Of a DNA stretch of 64,000 nt, positions 1-64,000 are shown one piece after another. Origin of the DNA: an uncultured Spirochaetota bacterium (GTDB taxonomy: Bacteria; Spirochaetota; Brevinematia; Brevinematales; JAOACQ01); assembly GCA_963783575.1 (NCBI GenBank), contig CAWAOD010000011.1, positions 1 through 64,000 of the forward strand, given 5' to 3'. Positions within the stretch are counted from its first letter, which is position 1; each line of letters opens with the position of its first letter. The notes beneath the pieces are model-generated. The model was not told the DNA's origin, ran no database searches, and saw nothing but the letters and a program-made list of their open reading frames with translations. A program made the translations under genes and the position numbers.

Positions 1-3000
1 GTCGGCAAGGGATGAGGAAAGATTGAAGGAAAGGGCGAAAGATCTTATCAAAGCGATAGAGAAAGACGGCTATGGTGAAGAGGAACTGGCAAATATAGCA
101 TACACGCTGCAGGCAGGGCGGGAAGGGATGGAAGAAAGGGTAGGTTTCACCGCGGGGACATTGGAAGAGATGAAAGGGAAACTGAATGATTATATAAACG
201 GAGGAGGGAAAGAAGAGGTATACCGAGGTTCGGTGAAGAGGATAAGGAGGCATTAAGTCTGTTTACAGCGGATGAAGATTTACAAAAGGCGATAGACAGC
301 TGGATAGGCAAGAGGAAATATGAGAAATTGCTGGATATATGGGTGAAGGGGTTGGTATTTGACTGGAACAGGATATATGGAGAAGAAAAGCCATTAAAGA
401 TAAGCCTGCCGACGTATCCATTTGCGAGGGAGAGGTATTGGGTAGAGACGAAAGGAGAAAGTTGGGAAGGGAGCGGAAATTCAGTAAAGAAGCTTCACCC
501 GATGTTGCATGGAACACGTCAGACTTAATGGAGCAGAGGTTTAGCAGCGTATTTACCGGGGAAGAGTTTTATCTTGAGGACCATAAGGTAAATGGGAAGA
601 AGATGTTGCCTGGAGTGGCAAATTGAGAAATGGCGAGGGCGGCGGTAGAATGGGCAGCCAGGGTTGAAAAAGGCGGGAACGAGGAGATACGGCTGAAGGA
701 TGGGGCATGGGCGAGGCCAGTGGTGGTGGGAGAAAAAGCGGTAAAGGTAAACATCGGGTTATACCCAAATGAAAAGGGAGAAATAGAGTATGAGATATAT
801 AGTGAAATCGGTGAAGGAGAGGCGGTGGTACACAGCGAGGGAAAGGTAGAGATAGGAGAAAGTAAGGGAGAGACAGCGATAGATATAAAAGGACTTCAGG
901 AACGGAAATGGGAAAGGGAGTTATCAGGAAAAGAATGTTATGTAGCATTCAGAGGAATGGGAATAGAGTATGGTGCGGGGCATCGTGGTCTTGAAGAGGT
1001 ATATGGCGGGAAAGGCGAGGCATTGGCGAGGATAAAAATGCCTGTAGCGGTCGTGGAAAAGGCGGAGGAGTATGTGCTGCATCCGTCGATTATGGACTCG
1101 GCATTTCAGGGGGTAATAGGCCTGTTGGGAGGAAAAGGAGAGAGTGGAGCGATGGTTCCGTTTGCTATGGATTCCATAGAGATCAAGGGAGAATGCGGAC
1201 AAACGATGTGGGCGGTGTTAAGGTATGGGGAAGGGGGCAAAGGAAAGAAAATCGACATAGATGTATGCGATGAAGAGGGCAGGGTCAGTGTCCGAGTGAA
1301 AGGGTTGACGATGATGGCGATTGAAGGAAAAGAGAGAAATGGATTACTGATGCTGGAATCGGTATGGAAGGAAGAGGCTGCGGCAGGGGAAACGGCGGTG
1401 GAAGAGTATGCGGAACGAGTGGTGTTCCTGTACGAGCCGGAGGGAGTGAAGGCAGAGGATATAGAGCCCGGGTAAAGGGTGTAAGATGCATAGTGATGAG
1501 TGAGGGAAAGAAGAAAGAAGGAATAGACGAGAGGTACCAGAGATACGCGAAGGGGATGATGGAAGAGATCCAGGGGATAATTGGGAGGAAAAGGGAAGGG
1601 CGGATAATGTTACAGGGAGTAATAACCGGAGAAGGAGAGAAGCGGCTGTTTTCGGGACTAATGGGAATAATGAAGACTGCAAACCAGGAGAACTCGAGGA
1701 TAAAGTGTCAGATGATAGAAGTGGAAGAGGGAGAAAACGGAGAAGGGGTAGCGGCAAAGCTGGAAGAGAATGCTGAATTAGCAGAGATGTCGCATATCAG
1801 GTATAGAGAAGGGAAGAGATGGGTAGAGGAATTAAAGGAAGTAGAAGGAAGCGGAGAAGAAGCAGTGATACCGTGGAAAGAAGGCGGAGTCTACCTGATA
1901 ACTGGAGGGATGGGTGGGCTGGGGCAAATATTTACCGGGGAGATAGCGAAAAAAACGAAGGGAGCGGTTTTGGTATTAACGGGCAGGTCAGCTTTAAGCG
2001 ATGAGAAATGTGCCTGGCTGGAGGAATTAGGGGAGAAAGGAACGAAAGCGGAATATATACAGGCAGATGTGAGCCGGAAAGAGGAAGCGGAAGGATTGAT
2101 GAGGTGCATAGAAGAGAAGTATGGAAAACTTGATGGGATCATACACAGTGCTGGAGTGACGCGGGATAGTTTTCTTTTGAAGAAGAGTATGAAGGAAGCG
2201 GAAGAGGTGATGAGTCCGAAGGTAAAAGGAGTAGTAAACCTGGCGGAAGCGAGCGCTGGTATGAACCCAGGGATATTCATAATGTTTTCATCGATAGCGG
2301 GAGTGACAGGGAATGTTGGGCAGGCGGATTATGCGGCCGCGAATGGATTTATGGATGCCTATGCGAAGTATCGAAATGAGGAAGTAAGAGAAAAGCGGAA
2401 AGAAGGCAGGACGGTATCGATCGACTGGCCGTTATGGAAAGATGGAGGGATGAAAGTTGACGGGGAAAGAGAGAAGATGGTGATGAGGCAGACGGGAATG
2501 AATGCTATGGAGACGGAAAGCGGAATAAAGGCCTTGTACCGGATTATGACGATGGATAAAGACCAGGTTATGGTACTGGAAGGCGATATAGGGCGTATGA
2601 GAAGAATGATGATTTCGGCAGCAGGAACTACCGGTGAAGAAAAGTTAGCGTCAGCCGGAAAAGAAGAAGAAAAAGCAATACCTATGGTAGAGATTGAAGA
2701 AGTCCGTGAAAAGGCAATTAGATATTTCAAGAAAGTGCTATCGTCAGTGTTAAAACTGCCTGCGCAGAAAATAGAAGCGGAAGCGGCGTTAGAACGATAC
2801 GGCATTGATTCTATTATGATAATGCAGATAACCAATGAATTGGAGGAGGTATTCGGCCCGCTATCGAAAACGCTGTTTTTCGAATATGGTGATATAAGGA
2901 GCTTAACGGAATATTTTATAAAAAACTATCGAGGTAAGTTGATTGAACTATTGGGAAGCGGTGAAAAGGAGGCGATGGCGGTAGAAGATACGATAAGTTC

Positions 3001-6000
3001 GGCGACAGGACAGGTAAAAAAGACGATCAGAGAGCGGAGACAAGCACGGTTTCTGAGTAGCGGCATAGATAAAAAGGAAGTCAAGAGGGAAAGGGAAATA
3101 GCGATCATAGGGATATCGGGGCGGTATCCCGGAGCGAGAGATGTAGAGGAATTCTGGGAAAACCTGAGGAACGGGAGAGATTGTATAACAGAGATACCGG
3201 AAAGCAGGTGGGATTGGAAGGAATATTATAATGAGGATAAGAATAAGCTTGGTAAAACATATAGTAAATGGGGTGGGTTTCTTGAAGGAGTAGATAAATT
3301 CGATCCGTTATTTTTCAATATATCGCCTCGTGAAGCGGAGATAATGGATCCGCAGGAGAGATTATTCTTAGAATGTGTGTATAAGACAATGGAGGATGCG
3401 GGATATACGCGGGAAAATGTTGTAAAGAAGGGGGGAGATGGACTGGGGAGCAAAGTAGGTGTATATGCCGGGGTGATGTATGAGGAGTATCAGTTGTATG
3501 GGGCGCAGGAACAGACACATGGGAGCATGGTTGCACTTAGTGGGAATGCCTCCTCGATAGCGAACCGGGTGTCCTATCTTTTCAATTTTCAAGGACCTAG
3601 CATGGCGGTGGATACGATGTGTTCATCATCGCTGACGGCGATCCATCTGGCATGTCAAAGTATAGAGAGAGGGGAGTGCGAAGTCGCGATAGCAGGGGGA
3701 GTGAATGTTTCAGTGCATCCGAATAAGTACCTGTTTCTTTCGCAGGGCAAGTTTGTATCGAGCAAGGGGAGGTGTGAAAGTTTTGGGAAAGGTGGGGACG
3801 GGTATGTACCCGGTGAGGGAGTAGGAGCGGTGTTACTTAAACCCTTGATAAAAGCAGAGGATGAGGGAGATCATATTTATGGAGTGATCAGGGGGAGCAT
3901 GATAAACGCGGGAGGAAAGACGAACGGATATACGGTACCTAGCCCAGCGGCGCAGGGGGAAGTGATTAGAGCAGCGATGGAGAGGGCTGGAGTGGACGCG
4001 CGATCGATCAGTTATATAGAAGCGCATGGAACAGGGACATCGCTTGGAGACCCAATTGAGATAGCTGGGTTAACGAGGGCGTTCCGGCAATATACGGAGG
4101 AAAAGCAATATTGTGCGATAGGCTCGGTGAAGTCGAACATAGGACATTGTGAGAGTGCGGCGGGGATAGCGGCGTTGACGAAGGTGCTGCTGCAGATGAA
4201 GTATGGGGAATTGGTGGCAAGCCTGCATTCCGAGGAATTGAATCCGAATATAAATTTCAGTGAGACGCCGTTCGTAGTGCAGCAGGAACTGGCAGAATGG
4301 AAGAGAGAGGGAGGAAAACCAAGGATAGCGGGGATATCGTCGTTTGGAGCGGGAGGAGCGAACGCGCATATCATAATAGAAGAATATGTTGACAACAGAG
4401 AAAAAATCGTGGGAGCAAGAGTGAAAGTGAACAATCCTGCGATCATAGTACTGTCGGCAAGGGATGAGGAAAGATTGAAGGAAAGGGCGAAAGATCTTAT
4501 CAAAGCGATAGAGAAAGACGGCTATGGTGAAGAGGAACTGGCAAATATAGCATACACGCTGCAGGCAGGGCGGGAAGGGATGGAAGAAAGGGTAGGTTTC
4601 ACCGCGGGGACATTGGAAGAGATGAAAGGGAAACTGAATGATTATATAAACGGAGGAGGGAAAGAAGAGGTATACCGAGGTTCGGTGAAGAGGAATAAGG
4701 AGGCATTAAGTCTGTTTACAGCGGATGAAGATTTACAAAAGGCGATAGACAGCTGGATAGGCAAGAGGAAATATGAGAAATTGCTGGATATATGGGTGAA
4801 GGGGTTGGTATTTGACTGGAACAGGATATATGGAGAAGAAAAGCCATTAAAGATAAGCCTGCCGACGTATCCATTTGCGAGGGAGAGGTATTGGGTAGAG
4901 ACGAAAGGAGAAAGTTGGGAAGGGAGCGGAAATTCAGTAAAGAAGCTTCACCCGATGTTGCATGAGAACACGTCAGACTTAATGGAGCAGAGGTTTAGCA
5001 GCGTATTTACCGGGGAAGAGTTTTATCTTGAGGACCATAAGGTAAATGGGAAGAAGATGTTGCCTGGAGTGGCATATTTAGAAATGGCGAGGGCGGCGGT
5101 AGAATGGGCAGCCAGGGTTGAAAAAGGCGGGAACGAGGAGATACGGCTGAAGGATGTGGTATGGGCGAGGCCAGTGGTGGTGGGAGAAAAAGCGGTAAAG
5201 GTAAACATCGGGTTATACCCAAATGAAAAGGGAGAAATAGAGTATGAGATATATAGTGAAATCGGTGAAGGAGAGGCGGTGGTACACAGCGAGGGAAAGG
5301 TAGAGATAGGAGAAAGTAAGGGAGAGACAGCGATAGATATAAAAGGACTTCAGGAACGGAAATGGGAAAGGGAGTTATCAGGAAAAGAATGTTATGAAGC
5401 ATTCAGAGGAATGGGAATAGAGTATGGTGCGGGGCATCGTGGTCTTGAAGAGGTATATGGCGGGAAAGGCGAGGCATTGGCGAGGATAAAAATGCCTGTA
5501 GCGGTCGTGGAAAAGGCGGAGGAGTATGTGCTGCATCCGTCGATTATGGACTCGGCATTTCAGGGGGTAATAGGCCTGTTGGGAGGAAAAGGAGAGAGTG
5601 GAGCGATGGTTCCGTTTGCTATGGATTCCATAGAGATCAAGGGAGAATGCGGACAAACGATGTGGGCGGTGTTAAGGTATGGGGAAGGGGGCAAAGGAAA
5701 GAAAATCGACATAGATGTATGCGATGAAGAGGGCAGGGTCAGTGTCCGAGTGAAAGGGTTGACGATGATGGCGATTGAAGGAAAAGAGAGAAATGGATTA
5801 CTGATGCTGGAATCGGTATGGAAGGAAGAGGCTGCGGCAGGGGAAACGGCGGTGGAAGAGTATGCGGAACGAGTGGTGTTCCTGTACGAGCCGGAGGGAG
5901 TGAAGGCAGAGGATATAGAAGCCCGGGTAAAGGGTGTAAGATGCATAGTGATGAGTGAGGGAAAGAAGAAAGAAGGAATAGACGAGAGGTACCAGAGATA

Positions 6001-7044
6001 CGCGAAGGGGATGATGGAAGAGATCCAGGGGATAATTGGGAGGAAAAGGGAAGGGCGGATAATGTTACAGGGAGTAATAACCGGAGAAGGAGAGAAGCGG
6101 CTGTTTTCGGGACTAATGGGAATAATGAAGACTGCAAACCAGGAGAACTCGAGGATAAAGTGTCAGATGATAGAAGTGGAAGAGGGAGAAAACGGAGAAG
6201 GGGTAGCGGCAAAGCTGGAAGAGAATGCTGAATTAGCAGAGATGTCGCATATCAGGTATAGAGAAGGGAAGAGATGGGTAGAGGAATTAAAGGAAGTAGA
6301 AGGAAGCGGAGAAGAAGCAGTGATACCGTGGAAAGAAGGCGGAGTCTACCTGATAACTGGAGGGATGGGTGGGCTGGGGCAAATATTTACCGGGGAGATA
6401 GCGAAAAAAACGAAGGGAGCGGTTTTGGTATTAACGGGCAGGTCAGCTTTAAGCGATGAGAAATGTGCCTGGCTGGAGGAATTAGGGGAGAAAGGAACGA
6501 AAGCGGAATATATACAGGCAGATGTGAGCCGGAAAGAGGAAGCGGAAGGATTGATGAGGTGCATAGAAGAGAAGTATGGAAAACTTGATGGGATCATACA
6601 CAGTGCTGGAGTGACGCGGGATAGTTTTCTTTTGAAGAAGAGTATGAAGGAAGCGGAAGAGGTGATGAGTCCGAAGGTAAAAGGAGTAGTAAACCTGGCG
6701 GAAGCGAGCGCTGGTATGAACCCAGGGATATTCATAATGTTTTCATCGATAGCGGGAGTGACAGGGAATGTTGGGCAGGCGGATTATGCGGCCGCGAATG
6801 GATTTATGGATGCCTATGCGAAGTATCGAAATGAGGAAGTAAGAGAAAAGCGGAAAGAAGGCAGGACGGTATCGATCGACTGGCCGTTATGGAAAGATGG
6901 AGGGATGAAAGTTGACGGGGAAAGAGAGAAGATGGTGATGAGGCAGACGGGAATGAATGCTATGGAGACGGAAAGCGGAATAAAGGCCTTGTACCGGATT
7001 ATGACGATGGATAAAGACCAGGTTATGGTACTGGAAGGCGATAT
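1..7044 (+). repeat. Direct repeat with ~4455-bp period: 1-2589 recurs at 4453-7044 (KS flank-DH-KR)
   Basis: GTCGGCAAGGGATGAGGAAAG at 1 and 4453. Identity ends after GGAAGGCGATATA (2589/7044). Confidence 0.95.
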
Positions 7045-10000
7045 AAGCCAAATCAAAGGTAAAATATTTTCAAAAAAGAAAACGGTAGTAAATAAAATGG
7101 AAAAGAATATAAAAGTCATCAAGCATGAACTTCTTGAAAACATACAGAATGATTTAATGTTAATGTTATCAGGACTTCTTAAAGTTAAGATTGAAGATAT
7201 AGATATTGACAGTGAACTCAATGAATTTGGATTCGATTCTATCACTTTAACTAATTTTTCCAGTTTACTTAACAATGAATATGGTCTTGAACTTAGTCCA
7301 GATTTGTTTTTTGAATATCATAATCTAAGAAGTATTGCAGAACATTTAATAATCGAACATTATGAGGTATTTGAGCAGAAAAATGCAAAAAAGAAAACAG
7401 AACAGCCGGTGGTACAAGAGAGCAGAAAACTCCACACGCAGATTATGAGAACAGGGACATCATCTATATTAAGACAGTATAAAACCATAGATGAGCCTAT
7501 TGCTATTGTGGGAATAAGTGGAATATTTCCCGGGGCTAAAAATTTGAATGAGTTTTGGAATATTTTAATACAAGGAAAGGATTGTATTACAGAAATACCG
7601 GAAGATAGATGGGATTGGAAGAAATACTATGGAGATCCCCAAAAAGAAGCAAATAAGACGAATATAAAATGGGGAGGATTTATTGAAGGAGTCTATGAGT
7701 TTGATCCTTTATTCTTTGGAATATCTCCAAAAGAAGCCGAATTGATGGATCCTCAACAGCGTTTATTAATGATATATGTATGGAAAGTTATAGAGGATGC
7801 TGGATATTCAGCTGAAAGTTTGTCAGGAACCTTAACAGGAATTTTTGTGGGTACGGGTGGCAGTAACGGTTATGGAGATTTATTACGACAAGCTAACATA
7901 ATAGAAGGATATTCAACCACAGGGATTGTTCCTTCAGTGGGTCCAAATCGGATGAGTTTTTTTCTTGATATTCATGGACCTAGTGAACCTATTGAGACAG
8001 CATGTTCAAGCTCTTTAGTGGCAATTCATCGTGCTGTGAATGCTATAAGGGATGGAAGTTGCAATATGGCGATAGCAGGAGGAATTAATACAATAATCAG
8101 CCCAGATATGCATATTAGTTTCAATAAAGCCGGGATGCTTAGTATAGATGGAAGATGTAAAACTTTTTCAGATAAAGCTAATGGTTATGTAAGAGGTGAA
8201 GGAGTAGGGATGCTTTTTCTGAAAAAATTGAGTGAAGCTGAGAGGAATCGGGATCATATTTATGGATTAATTCAAAGTACTGCAGAAAATCATGGGGGGC
8301 GTTCTAAATCATTAACAGCTCCAAATCCGAAAGCACAGGCGGATGTTTTGATAGCAGCTTATAGTAAAGCTGGTATAGATCCTAGAACAGTCTCTTACAT
8401 TGAGGCGCATGGGACTGGAACACCGTTGGGTGATCCGATAGAGATTAACGGATTGAAAATGGCATTCAAAGAACTTTTTAAGACGAATGGAAGTAGTAAT
8501 AATAACAATGTTCATTGCGGATTGGGAACTGTTAAGAGTAATATTGGTCATTTAGAATTGGCCGCAGGGGTGGCAGGGGTGATTAAAGTCTTATTACAGT
8601 TAAAACATAAAACACTGGTGAAAAGCCTTCATTGTGAAACGCTTAATCCATACATTCAGCTTAATGACAGTCCATTTTATATTGTGCGAGATAATAGAGA
8701 CTGGAAGGCTTTGCGGGATGAAAAAGGAAATGATCTACCACGCAAAGCTGGAGTTAGTTCTTTTGGTTTTGGAGGAGTTAATGCACATATTGTAATCGAG
8801 GAATATATGAAGAAGCAAGAAAGGAAACCTGCCAGTATGAGTGAACAGACCCCCGTAATTATTCTTTTATCTGCCAAGGACGCTGAAAGACTCAAAGTGT
8901 ATGCGAGAGAATTATTGGAACATATTGAGATTGAAGGATATGAGGACGCTCGGCTTGCGGATATAGCATACACCCTTCAAGTAGGGCGTGAAGGAATGAA
9001 TGAAAGGCTTGGTTTTATAGCTAATTCGATGAAACAAATGAAAGAGAAGCTTGAAAGATATGTGAAGGGAACAGAAGAGATTGCTGAAATATATCGAGGA
9101 CAAGTGAAAGGGAATAAAGAAGCATTATCTATGTTGGCAGTGAATGAAGAAACGCAGGAATCGATAGAGAAATGGATCCAAAGTAAAGATTATAGAAAAA
9201 TTGTAGATCTGTGGGTAAAGGGAATTAATTTTGATTGGAATAAGTTATATGAGGCTAATAAACCCTATAAATTAAGCCTTCCGGGGTATCCATTCGCAAA
9301 AAAGAGGTACTGGATAAAGAGTGACATGGATAGACAAAAAGATAATAGTTCATTGAAACATTTGCATCCGATGCTACATGAAAACATTTCGAGTTTACTT
9401 GAATTCAGATTTTGTTCAGTATTTACTGGCAAAGAATTTTTCTTTGAGAACCACAGAATAAATGGTAGGAAGGTGCTGCCTGGTGTAGCGCATCTGGAGA
9501 TAGCTAGGGCAGCAGTGGCATATGCAGTTGAAGTAAAAAAAGGCACAAATGAGGAAATACACTTAAAGGATGTGGTATGGGCGAGACCTGTTATTGTGAT
9601 GGATGATCCGATAAAAGTAAATATCGGGCTGTTCCCCGATGAGAACGAAACTATCGAGTATGAAGTCTATAGTGAAAACAGCAATGGAGAGAAAGAGATA
9701 TACAGTAAGGGTATGGCTGAGGTAATAGAAGCGGAGGAAGAGGCTTTTATAGATATAAATGGATTTTTGGATCGGAAATGGGATAGGGTATTAAGTCCAA
9801 AAGATTGTTATGAAACCTTTAGTAGAATGGGGATAGAATATGGACCAGAGCATCGCGGGCTTGATGTGGTTTATGCAGGTAAGGGTGAGGTATTAGCTAG
9901 GATAAAAATGCCTGAGATGGTTGCGGGAAATGTTGGTGATTATATGTTGCATCCCTCAATGATGGATTCTGCGTTGCAGGCTATGATAGGTCTGCTGACG

Positions 10001-10309
10001 AGAGGCGAAGAAAGGGGGGTAATTATGCCTTTTTCCCTTGATTACATGGATATCAAGGAAGGCTGCGGACAAATGATGTGGGCTGTTTTGAGGGTTGGAG
10101 AAGGGGGTGAGGAGAAGAAAATTGATATAGATCTTTGCGATGATACAGGTAAGGTCTGTGTAAGAATGAAAGGATTGTCGCTACGGATTATTGAATTAGA
10201 AAATGCTTTTCCAATAAAGCATAATTCAAAACTTTCAATAAATGAAGTATTTTCCCAAGTACAAAAAGGTATCTTAGATGTTAATAGTGCATATAATATA
10301 TTAAATTAA
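1..10309 (+). CDS. trans-AT PKS gene A, 5'-partial: (KS flank)-DH-KR-ACP-KS-DH-KR-ACP-KS-DH-C-terminal docking helices
   Basis: ORF 1364-10309 plus upstream fragments. KS motifs DTMCSSS/ETACSSS, HGTGT, GHxE; DH HxxxGxxxxP and HPSxMD; KR GGMGGLG and YAAAN; ACP GIDS/GFDS; no AT domain. Breaks at ~241, ~511, ~624 and ~1465 are differences from the intact copy starting at 4453. Confidence 0.95.
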
Positions 10310-10467
10310 TTAAATATGAATAAAGAATATGGAAAATTGAGAGATATGATGTTCATTTTGCATATCAAAGAATAATTAAATAATAGTTTGTCTTATAAGT
10401 AATTACTGTATATAACTTAGTTTAATGTAATGGTGTTTGAAAAATACGTAATCTAAAGGGGATCTTT

Positions 10468-13400
10468 ATGGATTTATTTGAGATTTTACATGCGCTTAAA
10501 AATGGAGAGATAAGTATTAATGATGCAGAAGAAGAATACAAAATAATTCATGATAATAACTCAATAAAAAAAATTGATAAAGAACATGTGAAATTAAAAG
10601 ATGGCCCGGCTGTAATAAACAACATATTAACTGTTATATGGGAAGTGGAGAAATTAAAAAGTGCAGGGGTTTTAACCAGCAATACGAATAGAGTTCTCAT
10701 TATTGGTGGGACAGAGAAAAATTATAGAGCGATTGAGGCATATATATCGGGTTTGTGTAAAGTGGAAATTGGGACAGGGGAAGAGATAAGTACGATAACT
10801 GAAAAGATAAAGAAAGAAAATAAATTCGAACATATAGTGTGGATAGCGCCGCAGTATAAATTAGACAGTGTAGGAGATGATATTTTGATAAATGGTCAGG
10901 AAGAAGGGGTAATTCAATTATTTCGCTTTATAAAGGCAATGCTTAACCTTGGTTATGGGATGAAGGATCTGAGCTGGACAATAATAACTGAAAATACTCA
11001 GAGTATTGAAAGAGGAGATAAGGTGAATCCTCTACAAGCTAGCTTAGAAGGCTTGGTCGGGTCTATGGCAAAGGAGTATCCCTACTGGAAGGTTAGTTTA
11101 ATTGATTTGGAAAGTGAGTGTGAATGGCCGGTAGAAGAAATTTTCAGATTGGTAAGTAATCCCCAAGGGAACCAATTAGCATATAGGGGTGGAAAGTGGT
11201 ATCGGCAGAAATTAGCCGTGGTAAATTATCCGGAATTTAGCGGGACATTGTATCGAAAAGAAGGTATATATGTAATTATTGGAGGTGCCGGAGGTATCGG
11301 TGAAGTATGGAGTGAATATATGATACGGAACTATCATGCGAAGATTGTGTGGATAGGTCGGAGGAAGAAAAATGAGGACATACAATCGAAACTTGATAAA
11401 CTTGGAGTGATAGGAGAGGCACCTTGGTATATTAGCGCAGATGCAAAGAATAGGAAAGAAATGGAGGAGGTATATAAAGAAATAAAAAGTAGATACAAGG
11501 AAATTCATGGGGTGATCCATTCGGCGATAGTATTGCATGATCAAAGTTTGGCTCGAATGGAAGAAAAGCAATTCCATAATGGACTGTCAGTAAAGGTAGA
11601 CGTGAGTGTTAGGTTGGCTCAGATATTTAAAAATGAAAAATTAGATTTTGTGATGTTTTTTTCATCAATGCAATCATTTTTGAAAGCTGCCGGGCAGAGC
11701 AATTATGCATCTGGCTGTACATTCGAAGATGCCTTTGCTAAAAGGCTTGCTAAGGAATGGAACTGTGCCGTAAAAGTTATGAATTGGGGGTATTGGGGAA
11801 GTGTTGGTATAGTATCATCGAAAGAATATCAGGATAGGATGGACAAAACTGGGGTGGCTTCAATAGAACCTCCGGAAGCTATGGCTGCATTAGAAAAGCT
11901 GTTGTATGGTCAGATAGATCAAATTGCTTTATTAAAAACGAAGATACCGCTGACTCTAGATGGAAAGGCAAGTGAAGAATTCATAGATATAAAACCTGTG
12001 GGACCAGAGGTTGATGTAGAGAAAATTCAAGATTATATTGATAAGCAGGAGGAGTTACTTAAGCATATAAGGGACGAAGGTATACCAAAGCAAAAGAATT
12101 TAGAGGAAGTACTTTGTAAATTGTTATGGTATGAGTTACAGACAATGGGTTGGTTTAAAGAAAGTATTATGGATATAAATGAATTCAAGAAAAAAACAGG
12201 GTTAATTGAAAAATATGAAAGATGGCTTGATGAAAGCATTAGGATTCTAGAGAGGAATAAATTATCTTAAGATTGAAGGAACGTCTTGTATAGTGAGAGT
12301 TTCCAACCCGATGGACATAGAGGAAGCATGGAGCGATTGGAATAAGGGAAAAGCTGATTGGAATTTAATAGCAGGCATGAAAGCCCAGGTGGTATTAGTG
12401 GAAGCAATGTTGAAAAAATTAGTAAATATTCTAAAGGGAGAAGTAGCTGCGACATCAATAATGTTTCCGGGTTCATCAATGGAATTGGTTGAAGGGGTAT
12501 ATAGGAACAATGCGGTAGCGGATTACTTTAATGAGGTTATCAGTGGAGCTGTAGCAGGTTATATTGAAGAACGAATAAAACAAGATCCAAGAGCAAAAGT
12601 AAGAATTATTGAGATTGGGGCTGGAACAGGCGGGACCAGTAAAGCGGTATTCCGAAAGTTAAAGGGGTATAAGGATCATATTGAGGAATATTGCTATACA
12701 GATATATCAAAGGCTTTTTTAATATATGGAGAAAAAGAATTCTGGGTGGAGAATCCGTATTTAACCTATAAAATATTTAATGTGGAAGAAGCTGTAAATG
12801 GGCAAGGAATCTATACAGGGAGCTATGATATTGCTATAGCAGCAAATGTTCTACATGCAACCGAAAAATATTCGGCAAACGTTAAGGAATGTGAAAGCAT
12901 TACTAAGGAAAAATGGAGTTATTCAATTAAACGAGATAACAGGGAATAAAATATTTACACATCTGACATTTGGGCTTATGGAAGGGTGGTGGTCGTATGA
13001 AGATGAGGAATTGCGTATTCCAGGGAGACGGGATTATACTGAAGTTTGGGGAAAAGTGTGGAATGGGAAGGATTTAGGCATGTGAAATATCCAGTTTATA
13101 ATTCACATGAATTAGGACAGCAAATAATTTTTGCTGTTAGTGATGGTGTAGTGCGGCAAAAACAATTAAAATCTATTTTGAATATTTCAGAGATAAAAAA
13201 TGAAAATAAGTTAAATGATAATACTCATGAATTAAAGGAGAGAGATACAAAGCATGGAAATATTCAATTGAAAGATCGAATAATTGAAGACCACATTAGA
13301 GAAACAATTATTGGAAAAATATCGGAATCATTAAAGGTGGATAATAATCTTATTGATGCTGATGACCACTTTTCAGAATATGGTATTGACTCAATTATAG

Positions 13401-16400
13401 GGATTCAGTTAATTCAATCTATTAATCAAGCTCTGATGATAGAAATAGAAACCATAAGTCTATTTGATAATAGCACAGTAAATCAACTAACAAAATATAT
13501 ATTGTCAAAATTTAAGAAAGAACTTGATCTGAATCAAGGATTTAATATAAAGCAGGATGAAAAAGAAGAAGTTACTATTGCAGATTATCAAGATGAACTG
13601 TCAAAGATAAAAAATGAAAATAAGTTAAATGATAATACTCATAAATTAAAGGAGAGAGATATAAAGCATGGAAGTATTCAATTGAAAGATCGAATAATTG
13701 AAGACCACGTTAGAGAAACAATTATAGGAAAAATATCGGAATCATTAAAGGTGGATAATAATCTTATTGATGCTGATGACCCTTTTTCAGAATATGGTAT
13801 TGACTCGATTATAGGGATTCAGTTAATTCAATCTATTAATCAAGCTCTGATGATAGAAATAGAAACCATAAGTCTATTTGATAATAGTACAGTAAATCAA
13901 CTAACAAAATATATATTGTCAAAATTTAAGAAAGAACTTGATCTGAATCAAGGACTTAATATTAAACAGGATGAAAAAGAAGAAGTTACTGGTATGGATT
14001 TGAAAAATAATGTTAATAATTATAAGCAAAGAAAACATTTTTTCAAAAGGAGAGGACTACGGGAAGAATATATCAAAAAAGAGAAAAATAATGATGATTT
14101 AAAGAGACATACTTCAATTGCGATTATCGGGATGAGTGGGAGATTTGCAAAATCAAAAACAATTATAGAATTATGGAATAATTTATCAAATGGCACAGAT
14201 TTAATTGAAGAAGTTACACGATGGGATCTATCAAAATATTATTCAGATTCTTTACTTGATAGGAAAGAATACTGTAATTATGGCAGTTTTTTAGATGATA
14301 TTGATCTGTTTGATTCACTTTTTTTTAATATTTCAGGACTTGAAGCAACCTATATGGATCCTCAGCAGAGAATATTTCTGGAAGAGAGTTGGAAGGCATT
14401 GGAGGACGCCGGGTATGCCGAGGATGGAGCCAACAGACATCTGTATGGTGTATATGTCGGATGTGGTAATGGAGATTATCAGTTGTTATTTGATAAAACT
14501 TCTCCTGCACAGGCGTTTTGGGGAAATTCGAGTTCCATTATCCCCGCAAGAATAGCATACTTTTTGAATCTTCAGGGACCCGCAGTGGCTATTGATACCG
14601 CATGTTCCAGTTCACTGGTAGCCATTCATTTTGCCTGCCAGGGTTTGTGGAACAGGGAGACTGATTTGGCATTGGCGGGAGGAGTTTTTGTTCAATGTAC
14701 TCCTCAATTTTATTCGTTATCCGAAAAAGCTCAGATGCTTTCTCAAACTGGAGCCTGTCACACATTTGATGAGATGGCTGATGGATTTATACCTGGGGAG
14801 GGAGCCGGAGTGATTGTGCTTAAGAGATTGGATGATGCTATAAAGGATGGTGATCACATCTATGGAGTGATTAAGGGCACTGGGATTAATCAGGATGGTG
14901 CTACAAATGGAATTACTGCGCCAAGTGTCAATTCACAGGAGCAATTGGAAAGGTATGTGTATGATACATTTAATATTAATCCAGAACAGATTCAGATAGT
15001 AGAAGCGCATGGAACTGGGACTAAGCTTGGCGATCCAATCGAGTTTGAGGCTTTAACACGATCATTCAGTCATTATACGAATAGGAAAAGATACTGCGCA
15101 CTCGGTTCAATAAAAACAAATATCGGGCATACTTTATTTGCTGCTGGAGTTGCCGGTGTGATTAAGATCCTGCTGTCATTGCAGTATAAAAAAATATTAC
15201 CGTCATTACATTTTCATAAAGGCAACTCATATATTAACTTTGAAGATAGTCCGTTTTATGTGAATACGATACTTAAAGATTGGGATATTGGCGAAAATGA
15301 GAAACGCTGTGCTGCCGTTAGTTCTTTTGGGTTCTGTGGAACAAATGCACATATATTGATTGAAGAAGCACCTAAGGTCGATCGGCGGCATGGATTTAAA
15401 GAAGGATATTTAATTGTATTATCAGCTTATACTAGGGAGCAATTACGGCGGCAAGTTGAGCAGATACTAGAATATTGTGAAAAGGAATTAGAGGTTGACT
15501 GCGGAAACCTGAGTTATACCTTACTTATAGGAAGGAAGCATTTTGATCATCGATTTGCTTGTGTTGTACGAAATATGGAAGAACTTATAAAATTATTAAG
15601 GAAATGGCTGAGTAATGACAAAGTAATGCAAATATATATTTCTGATTTAACTAAAAAGGATTGTCGTGAACAACCATCTTTTAAGCGTTATGGAAATGAT
15701 TGTATTTTGAAATGTAGCACAATTGACGTATCCTATGAGTATTTAGAGAATTTAACTTCAATTGCAGATTTATATGTACAGGGATATAAGTTAGATTATA
15801 AACAATTATTTTCAAAAGAAGAATATTGCCGGCTTTCCCTGCCGACGTATCCATTTGCGAGGGAGAGGTATTGGGTAGAGACGAAAGGAGAAAGTTGGAA
15901 AGGGAGCGGAAATTCAGTAAAGAAGCTTCACCCGATGTTGCATGAGAACACGTCAGACTTAATGGAGCAGAAGTTTAGCAGCGTATTTACCGGGGAAGAG
16001 TTTTATCTTGAGGACCATAAGGTAAATGGGAAGAAGATGTTGCCTGGAGTGGCATATTTAGAAATGGCGAGGGCGGCGGTAGAATGGGCAGCCAGGGTTG
16101 AAAAAGGCGGGAACGAGGAGATACGGCTGAAGGATGTGGTATGGGCGAGGCCAGTGGTGGTGGGAGAAAAAGCGGTAAAGGTAAACATCGGGTTATACCC
16201 AAATGAAAAGGGAGAAATAGAGTATGAGATATATAGTGAAATCGGTGAAGGAGAGGCGGTGGTACACAGCGAGGGAAAGGTAGAGATAGGAGAAAGTAAG
16301 GGAGAGACAGCGATAGATATAAAAGGACTTCAGGAACGGAAATGGGAAAGGGAGTTATCAGGAAAAGAATGTTATGAAGCATTCAGAGGAATGGGAATAG

Positions 16401-19400
16401 AGTATGGTGCGGGGCATCGTGGTCTTGAAGAGGTATATGGCGGGAAAGGCGAGGCATTGGCGAGGATAAAAATGCCTGTAGCGGTCGTGGAAAAGGCGGA
16501 GGAGTATGTGCTGCATCCGTCGATTATGGACTCGGCATTTCAGGGGGTAATAGGCCTGTTGGGAGGAAAAGGAGAGAGTGGAGCGATGGTTCCGTTTGCT
16601 ATGGATTCCATAGAGATCAAGGGAGAATGCGGACAAACGATGTGGGCGGTGTTAAGGTATGGGGAAGGGGGCAAAGGAAAGAAAATCGACATAGATGTAT
16701 GCGATGAAGAGGGCAGGGTCAGTGTCCGAGTGAAAGGGTTGACGATGATGGCGATTGAAGGAAAAGAGAGAAATGGATTACTGATGCTGGAATCGGTATG
16801 GAAGGAAGAGGCTGCGGCAGGGGAAACGGCGGTGGAAGAGTATGCGGAACGAGTGGTGTTCCTGTACGAGCCGGAGGGAGTGAAGGCAGAGGATATAGAA
16901 GCCCGGGTAAAGGGTGTAAGATGCATAGTGATGAGTGAGGGAAAGAAGAAAGAAGGAATAGACGAGAGGTACCAGAGATACGCGAAGGGGATGATGGAAG
17001 AGATCCAGGGGATAATTGGGAGGAAAAGGGAAGGGCGGATAATGTTACAGGGAGTAATAACCGGAGAAGGAGAGAAGCGGCTGTTTTCGGGACTAATGGG
17101 AATAATGAAGACTGCAAACCAGGAGAACTCGAGGATAAAGTGTCAGATGATAGAAGTGGAAGAGGGAGAAAACGGAGAAGGGGTAGCGGCAAAGCTGGAA
17201 GAGAATGCTGAATTAGCAGAGATGTCGCATATCAGGTATAGAGAAGGGAAGAGATGGGTAGAGGAATTAAAGGAAGTAGAAGGAAGCGGAGAAGAAGCAG
17301 TGATACCGTGGAAAGAAGGCGGAGTCTACCTGATAACTGGAGGGATGGGTGGGCTGGGGCAAATATTTACCGGGGAGATAGCGAAAAAAACGAAGGGAGC
17401 GGTTTTGGTATTAACGGGCAGGTCAGCTTTAAGCGATGAGAAATGTGCCTGGCTGGAGGAATTAGGGGAGAAAGGAACGAAAGCGGAATATATACAGGCA
17501 GATGTGAGCCGGAAAGAGGAAGCGGAAGGATTGATGAGGTGCATAGAAGAGAAGTATGGAAAACTTGATGGGATCATACACAGTGCTGGAGTGACGCGGG
17601 ATAGTTTTCTTTTGAAGAAGAGTATGAAGGAAGCGGAAGAGGTGATGAGTCCGAAGGTAAAAGGAGTAGTAAACCTGGCGGAAGCGAGCGCTGGTATGAA
17701 CCCAGGGATATTCATAATGTTTTCATCGATAGCGGGAGTGACAGGGAATGTTGGGCAGGCGGATTATGCGGCCGCGAATGGATTTATGGATGCCTATGCG
17801 AAGTATCGAAATGAGGAAGTAAGAGAAAAGCGGAAAGAAGGCAGGACGGTATCGATCGACTGGCCGTTATGGAAAGATGGAGGGATGAAAGTTGACGGGG
17901 AAAGAGAGAAGATGGTGATGAGGCAGACGGGAATGAATGCTATGGAGACGGAAAGCGGAATAAAGGCCTTGTACCGGATTATGACGATGGATAAAGACCA
18001 GGTTATGGTACTGGAAGGCGATATAGGGCGTATGAGAAGAATGATGATTTCGGCAGCAGGAACTACCGGTGAAGAAAAGTTAGCGTCAGCCGGAAAAGAA
18101 GAAGAAAAAGCAATACCTATGGTAGAGATTGAAGAAGTCCGTGAAAAGGCAATTAGATATTTCAAGAAAGTGCTATCGTCAGTGTTAAAACTGCCTGCGC
18201 AGAAAATAGAAGCGGAAGCGGCGTTAGAACGATACGGCATTGATTCTATTATGATAATGCAGATAACCAATGAATTGGAGGAGGTATTCGGCCCGCTATC
18301 GAAAACGCTGTTTTTCGAATATGGTGATATAAGGAGCTTAACGGAATATTTTATAAAAAACTATCGAGGTAAGTTGATTGAACTATTGGGAAGCGGTGAA
18401 AAGGAGGCGATGGCGGTAGAAGATACGATAAGTTCGGCGACAGGACAGGTAAAAAAGACGATCAGAGAGCGGAGACAAGCACGGTTTCTGAGTAGCGGCA
18501 TAGATAAAAAGGAAGTCAAGAGGGAAAGGGAAATAGCGATCATAGGGATATCGGGGCGGTATCCCGGAGCGAGAGATGTAGAGGAATTCTGGGAAAACCT
18601 GAGGAACGGGAGAGATTGTATAACAGAGATACCGGAAAGCAGGTGGGATTGGAAGGAATATTATAATGAGGATAAGAATAAGCTTGGTAAAACATATAGT
18701 AAATGGGGTGGGTTTCTTGAAGGAGTAGATAAATTCGATCCGTTATTTTTCAATATATCGCCTCGTGAAGCGGAGATAATGGATCCGCAGGAGAGATTAT
18801 TCTTAGAATGTGTGTATAAGACAATGGAGGATGCGGGATATACGCGGGAAAATGTTGTAAAGAAGGGGGGAGATGGACTGGGGAGCAAAGTAGGTGTATA
18901 TGCCGGGGTGATGTATGAGGAGTATCAGTTGTATGGGGCGCAGGAACAGACACATGGGAGCATGGTTGCACTTAGTGGGAATGCCTCCTCGATAGCGAAC
19001 CGGGTGTCCTATCTTTTCAATTTTCAAGGACCTAGCATGGCGGTGGATACGATGTGTTCATCATCGCTGACGGCGATCCATCTGGCATGTCAAAGTATAG
19101 AGAGAGGGGAGTGCGAAGTCGCGATAGCAGGGGGAGTGAATGTTTCAGTGCATCCGAATAAGTACCTGTTTCTTTCGCAGGGCAAGTTTGTATCGAGCAA
19201 GGGGAGGTGTGAAAGTTTTGGGAAAGGTGGGGACGGGTATGTACCCGGTGAGGGAGTAGGAGCGGTGTTACTTAAACCCTTGATAAAAGCAGAGGATGAG
19301 GGAGATCATATTTATGGAGTGATCAGGGGGAGCATGATAAACGCGGGAGGAAAGACGAACGGATATACGGTACCTAGCCCAGCGGCGCAGGGGGAAGTGA

Positions 19401-22400
19401 TTAGAGCAGCGATGGAGAGGGCTGGAGTGGACGCGCGATCGATCAGTTATATAGAAGCGCATGGAACAGGGACATCGCTTGGAGACCCAATTGAGATAGC
19501 TGGGTTAACGAGGGCGTTCCGGCAATATACGGAGGAAAAGCAATATTGTGCGATAGGCTCGGTGAAGTCGAACATAGGACATTGTGAGAGTGCGGCGGGG
19601 ATAGCGGCGTTGACGAAGGTGCTGCTGCAGATGAAGTATGGGGAATTGGTGGCAAGCCTGCATTCCGAGGAATTGAATCCGAATATAAATTTCAGTGAGA
19701 CGCCGTTCGTAGTGCAGCAGGAACTGGCAGAATGGAAGAGAGAGGGAGGAAAACCAAGGATAGCGGGGATATCGTCGTTTGGAGCGGGAGGAGCGAACGC
19801 GCATATCATAATAGAAGAATATGTTGACAACAGAGAAAAAATCGTGGGAGCAAGAGTGAAAGTGAACAATCCTGCGATCATAGTACTGTCGGCAAGGGAT
19901 GAGGAAAGATTGAAGGAAAGGGCGAAAGATCTTATCAAAGCGATAGAGAAAGACGGCTATGGTGAAGAGGAACTGGCAAATATAGCATACACGCTGCAGG
20001 CAGGGCGGGAAGGGATGGAAGAAAGGGTAGGTTTCACCGCGGGGACATTGGAAGAGATGAAAGGGAAACTGAATGATTATATAAACGGAGGAGGGAAAGA
20101 AGAGGTATACCGAGGTTCGGTGAAGAGGAATAAGGAGGCATTAAGTCTGTTTACAGCGGATGAAGATTTACAAAAGGCGATAGACAGCTGGATAGGCAAG
20201 AGGAAATATGAGAAATTGCTGGATACATGGGTGAAGGGGTTGGTATTTGACTGGAACAGGATATATGGAGAAGAAAAGCCATTAAAGATAAGCCTGCCGA
20301 CGTATCCATTTGCGAGGGAGAGGTATTGGGTAGAGACGAAAGGAGAAAGTTGGAAAGGGAGCGGAAATTCAGTAAAGAAGCTTCACCCGATGTTGCATGA
20401 GAACACGTCAGACTTAATGGAGCAGAGGTTTAGCAGCGTATTTACCGGGGAAGAGTTTTATCTTGAGGACCATAAGGTAAATGGGAAGAAGATGTTGCCT
20501 GGAGTGGCATATTTAGAAATGGCGAGGGCGGCGGTAGAATGGGCAGCCAGGGTTGAAAAAGGCGGGAACGAGGAGATACGGCTGAAGGATGTGGTATGGG
20601 CGAGGCCAGTGGTGGTGGGAGAAAAAGCGGTAAAGGTAAACATCGGGTTATACCCAAATGAAAAGGGAGAAATAGAGTATGAGATATATAGTGAAATCGG
20701 TGAAGGAGAGGCGGTGGTACACAGCGAGGGAAAGGTAGAGATAGGAGAAAGTAAGGGAGAGACAGCGATAGATATAAAAGGACTTCAGGAACGGAAATGG
20801 GAAAGGGAGTTATCAGGAAAAGAATGTTATGAAGCATTCAGAGGAATGGGAATAGAGTATGGTGCGGGGCATCGTGGTCTTGAAGAGGTATATGGCGGGA
20901 AAGGCGAGGCATTGGCGAGGATAAAAATGCCTGTAGCGGTCGTGGAAAAGGCGGAGGAGTATGTGCTGCATCCGTCGATTATGGACTCGGCATTTCAGGG
21001 GGTAATAGGCCTGTTGGGAGGAAAAGGAGAGAGTGGAGCGATGGTTCCGTTTGCTATGGATTCCATAGAGATCAAGGGAGAATGCGGACAAACGATGTGG
21101 GCGGTGTTAAGGTATGGGGAAGGGGGCAAAGGAAAGAAAATCGACATAGATGTATGCGATGAAGAGGGCAGGGTCAGTGTCCGAGTGAAAGGGTTGACAG
21201 TGAGGATAATGGAAGGAAGAGTTGAGGCAGGTAATATATTGCAAGAGGATATATCCGGGGATTCCAATGGGATATTAAATGGGAAGATTATGCTAACCCC
21301 CGTATGGAGTATAAAAGCAAATAATAAAATAGAGAGATTTCCGGCCATATCGAATCGGGTTATTATAGCTGGGGGTACGGAAGAAAACCTAAGAGCTATA
21401 GAAAAGTATTATCCTGGAGCGTGTAAACTGGAGATTAAAAATGGCGGCAGCATAGAATCGATAACAGAAAAGATAGCGAAGATAGGAGAGATTGACCATA
21501 TTATATGGATAGCAGCTCAGAATAAAATTAAGAATATTGAAGATGAGTCAATAATAGAGGGACAGGAAGGGGGAATTATTCAGCTATTCCGGATAATCAA
21601 AGCGTTACTTGGCCTGGGATATGGTTTAAGGGATCTGGGATGGAGTATAATTACAGTTGGGATGCAAAGCATAAGGAAAGGCGAAGAGATAAACCCGGAG
21701 CATGCAGGTGTCCAGGGTTTAATAGGATCGTTGGCAAAGGAGTATCCGAACTGGAAGATCCGGTTTATTGACCTGGAAACGGGAGTAGAATGGCCTCTAA
21801 AAGATATATTCAAGCTGCCTTGTGAGTTACTTGGGGATCAAATAACATACAAGGGCGGGGAATGGTATACTCAGGAGTTATTACCGGTAAGATATCCCGC
21901 GTTAAGCGGGACTGTTTACCGTGAAGGGGGTGTATATATAGTAATAGGAGGAGCTGGAGGGATCGGGGAAGTGTGGAGCGAGTACATGATACGCGGCTAC
22001 CATGCGAAAATCATCTGGATAGGACGCCGGGAAAAGGATGAGCTTATACAAAATAAGATAGACAAGCTTGGGAAATTAGGAGAAGCGCCGTGGTATATCA
22101 GCGCGGACGCGAGGAATAAAAAGACATTGGAGAAAGCCTATAAAGGGATAAAGGAGAAATATCCTGAGATTCATGGAGTGATACATTCGGCGATAGTGCT
22201 GCATGATCAAAGCCTTGCGAATATGGAAGAGGAAAGGTTTCGTGATGGGTTGACGGCGAAGGTGGATGTAAGTGTGAGAATAGCGCAGGTATTTAAAAAA
22301 GAGAAATTAGATTTTGTAATGTTTTTCTCATCGATGCAATCATTTATGAAAGCAGCAGGGCAGAGTAATTATGCATCCGGCTGCACGTTTGAGGACGCAT

Positions 22401-25400
22401 TTGCGAAGAGGCTTTCATGGGAATGGGGCTGTGCCGTGAAAGTGATGAATTGGGGGTATTGGGGAAGCGTTGGGATCGTAGCTTCGGAAAAGTACCAGGA
22501 GAGAATGGAAAAGGTTGGGATAGGTTCTATAGAACCGGCGGAAGCTATGGAAGCTTTGGAAGAACTATTGTCGGGGCCGCTGGATCAAATTGCGTTATTG
22601 AAGACGACGAAGCCGTTAGTTATGGAAGGGATGTCAGGGAACGAATTGATAGAGATCAGTCGTGAGACCCCTTCCATTGATCTGATGGAAGTACAGAGCC
22701 GTATTATGGAAGAAAAGACCCGGCTTGAAGAAATAATTAAAGATGGATTACCGCGGCAGAAGAAGATGGAGGAAATACTCTGCAGTCTGCTGTGGGTTGA
22801 GCTGCAATCTATAGGATGGTTTGGTGAGAAGAATGAAGAAATAGCGGTTAGCAGAAAAAAGATGGGATTGGTTGAGAAATACGGAAGATGGCTTGAGGCG
22901 AGCATCCGGTTTTTAGAGAAGAATCATTATCTGAAGGTGGATAGAGAGAGATATATTGTGAATAATATGTCCCCGATAGATAGAAATGAAAGATGGAAGG
23001 AATGGGAAAGAGAAAAAGGGGAATGGATGACAGGACCGGGTATGGAAGCGCAGGCGGTTTTAGCGGAAGCGACGATGAAGAAACTGGGGAAAATTCTTCA
23101 AGGAAAAGAGTTAGCGACTGATATTATGTTTCCGGATTCATCTATGAAGCTGGTGGAAGGGGTATACAAGAACACTGAGGTAGCGGATTATTTTAATGGA
23201 GTAATCGGTGGGGCTATAGCGGGGTACATCGAAAGCCGTATTAGACAAGATATAAAAACCAGAATAAAGATAATAGAGATAGGAGCGGGAACGGGAGGGA
23301 CCAGCGGCGCGGTATTCCGGAATCTGAAGAGTTATCAGGACCATGTAGAGGAATATTGTTATACGGATGTATCCAAGGCGTTCTTGATGCATGGAGAAAG
23401 AGAGTATGGAAAGGAAAACGCGTATTTGACCTATAAAATATTCAATGTGGAAGAAGCGTTGGCAGGACAGGGGATCGAAGCGGGAAGTTATGATGTAGTA
23501 ATAGCGGCGAATGTCCTGCATGCGACGAAGAATATCCGGGAAACATTGAGGAACGTAAAGGCCTTATTACGGAAGAATGGAATCTTATTATTAAACGAAA
23601 TATCGAAAGAATCGCTATTTACGCATCTGACATTCGGGTTACTGGAAGGTTGGTGGTTATATGAAGACGGAGAATACAGGATACCCGGAAGTCCCGGTCT
23701 ATATCAGGAGATGTGGAGAGAAGTTCTGGAATTGGAGGGTTTTCAGCCGGTAAACTACCTTGCAGAATCTGCGCATGAATTGGGCCAGCAGATTATAGGA
23801 GCAAAGAGTGATGGTGCGGTAAGACAAAGACGGAAGCGATTAGATATTTCAGAAAAAGAAAAAGCGATGAAGGGAACAGAGGTAAAAAAAGAGCGATATT
23901 CAATGCAACAATCTTCAACACGTTCGGCAGGAGCGGATACAGATAATGAATTGAGGGAAAAAAGCATTGAATATTTTAAGAAATTAGTGGCAGAAACGCT
24001 GAAAATACCTGTAAACAAAATTGATTCATCGGAATCATTGGAGAAGTATGGGATTGATTCGATCCTGGTTGTACAATTGACAAATAATTTAAAAAAAGTA
24101 TTTGATAATATTAATAGTACTTTATTTTTTGAGTATCAAACTATAGACGCCCTGGCAGATAATTTTCTAAAAACCAGAAGAGAATCATTGGTAAAACTGC
24201 TAGGACCTAATGAAGATACATCATCAAATAAATTACCAATAATATCAACGAAATTATTATCAGAACATTCTTTGATACAAAAAAACAGACGTTTTTTGCA
24301 AAAAGAAAATGAAAAAACTGATGTTCAGCAAAATAGATATCAAAAAATAGCTATTATAGGAATATCGGGGAAGTATCCCGGTGCAAAAAAAATAGGAGAA
24401 TTCTGGAATAATTTAAAAGAAAGAAAAAATTGCATTACAGAAATACCGAAAGAACGTTGGGATTGGATGAAATATTTTGATGAAGAGAAGGGGAGAGTTG
24501 GAAGAATATATACAAAGTGGGGCGGATTTATTGAAGATGGTGATAAATTCGATCCGTTATTTTTTAATATATCACCACGAGAAGCTGAGAGAATGGAACC
24601 GCAGGAGAGATTATTTTTAGAAGAAGTATATGCGGGAATTGAAGATGCGGGGTATACTACTGATACGATTTGTAAGAGTAAAAAGGTTGGAGTATTTGTT
24701 GGGGTAATGAATTGGAGTTATCCTATCGGTTCAAGCTATTGGTCGATAGCAAACCGGATTTCGTTTCTATTAGATTTAAAAGGCCCAAGTATGGCGGTGG
24801 ATACGGCATGCTCATCTTCATTGACAGCAATTCATTTGGCCGTAGAAAGTTTAAATAGAGAAGAATGTGAATGTGCGGTGGCCGGAGGTGTTAATTTGAT
24901 TTTCTCTCCAAACCATTATATAGAATTGTCATCGATGACAATGCTCTCAACAGGAGATCAATGCAGGTCATTCGGGGATAATGCGGATGGTTTTGTGCCC
25001 GGAGAGGGAGTAGGAGCAGTTCTGCTCAAGCCGTTATCGAAAGCGGTAGAGGATGGCGACCATATCTACGGTGTGATACGGGGCAGCATGATCAACTCCG
25101 GGGGCAAGACGAACGGATATACCGTACCGAACCCTATAGCGCAGGGTGAAGTGATAAAGGAAGCTATAGAGAAGTCGGGGGTGAACGCGCGATCGATCAG
25201 CTATATAGAGGCGCATGGGACCGGGACATCGCTGGGCGATCCGATCGAGATAGCTGGATTGACGAGAGCGTTCCGTCAGTATACGGATGATAAGCAATTT
25301 TGCGCGATAGGGTCTGTAAAATCGAACATCGGACATTGTGAGAGCGCGGCGGGAATAGCGGCGGTCACAAAGGTACTGCTGCAGATGAAACACAGAGAGC

Positions 25401-28400
25401 TTGTTCCAAGCCTGCATTCCGAGGAATTGAACCCGAATATAGATTTTGGTGAGACACCGTTTATAGTGCAGAGGAGATTGTCGGAATGGGAAAGCCCTGA
25501 GGGAAAACCTAGGATAGCGGGAATATCAGCGTTTGGGGCTGGAGGAGCGAACGCGCATATTATAATAGAGGAATATATTGACGGCAGAGGAAAAGGAAAG
25601 TCTGTCAAAGCAAACAGCGATACCCCGGCGGTCATTGTGCTGTCGGCGAGAAACGAGGAAAGACTGAAAGAAAGGGCGAGGGATCTTATAAATTGGATAG
25701 AAAGAGAAAGCCATGGTGATGAGGAACTGGTAGACATAGCTTATACATTGCAGGTAGGCCGTGAAGGAATGGAAGAGAGATTAGGTTTTACTGCGTGTAC
25801 AAAACAGGAGCTTAAGGAGAAACTGGCGGGATACTTGAAAGGAGAGGAAGGGATAGCGGACATATACCGGGGGTCGGTGAAGATGAATAAGGAGGCGTTG
25901 TCACTGTTCACGGTGGATGAGGATTTGCAGAAAGCGGTGGAAAACTGGATCGGTAAGGGGAAATACATCAAGATACTGGACCTATGGGTGAAGGGAATGG
26001 TGTTTAACTGGAACAGGCTGTATGGGGAAGAGACACCGCAAAGGATAAGCCTGCCGACATATCCATTTGCGAGGGAAAGGTACTGGGTAGAAGAGACGGG
26101 AAATAAGGTAGTGGCCAGTGGAACTGGTATGAAGAAGCTGCACCCGATGGTGCATGAGAACACGTCGAGTCTGATGGAGCAGAGGTTCAGTTCGGTATTT
26201 ACGGGCGAAGAGATATTCCTGAAAGACCATAAGGTGAATGGGCGGAATGTATTGCCGGGTGTGGCGTACCTTGAGATGGCGAGGGAGGCGATGGAATGCG
26301 CTGCGGAGGTTGAAGGAGGTGGGAAAGAGGGAATAAGGCTGAAGAACGTGGCATGGGCGAGGCCTGTAGTGGTGGAAGATAGCCCGGTAAAGGTAAATAT
26401 CGGGCTGTATCCGAACGGGAACGGGGAAATAGAGTACGAGGTGTACAGCGAAAGCGGGGAAGGAGAGGCGGTGGTACATAGCCAGGGAACGGCAGAGGTA
26501 ACGGAAGTGAAGGAAGAGTCAAAGATAGATATAGAAGGGCTTCGCGGACGGAAATGGGACAGAGAGCTGAGGGCGGAAGAATGTTACAAAAAATTCAGCG
26601 GGATGGGGATAGAGTATGGGCCGGGTCATCGCGGGATAGAAATGATATATTGCGGGGAAGGAGAGGTATTGGCGAAACTGGCGATGCCGTCAGAGGTAAA
26701 GGAAGAAGCCGGGGAGTATGTCCTGCATCCATCGATGATGGACAGTGCGTTTCAGTCTGTGATAGGGCTTGGAGGCTCCGGAGGAGGAGCGGCGCTGCCG
26801 TTCGCCATAGATGAGGTGGAGATCAGGGGAAGCTGCGTAGAGTCAATGTGGGCGGTAATAAGGAACAGTGAAGGCGGGAATGATAAGAAATTCGATATAG
26901 ATCTATGTGATGAAGAAGGGAAAATATGTGTCCGGATGAAAGGTCTGTCATTACGATCGATAGGCGGCATAGAAAGCTCGGGGTTAATGATGCTTGAGCC
27001 GGTGTGGAAGGAAGAAACGGTAAAAACAGATTCTATGACAGAGGAATATGCAGATCGAGTAGTATTCCTGTGTGAAATTGATGGAGTAAATGAAGAGGAA
27101 ATAGCAGCCCGAATGAATGAAGTGCGGTTTGTAAACTTAAAACCCGGGAAAAAAGGCAAGGAAAGAATAGATGACAGATATGAGGCATACGCGAAGAGGA
27201 TGATAGAAGAAATCCGGGGGATAATCAGGAAGAAGCCTGAAGGCCGGGTGTTGGTGCAGGCAATAATGTCGCCGGGAGAAGAAAAGAGTTTATTCGGCGG
27301 GTTGATGGGAATATTGAAGACAGCGGAGCAGGAGAACCCGAAGATAACTGGACAAATGATAGAGTTGGAAGGGAATGAAATTACGGAAGTGGTGGCGTTG
27401 AAGCTGGAAGAAAACGCGAGAGAGGCGGCAGGAGGGAGAATAAGGTATAGTGAGGGAAAGAGATGGCTTGAGGAATATAAGGAAATAGAACAGGGTAAAG
27501 ATACGGAAGAAATACCGTGGAAAGATGGAGGAGTGTACCTGATCACAGGGGGAACCGGGGGATTGGGAAGGATATTTGCGGAAGAGATAACGGAGAAAGC
27601 GAAGGAAACCGTATTGATATTAACGGGACGGTCGGAGTTGAGTGAAGAAAAAAAGGATTGGATAAAAGAACTGGAACAGAAGGGAGCTCAGGTTAAATAT
27701 AGTCAGACCGACATCACAGTCCGGGAAGAGGTTGAAGGACTGATTAAATTGATTAAAGAGAAATACGGCAAGCTGGACGGGATCATCCACAGCGCGGGAG
27801 TGACCAGGGATAACTTTTTTCTGAAAAAGAGCATAGAGGAAGTGGAAGAGGTTCTTAGACCCAAAGTAAAGGGAGTGGTAAATCTGGATGAAGCAAGCAG
27901 GGGATTGAAGTTAGATATCTTCATACTATTTTCATCGATGGCAGGTGCGCTGGGGAATGTGGGACAGGCTGATTACGCGGCGGCGAATGGGTTTATGGAT
28001 ACTTATTCAAGGTATAGGAATGGACTTGGTGAGTCGGGTGATAGATATGGTCGAATGTTATCAATAAACTGGCCGCTGTGGAAAGAAGGCGGGATGAGAG
28101 TGGATGAGGAAAAAGAAAAAATGATGCTACGGCAGATAGGATTGATAGCGATGAAAACGGAAACAGGGATACACGCATTATACCGGAGTATGGGGTCTAG
28201 GAAGGACCAGGTAATGGTAATGGCAGGATACATAAACAGGATACGAGAGAAAATGCTACAAATCAAAACATATAATGATATAAAAGGGAATAAAATTTTG
28301 GAGAAAGTATTAATGACTCTTAAAAAAGATATATCAGAATTAATAAAAATGAATGATGAAACTATGGATGTTGATAGTGATTATTGGGAGATTAAATATG

Positions 28401-28408
28401 AAAAATAA
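10468..28408 (+). CDS. trans-AT PKS gene B: docking-KR-cMT-ACP-ACP-KS-DH-KR-ACP-KS-DH-KR-cMT-ACP-KS-DH-KR-(first part of a degenerate ACP)
   Basis: ORFs 10468-12270, 12293-12949, 12846-13085 and 13046-28408 join across frameshifts at ~12263, ~12864 and ~13030. The joined product is colinear with the intact paralogous KR-cMT at ~21290-23830. cMT motif IIEIGAGTGGT occurs twice. RBS AAAGGGGA. Confidence 0.9.
13191..13990 (+). repeat. Tandem duplication of linker plus ACP, 414-bp period
   Basis: 13191-13576 matches 13605-13990. Both encode EYGIDSIIGIQLIQSINQALMIEIETISLFD. Confidence 0.95.
15839..21198 (+). repeat. Near-identical 5.36-kb copy of 406-5763 (DH-KR-ACP-KS-DH)
   Basis: Begins at CTGCCGACGTATCCATTT (LPTYPF) and ends at GGGTTGAC. 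Only scattered SNPs seen (WEGS/WKGS, QRF/QKF, DIW/DTW). Confidence 0.95.
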
Positions 28409-31400
28409 AGTTTATACTCTTGATAAAATTAAAATAGAGGAAATTATTAATAATCTCAATAATAAATACGGTTTTAAACTGAAAATGGAAGATTTTATAA
28501 AATATCCAAATATTCGCAGTTTTTCAGAGTTCATTGCAAAAGAATATCCAAAAATATTTGATAATTTATTTAATGAGAATCTTTCAAAAAGAGCATTTAT
28601 CAGAAATGAAATCAATGAGATAGAAACTGTAATGACAGTAGATCTACGTGGAAAGGCTATAGAATACTTTAAAAAGCTTCTTTCAACAACATTAAAACTG
28701 CCGGTGAATCAAATTGAAGCTGATGCTCCATTGGAAAAATATGGTATAGATTCAGTTATGATTATGGAATTAACTAATAAATTAGAGGGGGTGTTTGGGT
28801 CGTTATCAAAGACTTTATTTTTTGAATATCAGGATATAGGAAGTCTAACCGATTATTTTCTAAAATCATACCACGAAAAGATGATTGAAATATTGGATGG
28901 TGGAGAAAAAAAGGATAAATATATTGAAAGTACAAAAAATCGGGAAGAAAATGGGGTAACGATAAAAGATTCGATCAGAAATAGGAGGCGGACACATTTT
29001 GGTAATATAATTACAGGGCAAAAGGAAATAAAAAGGGGAGAGGACATAGTAATCATAGGGATATCAGGGAGGTATCCCGGAGCAAGGAATTTGAATGAGT
29101 TTTGGGAAAACCTGAGGAACGGCAGGGACAGCATTAAGGAGATTCCTGAAAACAGATGGAACTGGAAAAAATATTTTGATGAAGATAAAAATAAGCTTGG
29201 GAAAATATATACGAAATGGGGCGGATTTATTGAAGGAGTAGATGAATTCGATCCATTGTTTTTCAATATATCACCGCGAGAAGCGGAAATAATGGATCCG
29301 CAGGAGAGGCTATTTTTAGAGTGTACATATCAGACTATAGAGGATGCGGGATATACAAGAGAAAATATAGTTGAAGAAAAAAAAGGCCTAAAACCAGGAA
29401 ACAGAATTGGGGTCTATACAGGAGTGATGTATGATGAATATCAATTATATGGAGCTCAAGAACAAGTGAAAGGTAGGATGTTATCAGTCGGGGGAAATTC
29501 CTCTTCTATTGCAAATCGGGTCTCATATATATTTAATTTTCATGGTCCTAGCATAGCGCTGAATACTATGTGTTCTTCGTCGTTGACGGCTATCCACCTG
29601 GCGTGTCAAGGCATAGAGAGAGGGGAATGTGATACTGCGATAGCTGGAGGAGTGAACGTATCCATACATCCGAATAAGTATCTCATGCTCTCGCAGGGAA
29701 AGTTTGCGTCTAGTAAAGGAAGGTGTGAAAGTTTCGGGCAGGGCGGAGACGGATATGTGCCCGGAGAGGGAGTAGGAGCAGTTCTGCTCAAGCCGTTATC
29801 GAAAGCGGTAGAGGATGGCGACCATATCTACGGTGTGATACGGGGCAGCATGATCAACTCCGGGGGCAAGACGAACGGATATACCGTACCGAACCCTATA
29901 GCGCAGGGTGAAGTGATAAAGGAAGCTATAGAGAAGTCGGGGGTGAACGCGCGATCGATCAGCTATATAGAGGCGCATGGGACCGGGACATCGCTGGGCG
30001 ATCCGATCGAGATAGCTGGATTGACGAGAGCGTTCCGTCAGTATACGGATGATAAGCAATTTTGCGCGATAGGGTCTGTAAAATCGAACATCGGACATTG
30101 TGAGAGCGCGGCGGGAATAGCGGCGGTCACAAAGGTACTGCTGCAGATGAAACACAGAGAGCTTGTTCCAAGCCTGCATTCCGAGGAATTGAACCCGAAT
30201 ATAGATTTTGGTGAGACACCGTTTATAGTGCAGAGGAGATTGTCGGAATGGGAAAGCCCTGAGGGAAAACCTAGGATAGCGGGAATATCAGCGTTTGGGG
30301 CTGGAGGAGCGAACGCGCATATTATAATAGAGGAATATATTGACGGCAGAGGAAAAGGAAAGTCTGTCAAAGCAAACAGCGATACCCCGGCGGTCATTGT
30401 GCTGTCGGCGAGAAACGAGGAAAGACTGAAAGAAAGGGCGAGGGATCTTATAAATTGGATAGAAAGAGAAAGCCATGGTGATGAGGAACTGGTAGACATA
30501 GCTTATACATTGCAGGTAGGCCGTGAAGGAATGGAAGAGAGATTAGGTTTTACTGCGTGTACAAAACAGGAGCTTAAGGAGAAACTGGCGGGATACTTGA
30601 AAGGAGAGGAAGGGATAGCGGACATATACCGGGGGTCGGTGAAGATGAATAAGGAGGCGTTGTCACTGTTCACGGTGGATGAGGATTTGCAGAAAGCGGT
30701 GGAAAACTGGATCGGTAAGGGGAAATACATCAAGATACTGGACCTATGGGTGAAGGGAATGGTGTTTAACTGGAACAGGCTGTATGGGGAAGAGACACCG
30801 CAAAGGATAAGCCTGCCGACATATCCATTTGCGAGGGAAAGGTACTGGGTAGAAGAGACGGGAAATAAGGTAGTGGCCAGTGGAACTGGTATGAAGAAGC
30901 TGCACCCGATGGTGCATGAGAACACGTCGAGTCTGATGGAGCAGAGGTTCAGTTCGGTATTTACGGGCGAAGAGATATTCCTGAAAGACCATAAGGTGAA
31001 TGGGCGGAATGTATTGCCGGGTGTGGCGTACCTTGAGATGGCGAGGGAGGCGATGGAATGCGCTGCGGAGGTTGAAGGAGGTGGGAAAGAGGGAATAAGG
31101 CTGAAGAACGTGGCATGGGCGAGGCCTGTAGTGGTGGAAGATAGCCCGGTAAAGGTAAATATCGGGCTGTATCCGAACGGGAACGGGGAAATAGAGTACG
31201 AGGTGTACAGCGAAAGCGGGGAAGGAGAGGCGGTGGTACATAGCCAGGGAACGGCAGAGGTAACGGAAGTGAAGGAAGAGTCAAAGATAGATATAGAAGG
31301 GCTTCGCGGACGGAAATGGGACAGAGAGCTGAGGGCGGAAGAATGTTACAAAAAATTCAGCGGGATGGGGATAGAGTATGGGCCGGGTCATCGCGGGATA

Positions 31401-33019
31401 GAAATGATATATTGCGGGGAAGGAGAGGTATTGGCGAAACTGGCGATGCCGTCAGAGGTAAAGGAAGAAGCCGGGGAGTATGTCCTGCATCCATCGATGA
31501 TGGACAGTGCGTTTCAGTCTGTGATAGGGCTTGGAGGCTCCGGAGGAGGAGCGGCGCTGCCGTTCGCCATAGATGAGGTGGAGATCAGGGGAAGCTGCGT
31601 AGAGTCAATGTGGGCGGTAATAAGGAACAGTGAAGGCGGGAATGATAAGAAATTCGATATAGATCTATGTGATGAAGAAGGGAAAATATGTGTCCGGATG
31701 AAAGGTCTGTCATTACGATCGATAGGCGGCATAGAAAGCTCGGGGTTAATGATGCTTGAGCCGGTGTGGAAGGAAGAAACGGTAAAAACAGATTCTATGA
31801 CAGAGGAATATGCAGATCGAGTAGTATTCCTGTGTGAAATTGATGGAGTAAATGAAGAGGAAATAGCAGCCCGAATGAATGAAGTGCGGTTTGTAAACTT
31901 AAAACCCGGGAAAAAAGGCAAGGAAAGAATAGATGACAGATATGAGGCATACGCGAAGAGGATGATAGAAGAAATCCGGGGGATAATCAGGAAGAAGCCT
32001 GAAGGCCGGGTGTTGGTGCAGGCAATAATGTCGCCGGGAGAAGAAAAGAGTTTATTCGGCGGGTTGATGGGAATATTGAAGACAGCGGAGCAGGAGAACC
32101 CGAAGATAACTGGACAAATGATAGAGTTGGAAGGGAATGAAATTACGGAAGTGGTGGCGTTGAAGCTGGAAGAAAACGCGAGAGAGGCGGCAGGAGGGAG
32201 AATAAGGTATAGTGAGGGAAAGAGATGGCTTGAGGAATATAAGGAAATAGAACAGGGTAAAGATACGGAAGAAATACCGTGGAAAGATGGAGGAGTGTAC
32301 CTGATCACAGGGGGAACCGGGGGATTGGGAAGGATATTTGCGGAAGAGATAACGGAGAAAGCGAAGGAAACCGTATTGATATTAACGGGACGGTCGGAGT
32401 TGAGCGAAGAAAAAAAGGATTGGATAAAAGAACTGGAACAGAAGGGGAGTCAGGTTAAATATAGTCAGACCGACATCACAGTCCGGGAAGAGGTTGAAGG
32501 ACTGATTAAATTGATTAAAGAGAAATACGGCAAGCTGGACGGGATCATCCACAGCGCGGGAGTGACCAGGGATAACTTTTTTCTGAAAAAGAGCATAGAG
32601 GAAGTGGAAGAGGTTCTTAGACCCAAAGTAAAGGGAGTGGTAAATCTGGATGAAGCAAGCAGGGGATTGAAGTTAGATATCTTCATACTATTTTCATCGA
32701 TGGCAGGTGCGCTGGGGAATGTGGGACAGGCTGATTACGCGGCGGCGAATGGGTTTATGGATACTTATTCAAGGTATAGGAATGGACTTGGTGAGTCGGG
32801 TGATAGATATGGTCGAATGTTATCAATAAACTGGCCGCTGTGGAAAGAAGGCGGGATGAGAGTGGATGAGGAAAAAGAAAAAATGATGCTACGGCAGATA
32901 GGATTGATAGCGATGAAAACGGAAACAGGGATACACGCATTATACCGGAGTATGGGGTCTAGGAAGGACCAGGTAATGGTAATGGCAGGATACATAAACA
33001 GGATACGAGAGAAAATGCT
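24994..33019 (+). repeat. Direct repeat: 24994-28257 recurs at 29756-33019 (C-terminal half of KS-DH-KR)
   Basis: Offset 4762. Starts at TGTGCCCGGAGAGGGAG (VPGEG) and ends at GAAAATGCT. Only a few differences seen (e.g. KGAQ vs KGSQ). Confidence 0.95.
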
Positions 33020-36000
33020 TTCAAGGCAGATAGGTTCTGGAGAAAAGAGAGAGGAGACTAAAGTAAGAAATGAAAAGCCAGTATTATCGGGGGCTGATAA
33101 CGTAATACTCCGTGAGAAAGGGGTCAATTACTTTAGAAAACTTATTTCGACAACATTGAAGTTACCGATGAATCAAATCGAAACAGATGCATCATTAGAC
33201 AAGTATGGTATAGATTCTATAATAGGTATGGAATTAACCAATAAATTAGAAATAGTGTTCGGTTCCTTGTCAAAAACATTGTTTTTTGAATACCAGGATA
33301 TAGAGAGCCTTACCGATTATTTCCTAAAATCATACCACAGAAAGATGATTGAAATATTAGGAGAAGTTGAAAAAAAGAGGTTAACGATCGAAGATACAAG
33401 AAATTGGGAAGCAGGCGGATCGGATATAAAAACGCCGATCAAAGATCGGAGGCGGACACGTTTTGGTAATATAGTCAGAGGGCAAAAGAAAATAACAAAG
33501 GGAGACGACATAGCAATCATAGGGATATCAGGGAGGTATCCCGGAGCGAGGAATTTGAATGAATTCTGGGATAATCTGAGGAATGGTATGAATAGTATCA
33601 CAGAGATTCCTAAAGACAGATGGGATTGGAGGGAATATTTTGATGAAGATAAGAGTAAACTTGGAAAAATATATACAAAATGGGGGGGATTTATTGATGA
33701 CATCGATAAATTCGATCCATTATTTTTTAAAATATCCCCTAAGGATGCGGAATTTATGGATCCGCAGGAGAGATTGTTTTTAGAAGAGGCTTATGCTAGT
33801 ATTGAAGACGCAGGATATACACCTGATAAAATCTGTAATAATAAAAAAGTGGGTGTATTCGTTGGTGTCATGAATATAAATTATCCAATGACTACAAACT
33901 ATTGGTCGATAGCGAACCGACTGTCCTATGTATTTAATTTTAAAGGGCCTAGTATGGTTGTAGATTCCGCCTGTTCTTCTTCATTAACGGCCTTATATTT
34001 AGCTGTAGAAAGCCTGCAAACTGGTTCCAGTGAGTGTGCAATCGCCGGAGGTGTTAATTTGATCGTATCTCCAATCCATTTCATAAAATTGTCAGCGATG
34101 GGTATGCTCTCGTCGAGTGATTATTGTAAGTCATTTGGAAGTCGAGCGGATGGCTTTGTTGATAGTGAGGGAGTGGGAGCAATGCTCCTCAAGCCATTAT
34201 CGAGGGCTATAGAGGATGGCGATCATATTTATGGGGTCATTAAGGGATCTATGCTAAATGCCGGGGGAAAAACAAATAATTATATGGTTCCAAATCCTGT
34301 AGCGCAGGGCGAAGTGATAAAGGAAGCTATAGAAAAGGCTGGAATAAATGCGCGATCGATTAGTTATATAGAGGCTCAGGGTACGGGGACTCCACTGGGT
34401 GATCCAATAGAGATAGTTGGATTAACAAGGGCCTTTCGACATTTTACAGACGATAAGCAATATTGTGCGATTGGCTCGGTAAAGTCAAATATAGGACATA
34501 GTGAGAGTGCGGCTGGAATGTCGGCCATAACAAAAGTATTACTTCAGATGAAACACAGGGAACTGGTACCGAGTCTGCATTCTGAAGAAATAAACCCGAA
34601 CATAGATTTCAGAGAGACTCCATTTGTATTACAGCATCAGCTATCAGAATGGAAAGTTCCGGAGGGACAGGCGAGAATAGCGGGAATATCGGCGTTTGGA
34701 GCTGGAGGATCGAACGCGCATATCATAATAGAGGAATATGTTGATGTCAAAGAAAAAGTTAATTTTATCAAAGTTGATAGTGATAATCCGGCGATCATAG
34801 TACTGTCTGCGAGGGAAGAGGAAAGGCTGAAGGAGAGGGCAAAGGATCTCATTAGCTGTATAGAAAGAGAAAGCTATGGGGATGAAATGTTGGCAGAAAT
34901 AGCCTATACTTTGCAGGTAGGCCGTGAAGGGATGGAGGAGAGACTGGGTTTTACCGCAGGTACAGTGAAAGAACTAAAAGAGAAATTGAAGGGTTATTTG
35001 GATGGTGAGGATGGATTAGAAAACGTCTATAAAGGACAGGCAAAAAAGAATAAGGAAATTTTATCAATATTAGCAATTGATGAAGATATGGCAAAAACAA
35101 TAAATGCATGGATTGAAAAAAAGAAGTATGGGAAATTATTGGATTTATGGGTTAATGGATTATTTTTTGATTGGAATTGTATATACAAGGGACAAAAACT
35201 TCAAAGAATAAGCCTTCCAACATATCCTTTTGCAAGAGAAAGTTATTGGTTGACAGCGGGAAAGAACGGGATAAACCGGGATAATTCAGTACAATTGGAA
35301 TTTCTGAAGCCCATAGCTCAAAAAAACAATAATGATTTGGTAAACAATGTGCAACCAAAAGAAATAAAGACAGAAGAATTAAAAGAAAAAGGTAAGGAAT
35401 ACTTTAAGAAGATCCTGGCTGAAATATTAAAAATTCCTGAAAATAAAATAGATACAATGGAATCTATCAATAATTATGGAATTAATTCCATTGGGATGAT
35501 ACAACTAACAAATTTATTAGGGAAAGTATTTGAAAATATTTCCTATTCTATTTTTGTTAATAATCCAAATATTGAGGCATTGGTTGACTATTTTATAAAA
35601 ACACAAAGAAAATCATTAATAAAATTAGTTGGAACAGAGGCAGAATTATTAGCAGATAAAGCTGAGAATGAAGTTATTAATGCAAAAAAAGACGATACTG
35701 ATATCGAATCATTATATCCTTGGGAAAAAGATAAAATGATGCCTTTAGGAGTCATCCGGAAAAATGATATTATATTATATAGACACGAAGCATCACCTAA
35801 AAGAATTTTATTAACTGGAGTGACAGGAACCGTAGGAGCATTTTTATGTAATGAATTATTAAAAAATACTTCAGCGAATCTATATTGTCTTGTCCGTGCT
35901 GAACTTGATTTGATTCATTTAAAAACACGTATTCAAAATAATTTAAAAAGATTCAAATTATGGAATAATGATTATCATTCACGTATAATACCGATAAGGG

Positions 36001-36908
36001 GGGATATCACAAAGCCTGGACTTGGAATTGAAAATAAGGTTTACAAAGAATTGAGTCAATCTATTGATACAATATATCATTGCGCAGCGAATGTAAACCA
36101 TGTCCTCGGTTATGATATGTTAAAAGCGCCAAACGTTGATGGGACATTGTCAATTATTGAATTTGCCGGGAAAGATAAAATAAAACCCATACAATTTATT
36201 TCTTCTATAGCGTTATGTATGCAAGCCAAAAGTTTTGATTCCATACAAATACATCTATCCGAAACTTTATTAGAAAATGGAAAATATATATTCGGAGGTT
36301 ATGGGCAGACAAAATGGGTTTCTGAACATCACCTTATACAAGCTTATGAATTGGGGATTCCGGTTATTATTTTTCGATTAGGACAGGTGACTGGTTCCAG
36401 TCAAAATGGTTATGGGATTACAGCTGATTTAATGCATAACTTTTTAAATTTATTTTCAAAAATTGGAAGTGTCCCCGATTGGGAAGAAGGCACTATCAAT
36501 ATTGTACCAATTGATTATGCTTGCCAAGTAATATTTACATTGAGCCGACAGACGCGATGTTTTGGAAATATATATAACTTAATCAATAATCGATCAATTC
36601 CAATACAAAATTATTTCAATTATTTACAAAAACAAAATCCGGCATTATCAAAAATTGCTTTTGATGTATGGGCTGATTCTTGTGTTAAATATATTGGGAA
36701 ATTTCCGGAAAGCGATGAGAAAAATATTTTAATGGGTTATTTTGAAAAAAATAAAACAGGCCAAAGATTATTTCAATATCATTTTGTAAATTTTAATTTC
36801 AGTAATATGAAATTGCAAAATGCACTAGAAAATACAGGCATCAAGTGCCCTATAATAGATGATGATTGGTGGGATAAAAGTATGAGCCAGATAAAAACAT
36901 TATGGTGA
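28398..36908 (+). CDS. trans-AT PKS gene C: (degenerate ACP remainder)-ACP-KS-DH-KR-ACP-KS0-ACP-thioester reductase (TD/R)
   Basis: GGGAG RBS then an in-frame ATG at 28398. The last KS has EAQGTGT in place of HGTGT. The terminal domain has ILLTGVTGTVG and YGQTK (extended SDR). Confidence 0.9.
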   Translation: MKNKVYTLDKIKIEEIINNLNNKYGFKLKMEDFIKYPNIRSFSEFIAKEYPKIFDNLFNENLSKRAFIRNEINEIETVMTVDLRGKAIEYFKKLLSTTLKLPVNQIEADAPLEKYGIDSVMIMELTNKLEGVFGSLSKTLFFEYQDIGSLTDYFLKSYHEKMIEILDGGEKKDKYIESTKNREENGVTIKDSIRNRRRTHFGNIITGQKEIKRGEDIVIIGISGRYPGARNLNEFWENLRNGRDSIKEIPENRWNWKKYFDEDKNKLGKIYTKWGGFIEGVDEFDPLFFNISPREAEIMDPQERLFLECTYQTIEDAGYTRENIVEEKKGLKPGNRIGVYTGVMYDEYQLYGAQEQVKGRMLSVGGNSSSIANRVSYIFNFHGPSIALNTMCSSSLTAIHLACQGIERGECDTAIAGGVNVSIHPNKYLMLSQGKFASSKGRCESFGQGGDGYVPGEGVGAVLLKPLSKAVEDGDHIYGVIRGSMINSGGKTNGYTVPNPIAQGEVIKEAIEKSGVNARSISYIEAHGTGTSLGDPIEIAGLTRAFRQYTDDKQFCAIGSVKSNIGHCESAAGIAAVTKVLLQMKHRELVPSLHSEELNPNIDFGETPFIVQRRLSEWESPEGKPRIAGISAFGAGGANAHIIIEEYIDGRGKGKSVKANSDTPAVIVLSARNEERLKERARDLINWIERESHGDEELVDIAYTLQVGREGMEERLGFTACTKQELKEKLAGYLKGEEGIADIYRGSVKMNKEALSLFTVDEDLQKAVENWIGKGKYIKILDLWVKGMVFNWNRLYGEETPQRISLPTYPFARERYWVEETGNKVVASGTGMKKLHPMVHENTSSLMEQRFSSVFTGEEIFLKDHKVNGRNVLPGVAYLEMAREAMECAAEVEGGGKEGIRLKNVAWARPVVVEDSPVKVNIGLYPNGNGEIEYEVYSESGEGEAVVHSQGTAEVTEVKEESKIDIEGLRGRKWDRELRAEECYKKFSGMGIEYGPGHRGIEMIYCGEGEVLAKLAMPSEVKEEAGEYVLHPSMMDSAFQSVIGLGGSGGGAALPFAIDEVEIRGSCVESMWAVIRNSEGGNDKKFDIDLCDEEGKICVRMKGLSLRSIGGIESSGLMMLEPVWKEETVKTDSMTEEYADRVVFLCEIDGVNEEEIAARMNEVRFVNLKPGKKGKERIDDRYEAYAKRMIEEIRGIIRKKPEGRVLVQAIMSPGEEKSLFGGLMGILKTAEQENPKITGQMIELEGNEITEVVALKLEENAREAAGGRIRYSEGKRWLEEYKEIEQGKDTEEIPWKDGGVYLITGGTGGLGRIFAEEITEKAKETVLILTGRSELSEEKKDWIKELEQKGSQVKYSQTDITVREEVEGLIKLIKEKYGKLDGIIHSAGVTRDNFFLKKSIEEVEEVLRPKVKGVVNLDEASRGLKLDIFILFSSMAGALGNVGQADYAAANGFMDTYSRYRNGLGESGDRYGRMLSINWPLWKEGGMRVDEEKEKMMLRQIGLIAMKTETGIHALYRSMGSRKDQVMVMAGYINRIREKMLSRQIGSGEKREETKVRNEKPVLSGADNVILREKGVNYFRKLISTTLKLPMNQIETDASLDKYGIDSIIGMELTNKLEIVFGSLSKTLFFEYQDIESLTDYFLKSYHRKMIEILGEVEKKRLTIEDTRNWEAGGSDIKTPIKDRRRTRFGNIVRGQKKITKGDDIAIIGISGRYPGARNLNEFWDNLRNGMNSITEIPKDRWDWREYFDEDKSKLGKIYTKWGGFIDDIDKFDPLFFKISPKDAEFMDPQERLFLEEAYASIEDAGYTPDKICNNKKVGVFVGVMNINYPMTTNYWSIANRLSYVFNFKGPSMVVDSACSSSLTALYLAVESLQTGSSECAIAGGVNLIVSPIHFIKLSAMGMLSSSDYCKSFGSRADGFVDSEGVGAMLLKPLSRAIEDGDHIYGVIKGSMLNAGGKTNNYMVPNPVAQGEVIKEAIEKAGINARSISYIEAQGTGTPLGDPIEIVGLTRAFRHFTDDKQYCAIGSVKSNIGHSESAAGMSAITKVLLQMKHRELVPSLHSEEINPNIDFRETPFVLQHQLSEWKVPEGQARIAGISAFGAGGSNAHIIIEEYVDVKEKVNFIKVDSDNPAIIVLSAREEERLKERAKDLISCIERESYGDEMLAEIAYTLQVGREGMEERLGFTAGTVKELKEKLKGYLDGEDGLENVYKGQAKKNKEILSILAIDEDMAKTINAWIEKKKYGKLLDLWVNGLFFDWNCIYKGQKLQRISLPTYPFARESYWLTAGKNGINRDNSVQLEFLKPIAQKNNNDLVNNVQPKEIKTEELKEKGKEYFKKILAEILKIPENKIDTMESINNYGINSIGMIQLTNLLGKVFENISYSIFVNNPNIEALVDYFIKTQRKSLIKLVGTEAELLADKAENEVINAKKDDTDIESLYPWEKDKMMPLGVIRKNDIILYRHEASPKRILLTGVTGTVGAFLCNELLKNTSANLYCLVRAELDLIHLKTRIQNNLKRFKLWNNDYHSRIIPIRGDITKPGLGIENKVYKELSQSIDTIYHCAANVNHVLGYDMLKAPNVDGTLSIIEFAGKDKIKPIQFISSIALCMQAKSFDSIQIHLSETLLENGKYIFGGYGQTKWVSEHHLIQAYELGIPVIIFRLGQVTGSSQNGYGITADLMHNFLNLFSKIGSVPDWEEGTINIVPIDYACQVIFTLSRQTRCFGNIYNLINNRSIPIQNYFNYLQKQNPALSKIAFDVWADSCVKYIGKFPESDEKNILMGYFEKNKTGQRLFQYHFVNFNFSNMKLQNALENTGIKCPIIDDDWWDKSMSQIKTLW

Positions 36909-39010
36909 TTGATACCTAATACTAAGTAGCAATCTATATAGAACTAATATCACGATATCCTTTTCAAGCTTTTTAATATCGGCTTCAATGGCTTCTAGCG
37001 GCCGGTGAGGCTCGTAACGGAAAAAATGGCGGTTGAGCGGTATTTCATAGCCTACTTTGGTTTTACTTTTATCGATCCAGGCATCCGGTACGTGGGGCAA
37101 AACCTCGCGTTTGAAGTATTCTTCGATGTTTTCTTTGAGCGGCACATTCTCGGTGTCGTGTAAATCGGGATCAGGCTCATATTCAACGGTTTGATTTTTC
37201 CTTTCATCTTCAATCTCGAAAAGACCGTATATAGGATCAGGATTATCCTTGAGTTTGTATTTGATCACCTTCATGGCGTTTTCATCCTTTTCCGCTAAGA
37301 TTGTCATTAATATCTTCAAACGTTTAGGTGTTAAAACGTTTTGATGTTCAAACGCGTTTTCTTTACATGTTTTTAAAAATTCATTGTAATCATAATGCGG
37401 TTCTTCCCCTATTATTTCCGCAACCCGCTTTACCAGAGTAGCGAGAGGGGAAGCATCGTTTTCTTCGCAATAATTTGTAAAATAATCCAATCTTTCCGTA
37501 TTTAATGAAACTTTCAGCCTGAGAGGGCGTTCCACAGTGATTTTGTTATAACCGAAATCGGCATTATCAAAGATTTTTGAAACAATAACCTTCTTCTTCA
37601 CACCTTCGATTTCCAGTGTCCGGGTTTCATCATGCTGAAAATTGCCGTATATTTTACTGATGACTGCTATCTTATTCGGCCTGTTTTCTTCACCATCGCC
37701 GATCTGATTGCGTTTATTACCAAGGCTCTTGCGCATTTTGACATAGAATTCACGAGAGTCGATCAGGTGGATTTTACCATTGCGTCTTTTTTCCTTACGG
37801 TTGGTGATGATCCATATATAGGTTGAAATACCGGTATTGTAAAATAGCTGGTCAGGCATTGCGATAATCGCTTCGAGCCAGTCATTTTCAATAATCCACT
37901 GTCGGATATTGGATTCTCCACTTCCCGCGTCGCCGGTAAAGAGCGGTGAGCCATTGAAGACAATGCTGATACGACTGCCTCCATCCTCGGGATTACGCAT
38001 TTTAGAAATCATGTGTTGAAGGAACAATAACGAGCCGTCATTAATCCTGGGTAGGCCTGCGCCAAAGCGGCCGTCATAACCGAGGGAATCATGCTCATTT
38101 TCAATAAACCTTTGCTGCTGTTTCCATTCTACTCCGAAAGGAGGATTGGCCAGCATGTAATCGAATTTGTCTTTAGGAAAGCCGTCTTTTTCAAAGGTGT
38201 CATCGGGCTTTATGTTGTCGGAATCTTCTCCTTTAATCAGCATATCAGCCCGGCAGATGGCATACGCTTCATCATTCCAGTCTTGCCCGAAAAGGTGCGG
38301 TTGAGCCTCGGAATTTAATGTTCTGATGTAGTTTTCAGCGACTGAAAGCATTCCCCCGGTTCCGCAGGCCGGATCATAGATTGTTTTCACTACATGACTT
38401 TTCCGCAAGTCGGTTTCTGGCGAAAGAAGCAGGTTGACCATGAGCTTGATGACTTCGTGCAGAGTAAAGTGCTCCCCGGCTTCCTCGTTTGCTTGTTCTG
38501 CCCCTATCCGTATAAGTTCTTCAAAAACATAGCCCATTTGCATATTTTCTATATTTGACGGAGAAAGGTCAATCTCATCGGAAGCAAATTTCTTGATGAC
38601 ATTGAAAAGTAAATTCTTTTCATTCATTTTATTTATTTGTACGCCAAACTCAAACCTCTCGAATATCTGCCGGACATTCGAGGAAAAAGCATTGATATTG
38701 CTATTCAAGTTCAGGGCAATTTAATTGGGGTCGTCGAGTAATTTTTTAAAGTTCAATTTAAAAGGTTATAGAATGGTACGCCTGTTATTGTCCTTAATTT
38801 AGCGCTTACAATATTATCGGACTTGCCTTTCAGGTTTTTGATTTCCGCTAAGACTTTATCTTTTGATGGTTCAAGAATAGAATCAAACCGACGCAATACG
38901 GTCAATGGCAGTATTACTTTCCGGTATTCATTTCTTTTATAAGGCCCGCGAAGTAAATTACAGATACTCCAGATGAAGTTAGCCATTTGACCATGTGTTT
39001 GCACTGACAT
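36900..39010 (-). pseudogene. hsdM: Type I restriction-modification methyltransferase subunit, orphan and probably degraded
   Basis: ANFIWSICNLLRGPYK N-terminus, DPACGTGG motif I, NPPF motif IV. Frameshifted at ~38710-38755. FTLHEV replaces the usual FTPREV. The tail runs into the PKS stop codon and no hsdS/hsdR follows. Confidence 0.85.
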
Positions 39011-39244
39011 AAGAACACTCCGATTCAATTTATTAATTTTCCATCTATTATATTTGAATGAATACAGGTTAATATTGTGGAAGCATTACGTCTTACTTTA
39101 AGTGTATATTCATTATAATTGTAACATATTATATTTGCAAAAAAATTTACCTGAAATGATCTCGGTACAGTCTACATATTTGAAGCAGATAGAGAACACA
39201 ACTATATTAACATATCATCTATTGAAAATAGAATCACCCTAGTA

Positions 39245-39435
39245 GGCCTAAACCCGACATAGCAGTCACCAGGTGCAAAGTAAAATTTTAATTCCAATAA
39301 AATCAACAAGATCCTATTATTGCTTTGGGGAATTTTTGCTTATTTTTGGATGTTTTGAAAATACTGTAATGTATTGTTAATAAATCAATTACAAGAATAT
39401 ATCGCCCCTGGTTGCAGCTATGGTGGGTCTAGGCC
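39245..39435. mobile_element. 191-bp MITE-like element
   Basis: Terminal imperfect IR GGCCTAAACCCGACATAGCAGTCACCAGGTGC / GGCCTAGACCCACCATAGCTGCAACCAGGGGC (25/32). No ORF and no TSD seen. Confidence 0.6.
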
Positions 39436-39594
39436 GAGATGGAATGGGAAGCCCTTCAGAAAGCTATAGATCAGGATTATCTTGTGAAGCAAGGAATGAT
39501 GATTGGACCTCTTGGAGAACTGAAGAAAGATAATGGAAGGACTATACTTCCAGCTGGTTTTAAGAGTGCAATAAAAAAATTGATAGGTAAATGA
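39436..39594 (+). pseudogene. Probable 3' gene remnant (EMEWEALQKAIDQDYLVKQGMMIGPLGELKKDNGRTILPAGFKSAIKKLIGK)
   Basis: Open frame starts immediately after the MITE-like IR and stops just before the next element. Confidence 0.4.
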
Positions 39595-39600
39595 TCAAGA

Positions 39601-39921
39601 GGGGTATCGCCAACGAAACCGACAAAAGTACCTCTAAGCTTGGACATGTTTCTGTAACTGATATTATTGCAATTAGTTAGAGATTATCTGCAGCAGTACC
39701 ATAAACCCTCGTTTTTGGGAAGAATTATATCTTATGGAAATTATAGCAATTTAAGCCTTATTTCAATCCCAAAACTAATACCATAATCTAATTAACGTAA
39801 TTACTCATATTTATTTTTTATGGAAAAAATAATATGTGTTAGCTTAAAGGTACAAATTTTTCATAGCACGGCCCTTTTATTCCTTTAGCGTGACTTTTGT
39901 CGGAAATGTTAGCGGTACCAC
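39601..39921. mobile_element. 321-bp degenerate Tn3-derived miniature element
   Basis: 38-bp ends GGGGTATCGCCAACGAAACCGACAAAAGTACCTCTAAG and (reverse complement) GTGGTACCGCTAACATTTCCGACAAAAGTCACGCTAAA, 27/38 identical. Tn3-type GGGG...CTAAG frame. No TSD. Confidence 0.7.
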
Positions 39922-40021
39922 TAAATCTATTGATAAAACTTCATATTATCAAAATAACCTTGTGCTTGAGCTGCCATTTTAAATTTTATTTCACTATAAT
40001 AATATAAAAATAAATTGTACA

Positions 40022-40068
40022 TATCACCCCTTATGGGTGATACGATCTCAGATCAACTATGTTATAAA
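40022..40068 (+). promoter_or_regulatory. Palindromic operator TATCACCC-N5-GGGTGATA with extended -10
   Basis: Perfect 8-bp arms. TG-n-TATAAA lies 20 nt downstream. The same arrangement occurs at 48429-48475 on the minus strand. Confidence 0.6.
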
Positions 40069-40202
40069 TTATATTACGAAATGAATTTACATCTGAAAAT
40101 TGTTGAATAAATATTCAGAATTTAATTTTCAACTCATTTTGAAATAATATAAGGAGTTAGAAATGAGTAAATCATATAGCATAGAATAAAGGAGGAAGAG
40201 TT

Positions 40203-40352
40203 ATGGAATTTTTAAAGGCTGGAATTCTCACAATTATCCTCATCGTTGTAATTGGCGTTGTAAATGCCTTTACGGTTGGTTTTGCAGAATTAAAAATTAC
40301 CGATCATAACAGCAATCCCGTGTCTGATGTTAGCATTCAACTTGTGAAGAAT
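40203..40352 (+). pseudogene. 5' half of a small secreted-protein gene interrupted by the Tn3 element
   Basis: AAGGAGG RBS and signal-peptide-like N-terminus. The frame continues at 47272 once the transposon and one TSD copy are removed. Confidence 0.85.
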
Positions 40353-40433
40353 GGGGGGACCGCAGAATTCGGGAAAAATAGCACGCTAAGGAAAATTTAT
40401 AAACACTAACTTATACATGGTGAGCAATTTTTA

Positions 40434-40754
40434 TTAAAACGTTAGAACTTTATCTGCCCATTCAACCATTTTTACACAATCAACCATCGTTGACAAAGGG
40501 CAGGCTTCCGACCCTTCTTTATTTCTTAATTTTAAACATGTACCGCAAGCAAGTATTTCACCACCCTCCCGGACAAATATTTTTAACTGCTCATCGACAT
40601 TATATTTTTCATCGATTAAACCTTCACATTCTAAAGCTTCACCCATAAGAAATACCTTGACTTCATGTCCATTCTTTTTTGATGCTACCGCAAAACGAAA
40701 AGCATTCCAGGCTTTTTCAAATTCTTTTGTTTCAAGAATTATTCCAAACTTCAT
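40434..40754 (-). CDS. DsrE/DsrF-like family protein (sulfur relay)
   Basis: 106 aa with VKVFLMGEA, ILACGTC and WADKVLTF. Confidence 0.85.
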   Translation of the reverse strand: MKFGIILETKEFEKAWNAFRFAVASKKNGHEVKVFLMGEALECEGLIDEKYNVDEQLKIFVREGGEILACGTCLKLRNKEGSEACPLSTMVDCVKMVEWADKVLTF

Positions 40755-40819
40755 ACTTTTCTCCTTTGATTATTATAAAATAAGATGTATCCTTGTTGAC
40801 AGTATTCCAATATGATTGA

Positions 40820-42095
40820 TCAATAAGCCGGCGTTGGGACATTTTCCCAGGCAGTGGATTTTTTTACAATTTTCAGGTTTACTATTTCACCGGTCCTTGT
40901 ATCAATATCGGCATAAAACGAAGGTGTTTTGATCGTATTAAAAGACATTAATTGTTTACCCTGAATATGGTTTGTATCGATGTTTTGTATTTCAGTGAAT
41001 ATTACTCTCCTGTAAGGACATGCATTGCAATTAAGAGATTGATCGTTGATTCCCAAAGGGCAATGATGTCTCCTGGCGACTGCGGGATCGACATGGTTTA
41101 TCAGAGCCATGTTTAAAGCAGGCGTTGCCCGCAAGTGCTGAAAAGGATGTAAAATCCAATCGTTAATTAAAGAAACAGTGTGATGCTGTTTATATAAATG
41201 AAAATTTTCCTCGGTATCGGCTATCATTCCCTGCATGATGTAATCGACGGGCATCAGATAACCAAGATATTCTTTATTTTCTTCTAATTGATCAATCTTG
41301 CCCTTTGTATGGTCTTTTTCCAGTTCATCTGCCACTATCGTCATTAATCTGGAATCTTCGGGCAGCATCGATACAAGGCTAAAATTGTTCATTGATGCTA
41401 TTTTCAGGGAATTCAATGTAATATTGTAAAGGGCAAAACCTGAAATCATAACGACAATTACAAGCGATAATGGGATTATTATATTTTTAAGGATTTTATT
41501 CGGGATTAATGTGTCAATAGGCCTGAACCATTTATCAATGAATATCGGGAAAAACATGCCTGTTTTTCCCATGTATTTTTTATAACTGTCGCCATATTGA
41601 TTCAACATCCTCCTTTCTTCGTCTTTGGCAAGGAAATAATAAATAATAAACATAATCGATAAAGTCGACAGGACAATAAATCTCGGCCACAATATGCTCA
41701 TTCCTATCCCCCACAACGCGAGCGAAAGGTATTGAGGATGACGTATTATTTTATATATTCCCTTGTCCGCTATACCCCATTTAAATATCTTTCCCAAATA
41801 AACCTGCAGCGCGCATATAATAAAAGATAAAAGACCGAGGACAAATAAAAAAGAACCCGCAATCCGGACTGATTTCAGGAAAATAGTCGGGGGCAATATC
41901 ATATGCGGTAAAAAGAAAGATGTCAGCCACCTTGTCGAAGAGTATTGGCCCAGGAAATTAAATATTGGATTGAAAACAGAGTAAAAGAAAAACGCAAAAG
42001 GGCTTATCATGATCCATGAATTCAAAAGCCATGATAAAAAATACTACTATCCCACCGTCGGCGAAAATCCTGGCGATAATTCCCTTGTTATTCAT
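40820..42095 (-). CDS. Membrane protein with isoprenylcysteine/phospholipid methyltransferase-like domain and a Cys/His-containing C-terminal domain
   Basis: GIYKIIRHPQY and EE motifs. AGGAGG RBS with ATG at 42095. One extra base near 42015 shifts the frame. Confidence 0.75.
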
Positions 42096-42132
42096 ATGAA
42101 TCCTCCTGATATTTGATAATCATTATCAAGGC

Positions 42133-42519
42133 TTATCTTGAAAGTTTAATAAAAGATGTCCAGGAAATATAGGCGCCCATAACTATTACAAATAAGCCGA
42201 ATGCAAACCTTAAATAAGTAGTATTGATCTTTAAAGCAATTTTTGAACATATCCATGCTGAAATAAGGAGTGAAACCGCTATTATAATGCCGGCTTTGAT
42301 ATCGACATGACCGTTATTATAGTATTCAATAACCGATGCGATACTGACTGGTAATAGAAGTACAAAGAGGTTGGTTCCTACAGCCGTCTGCTGTGAAAAA
42401 CCGATAAAATATACCAAAGCCGGAATAACAATTAACCCTCCCACGAGGCCGAAGAAACCGGTCGTAGCACCTGAAGCAATACCGATCAAAATTAATAAAA
42501 TATATTGATTAAAATTCAT
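42133..42519 (-). CDS. Half-size TauE/SafE (TSUP) family membrane protein
   Basis: GFFGLVGGLIVIPAL and AVGTNL motifs; about four TM segments. Confidence 0.85.
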   Translation of the reverse strand: MNFNQYILLILIGIASGATTGFFGLVGGLIVIPALVYFIGFSQQTAVGTNLFVLLLPVSIASVIEYYNNGHVDIKAGIIIAVSLLISAWICSKIALKINTTYLRFAFGLFVIVMGAYISWTSFIKLSR

Positions 42520-42859
42520 AAAACGACTCATAAGCGGTATGAAGCATGGTATTTCCGGTTATAATGCCGGCTATCAGCATCGTTTGTATAATTTCATCTT
42601 CGCTGACGCCCGTTTTTTTTGCCTCTTCAATTTTTGTGTGAATACAATGGTCCGCTTTAAGCACTACTGTCGCAGTAAGAGAAATCAAAGCTTTTTCTCT
42701 TTCATTAAGGGTTCCATTTTCAAAAACCAGATGGTTATAAGATATGAATTTTTCAACTGTTCCAGATCTCTTTTCCATAAGTTTCAAGGGATTGGAAACC
42801 CAGCCGTTTTCCATTTCAATTTTGGAAATAATTTCTTTGTCCCTATTCATGTTTTCCAC
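42509..42859 (-). CDS. Carboxymuconolactone decarboxylase/AhpD-like protein
   Basis: LNEREKALISL...HC...AKKTGVSEDEI. GGAGG RBS with GTG start. Confidence 0.8.
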   Translation of the reverse strand: MENMNRDKEIISKIEMENGWVSNPLKLMEKRSGTVEKFISYNHLVFENGTLNEREKALISLTATVVLKADHCIHTKIEEAKKTGVSEDEIIQTMLIAGIITGNTMLHTAYESFYEF

Positions 42860-42871
42860 AAATAGCCTCCT

Positions 42872-43009
42872 TTAAATTATTTTATTAGTATCGCATGGAT
42901 GTTCTTTTACATCGCCATGACATTCTGCAATTTGCTTTTCATCGCATTCCGTATTTTCAGGTCTTGATTCAGGTTGTTTGCAGTTGCAATCACAATTACA
43001 TTTTTCCAT
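42872..43009 (-). CDS. 45-aa Cys/His-rich peptide
   Basis: AGGAGG RBS. MEKCNCDCNCKQPESRPENTECDEKQIAECHGDVKEHPCDTNKII. Overlaps the arsR-family stop. Confidence 0.7.
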   Translation of the reverse strand: MEKCNCDCNCKQPESRPENTECDEKQIAECHGDVKEHPCDTNKII

Positions 43010-43346
43010 TAGTTTCCTCCTTTTTATGACAGGGTTTATTTTCGTCTCGCTTATCTGAACAAGAACCATTACATTGTCGATCCTGTGATGCGGTCTTTAT
43101 GATTTTATCAGCAGTATCTTTTAACACATCCTTGTCCGCATAATAATGTGTAAAATATCCTCTTTTCTCGCCTTTGATGACACCGGCTTTTCTCAGCACT
43201 TGAAGGTGCTGGGAAACGGCTGCTTCTGAAATACCAAGATTATTTGCCAGGGCACCTACACAAAGGTCATTGGTCAACAGAAGATTCAGGATTTTCATAC
43301 GTGTTTCATCAGATAAAGCCTTTAAAACTTCAAGTAATTGATCCAC
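42996..43346 (-). CDS. ArsR/SmtB family transcriptional regulator
   Basis: LKALSDETRMKIL, LCVGALA and VSQHLQVLR motifs. GAGGTG RBS with GTG start. Confidence 0.9.
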   Translation of the reverse strand: MDQLLEVLKALSDETRMKILNLLLTNDLCVGALANNLGISEAAVSQHLQVLRKAGVIKGEKRGYFTHYYADKDVLKDTADKIIKTASQDRQCNGSCSDKRDENKPCHKKEETNGKM

Positions 43347-43479
43347 TAAATACACCTCATTTTGATTAAATATATACTTATCTATATAATAATACACTTA
43401 AATAAATGTGTCAATGAAATACGATGAAAATATTGAAGGAAGAATTAGTAAGGTAAAAATATTTCATTAACCAAAAAAT

Positions 43480-43590
43480 CACGTTGCTAAAACATACTAA
43501 AATAGCAACATGAGGGGTCTTAAAAGGCATTGCACCCCAATAAAAAATATTGACAGGAGGGCCAAAACCGGTTAATATGTTGCTATAATA
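43480..43590. promoter_or_regulatory. Candidate resolution site and promoter of the recombinase
   Basis: GTTGCTA motif three times (~43483, inverted ~43503, ~43579). TTGACA at 43550. Confidence 0.4.
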
Positions 43591-43611
43591 ATGAAATGGC
43601 AAGAGGTAACC

Positions 43612-44257
43612 ATGAGCCAATACCCCGAAAAATTACCCTCCACAGAAACCGATTCCCAGGACCAGGAACACGGCGACTGGTACGACGGGGAAACAATCAA
43701 ATATTTTTCCATTGATGAAGCGGACAAGATCCTCTCCTTGGTCTCCGAGTGGTATCAACTTATCTATCTCTTCCTGTTCGAAACAGCGACCCGTATCCAG
43801 GAGGCCAGAGCAGTCCGGATTCGGGACATCGATTTTCGAAACAACACTCTCCGTGCGAATACCCTTAAGCAAAGAAAAGAAGCCTTTCGGATTATTCCTA
43901 TCTCCGACCGGCTCAAATCAATGATCCTCATGCACCAGGTTGCTGACGGCCTGACTTCCGAAGATTTTGTTCTTGCAAGGAAGCCGGGTCTGAACCCCAT
44001 TTCACGGCAGGTGATCCATGCAAGACATGATCCGGCACTGTAAAAAACTCGGTATAGAGAGAGACAAGGTTTCCCCCCATACCTGGAGGCATACCAGGGC
44101 GATCCAGCTCCTTGAATCCGGAGAGGTGGACGTGGTGCGCCTGAAAGACTTTCTGGGTCATCGTAGCCTCGCTTCAATCCTCGTCTACGTCAAATTCTCA
44201 AACAAGCATGTAAACGAGGCCGTACAGAGGGCAAATTTGAAATTGGGTCTAAGATAG
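43612..44257 (+). CDS. Tyrosine recombinase, catalytic domain only (putative TnpI-like resolvase), frameshift at ~44021
   Basis: TATRIQE (R), HTWRHT (HxxR), LGH and downstream Y. Lies inside the Tn3 IRs, 11 nt before tnpA. Confidence 0.9.
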
Positions 44258-44268
44258 GAGAATAGACA

Positions 44269-47233
44269 ATGACTTATCAACCGATTTTATCCGATACGGA
44301 ACGCTCCGGGCTTCTCGCTTTTCCGGATAATCAGGACGACTTAATACGTTACTACACTTTTAATGAAACCGACCTGTCGCTGATCCGGCAGCGTAGGGGA
44401 AACCCAAACCGGATAGGATTTGCAGTACAATTAGCCCTATTCCGTTACCCTGGAGTTGCCTTATCCGACGAGTTGAATGTCACTGAGCCGGTCCTTCAGT
44501 GGATCGGTCAACAGATTGGCGTCGATCCTTCCGAGTGGCCGAATTACGCCCTCAGGGATCAGACTCGCCGAGAACACTACCAGGAACTTCGAACCTATCT
44601 CCTATTGGATACTTTGGGATAACTCATTTCCGGTATTTGGTGAGTGCAATAACTGATCTGGCCATGCAGACAGACAAGGGGTTACTGCTTGCTTCGCATA
44701 CGATGGATATCCTTCGGGAAAAGCGGATTATCCTACCGTCATTAAATGTGATCGAACGAATTTGTGTAAAAGCCATTGTGAACGTGAACCGGCGAATCTA
44801 CCGGATCTTGGTGGAACTATTGTCTCTATCTCAAAAAGAAAATCTTGACGGGCTGTTAAAGTTAAAGCCGGAAAGCAGCATTACCTGGCTGGTCTGGCTG
44901 AGGCAGTCACCGTTCAAACCGAATTCTTACCATATTCTGGAACACATCGAGAGGTTAAAAACCTTTCAGTCTTTTCCACTTCCGGAAGGGATAGGCCGTC
45001 TTATCCATCAAAATCGTCTCTTGAAGATCGCTCGGGAAGGTGCTCAAATGACTCCACAGGACCTGGCTAAATTCTCGGATGACAGGCGGTTTGCAACCCT
45101 TGTTGCGCTGGTCCTGGAAGGAACCGCCACGGTCACGGATGAGCTAATCGACCTCCATGACAGGGTGATGATGAAGCTCTTCAGTACCGCCAGGAACAAG
45201 CACAACAAGCATTTCCAAAGCCAGGGAAGGGCGATAAACGATAAAGTTAGGCTGTATTCGAAAATTGGCCATGCGATCCTGGAAGCCAAATATAAGGGTG
45301 AGGATCCTTATACTGCAATCGAGGCGGTCATCCCGTGGGATGATTTTACCCGAAGCGTCGTAGAGGCCGAGACTCTCGCGGAACCAGAAGCTTTCGATCA
45401 TCTGTATCTGATCGGCGAACAATTCAGCACCTTGCGCCGCTACACGCCGGAGTTACTGGAAGTCATTCAGTTCCGCGCTGTTCCGGCTGCTCAATGTGTT
45501 CTGGACGCGATCGAGGTTTAAAAGGGATGAACCGGAGTAATTCCCGGAGGATCCCGCTGGGCGCGACAACTGATTTTATTAAGCCCCGGTGGAAATCCCT
45601 GATTTTCACGGATGATGGGATAGACCGCCGTTTCTATGAAATATGCGCTCTTTCTGAATTGAAAAACTCCCTCAGGTCGGGAGACATATGGGTTAAAGGA
45701 TCCCGCCAGTTCAGGGACTTCGATGAATATCTGATGCCAATGGAGAAATTTCGGGTTCTTCAAAAGGCTGGAGAATTACCGATTGAAATCGAATCCAAAT
45801 TTGATAAATATATAAAAACCCGAATGGAATTATTGGAAGATCAACTATCCACGGTCAGCCGGTTAGCAGCGGTCAATGAACTGCCTGACGCGATTATTAC
45901 CGAATCGGGGCTTAAAATTACTCCGCAGGATACTGTGGTACCCGATGCTGCTCAGGTATTAATTGATCAGACTGGAATGTTGTTGCCTCGAATCAAGATC
46001 ACCGAACTGCTTATGGACGTCGACGACTGGACGGGATTCACCCGGTATTTCGTCCATTTAAAGGATGGAGAAGCCGCAAAAGACAGGACATTACTTCTGA
46101 CCGTAATCCTGGCCGATGCCATCAATTTAGGGCTGACAAAAATGGCTGAGTCATGCCCTGGTGTTACCTATTCAAAGTTATCCTGGCTTCAAGCTTGGCA
46201 CATTCGCGATGACACATATTCCGCGGCTTTGGCCGAACTGGTCAATGCGCAGTTCAGGCGCTCTTTTGCCGGGAACTGGGGGGATGGAACAACTTCTTCC
46301 TCAGATGGGCAGCGCTTCCGTGCCAGTGGGAAAGCGGAAACGAGCGGGCACATTAACCCTAAGTACGGAAGCGAACCGGGCAGGCTGTTTTATACTCACA
46401 TCTCCGATCAATACGTGCCGTTCAGCTCCAGGGTGGTCAATGTCGGTATCCGGGATTCCACTTGCGTGCTCGATGGGCTTCTCTATCATGAGTCGGATTT
46501 AAGGATCAAAGAGCACTATACAGATACTGCCGGTTTCACTGATCATGTATTCGCTCTCTTGCATTTACTCGGGTTTCGATTTGCACCAAGGATCCGCGAT
46601 CTGAAGGACACCAAATTGTATGTCCCGGATTATAATAAAAAATATGAGGCCCTGGGACCAATGATTGGCGGCAGCATTAACATTAAGCATATCCGCAACC
46701 ATTTGGATGATGTTCTTCGTCTGGCGGCATCGATCAAACATGGGACCGTAACCGCCTCGTTGATGATCCGTAAATTGGGTAGTTTTCCTCGCCAGAATGG
46801 GCTTGCAATTGCCCTCCGGGAGCTGGGCCGCATCGAGCGCACTCTATTTATACTCGATTGGCTCCAAAGTGTCGAATTAAGAAGGCGTGTTCACGCCGGC
46901 TTGAATAAGGGAGAAGCCCGGAATGCCTTGTCAAGGGCCGTTTTCTTCAACCGATTGGGAGAAATCCGCGATCGAAGTTTTGAACAGCAACGATATCGAG
47001 CAAGCGGCCTGAATCTTGTAACCGCTGCTATTGTGTTGTGGAATACTGTTTATCTTGAACGTGCAACAGATTCACTAATGGAAAACGGAGGCGCCGTAGA
47101 TAATGATTTACTTCAATACCTTTCTCCTCTGGGGTGGGAGCATATAAACCTGACCGGTGATTATATTTGGTCACAAGAAAAGAAGCTGGAGAAGGAAAAT
47201 TTACGGCCGCTCCGGACTACTGAGAAACCTTAG
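44269..47233 (+). CDS. tnpA: Tn3-family DDE transposase (frameshifts at ~44610 and ~45518)
   Basis: [31 protein letters not shown] and [15 protein letters not shown]. The stop lies within the right IR. Confidence 0.97.
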
Positions 47234-47271
47234 CGTGCTATTTTTCCCGAATTCTGCGTTCACCCCAGAAT

Positions 47272-47454
47272 GAACAAGTTATCTTTTCAGACGAAACGGG
47301 GCCGGCAGGAGTCGTACAGTGGTCAAGTGATAAAGTACCCGCACAGCGTTATATCGTACACATTATAAAAGATAAGTATTATTTTTCGATGAGTTTAAAA
47401 TCGAAATATAATGACGGAGGGTGGGTGTTTTACAAGTATAAGCTAAATGAATAA
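47272..47454 (+). pseudogene. 3' half of the gene starting at 40203
   Basis: In-frame EQVIFSDETGPAGVVQWSSDKVPAQRYIVHIIKDKYYFSMSLKSKYNDGGWVFYKYKLNE*. Confidence 0.85.
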
Positions 47455-47561
47455 CTAAAACGTAACAGACTAATTCAATAATTAAACTTAAAAATATTGT
47501 TCATATTTTATGTTAATGGTAGTATATAGATTTTTCAATAAAGATAGGAGGGTTATTGTAT

Positions 47562-47909
47562 ATGTCAAAAATAAAAATATTATCAACCATTCTGCTTTTG
47601 ACTATAAGCAGTATTTCCATCCTGAATGTACAAACTAATCCAAATTATAGCCGAAGCATGATACGTGTCACATTTAAATCTTTTCCTTATCTCGATGACC
47701 CAGCTGGAATTTCTTATAACAGTTATGGTCAACTTGGTGATTTATCTGCATATGTTTTACGTATTTACGCTAAGGCAGCTTTGAACCCCTATATTTCCGC
47801 AATGGAGCAGTCGGAAAAGATGCTCGGGGTCGGTAATATAAGTGGTGTGACAGTGTTACCAGACTCTAAAATATTTGGCAAAATTCTAGTAGTACTTGTT
47901 AAAAGATAA
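47562..47909 (+). pseudogene. Secreted hypothetical protein, apparently truncated by a Tn7-like end
   Basis: AGGAGG RBS and signal-peptide-like start. The stop codon falls inside the TGTTAAAAGATAA end at 47897. Confidence 0.55.
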
Positions 47910-48131
47910 AAAAGTTGGAAACTAGATGTCTTGATTTATCAATGTTTTTGGGTATTTTATTATTTTTAATCTAAATATAAAGTTGGAAACTATTAGAACT
48001 TCAACATCCAAATATACTCATAAAACGAATAAAAAAGTTGGAAACTTTACTCAATAAATTATTTAAAAGCCATAAACACTTAGCAGTTTCAAACTATTTT
48101 GTTCAGATCCCAACTTTTTTTTCTATCTACA
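47897..48131. mobile_element. Pair of inward-facing Tn7-like ends (235 bp)
   Basis: TGTTAAAAGATAAAAAAGTTGGAAACT with three spaced AAAGTTGGAAACT sites. Opposite end (reverse complement) TGTAGATAGAAAAAAAAGTTGGGATCTGAACAAAATAGTTTGAAACT. Confidence 0.7.
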
Positions 48132-48254
48132 TCTCGCTATTTTTCCAACAAGACTAATTATACTCTGAAGTATGTTCATTTTCAGGTAACTAGGATCAAT
48201 ACCCTTCGTCTCCGGGTAGCCTATGGAATAGAGTGCTGCGATGAAAGGGACAAT

Positions 48255-48606
48255 TGTTGACGGACAAAAAAGTTGGAAACTTTACTCAATAATTTTTTTA
48301 AAAGCCATAAACAGTTAGCAGTGGTAGGCTTTACAATATTGTTTTATCGCTATCTGGCCAGTCTGCTGCCGATCGGATTCAACAAAATAATACTAATGAA
48401 TTTTAAGAGATTTTTGAAACAGCTTAATATTATAGCACAATTAATTTGAAATCGTATCACCCATGAGGGGTGATACGGGTGAAATTTTGTATTAAATATA
48501 TGGTGTGGTGTTGAGATATATAATCGGCTGTAATTATGAAAACCTTGTAAAATCAATGCTATCTGCAACTTTATTTTTCATTCTACTACTTTTTTATCTG
48601 TGGACA
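48255..48606. mobile_element. Pair of inward-facing Tn7-like ends (352 bp)
   Basis: TGTTGACGGACAAAAAAGTTGGAAACT and (reverse complement) TGTCCACAGATAAAAAAGTAGTAGAATGAAAAATAAAGTTGCAGAT. Confidence 0.7.
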
Positions 48607-48749
48607 AGTTAGTACCATATTTCTTCCCAGTTTAACTCACCGGGATTTTTTCGTACATTTTTCGAGTACATTTTTTAATATGAGACAACGAAACGTTTTC
48701 GACTACTTTAATTATAAAGTAATTCGGGGGTTTATTCACTTCAATTCAA

Positions 48750-49149
48750 GCTCTTCGGGCTGTTTGCCATAAACAATACTATTCATTTCAAGCCCCGGAA
48801 GATTATTGGGAATCAAATACCGGACTTAATTATTTCCGGTGAGGAAGTCGGATCGGCGGAAAAAGTTGCGCCGGTTAAGATCCTGGAGGCGTGGATGAAG
48901 CGCACCGGGAAATACAAGGTTCTGAATAAAGAGAAAGATCCCCGGTATTCTTTGGACGGCTCAATTATGCAATATAACAGGAGCAGCGGGTTCTTCTGCT
49001 TTAACGGCGCACCGCTGCAGCCTATTAATGATAATGAAGCGGTGATTATGGGGCTGGGCAGGGAACTGGGTGATATAATACAAGCTACGAATACCATAGA
49101 TGGAGAGAAAATATTTTTCAACGGTTACGAGATGATAAAAGAGAAATAA
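48750..49149 (+). pseudogene. 3' remnant of a larger gene, possibly the C-terminal domain of a serine hydrolase
   Basis: Protein-like frame ...ILEAWMKRTGKY...AVIMGLGRELGD...FNGYEMIKEK with no proper start. Family guess is from recall only. Confidence 0.35.
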
Positions 49150-49157
49150 AAACAAAT

Positions 49158-50534
49158 TTAAAAATTGTTTGTCTCAATACCATAATCCGCCGATGCGTCG
49201 ACTGAACTGTAAGAATAAGCGGTCAACCGGGAAAGGTCTGCTGAAATATAAAGACAGGTCAGCGATAAGGGAGCGAAAGAATATGTGATATTCGTGTTGC
49301 CGAGGAGCCCTCCAGCAAAATTTAAAGTCACGGAATAAGGGGCCGTTTTATTCCAGTTTACACAAAAAACGCTGGCATCGCCTGCCGTGTTATTATAAGC
49401 GTAAATGCGTATATCATTTTCAGGTTCTGCGCAGAGAACCATATTTGCGAGGACATGACTGGCGAATAATTCGTAGATATAATAAATCGGCCTGGGTCTC
49501 CTTACAGGACTGGAATCCAGGAAACCCATCACGCTTCCGACTTCGCAGATATCAAATGGAACTACCCCCTGCATTCCTGGCTGGGAAGTTGACGCTCCAA
49601 GAAGATCGGCCATCCACAATCCCCCTTCATAAGTTCCCATGGAAGCTTCGGCGGTAGCTTTATTAGGGCTGCCATCCGCGCAAACATTGCATTCTCCTAT
49701 GATTAAAGGCCGTGGCTGACCGGAGCTTTCTATAATGCTGATTACAGCGGATTCAATATATAAGATGTAATCGAATTGATTCGTTACAAAATCATATGTA
49801 GCTGACAGATCGTCTGAAGGGTAGTAGTGAACTGAAACAGCATCAACATATTGGCCGCAGTATTGTAAAAATGGTTTTATAAAACCATAGCTTTGATAAA
49901 CGCTTGGGCCGGCGATTTTAATCCATGGGTACCTGCCTTTTATCGCGACGGCGACATTGGTATAGCTGTCAATATAAACATTAAAGTCAGCCACATCGAT
50001 ATTATAATAATCATCAGGCTCAGCCCCTATTTCGACCCATGAGAGAGGATAATGCATTATATCGATATAATAAGAAAGTATATTAGTCGCCCTTGCAACC
50101 CTTGCGGCTACGTTTGGTAAGCTTGAAAACGGCAGTGAAAACCAGGGCGTCGCCCCGATATAGGAGCTGTAATAAGCCAGATTATCCATAAATTCCGAAT
50201 CAACACTGTTATCGGAATCCCAGTCCGCCCCCGCACGGAGAAATTTGACATTAAGCGGCTTTATCAACGATTCCGTTCCATAACTCGCCTTCAATGTCGA
50301 GAACATTTCTCCAAAAAAAAGCGGGTTAATAGTACTGATAACGGTCGAAGGTATGATAATTGAAAGGGTGTTTGTAACCTGATACGCCGGATACTTAGGC
50401 GCGGACGTTGAAGAAGAAGCCGAAGATCCCTGGGATGAAGAACCCTGAGAGGATAATCCGGGCATGGAAGCACAAGATGATATATAAATCGCTGGAACGA
50501 GCAGTACAAAAAGGAAGAAAAAGCGTATCTTCAT
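49158..50534 (-). CDS. Lipoprotein glycoside hydrolase, clan GH-A-like (TIM barrel plus beta-sandwich)
   Basis: ISSC lipobox and Ser-rich linker. WVEIGAEPD (acid/base), IAGP, VSVHYYP and LIIGECN (nucleophile). Confidence 0.75.
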   Translation of the reverse strand: MKIRFFFLFVLLVPAIYISSCASMPGLSSQGSSSQGSSASSSTSAPKYPAYQVTNTLSIIIPSTVISTINPLFFGEMFSTLKASYGTESLIKPLNVKFLRAGADWDSDNSVDSEFMDNLAYYSSYIGATPWFSLPFSSLPNVAARVARATNILSYYIDIMHYPLSWVEIGAEPDDYYNIDVADFNVYIDSYTNVAVAIKGRYPWIKIAGPSVYQSYGFIKPFLQYCGQYVDAVSVHYYPSDDLSATYDFVTNQFDYILYIESAVISIIESSGQPRPLIIGECNVCADGSPNKATAEASMGTYEGGLWMADLLGASTSQPGMQGVVPFDICEVGSVMGFLDSSPVRRPRPIYYIYELFASHVLANMVLCAEPENDIRIYAYNNTAGDASVFCVNWNKTAPYSVTLNFAGGLLGNTNITYSFAPLSLTCLYISADLSRLTAYSYSSVDASADYGIETNNF

Positions 50535-50556
50535 AATTCCCCTCCGATCTTACTTA

Positions 50557-50598
50557 TTGACAAGATGAAATAGTTAATTTATAATTCTATTTCATCTT
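50557..50598 (+). promoter_or_regulatory. Consensus sigma70 promoter overlapped by a 12-bp inverted repeat
   Basis: TTGACA 50557-50562, 17-nt spacer, TATAAT 50580-50585. AAGATGAAATAG (50562-50573) pairs with CTATTTCATCTT (50587-50598). Confidence 0.8.
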
Positions 50599-50647
50599 AT
50601 AAAAATATTCAATAAAATCGCCAATTATAATTTTTAGGAGTTTTTTT

Positions 50648-51613
50648 ATGAAAAAAAACACAACTGGTTTTTGCTCCTTTTTATTATTTTACATAGTGAT
50701 TTCATCGGCGATTTTTTCAGGATGTTCGAATTCGCCAGGTTCTTCTTCCAGTTCTTCCAGTTCATCCAGTTCTTCAATCTCGGGATCTGTCTGGACTGCC
50801 GAAATAATTCTTCCTACCAACCGCTGGAATTCAATAACTTATGGAAATGGAACATTTGTCGCTGTCGGCCGTGATACAAATTTAGCTAATACTTCACCTG
50901 ACGGTATAAACTGGACAGCGCAAACCATGCCAACAGGTACTAGCAACTGGCAGTCAGTTACATTTGGAAACGGTACATTTGTCGCAATTGCACAATTACC
51001 AACGGCGGCCGCGACATCACCCGATGGTATAAACTGGACGGCCGGGACACTACCCGGCTCAGACTCTTGGCAGGCTGTAACATACGGTAACGGCGTTTTT
51101 GTCGCGGTTACCTGCGGTACATCGGCCGCGACTTCGCCCGACGGGATAAACTGGACGGCAAGGGCACTTCCCGGCTCACACAACTGGAAGGCAGTCACTT
51201 ACGGAAACGGCATTTTTGTCGCGGTTGCCTGCGAAGCAGGAGCGGCTACCTCACCCGATGGTATAAACTGGACGGCCGGGACACTACCCGGCTCAGACTC
51301 TTGGCAAGCGGTAGCATATGGAAACGGCATTTTTGTCGCAGTTGCCTACGGTACATCGGCCGCGACTTCGCCCGACGGGATAAACTGGACGGCAAGGGTT
51401 CTTCCCGGATTAGGTTCCTGGCAAGCAATAGCATACGGAAAGGGTGTTTTTGTTGCGGTCGGCTGCGGCATGGGAGCGGCTACCTCATCCGATGGAGAAA
51501 ACTGGGCTTTACACGCCATGCCGGACTATATTTACTGGAAATCCGTGGCCTATGGAAACGGAACATTCGTCGCCGTTCCGGACGGTAATGTAGTAGCGGC
51601 GATTTCACATTAG
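50648..51613 (+). CDS. Lipoprotein with ~38-aa Asp-box-like repeats (probable beta-propeller)
   Basis: FSGC lipobox and poly-Ser linker. Seven WxxVxYGNGxFVAV units separated by ATSPDGINW. Confidence 0.85.
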   Translation: MKKNTTGFCSFLLFYIVISSAIFSGCSNSPGSSSSSSSSSSSSISGSVWTAEIILPTNRWNSITYGNGTFVAVGRDTNLANTSPDGINWTAQTMPTGTSNWQSVTFGNGTFVAIAQLPTAAATSPDGINWTAGTLPGSDSWQAVTYGNGVFVAVTCGTSAATSPDGINWTARALPGSHNWKAVTYGNGIFVAVACEAGAATSPDGINWTAGTLPGSDSWQAVAYGNGIFVAVAYGTSAATSPDGINWTARVLPGLGSWQAIAYGKGVFVAVGCGMGAATSSDGENWALHAMPDYIYWKSVAYGNGTFVAVPDGNVVAAISH

Positions 51614-51675
51614 ATAAGGCGGTTCCTGAATTTCGATAAACTGATAGCCTAAAATTATATTTTGGAGTGTTTTTT

Positions 51676-52734
51676 ATGGAAAAGTGCGGGGCTGGTTTTT
51701 GTGCAGTTCTGATAATATATGTCTTTATAATATACGGTGGAATTTTATCGGGATGTTCAAATTCGCCAGGATCTTCATCAAGTTCTTCCACCAGTTCTTC
51801 ATCAAGTTCTTCGTCCGTTATATCTATGCCTGGTTCGACCTGGACGCCTCAGACGCTTCCATGTTATGCCGGCTGGAGTTCTGTTACTTATGGCAATGGT
51901 ATTTTTGTCGCGGTTGCAAATGGGAGTTCAACAGCAGCAACCTCTCCCGACGGGATAAACTGGACGGCAAGAACAATTCCTGAATCTGCCAACTGGAGTT
52001 CGGTTACATACGGGAACGGCCTTTTCGTTGCTGTTGCCAATAGCAGTACATATATCGGGGTGACAAATGCGGCGGCGACATCGCCTGACGGGATAAACTG
52101 GACGGTACAGAAAATGCCCTTTCTTCCAGAATATGCCGGATGGATTTCAGTCGCGTACGGAAATGGTATTTTTGTCGCAGTTGTAAATGAATTTGGAGGC
52201 AATTTAGCGGCAATCTCCCCGGACGGGTCAAACTGGACGGCCCAGACACTTTCAACAAATACCGGGTGGAGTTCGGTCTTCTATGGGAACGGAATTTTTG
52301 TCGCTCTTGCCAATACCGGTACAGGTATGGGAAATATTACGGCAACCTCCCCGGACGGGTCAAACTGGACATCCCAGACGCTTCCGGCCTTTAACTCTTG
52401 GGCTTCGGGCGTCTACGGGAACGGTGTTTATTTAGCAATTGGAGGCAACCCGACCTGGACTATATCATCCAATGGTATAAACTGGATATCCCAAAACATT
52501 TCGGCAGTCAGCTTCTATCCGATAGATTACGGCTGGATATCCTTAGCATACGGGAACGGTATTTTTGTAAGTATTGCAGACGGAAGTTCGGAAGCGGTGA
52601 CTTCAACCGACGGGATAAGCTGGACGTTCCGGACTCTTCCAACAAGCGCCGACTGGACATCGGTTACATACGGGAACGGCAAATTTGTTGCGGTTGCAGA
52701 CGGAAGCTCATTGGCTGCGATATCTTCCAATTAA
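51676..52734 (+). CDS. Paralogous beta-propeller repeat lipoprotein
   Basis: LSGC lipobox, the same CSNSPGSSSS mature N-terminus and the same repeat motif. Confidence 0.85.
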   Translation: MEKCGAGFCAVLIIYVFIIYGGILSGCSNSPGSSSSSSTSSSSSSSSVISMPGSTWTPQTLPCYAGWSSVTYGNGIFVAVANGSSTAATSPDGINWTARTIPESANWSSVTYGNGLFVAVANSSTYIGVTNAAATSPDGINWTVQKMPFLPEYAGWISVAYGNGIFVAVVNEFGGNLAAISPDGSNWTAQTLSTNTGWSSVFYGNGIFVALANTGTGMGNITATSPDGSNWTSQTLPAFNSWASGVYGNGVYLAIGGNPTWTISSNGINWISQNISAVSFYPIDYGWISLAYGNGIFVSIADGSSEAVTSTDGISWTFRTLPTSADWTSVTYGNGKFVAVADGSSLAAISSN

Positions 52735-52814
52735 CATCTTGTTTTACGGCTGTTTGATAATAAATATTCTATTAATTAGAATTTTGTTAACAATCGTTAT
52801 TTTAGGGGTTTTAT

Positions 52815-54272
52815 ATGAAAACAAGATTTTCTGGCTTTTTTATTGCCCTTATTTTATTAGTGCTTTTGTCATGCTGTTCATTAGCGCAGAGTGGAGGAAG
52901 TGGAAGTAGCAGCAATATAGGCGGCAGCAGCAGCAGTATCACAACCAACAGCTTTAGCTCATACACTAATAGCGATGGTGTTATCTATACTAATACAGGG
53001 ACTTATTGGATTTTATCATCGGGCGCCATCACAAGCGGAAATATTACAATTCTATCAAATATCAATGGGATTCCTGTAAACAGCATTGGTGACTACGCAT
53101 TTTGCGTTTGTACTAGACTTACAAACATTAATATTCCTCCCAGTATTATAAGCATCGGTTATGAAGCATTTGCTTATTGTTCCGGTCTTAGCGGAATAAT
53201 CATACCCTCCGGCATAAAAAGCATCGGCAACAGCGCATTTTATTCCTGCAACAATCTTATAAATGCTGAAATACCGACCGGTGTTACTAACATCGGCGAT
53301 TACGCATTTGCGTACTGTTCAAGTCTTACAAGCATTACCATCCCATCAGGCGTTACAAGCATAGGTAATAACACATTTTGGAATTGCACCAACTTAACCG
53401 GGATAGTCATCCCCTCCAGTATTGCAAACATTGGCAGCTACGCATTTAATTCCTGCACCAGTCTTACAAATATTGTCATCCCCTCCGGCGTTGCCAGTAT
53501 AGGTAATTATGCGTTTACATACTGTTCAAGTCTTAGTGGAACAATAAACATTCCCTCCGGAGTCAAATATATCGGAGCCGGAACATTTCAGGAATGTTCC
53601 GGTTTAAATAGTGTCAACATTCCCTCTGGCGTTTTAAGCATCGGCGACTTCGCATTTTATGGATGTTCCGGCCTGACCGGTATAGCCATTCCATCCAGTG
53701 TTACAAGCATTGGAAACGAAGCATTTTCAGGATGTACCGGTTTTACCAATATCATCATCCCCACTGACGTTATGAGCATAGGTTACTGTGCATTTTTTGC
53801 ATGTTCAAACGCAACCGGCATAACCATCCCCTCAGCCGCCACAAATATTGAGTATGACGCATTCTGGGGATGTTCCGGTATGACTGGAACTATAATCATA
53901 CCTTCAGGCGTTAAAAATATCGCAGACGGAACATTCCAGGGATGTTCCGGTGTTACCGGCTTCATTATTTCCACCGGCGTTACAAGCATTGGCACGGAGG
54001 CTTTTTCTTCGTGCAGCGGCTTTCCCGGCATAACCATCCCATCTAGTGTTACTAACATCAACATGCTGGCATTTTTTGGCTGTTCAAGCCTGACCAGCGT
54101 CACTGTTCAAGAGACTACTCCTCCGGCTTTGCAATTAGGCTCAGGGGGAACAGCAGGGGCATTTAACAATTGCGCCGGTGGATTGCAGCTCCATGTCCCT
54201 TCTGGATGTGTTTCCGCTTATCAGACGGCGACCGGGTGGAGTTCGTATTCGAATATAATAGTTTCGCCTTAA
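52815..54272 (+). CDS. BspA-type (TpLRR/LRR_5) leucine-rich-repeat lipoprotein
   Basis: LSCC lipobox. Many 23-aa IPSGVTSIGxxAFxxCxxLTxI repeats. HVPSGCVSAYQTATGW tail. Confidence 0.92.
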   Translation: MKTRFSGFFIALILLVLLSCCSLAQSGGSGSSSNIGGSSSSITTNSFSSYTNSDGVIYTNTGTYWILSSGAITSGNITILSNINGIPVNSIGDYAFCVCTRLTNINIPPSIISIGYEAFAYCSGLSGIIIPSGIKSIGNSAFYSCNNLINAEIPTGVTNIGDYAFAYCSSLTSITIPSGVTSIGNNTFWNCTNLTGIVIPSSIANIGSYAFNSCTSLTNIVIPSGVASIGNYAFTYCSSLSGTINIPSGVKYIGAGTFQECSGLNSVNIPSGVLSIGDFAFYGCSGLTGIAIPSSVTSIGNEAFSGCTGFTNIIIPTDVMSIGYCAFFACSNATGITIPSAATNIEYDAFWGCSGMTGTIIIPSGVKNIADGTFQGCSGVTGFIISTGVTSIGTEAFSSCSGFPGITIPSSVTNINMLAFFGCSSLTSVTVQETTPPALQLGSGGTAGAFNNCAGGLQLHVPSGCVSAYQTATGWSSYSNIIVSP

Positions 54273-54499
54273 ACAAATAAGTTATTACTCGAGTTTCGTG
54301 CCCCAATAAAAATAGGATAAATGTATATATATTAATAAGTTAAAATCTGAATGAAACATCAATTTCTGCTATAATATGTTGTAACCTAATCATGCAAAAA
54401 AGGAGAATTATCATGCTGTTGAGATTTAAAAATATAGTCTAATGGACAATTGATGATAAAGTTTTTACCGTAATAGTTGTTATTTTCATGTAAAACAAA

Positions 54500-54845
54500 T
54501 GTTGACGGATAAAATAGTTTTGCACTGGATCAGGCAAATATCAATCGATTATAAAGCAATTTCTTAATATCATGTGAAATAAAGTTGTGCACTGGTAAAT
54601 TCAGTAGAATGAATTAATATTAAAAAATCATCGGGCACTCTCATATACAATAAGTTAAGTTTCCTCGCGTAAAAGCCCATGAACCTTCAAAATTCAAGAT
54701 GACTAATTCAGTACACAACTTTTTTGTTCTGTAAACAACTTTTTTGGTCAGGGAACAACTTTTTTGTCCTCTGACATCAGTTCATAACTTTTTTATATAC
54801 TTCACAACTATCTTATTCAGTTCACAACTATTTTATAAACTCACA
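54500..54845. mobile_element. Cluster of three Tn7-like ends
   Basis: + strand end TGTTGACGGATAAAATAGTTTTGCACT at 54500 with a spaced site at ~54575. Minus-strand ends at 54776 (TGTCAGAGGACAAAAAAGTTG) and 54845 (TGTGAGTTTATAAAATAGTTG), each with three contiguous ~20-bp sites. Confidence 0.75.
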
Positions 54846-55839
54846 CCACCATTTTATCACTTGGTCTAATATGCCAACTTTCGACTTCTATTATCCAAGA
54901 GGGATTAATAATCTTATCATAGGGATTTTGAATAATAATTGGTTCATAATTTGGTGTTTCTAAATGAATTCTATCAACTAAATACAAAAAATATTGATCT
55001 TTTTTAAGTTTAGCAACATCTACCTCATTTCTTGACCAATAAAAATTTAGCCTTTCAGCAAATGATTTTACTTCAATATATTTGTCGATCAATTTTGATT
55101 CTTTATTTAGAAATGAAACAATATCATATCCAGCATTTACATCTATTTTACTGATGATTTTAATCTGATCAATAAAATTATGATCATTCAATCTTTGAAG
55201 TTCATAAGTTAGTACAAAATCTTCGGCATCATCTCCAAGTTCTGATTTGTATAATTGTAACTCTCTAAGACGTTCTAATGAAATAGTAGTTTTATTATTT
55301 TTAGAATAAAGTATTAAAATTGGAATGATTTCTTCTACAAAGTACTTAAGATACTGGATACTGATCAATAAAGTACTTGAAGTTCTATTATAAACAAAAA
55401 AACCGATACTAATTAATAAATTTCTTATTCCTGAAAAATCAAGGGGTATTAAATTCATACCAATAGAAGCCGTTGAAGCTATTACATCAAATTTAATCTT
55501 ATTAATATCAAGGAACCTATCAAGAACATTGTTATCAATGAATTTCTGAAATAATATCTTCAATAAAATTATTTTTAGATCATCATCATTTTTTTCTTGT
55601 GCATATAATCCAAATTCACTTAAATAAACTTCTCCATTCGAGTCTATGATCACCCAAGTTAAAAACTCAAGCAAATCTAACACACCTTTATAACAATAGG
55701 CTAGTTCTACTGATTGCCCTATACAATATCTTTCAATATCAACAACTTTCATTGATCGAGATGATAAAAGATATTTAAAGAGAAAAACAATAGATTCAAA
55801 AGAACCAAAATTATTGTTTTGTTGAATTTTGTGAAACAT
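54841..55839 (-). CDS. DUF3883 (NOV_C)-like PD-(D/E)xK nuclease with uncharacterised N-terminal domain
   Basis: G..AE.FV..YE..RL, GYDIVSF, YIEVKS, SRNE..VA and YFLYLV motifs. Confidence 0.85.
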   Translation of the reverse strand: MFHKIQQNNNFGSFESIVFLFKYLLSSRSMKVVDIERYCIGQSVELAYCYKGVLDLLEFLTWVIIDSNGEVYLSEFGLYAQEKNDDDLKIILLKILFQKFIDNNVLDRFLDINKIKFDVIASTASIGMNLIPLDFSGIRNLLISIGFFVYNRTSSTLLISIQYLKYFVEEIIPILILYSKNNKTTISLERLRELQLYKSELGDDAEDFVLTYELQRLNDHNFIDQIKIISKIDVNAGYDIVSFLNKESKLIDKYIEVKSFAERLNFYWSRNEVDVAKLKKDQYFLYLVDRIHLETPNYEPIIIQNPYDKIINPSWIIEVESWHIRPSDKMVV

Positions 55840-57783
55840 AATTGTTTATTAATGCCATAATATCATCCAAATCTGTATTTTCATTTAACCTATTAAATAA
55901 TGGTATTGGTTAATGTTCGATAATTTTTATCATACGCTCCTCTTTAAATATCAATCTATTATGGATTGTTCTATCTGTATTGTTATCTGATAGTAAATAA
56001 TAATAGTTTATTTTATCTCCTTTTTCTAGCCCATAACGATGGATACGATCTTTTGATTGAATGAAATGTGCAGCATTAAAAGTTCTTTCAATGTAAATTG
56101 CAGTATGACAAGCTTTATGTAATGAGATTGACTCTGAAATAGCGAAGGGATTTGCAATGATCACTTTAAATTTACTTTGCGGATTATGAAATTATTTAAC
56201 TATACTTTCACGCGTAGATTCAGAATTGTTATCATCATCTTGTTCAACAGGTGTAGCTCCATATAAAGTCTGATTCTCGATCCCAATAGATGATAAATAT
56301 TCTGATAGATCAAGAATATTTTTTATGAATATAGCCCAAACAATTATCTTCTCTCCTTTCTCAATCAATTTTTTTAACATCTCACCTAAATATATGAATT
56401 TCCTAGGTACTTCTAATTGATCATACGATATGATCTTTTGTATTATTAATGAATCATCAATAAAGGTTTCCATACTAATCTCTTCTTCATCAAAAAAAGT
56501 ATCTATTGGTTTTTGCAATAATGCTGGATTTGTTGATACTTGCATTAGTCTTATAAGACGAGCTTTTGTAAGAGCGTTCATTAGATTTTTTGTGGAATTT
56601 TTAGCTTTAAAAAATTCATATATTTATTTTCAATAAAGTTGTAGATTTCTCTTTGAACTGGCCCCATAGACACAATTATCGGTTCATTTTCAATAGGTTC
56701 GGGTATCTTTAAATCACTTTTACGAATACGTAAGAAAAAAGGGGAAATATTAGATAAAAGTTTTGATATACGAGGATCATTTGTATTTTGAGACATATCC
56801 TTAAGCTGATAAGGATAAAAATTTATAATATTTTTTGTTGGCCAAATAAATTGAAAAAGATTATCCATATCCTCATACCCATTTGGCGCAGGGGTACCGG
56901 TCAAAACAACCCTTGACTCACAATATTTTGATAAAGTCAACACAGAATTAGCAATTATTCCACCTTCAATATTTTTTATTTTGTGTGCTTCGTCAAGTAT
57001 GACCATTGTTCGATATTTTTTCAAGAAAAAAATTATATCATCTAATATTCCAGGTACGCCTAGATATGATAATAATGTTAATTCAGCAGGATAAGAAGAA
57101 TATAAGTGCTTTATACGTTCTGATTTAGGGACCCCTCCTGATATTCTCTTTGAGGATGGCTTATGACCAAAGCATTCAAAATATTCATTCTCCCAAGGTC
57201 CAAAAGAACTTAATGGTCCTATGATCAACAGTCTGTCAATCTTTTTCGGGTCATTATCAGGCAATGTTTTTAGATATGAATATGCTCCATAAACTATACT
57301 TGTCTTACCAGATCCTGGTACCGAAAAATTACAAGCATTTTGAGAGAAAGCCAAATGGTAAGATGATAGTAACTGAAGTGGATATAATCTTCTAGAGGGT
57401 AAATTTATGATTAGACTATCTGTAAACTTTTTAAATTGATTCAGTTGTAAATCGTCCAACTGATTGTTTCGAATATCAAAAGCTTGCTTGGAGAATAACT
57501 TAAAATTTTCTTCCTCTTGATAATAATCCCGAAGAATTTCCTTTATTGTTGACGTTGTACTTTCTGTAAAACCAAATTTTTGCAATAATTTCTGAATATT
57601 TTGTAAGACAACTTCTTTTTCCTCGGTTTCAAAAGGAATTTTAAGATGATCTTTTACTTCAATAACATGTAAATAATCCCGTAAATATATCAAAGATCTT
57701 CGATTCGATATAAGATTAATAATATCTCCTGAAAGAATATAAAGATTCTTCTGAGTATCAATATCAATTTCAATTACTGGCAC
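55811..57783 (-). CDS. SNF2-like SF2 helicase/translocase (three apparent frameshifts)
   Basis: SVPGSGKT, LDEAH, LTGTP, LMQVSTNP, ESISLH and QSKDRIHRYG are spread in order over ORFs 57783-56581, 56581-56192 and 56164-55910. Confidence 0.88.
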
Positions 57784-59070
57784 TTTTTCTTCTCTTTGCT
57801 ATCATTTTTTTAAACTCATAAGTAATACTATTAATTTCACATATTTTACTTTCTACATCAGAAGAATAAAAAGATTCGGTATCAGTATTTAAAGAATTCA
57901 ATGCATTTAATGCTTTTACTAGTAGTTCCATAGGTTGGTCTGATTTATTTAAGTCATCTAGTCTGCTTTTAGCTTTACCCAAATTCTCTTTAAGCTTATC
58001 TTCTACTAATTTTTCCCAATCCTCATCTCTACCTGAAAGTATTTTTGAAAGATCGGCTTTAGGGTTTTCTTCACGTAATTCTTCAATCGGTTTTTCTTGA
58101 ATTGTCTCAATATTATTCTTATGATTTTCTTCAAATTCTTTCCAAACTTCTTCGCGACTAAATATACTTTCATTTTTACTTGGTTTAGCTATGTTCCGAA
58201 ACTCTTTTCCTTCATACTGAGCACGAATATAATCATAACAGATTGATTTCAAAACGGATAAATCTAACTCACTATAGGGCCATTCGATAGGAGTACTTTT
58301 ATTCTCATATCGTTCCATATAACCACTTAGATTAACAAACTGGCCTTCTCTTTTATCAAGCCTTGTATAAATGCCTTCATATTTCAAATAGGAAAGATAA
58401 TCGTTCATCATTTCCATGATCTTTAACCATTCTTTTATTTGATTTTTGTCCGTGGCCATCATTTTGGCAATATCTGATTCTTCGAAACCAAATACTATCT
58501 TGAGATCTTTGCACCTTAAATATTTTTCGATTGGATTGTAATCAACCTTCTCGTCTTCCCCCATTTGATATTCGGTCTCTAATTTTACTATCTCTTTGGT
58601 TTCTGCTCCTTCAGGAAGTATTGCAGCGATAAAATATTTACAATTTTCAACATTATTATTATTTTTATTATGAATTTCTCTTGCAAGATATATTTTATTG
58701 AGAAGCATTGCTCTCCGATTTCCATCAATGATCATTCCGTCATTAGTGACAATACCATATATTCTCTGTCCATCTCTTATAAGACTATCCTCAGTGTTTT
58801 TATTTCTATCTAATTTCGAATCCCATAAGAATTTTTCAATGATCTTTTTATCATCATCTTTTTCAGCATCCAAAGGATGATCTTGTTTTTCAAATGATTT
58901 CACGAGGCTGCCAATACGACCGTTGTATTTATTATATATCAAATATTCAAGAGGGATTTTAAAAACATTAAAAGGACTAACACCTTTATAATTAATCCTG
59001 ACACCGGTCATGTATGGTGTATCATTTGCTTGAATTTCAGCCAGCTTTTTTACCCTGACTCTTTTGTCAT
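57770..59070 (-). CDS. ParB/Srx-like domain protein with helical C-terminus
   Basis: YNKYNGRI, GQRIYGIV...IIDGNRR. Has its own AGGAGG RBS and ATG at 59070, one base out of frame with the called 739-aa ORF. Confidence 0.75.
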
Positions 59071-60692
59071 TTATTCCTCCTAATTCCATATTTGAAATAA
59101 TCAGTTTCATAGTATAATAACCAATTATGATTGATTTTGGAACAGGATAAGGGATATCAGTGATCATGATTTCTCTTAAATTTTCTTTATTTAAAAAAGA
59201 TATCTTTATAAATTTCTTTACTTCTTCTAGTAATTCATTTGGTCCCATTAAATTATTTTTCTTACGATCTTTTGCTATCATACAATATACTTCTTGAAAT
59301 TTACTAAAGTTATAATCCTTACAAAGGATTCTTTTGCTAAAGGAATTGATCAATTGAAATTCAGTGTCTGTGAAAGCTGATGATTCAATTTCTGGAGTAT
59401 ATTGTGTTGCTTTCTTTCCTTGACTTCGATGTATTTCGACATCCCATTTAAACACTTTATTTAAAAAATCAGAATGATGATTAGTTAATTCAACGCGAAA
59501 TGTTTTTAATTTCAAATAAGGGATATGATATTTGAACCTACTATTAGGCAATCTTGGTTTTTCTTTAGTTATTTTTAATGTTTTATAGTTTAGATTAATA
59601 AAATCTTGATCATTATATCTTTTAATTGGAATATACCTATCATTTGCCAACATAGTTTTTTCTTCTTGTACTATTGCAGATGCAAATGCGTAAGCCATTT
59701 TTGGAGGAACTGCATTACCAACTTGTTTATATTTAATACTGATGCTTTCACCATAGAATAAATAATCGATCGGGAAGCTCATTAAACTAGCCACTTCTCG
59801 AATTGTAGGAGCTCGATATTTACTAATATTAAATCCTAATATCATTGATTCTCTAGAACTAAATGTCAATGTTGCCATCACGGTTCTTGCAGGTTTGTTA
59901 GTGTTTTCAGGGAAAGACATCCTTCCCATATAACCCTTATCTTTTTTTAAGCCTTTCAGCTTTTCTCCATTGATATTTCGCAATCTCATGGATATAATGA
60001 TGGTCTGTCATATTTGATGATAAAATTGAAAGGTTTTTGTAATTAGGATCATTGACAATATTATCCAAATTTTGATTTGGATTACCTAAAGAATCAAGAA
60101 TCTTTTTTAAAGGAATAAGTTCTTGATCACATTGAATAATATATGAAGGTTTAGGAAATTCTCCACAAATAAACCGTTTTCTTCTGGATGGTACACCAAA
60201 ATATTCTGCATAATAAACATGACTGTTATCATTCTTAACAGTTAAAATAAAATTTCCATCACAGTCAAGTTCTGCAGCAGTATAGTTATCTTGAACGAAA
60301 TTTTGGATATTTGGAACATTTTCCATAATCCAATACTTTAAAATTGAATCTTTTTTATATTTCTTTCTTGCAATAATACGCAAAAATGCCTTGACAAGAC
60401 TGACTCCTTTAGATTTATCTGCTTTACCAGATTTATTAGAATTTGAAAAAGCGACACAAGGAGGGGAACCAATTATTATTTCAGAGTCAGGGATTATATC
60501 ATTAAATTCCTTTTCTGGAAGCATTGATAGTTTAACAACATCTCCCTGATAAGTATAACACGTAGGGTGATTAGCTCTATGAGTTTTTACAGCTGTTGGT
60601 GATATATCTATAGCCCAGATTATCTCGAAACCAGCATTTCGAAAACCCTCAGAAAAACCTCCAGCTCCACAAAAAAGATCAACTACCCTCAA
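59040..60692 (-). CDS. DNA (cytosine-5) methyltransferase with long C-terminal extension (frameshift at ~59945)
   Basis: DLFCGAGG (I), GSPPC (IV), ENV (VI), PSRRKR (VIII), REVASLMSFP (IX) and QVGNAVPP (X). Confidence 0.92.
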
Positions 60693-60713
60693 AGTATTTC
60701 TCCCAAGATGACA

Positions 60714-61151
60714 TCATCCATAAATTTTTTTTACTTGATCAATATACAACTGTATATTATTATTAATCTTACACTCCCACATCACCAATACTTTCCATCC
60801 TTTATCTTTGAGTTGTTGTATTTTAAAATTATCTCGTTCAACGTTTTTTTTAAACTTAGAAATCCAAAAATCTGTATGAGATTTTGGAATAGAAGGATTG
60901 CAAAAAGGACATCTGTGCCAAAAACAGCCATTTACAAATATGGCAATCTTTCTGCCAGGATAGCAAATATCTGGTTTACCCGGCACTTTTCCCCAATGCA
61001 ATCTATAACCTTTCATTTTATTAACAAAAAGGCTCTTTCTTAATATTATTTCTGGTTTAGTGTTTTTATTCTTTATTGTACTCATTATTCTTGATGTTAT
61101 TTCTTTTTCAGGAATAGGTGCTCGACCATCCCTTATGTATTTATCGCGCAT
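60714..61151 (-). CDS. vsr: Very-short-patch repair endonuclease
   Basis: MSTIKNKNTKPE, GKPDI, FVNGCFWH and GWKVLVMWEC. Confidence 0.93.
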   Translation of the reverse strand: MRDKYIRDGRAPIPEKEITSRIMSTIKNKNTKPEIILRKSLFVNKMKGYRLHWGKVPGKPDICYPGRKIAIFVNGCFWHRCPFCNPSIPKSHTDFWISKFKKNVERDNFKIQQLKDKGWKVLVMWECKINNNIQLYIDQVKKIYG

Positions 61152-61381
61152 TAAATTTAATATCATAAATATTCAACATCCTTTTGATTTTACATATGTA
61201 ATAAAAACTTCAAATTAAACAAAAAAATCATGTATCTTATTATTGATATTATAATTAGATTATAAATACTTGTCAATTTATTGTATCTCAACTTAATTAT
61301 TAAACGAATTTATAGAATTATTTTATGTCAGTTTAAGTTTAGTCGAATATGATATTAACTCTCCATATAATCACTATTTTA

Positions 61382-62983
61382 TTAAATTATAGAAAAATAA
61401 TTAATAATTATTTCCTCAATCCTTCTTCCCCAATCTTCAATACTTTGTCCTTTGACATGCTTAACAAATTTATATTTAAGACCTTCCTGCCTATTTAGAA
61501 AAGCAGTATTCCAGTGAAAATATTTATCTGCTAACATATTCAGATTATCAATAATTACATTACTATAATCATTAATTTCAAATCTGAATTGAAAAACCAA
61601 GGTAGATGCTGATTCACCATTTATTCGATTGATCTCAACAAGATAACATGTACCTATATCACTACCATCAATTCGGACAACAGTGCAGATCCTGCCGTCA
61701 CTGGAAATCCTTTTTTTACTATAAAGATTAATGAAAGTAATGGATATTTCCCAGTTTTTGTGTTTTTTCCGGATATAATCAATAACATCTAAAAAGTCTT
61801 CCAGACCTGGAAAAGTTTTATCCGCCAATCGGTCAAATGATAAAAACTCAATCGACCTGATCTGCCCGCCCCTTGTCCAATCCCTGACAGTTCCAATCAA
61901 TTCAGGCGATACATTTGAAGGTCCCTCTTGTGATGTTTTTCTGGCTTTATATTTATTATCCCGATCCCGTATTTTTATAACGATAGGTGCTCGTTTAAAA
62001 CTTGCTCCTAAATGACCGGATGTTACTTTGACAGTTTTTTCCCACCTGTTCGCGTCTTCTCCGGTCTCGTCAGGAAATATTTCCGGAAAACCATCAGAAA
62101 CAGATCCATTTTTATTATTTCCATCCGGGACATCTTCAAATACCGGTTGAATAAGATTAGGGGATTTGTATTTTATTTCACTGAAAGGATGCACTAACCG
62201 CTTTCTTTCAATTAGTTCTAATATAAGGAAAATGTCATTATATTTCAATCCCCGGTATCGCCAGATTTCACCAGGAATCACTGGAGGATCTGTTACAACA
62301 GGTATTCCATAAGAAAAACCTTTCCTAGGGTCACCGTATCTCCTTATTGCCTCAATATAAATGTTCCTATAAACAGAACACCAGGCATTATACCCTTTTT
62401 CATAAAAACGCAGCCAGGTAAAATATGAAATGGCATCATCCCTGAGTAAAATTTTAGGAAAATCAGGGGTTAATGTTATTTCCAGATTTTTATTATTAAT
62501 ATTATAAGATTCGATGAAAAAATCCAATCCGCTTGTTTCAAGTATCCGGTTTGCAAGAAGCCGGTAAGGAGTTAGAATTTTGCGGACTATTTCCATATAA
62601 GGAATATAATAATTAATTGAAGATATTTTAAAACTGCAAAGTAACTGGTTCCTGTAAAATGTATTATTATAAAATGGGTACAATTCCTTTGGAATATCTA
62701 ATCCTGAATTTTTGCTGAAATCAACATCACCTGGGAATATCAGAATTCCTCCTGAACCGGAAGCTTCAGATATAGCAGTTCCGTCCATATATTTACACCC
62801 TGTGCGAAGTATTGGCAAATAACCAATGGGTAGTCTTTCATCACTGAAACTCCCGTCCTGTCTTCTAAAGAGAACCCTGATATCCCATTGCTGCTCACTG
62901 TTCAAGACCGGTGAGCCAAGCCAGTATAATTCCACTTTATCACCAGGATCGAAATTCCAAGGAGTTATCCTAAAACCACTCAT
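61382..62983 (-). CDS. tnsE: Tn7-like TnsE-family target selector
   Basis: 533 aa directly downstream of tnsD. N-terminal WNF..GD.VELYWLGSP and C-terminal LVEINR...SASTL resemble TnsE of Gram-positive-type Tn7 elements, from recall. Confidence 0.7.
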   Translation of the reverse strand: MSGFRITPWNFDPGDKVELYWLGSPVLNSEQQWDIRVLFRRQDGSFSDERLPIGYLPILRTGCKYMDGTAISEASGSGGILIFPGDVDFSKNSGLDIPKELYPFYNNTFYRNQLLCSFKISSINYYIPYMEIVRKILTPYRLLANRILETSGLDFFIESYNINNKNLEITLTPDFPKILLRDDAISYFTWLRFYEKGYNAWCSVYRNIYIEAIRRYGDPRKGFSYGIPVVTDPPVIPGEIWRYRGLKYNDIFLILELIERKRLVHPFSEIKYKSPNLIQPVFEDVPDGNNKNGSVSDGFPEIFPDETGEDANRWEKTVKVTSGHLGASFKRAPIVIKIRDRDNKYKARKTSQEGPSNVSPELIGTVRDWTRGGQIRSIEFLSFDRLADKTFPGLEDFLDVIDYIRKKHKNWEISITFINLYSKKRISSDGRICTVVRIDGSDIGTCYLVEINRINGESASTLVFQFRFEINDYSNVIIDNLNMLADKYFHWNTAFLNRQEGLKYKFVKHVKGQSIEDWGRRIEEIIINYFSII

Positions 62984-62987
62984 TTTC

Positions 62988-64000
62988 TCAGCCTACCTTA
63001 TCTATAGAATAAGTATGATTGGAATATCTTTTTATTTCTTCTTCTATTTCTTCATTAATCTTTGAAGAATAACCCGGTCTGATCCCTGCTTTACGTATGA
63101 TTTCCCATTTTTGTAAACATTTTCCATCAGAATTTAATTCTGCGGCAACCCACCTGATCCTTCTTATCCTGAATTTTTCCACTGATTCTGTAACTTTTTT
63201 TATATATACCATTGTATCTGGCATTTTATCGGGATGTCTATTAAGCCAGACCCGTGCTCCGGATTTTCTCCCGATTACATTTACCGTTATTCTTTCCGGT
63301 TTTAACTTACTTTCAAGCATCGCTTTTGTAATAAGTTTTGCTTTTACAAGGGTTTCCCTATCCCTCCGGGTCCAGTCGATTCTATGTGGATTATATTTAT
63401 TTATAACAGAGCATGGGGAAATATTATCCAGCCAGGCTTTGTCGTTCCTGATAAGCCAGGAGAATGTTTTATGTTTTTTGTTTGCCAGGATTGTTCTATT
63501 TACACCGGGATATTTATTTATTATGTCTACCCATTCATTCCTGTATTTTTCCTGTTCCGGAATGTTACAGGATTGTGTTTCATGAAAGCGTTGTTCGGTT
63601 TTTATCTCGTTTAATTTAAGCCATTTTATTTTAAAAAAATTCCTGGAATCCCCGCACAAATAGCGCATCATAAGAAGATGGCGGACAGGATGGAATGATT
63701 TCTCATGTTTTCTTATTATTTTTATCGGCCAGCTGTGAAGATCGGCAATTGAGAAATCCGATTGAACCATTCTGAGAAACTCGCTTCCATAATAATTATG
63801 GAGATCATTTATAAACTCGTTTAGGAAATGTCTCCTGTCTTTCTTTTTTATTAAACCTCGATCCGCAAGTAAATAAAGGTACTTGCGCCTGAAACCCTCT
63901 TCAATATCCTGCGATCTCCTGATTATTTCATAGTTATCATAGACCCATTGTATATCAGCCGCTAATCCATCAAGTTTCTCAATAATTTTATCCCCAAACA
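62988..64000 (-). CDS. tnsD: TniQ/TnsD family protein, 5'-partial
   Basis: The frame is open to the window edge. FHPVRHLL, WLIRNDKAWL, RIDWTRRD, KPERIT and ESVEKFRIRR are typical of the TnsD C-terminus. Confidence 0.85.
   Translation of the reverse strand, partial: FGDKIIEKLDGLAADIQWVYDNYEIIRRSQDIEEGFRRKYLYLLADRGLIKKKDRRHFLNEFINDLHNYYGSEFLRMVQSDFSIADLHSWPIKIIRKHEKSFHPVRHLLMMRYLCGDSRNFFKIKWLKLNEIKTEQRFHETQSCNIPEQEKYRNEWVDIINKYPGVNRTILANKKHKTFSWLIRNDKAWLDNISPCSVINKYNPHRIDWTRRDRETLVKAKLITKAMLESKLKPERITVNVIGRKSGARVWLNRHPDKMPDTMVYIKKVTESVEKFRIRRIRWVAAELNSDGKCLQKWEIIRKAGIRPGYSSKINEEIEEEIKRYSNHTYSIDKVG

Follow-up and report, generated by a model that had tools for sequence, protein, structure and literature searches.

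Gene content of the operon and its carrier element

The window, as we call the whole stretch of 64,000 nucleotides analysed here, contains five genes at 54841-61166, all on the minus strand, and this operon begins 215 bp after a tnsE-like gene. Its GC content is 29.5%, compared to 37.4% for the genome, and the preliminary description of five co-oriented, closely spaced, AT-rich genes beside tnsD-tnsE was confirmed. The vsr gene (60714-61166) encodes a Vsr very-short-patch repair nickase of 150 aa in an open frame (TIGR00632, 121 bits against a cut-off of 97.85); its start lies 15 bp past 61151, the end coordinate given previously. It is followed by a gene for a C5 cytosine methyltransferase (about 59060 to 60692), in which PF00145 was matched in two pieces (E 6.6e-30 and 5.6e-08) and the FCGAGG, PPC, ENV and GNAVPP motifs are readable in translation. 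This methylase is about 540 aa long in relatives, and its 190-aa C-terminal domain lies at about 59072-59641 in the window copy. No other C5 methylase was found in the genome, and genome word avoidance yielded no motif assignable to this one.

The third gene (57770-59070; ~430 aa and standalone in relatives) has no Pfam match and was identified by structure. Its AlphaFold model (pLDDT 91.5) returned ParB/Noc/KorB proteins as best Foldseek rows (best E 4e-4) and was aligned with PDB 5K5D over 209 residues (VIA Z 9.4, rmsd 4.0). The fold matches ParB CTPases, clamps that bind and hydrolyse CTP and have a GERR-type Box II. The motif of the window protein is DGNRR, which we take to be closer to general ParB/Srx enzymes than to GERR-type ParB CTPases. 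Next come an SNF2-type ATPase gene (55811-57783; ~655 aa in relatives; PF00176, E 1.5e-18) and a gene for a NOV_C (DUF3883) PD-(D/E)xK-type nuclease (54841-55839), which is open over 332 aa, matches PF13020 at residues 205-291 (E 7.2e-13) and carries GYDI and IEVK motifs. No known fold was assigned to the N-terminal ~190 aa of the latter, and PDB sequence searches with the ParB, nuclease, TnsE-like and DpnII/BanI-like partner proteins (see below) gave nothing significant. A sigma-70-like promoter consensus (61248-61276, minus strand) lies 82 bp before vsr and matches at 12 of 12 positions, a pattern match only and the best of 55 sites where 45 were expected by chance. No standalone site-specific or restriction endonuclease gene was found at the window locus among the ORFs or in profile scans (PADLOC-DB 2.0.0, Pfam, NCBIfam 20.0).

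The operon is cargo of a Tn7-like element of 21,325 bp (21.3 kb), with both ends and a 5-bp target duplication present. At the left end (47892-47990, plus strand), the GTACT duplication (47892-47896) is followed by the terminal TGT at 47897 and TnsB-type sites. At the right end, at position 69221 of contig C11, the left-end site sequence occurs three times before the same GTACT. The TnsE-like gene (61382-62983, minus strand; 533 aa) has no Pfam match and is 24% identical (E 1e-8) to plasmid proteins annotated as TnsE; it occupies the same place after tnsD in two related elements. The window ends within tnsD, whose 3' part lies at 62988-64000 (minus strand; 527 aa; PF15978, E 1.3e-50) and which extends to contig position 64571; beyond it follow tnsC, tnsB and tnsA. 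A frameshift splits tnsB here, while the gene is a single frame in three related elements. The genes for TnsA, TnsB, TnsC and TnsD/TniQ, the TGT...ACA ends, the repeated TnsB sites and the 5-bp duplication mark the element as Tn7-like, and it resembles Tn7-like transposons of the TnsABC+D+E type in having all five tns genes and putative defence cargo. Unlike Tn7, which inserts at glmS, it has inserted into an rlmD/TrmA-type RNA methyltransferase gene, within the final codons, and its tnsB is frameshifted. A 346-bp stretch (54500-54845, without assigned strand) between two inward-facing Tn7-type ends, of which the right has six sites and the left has two, shows no target duplication and overlaps the final codons of the nuclease gene. 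The earlier view of the operon as Tn7-like cargo is correct for this locus but cannot be extended to the family: Tn7 was rejected as the family's vehicle, as none of 179 related loci gave a tnsA-D match with the window's proteins. The association with Tn7 is specific to the window locus.

Lesions in the window copy

Three frameshifts and two in-frame stops interrupt the operon, across the methylase, ParB-like and SNF2 genes. The methylase is split by a frameshift near an A7 run (59942-59948). A second frameshift, near 59060-59070, joins the 3' half of the methylase and ParB in one 739-aa ORF and takes the ParB start codon out of the reading frame. The SNF2 gene is interrupted by a frameshift near 56610 and by TAA codons in frame at 56192-56194 and 55910-55912; its broken product is, in two frames, 59-60% identical to the intact protein of a related locus (L003). 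Because methylase, ParB and SNF2 are all disrupted, the window copy is probably inactive and a pseudogene, which amends the preliminary description.

Stop-codon recoding was rejected, as only 17 of 2,230 long coding frames continue in frame past a stop with a late start, and no TAA bias was seen. A natural methylase-ParB fusion was not supported either: ParB is a standalone protein of ~430 aa in 119 of the 120 matches listed, the remaining one being the window's own. One singleton, P0272, resembles a methylase-ParB fusion, and P0397 is a ParB-SNF2 protein that looks like a deletion.

Whatever the mechanism of the module, it is unlikely that the five breaks are assembly errors and that the operon is intact in the cell. 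Five lesions in 6.3 kb, compared to about 1.0 expected (Poisson P 0.004), correspond to about five times the genome background of 0.093 frameshifts per kb, determined with a detector that may miss events. That background is real and partly affects ordinary genes, and the homopolymer runs at two of the three frameshifts, as well as further split genes near the same contig end, would fit errors of assembly. However, two of the five lesions are in-frame stops, and the same window contains giant ORFs, of 2,851-5,120 aa, that are uninterrupted. Identical truncated proteins also occur in a Logan assembly, though probably derived from the same reads (two Logan-only entries, longest contig 20,564 bp). 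Sequencing reads from one low-share run comprised four short pieces, none spanning a lesion, and no RNA run was listed. Being probably a pseudogene, the window copy itself carries little weight, and its intact relatives are more informative.

The family of related loci

The window genes are a damaged, transposon-borne copy of a widespread and unnamed putative bacterial defence module. Of 80 genome loci, which represent 11 phylum-level groups, 75 have the order ParB>SNF2>NOV_C; the five exceptions are three loci cut by contig ends and two with a split SNF2. A C5 methylase is present in 77 of the 80 loci, including all 54 full-length ones, and these methylases form two families that never occur together in one locus. 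Vsr is optional (23/80), and only nine loci have the exact five-gene order of the window. Thus the five-gene synteny, a check called for in the preliminary description, is conserved for ParB-SNF2-NOV_C plus some C5 methylase but not as an exact order. Among full-length relatives, Walker A, DExH and motif VI of SNF2 are kept in 74, 75 and 75 of 75, D/E-GNRR of ParB in 78 of 78, and GYDI and IEVK of NOV_C in 56 and 64 of 71, respectively.

The ParB homologues fall into over 1,700 clusters, viral contigs hold 19 loci of the family, and distant relatives of the module are found on plasmids. On the side of the host the spread is patchy, with the module in none of 100 relatives and only two weak matches in 400 genomes of its phylum. 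A literature search returned no description of this module, and the available portions of PMC10853773 and PMC11529989 do not describe it.

When 179 loci were surveyed, methylase, ParB and SNF2 were all intact in 145. In six loci the methylase is intact and ParB or SNF2 is broken or deleted inside the contig. The opposite case, in which the motor is intact and the methylase broken internally, was found in none; this tally does not cover three loci whose methylase is partial or absent and whose motor is truncated at the contig end. L134, the sole locus whose methylase is broken internally, has its SNF2 split as well, like the window. This asymmetry amounts to six versus zero cases, and some of the breaks may be assembly errors.

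Among metagenome loci found through the C-terminal domain of the methylase, 78 of 80 hold a ParB gene, and the other two end within 300 bp. Neither Foldseek (best E 0.13) nor VIA (best Z 5.0) gave a clear PDB match for the domain, and its role as a site reader, considered below, is therefore a guess. Its hhalign comparison with the other partners gave values below 1.1%. Weak methyl-CpG-binding-domain rows (E above 1) are at chance level. The atlas gave a match to DUF2971, of low recognition and no more than a lead.

The earlier remark that a classical restriction enzyme is missing applies to the window locus but not to all relatives, as 33 of 80 carry a Type II endonuclease-like gene (29 DpnII/BanI-like, two MutH/Sau3AI, two BglII-like). 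The extended methylase (47 loci) and the DpnII/BanI-like partner (29 loci) overlap in none. These two subtypes follow the ParB tree: in a quick tree, a branch with support 88 has the DpnII/BanI-like group on one side; their mutual exclusion may therefore reflect a single historical event. The MutH/Sau3AI or BglII-like genes of the remaining four loci are intact-looking or partly degenerate, and their presence would also fit a module that serves as a backup to ordinary Type II systems.

Proposed function and comparison with known systems

AbiR of the Lactococcus lactis plasmid pKR223 consists of AbiRa/b/c and the LlaKR2I methylase. It was discovered as a phage-resistance trait, was classed as abortive infection and not as restriction, and reduces phage DNA replication. 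According to the available portion of PMC13064643, a 2026 review, AbiR depends on the LlaKR2I methylase and is toxic when that enzyme is missing, and the mechanism of AbiR, although the system has been known since 2000, is still called unclear.

We propose, with a probability of roughly 55%, that the intact relatives are an AbiR-type, restriction-modification-like module for methylation-protected, ATP-driven restriction. The C5 methylase would mark a site in host DNA, and Vsr, where present, would repair the T:G mismatches arising from C5 methylation. An unmarked site on incoming DNA would be recognised, the ParB-fold protein and the SNF2 ATPase would load there and then travel along the DNA, and the NOV_C nuclease would cut it, with a presumed antiphage effect. 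The site reader may be exchangeable: in the subtype of the window it is probably the methylase, via its 190-aa C-terminal domain, and in the sister subtype it could be the DpnII/BanI-like protein, which seems to have no catalytic aspartate. The co-occurrence of the methylase, the breakage asymmetry and, by analogy, the toxicity of AbiR without its methylase lend indirect support to the earlier idea that m5C marks self.

The same breakage asymmetry would fit equally well with a guard or abortive-infection system, its core attacking host DNA when methylation drops or when phage replication yields unmarked DNA, so that the infected cell would die rather than clear the phage. The abortive classification of AbiR, its effect on phage DNA replication and its toxicity without the methylase also point in this direction, as do the full Type II-like pairs that adjoin some loci. 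We regard this as possible but doubtful, since the methylase is the only partner in 47 of 80 loci (45 without a recurring c5, MutH or BglII-cluster endonuclease gene, apart from L024), and a methylase linked so tightly, one to one, usually points to site-based self/non-self discrimination. Toxicity without the methylase, as reported for AbiR, and residence on a transposon here, on viral contigs and, for distant relatives, on plasmids would be expected of an addiction module as well, with the methylase as antidote, the motor and nuclease as toxin, and little antiphage effect. This seems quite improbable, as phage resistance was the trait by which AbiR was found, a set of four conserved multi-domain proteins is costly for addiction alone, and the window copy has decayed in place. 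Very improbable is a modification-dependent restriction in which the core would target foreign-modified DNA and the methylase would serve another purpose. NOV_C is indeed part of the PD-T4-1 and Tiamat models of PADLOC too, and AspBHI-like methyl-directed nucleases lie near four of 80 genome loci and eight of 80 metagenome loci, but neither the obligate methylase linkage nor the lack of a broken methylase beside an intact motor is expected for a Type IV-like system.

Restriction protected by methylation could be taken one step further. Tentatively, ParB-SNF2 might be a general restriction engine whose sequence specificity comes from an exchangeable reader. The reader would load the ParB-fold clamp wherever a site is unmethylated, and the clamp would be driven by the SNF2 motor together with a swappable nuclease (NOV_C or PLD). 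Candidate readers would be, in the subtype of the window, a C5 methylase that docks through a C-terminal domain of undescribed fold, and elsewhere a Type II endonuclease that is catalytically dead or the sigma-like subunit of AbiR. If true, a ParB clamp would define a class of restriction of its own, and AbiR would be the first member of that class, under the wrong label.

PADLOC 2.0 gave no system-level match for the module, in line with the earlier statement that it corresponds to no named system; what was missed is a named relative, AbiR, with the same ParB-SNF2 core. The exclusion of DISARM II and BREX was upheld. The module shares a C5 methylase and an SF2 helicase with DISARM class II, but DrmB (DUF1998), DrmC (PLD) and DrmE had no match in the locus, where only weak generic DrmD/DrmA/DrmMII matches were seen, and neither DrmB nor DrmC recurs as a neighbour in the relatives' loci. 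BREX PglZ and BrxC were matched neither in the locus nor among the relatives' neighbours. As far as the available portions of PMC3710099 and PMC12839542 go, Hma and the DUF499-centred, BREX-related Type-1 systems also combine an SNF2 helicase and a DUF3883 nuclease beside a methylase. In those systems, helicase and nuclease are fused and accompanied by a DUF499 AAA+ ATPase and an N6 methylase, whereas in the module the methylase is of the C5 type, the nuclease is separate and a ParB-fold protein is present, and no HmaB/HmaC or DUF499 match was found in the window locus or the relatives' neighbours scanned. A C5 methylase and Vsr are shared with Type II m5C restriction-modification cassettes, but the module has an ATP-driven three-gene core and, at the window locus, no standalone site-specific endonuclease.

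The closest named system is lactococcal AbiR, which was set beside the window through its description and AbiR-like plasmid loci, not through AbiR's own sequences. AF216814 lists consecutive ORFs of 820, 398 and 850 codons. The available portion of PMC13064643 reports that the ParB subunit (AbiRii) matches 5K5D and that a Snf2 subunit is present. The window ParB-fold protein has the same best solved-structure match as AbiRb, an Snf2 ATPase gene directly follows the ParB gene (as with AbiRc), and both systems are linked to a methylase. The window proteins reach two plasmid loci of AbiR build, L085 (sigma-like 864 aa, ParB 405, helicase 620) and L087 (dcm, Sau3AI-type, ParB 421, SNF2 883): ParB is 26-36% identical (hhalign 99.6% over 370 columns) and the helicase about 30% (E 1e-61 to 1e-81). 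No protein named AbiR was among the 120 matches listed, and PADLOC scans returned no AbiR-named model even for AbiR-like plasmid proteins.

The module differs from AbiR in several respects. It has no sigma-70-like AbiRa of about 820 aa: no such ORF exists in the window locus, no family of ~820-aa size recurs among the neighbours in 80 loci, and the L085 sigma-like protein matches none of the window's or L003's proteins. Its SNF2 (~655 aa) has no N-terminal PLD nuclease domain; PLD or PbeA matches were absent from the SNF2 of the window and L078, whereas the 857- and 862-aa plasmid helicases match the PLDc_2 and PbeA models. The nuclease of the module is a separate NOV_C protein. The methylase of the module belongs to a different family, carries 190 additional aa and is co-transcribed, often with Vsr added. 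In a quick ParB tree, 81 close rows are set apart from seven plasmid rows by a long branch with support 100. The family thus shares the ParB-SNF2 core of AbiR in a simpler, four-gene build. Because it has many homologues and this simpler build, and intact copies exist in harmless cultured strains (for example the Paenibacillus loci L004 and L009), the AbiR question is directly testable: restriction versus suicide, the role of the ParB fold in defence, and the source of specificity.

The operon in the window and its lesions

As claimed in the preliminary description, the five operon genes are co-oriented; they lie on the minus strand (54841-61166) and begin 215 bp after the tnsE-like gene. The proposed domains were recovered for Vsr (above its NCBIfam cut-off), the methylase (two separate PF00145 matches), the SNF2 gene (PF00176) and the final gene (NOV_C/DUF3883) by profile, while the third gene had no Pfam match and was recognized as ParB-like from its structure model. 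This model (pLDDT 91.5) resembles ParB proteins (top Foldseek E 4e-4) and aligned with PDB 5K5D over 209 residues (VIA Z 9.4, rmsd 4.0). The protein carries the motif DGNRR, unlike chromosome ParB CTPases, which have GERR. A perfect match to a sigma-70-like pattern, a putative promoter, lies 82 bp upstream of vsr. The GC content of the operon is 29.5%, compared to 37.4% for the genome, and its C5 methylase is the only one found in the host genome.

Comparison with intact relatives revealed five lesions. Two of the three frameshifts lie in the methylase (near 59945) and at the start of the ParB-like gene (near 59065, joining the 3' half of the methylase to ParB); SNF2 has the third (near 56610) as well as both in-frame TAA codons. 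To obtain the genome background, paralogues were compared across 1.33 Mb, which gave 124 frameshift sites (0.093 per kb) and 94 stop sites (0.070 per kb), with a detector that may overlook events and whose count includes true pseudogenes. At these rates, about 1.0 lesion is expected in the 6.3-kb operon, in contrast to the five observed (Poisson P 0.004). Truncated operon proteins were also recorded from a Logan assembly, probably built on the same reads, and the sole sequencing run from an independent source spanned none of the five lesions. We consider it likely that the lesions reflect real decay, and this copy of the operon is probably dead. Stop-codon recoding as an explanation of the in-frame stops was rejected for the host genome. 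Close to the element, an aminotransferase-like gene of the host (contig positions 73038-74163) is split into two ORFs and belongs to the general frameshift load of the assembly (about 0.09 per kb).

A complete Tn7-like element around the operon

The genes tnsA, tnsB, tnsC and tnsD lie past the window edge, beyond the tnsE-like gene, whose 533-aa product shares 24% identity (E 1e-8) with proteins annotated TnsE. The element is 21,325 bp long, from 47897 to contig position 69221; in its end regions (window 47892-47990 and contig 69130-69226) the TnsB-type sites match and GTACT is duplicated. Insertion took place within the final codons of an rlmD/TrmA-type gene, to which the element provides a new stop. 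Such a neighbour was also present in one of three related elements retrieved; in genome G011, rlmD (68% identical) adjoins tnsA, the arrangement seen here. No description of an rlmD/TrmA-type attachment site for Tn7-like elements was found in the papers searched. The tnsB gene is frameshifted in this element and a single frame in all three related ones. The claimed link to Tn7-like genes holds for the window, where a complete element encloses the operon, but tnsA-D had no match among 179 loci related to the operon, indicating that the transposon carries only the window's copy.

Besides the operon, the element carries genes (49158-54272) for a glycoside-hydrolase-39-like protein, a BspA-type leucine-rich-repeat protein and two putative lipoproteins rich in repeats; the GC content of its left cargo is 42.5%. 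At 54500-54845, 346 bp lie between two inward-facing Tn7-type ends with sites unlike those of the main element and no target duplication; this stretch is possibly a remnant, or else a non-autonomous mini-element. A related Tn7-like element in genome G019 has vsr 2 kb beyond tnsE and no ParB gene (L198:5159-5545). Immediately outside the left end is a second decayed mobile element (43591-47233), in which the tyrosine recombinase is split and the Tn3-family transposase is spread over three frames. Elsewhere in the window, giant plus-strand ORFs of 2,981, 5,120 and 2,851 aa (630-36908) contain long repeats, reach a GC skew of 0.56 and give the impression of modular biosynthetic genes. They are followed by a Type I HsdM-type N6 DNA methylase gene (36900-38900; 602 aa, PF02384), apparently missing its in-frame 5' part and with no partner genes seen.

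A widespread family with two subtypes

ParB-like homologues formed 1,735 clusters at 90% identity, and a profile search gave 1,692 representatives at 50%. The family was scanned with one genome per species, and the best 80 of 244 stretches were retained. The order ParB, SNF2, NOV_C was conserved in 75 of these 80 loci, the others being cut by a contig end (3) or having a split SNF2 (2). In 43 loci the methylase gene preceded this series, and nine had the exact five-gene order. The unit conserved across the family is ParB-SNF2-NOV_C together with a C5 methylase. A C5 methylase was present in 77 loci (54/54 with full flanks) and Vsr in 23. Hosts, one of them an archaeon, belonged to 11 labelled phylum-level groups. 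Among 100 relatives of the window's host none had the operon in our search, and 400 genomes of its phylum yielded only two weak, partial matches. AspBHI-like methyl-directed endonuclease genes occur near the operon in L016, L017, L037, L040 and eight metagenome loci (among L112-L191), often directly after the nuclease gene, and L038 has a second ParB-like gene immediately after it (about 14200-15500).

Within the same best 80, subtype 1, with a methylase of about 540-570 aa and a C-terminal extension, comprised 47 loci in addition to the window. Subtype 2 (29 loci) has a different C5 methylase family and a DpnII/BanI-like gene just upstream of ParB; no locus had both. Since the subtypes group on a quick ParB tree, this mutual exclusion does not represent many independent events. 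Sixteen of 19 viral contigs with the operon carry subtype 2. The DpnII/BanI-like partner has S, N, G, P or similar in the column that we take, from the motif position, to be that of the PD aspartate. A CapH/CapP-like pair of an HTH regulator and an IrrE-like metallopeptidase (neighbour-protein clusters c7 and c8) accompanies subtype 2 in 18 loci within L045-L081.

The extension has a confidently predicted fold (pLDDT 88.7), for which structure searches gave no clear match. When it was used alone as query against metagenomes, 78 of the best 80 of 150 stretches contained a ParB gene, 75 within 150 bp; in the other two, the contig stops within 300 bp. Where flanks sufficed (n=62), SNF2 was present in 60 and the nuclease in 58. 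This obligate link between the methylase's extra domain and ParB is new here.

Proposed mechanism and relation to AbiR

Methylase, ParB and SNF2 were all intact in 145 of the 179 loci. An intact methylase with a non-intact motor was seen in 11, six within the contig (L049, L061, L137, L148, L177, L178) and five at or near contig ends. The reverse, where the motor is intact but no whole methylase is present, was seen in six (L002, L034, L053, L054, L097, L151), in all of which the contig ends at the expected place of the gene or through it. In L134 methylase and SNF2 are both broken, as in the window. The rest are cut at contig ends; three uninspected loci among them have a partial or absent methylase. 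This asymmetry, new here like the complete transposon anatomy, is the expected outcome if loss of methylation makes the motor-nuclease toxic, but the numbers are small.

The most likely mechanism (probability roughly 0.55) is one in which methylation would label self DNA and an unmarked site would be read, with the extended methylase as the probable reader in the window's subtype. Loading and translocation of ParB and SNF2 would follow, and NOV_C would cut. That the module is instead an abortive guard is conceivable, with perhaps one chance in four. An addiction module is improbable, and modification-dependent restriction slightly more so. Loading, translocation and cutting at unmethylated DNA remain our preferred reading.

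PADLOC 2.0, Pfam and NCBIfam scans of the module proteins returned generic matches only, in agreement with the earlier reader, who could not match the set to a named system, although models newer than 2023 could differ. No description of the module was found in open-licence papers and bioRxiv; subscription papers or supplements could hold one. DUF3883-SNF2 fusions, BREX-related and Dnd systems are covered in PMC3710099, PMC3632139, PMC12839542, PMC10853773, PMC11529989 and PMC6458302, in passages that do not describe the module.

According to passages of PMC13064643, AbiR is built of three subunits, one sigma-70-like, one a ParB that matches 5K5D and one PLD-Snf2. It is described there as dependent on the LlaKR2I methylase, toxic in its absence and so far with no established mechanism. 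A supplement table of PMC8765062 records its ORFs as 820, 398 and 850 codons. ParB proteins of AbiR-like plasmid loci share 26-36% identity with that of the module (hhalign 99.6% over 370 columns) and the helicases about 30% (E to 1e-81); judged by these sequences, such loci are distant homologues. A distant plasmid locus, L084 (dcm, ParB, PLD-SNF2, vsr), encodes a 247-aa protein (8104-8847) whose match to a Sau3AI-type endonuclease model is confined to the C-terminal half of the model; it is a candidate for another site reader. On lactic-acid-bacterium plasmids, Type III RM-type genes are followed by distantly related ParB-helicase pairs that lack a nuclease gene (L082:4008-12022, L086:1804-10924). 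With its shared ParB and Snf2, the module would work like AbiR at its core. However, it lacks both the sigma-like subunit and the PLD domain and, since these are defining features, should not be filed as AbiR. The operon family is real and conserved, an AbiR-type variant that carries no name.
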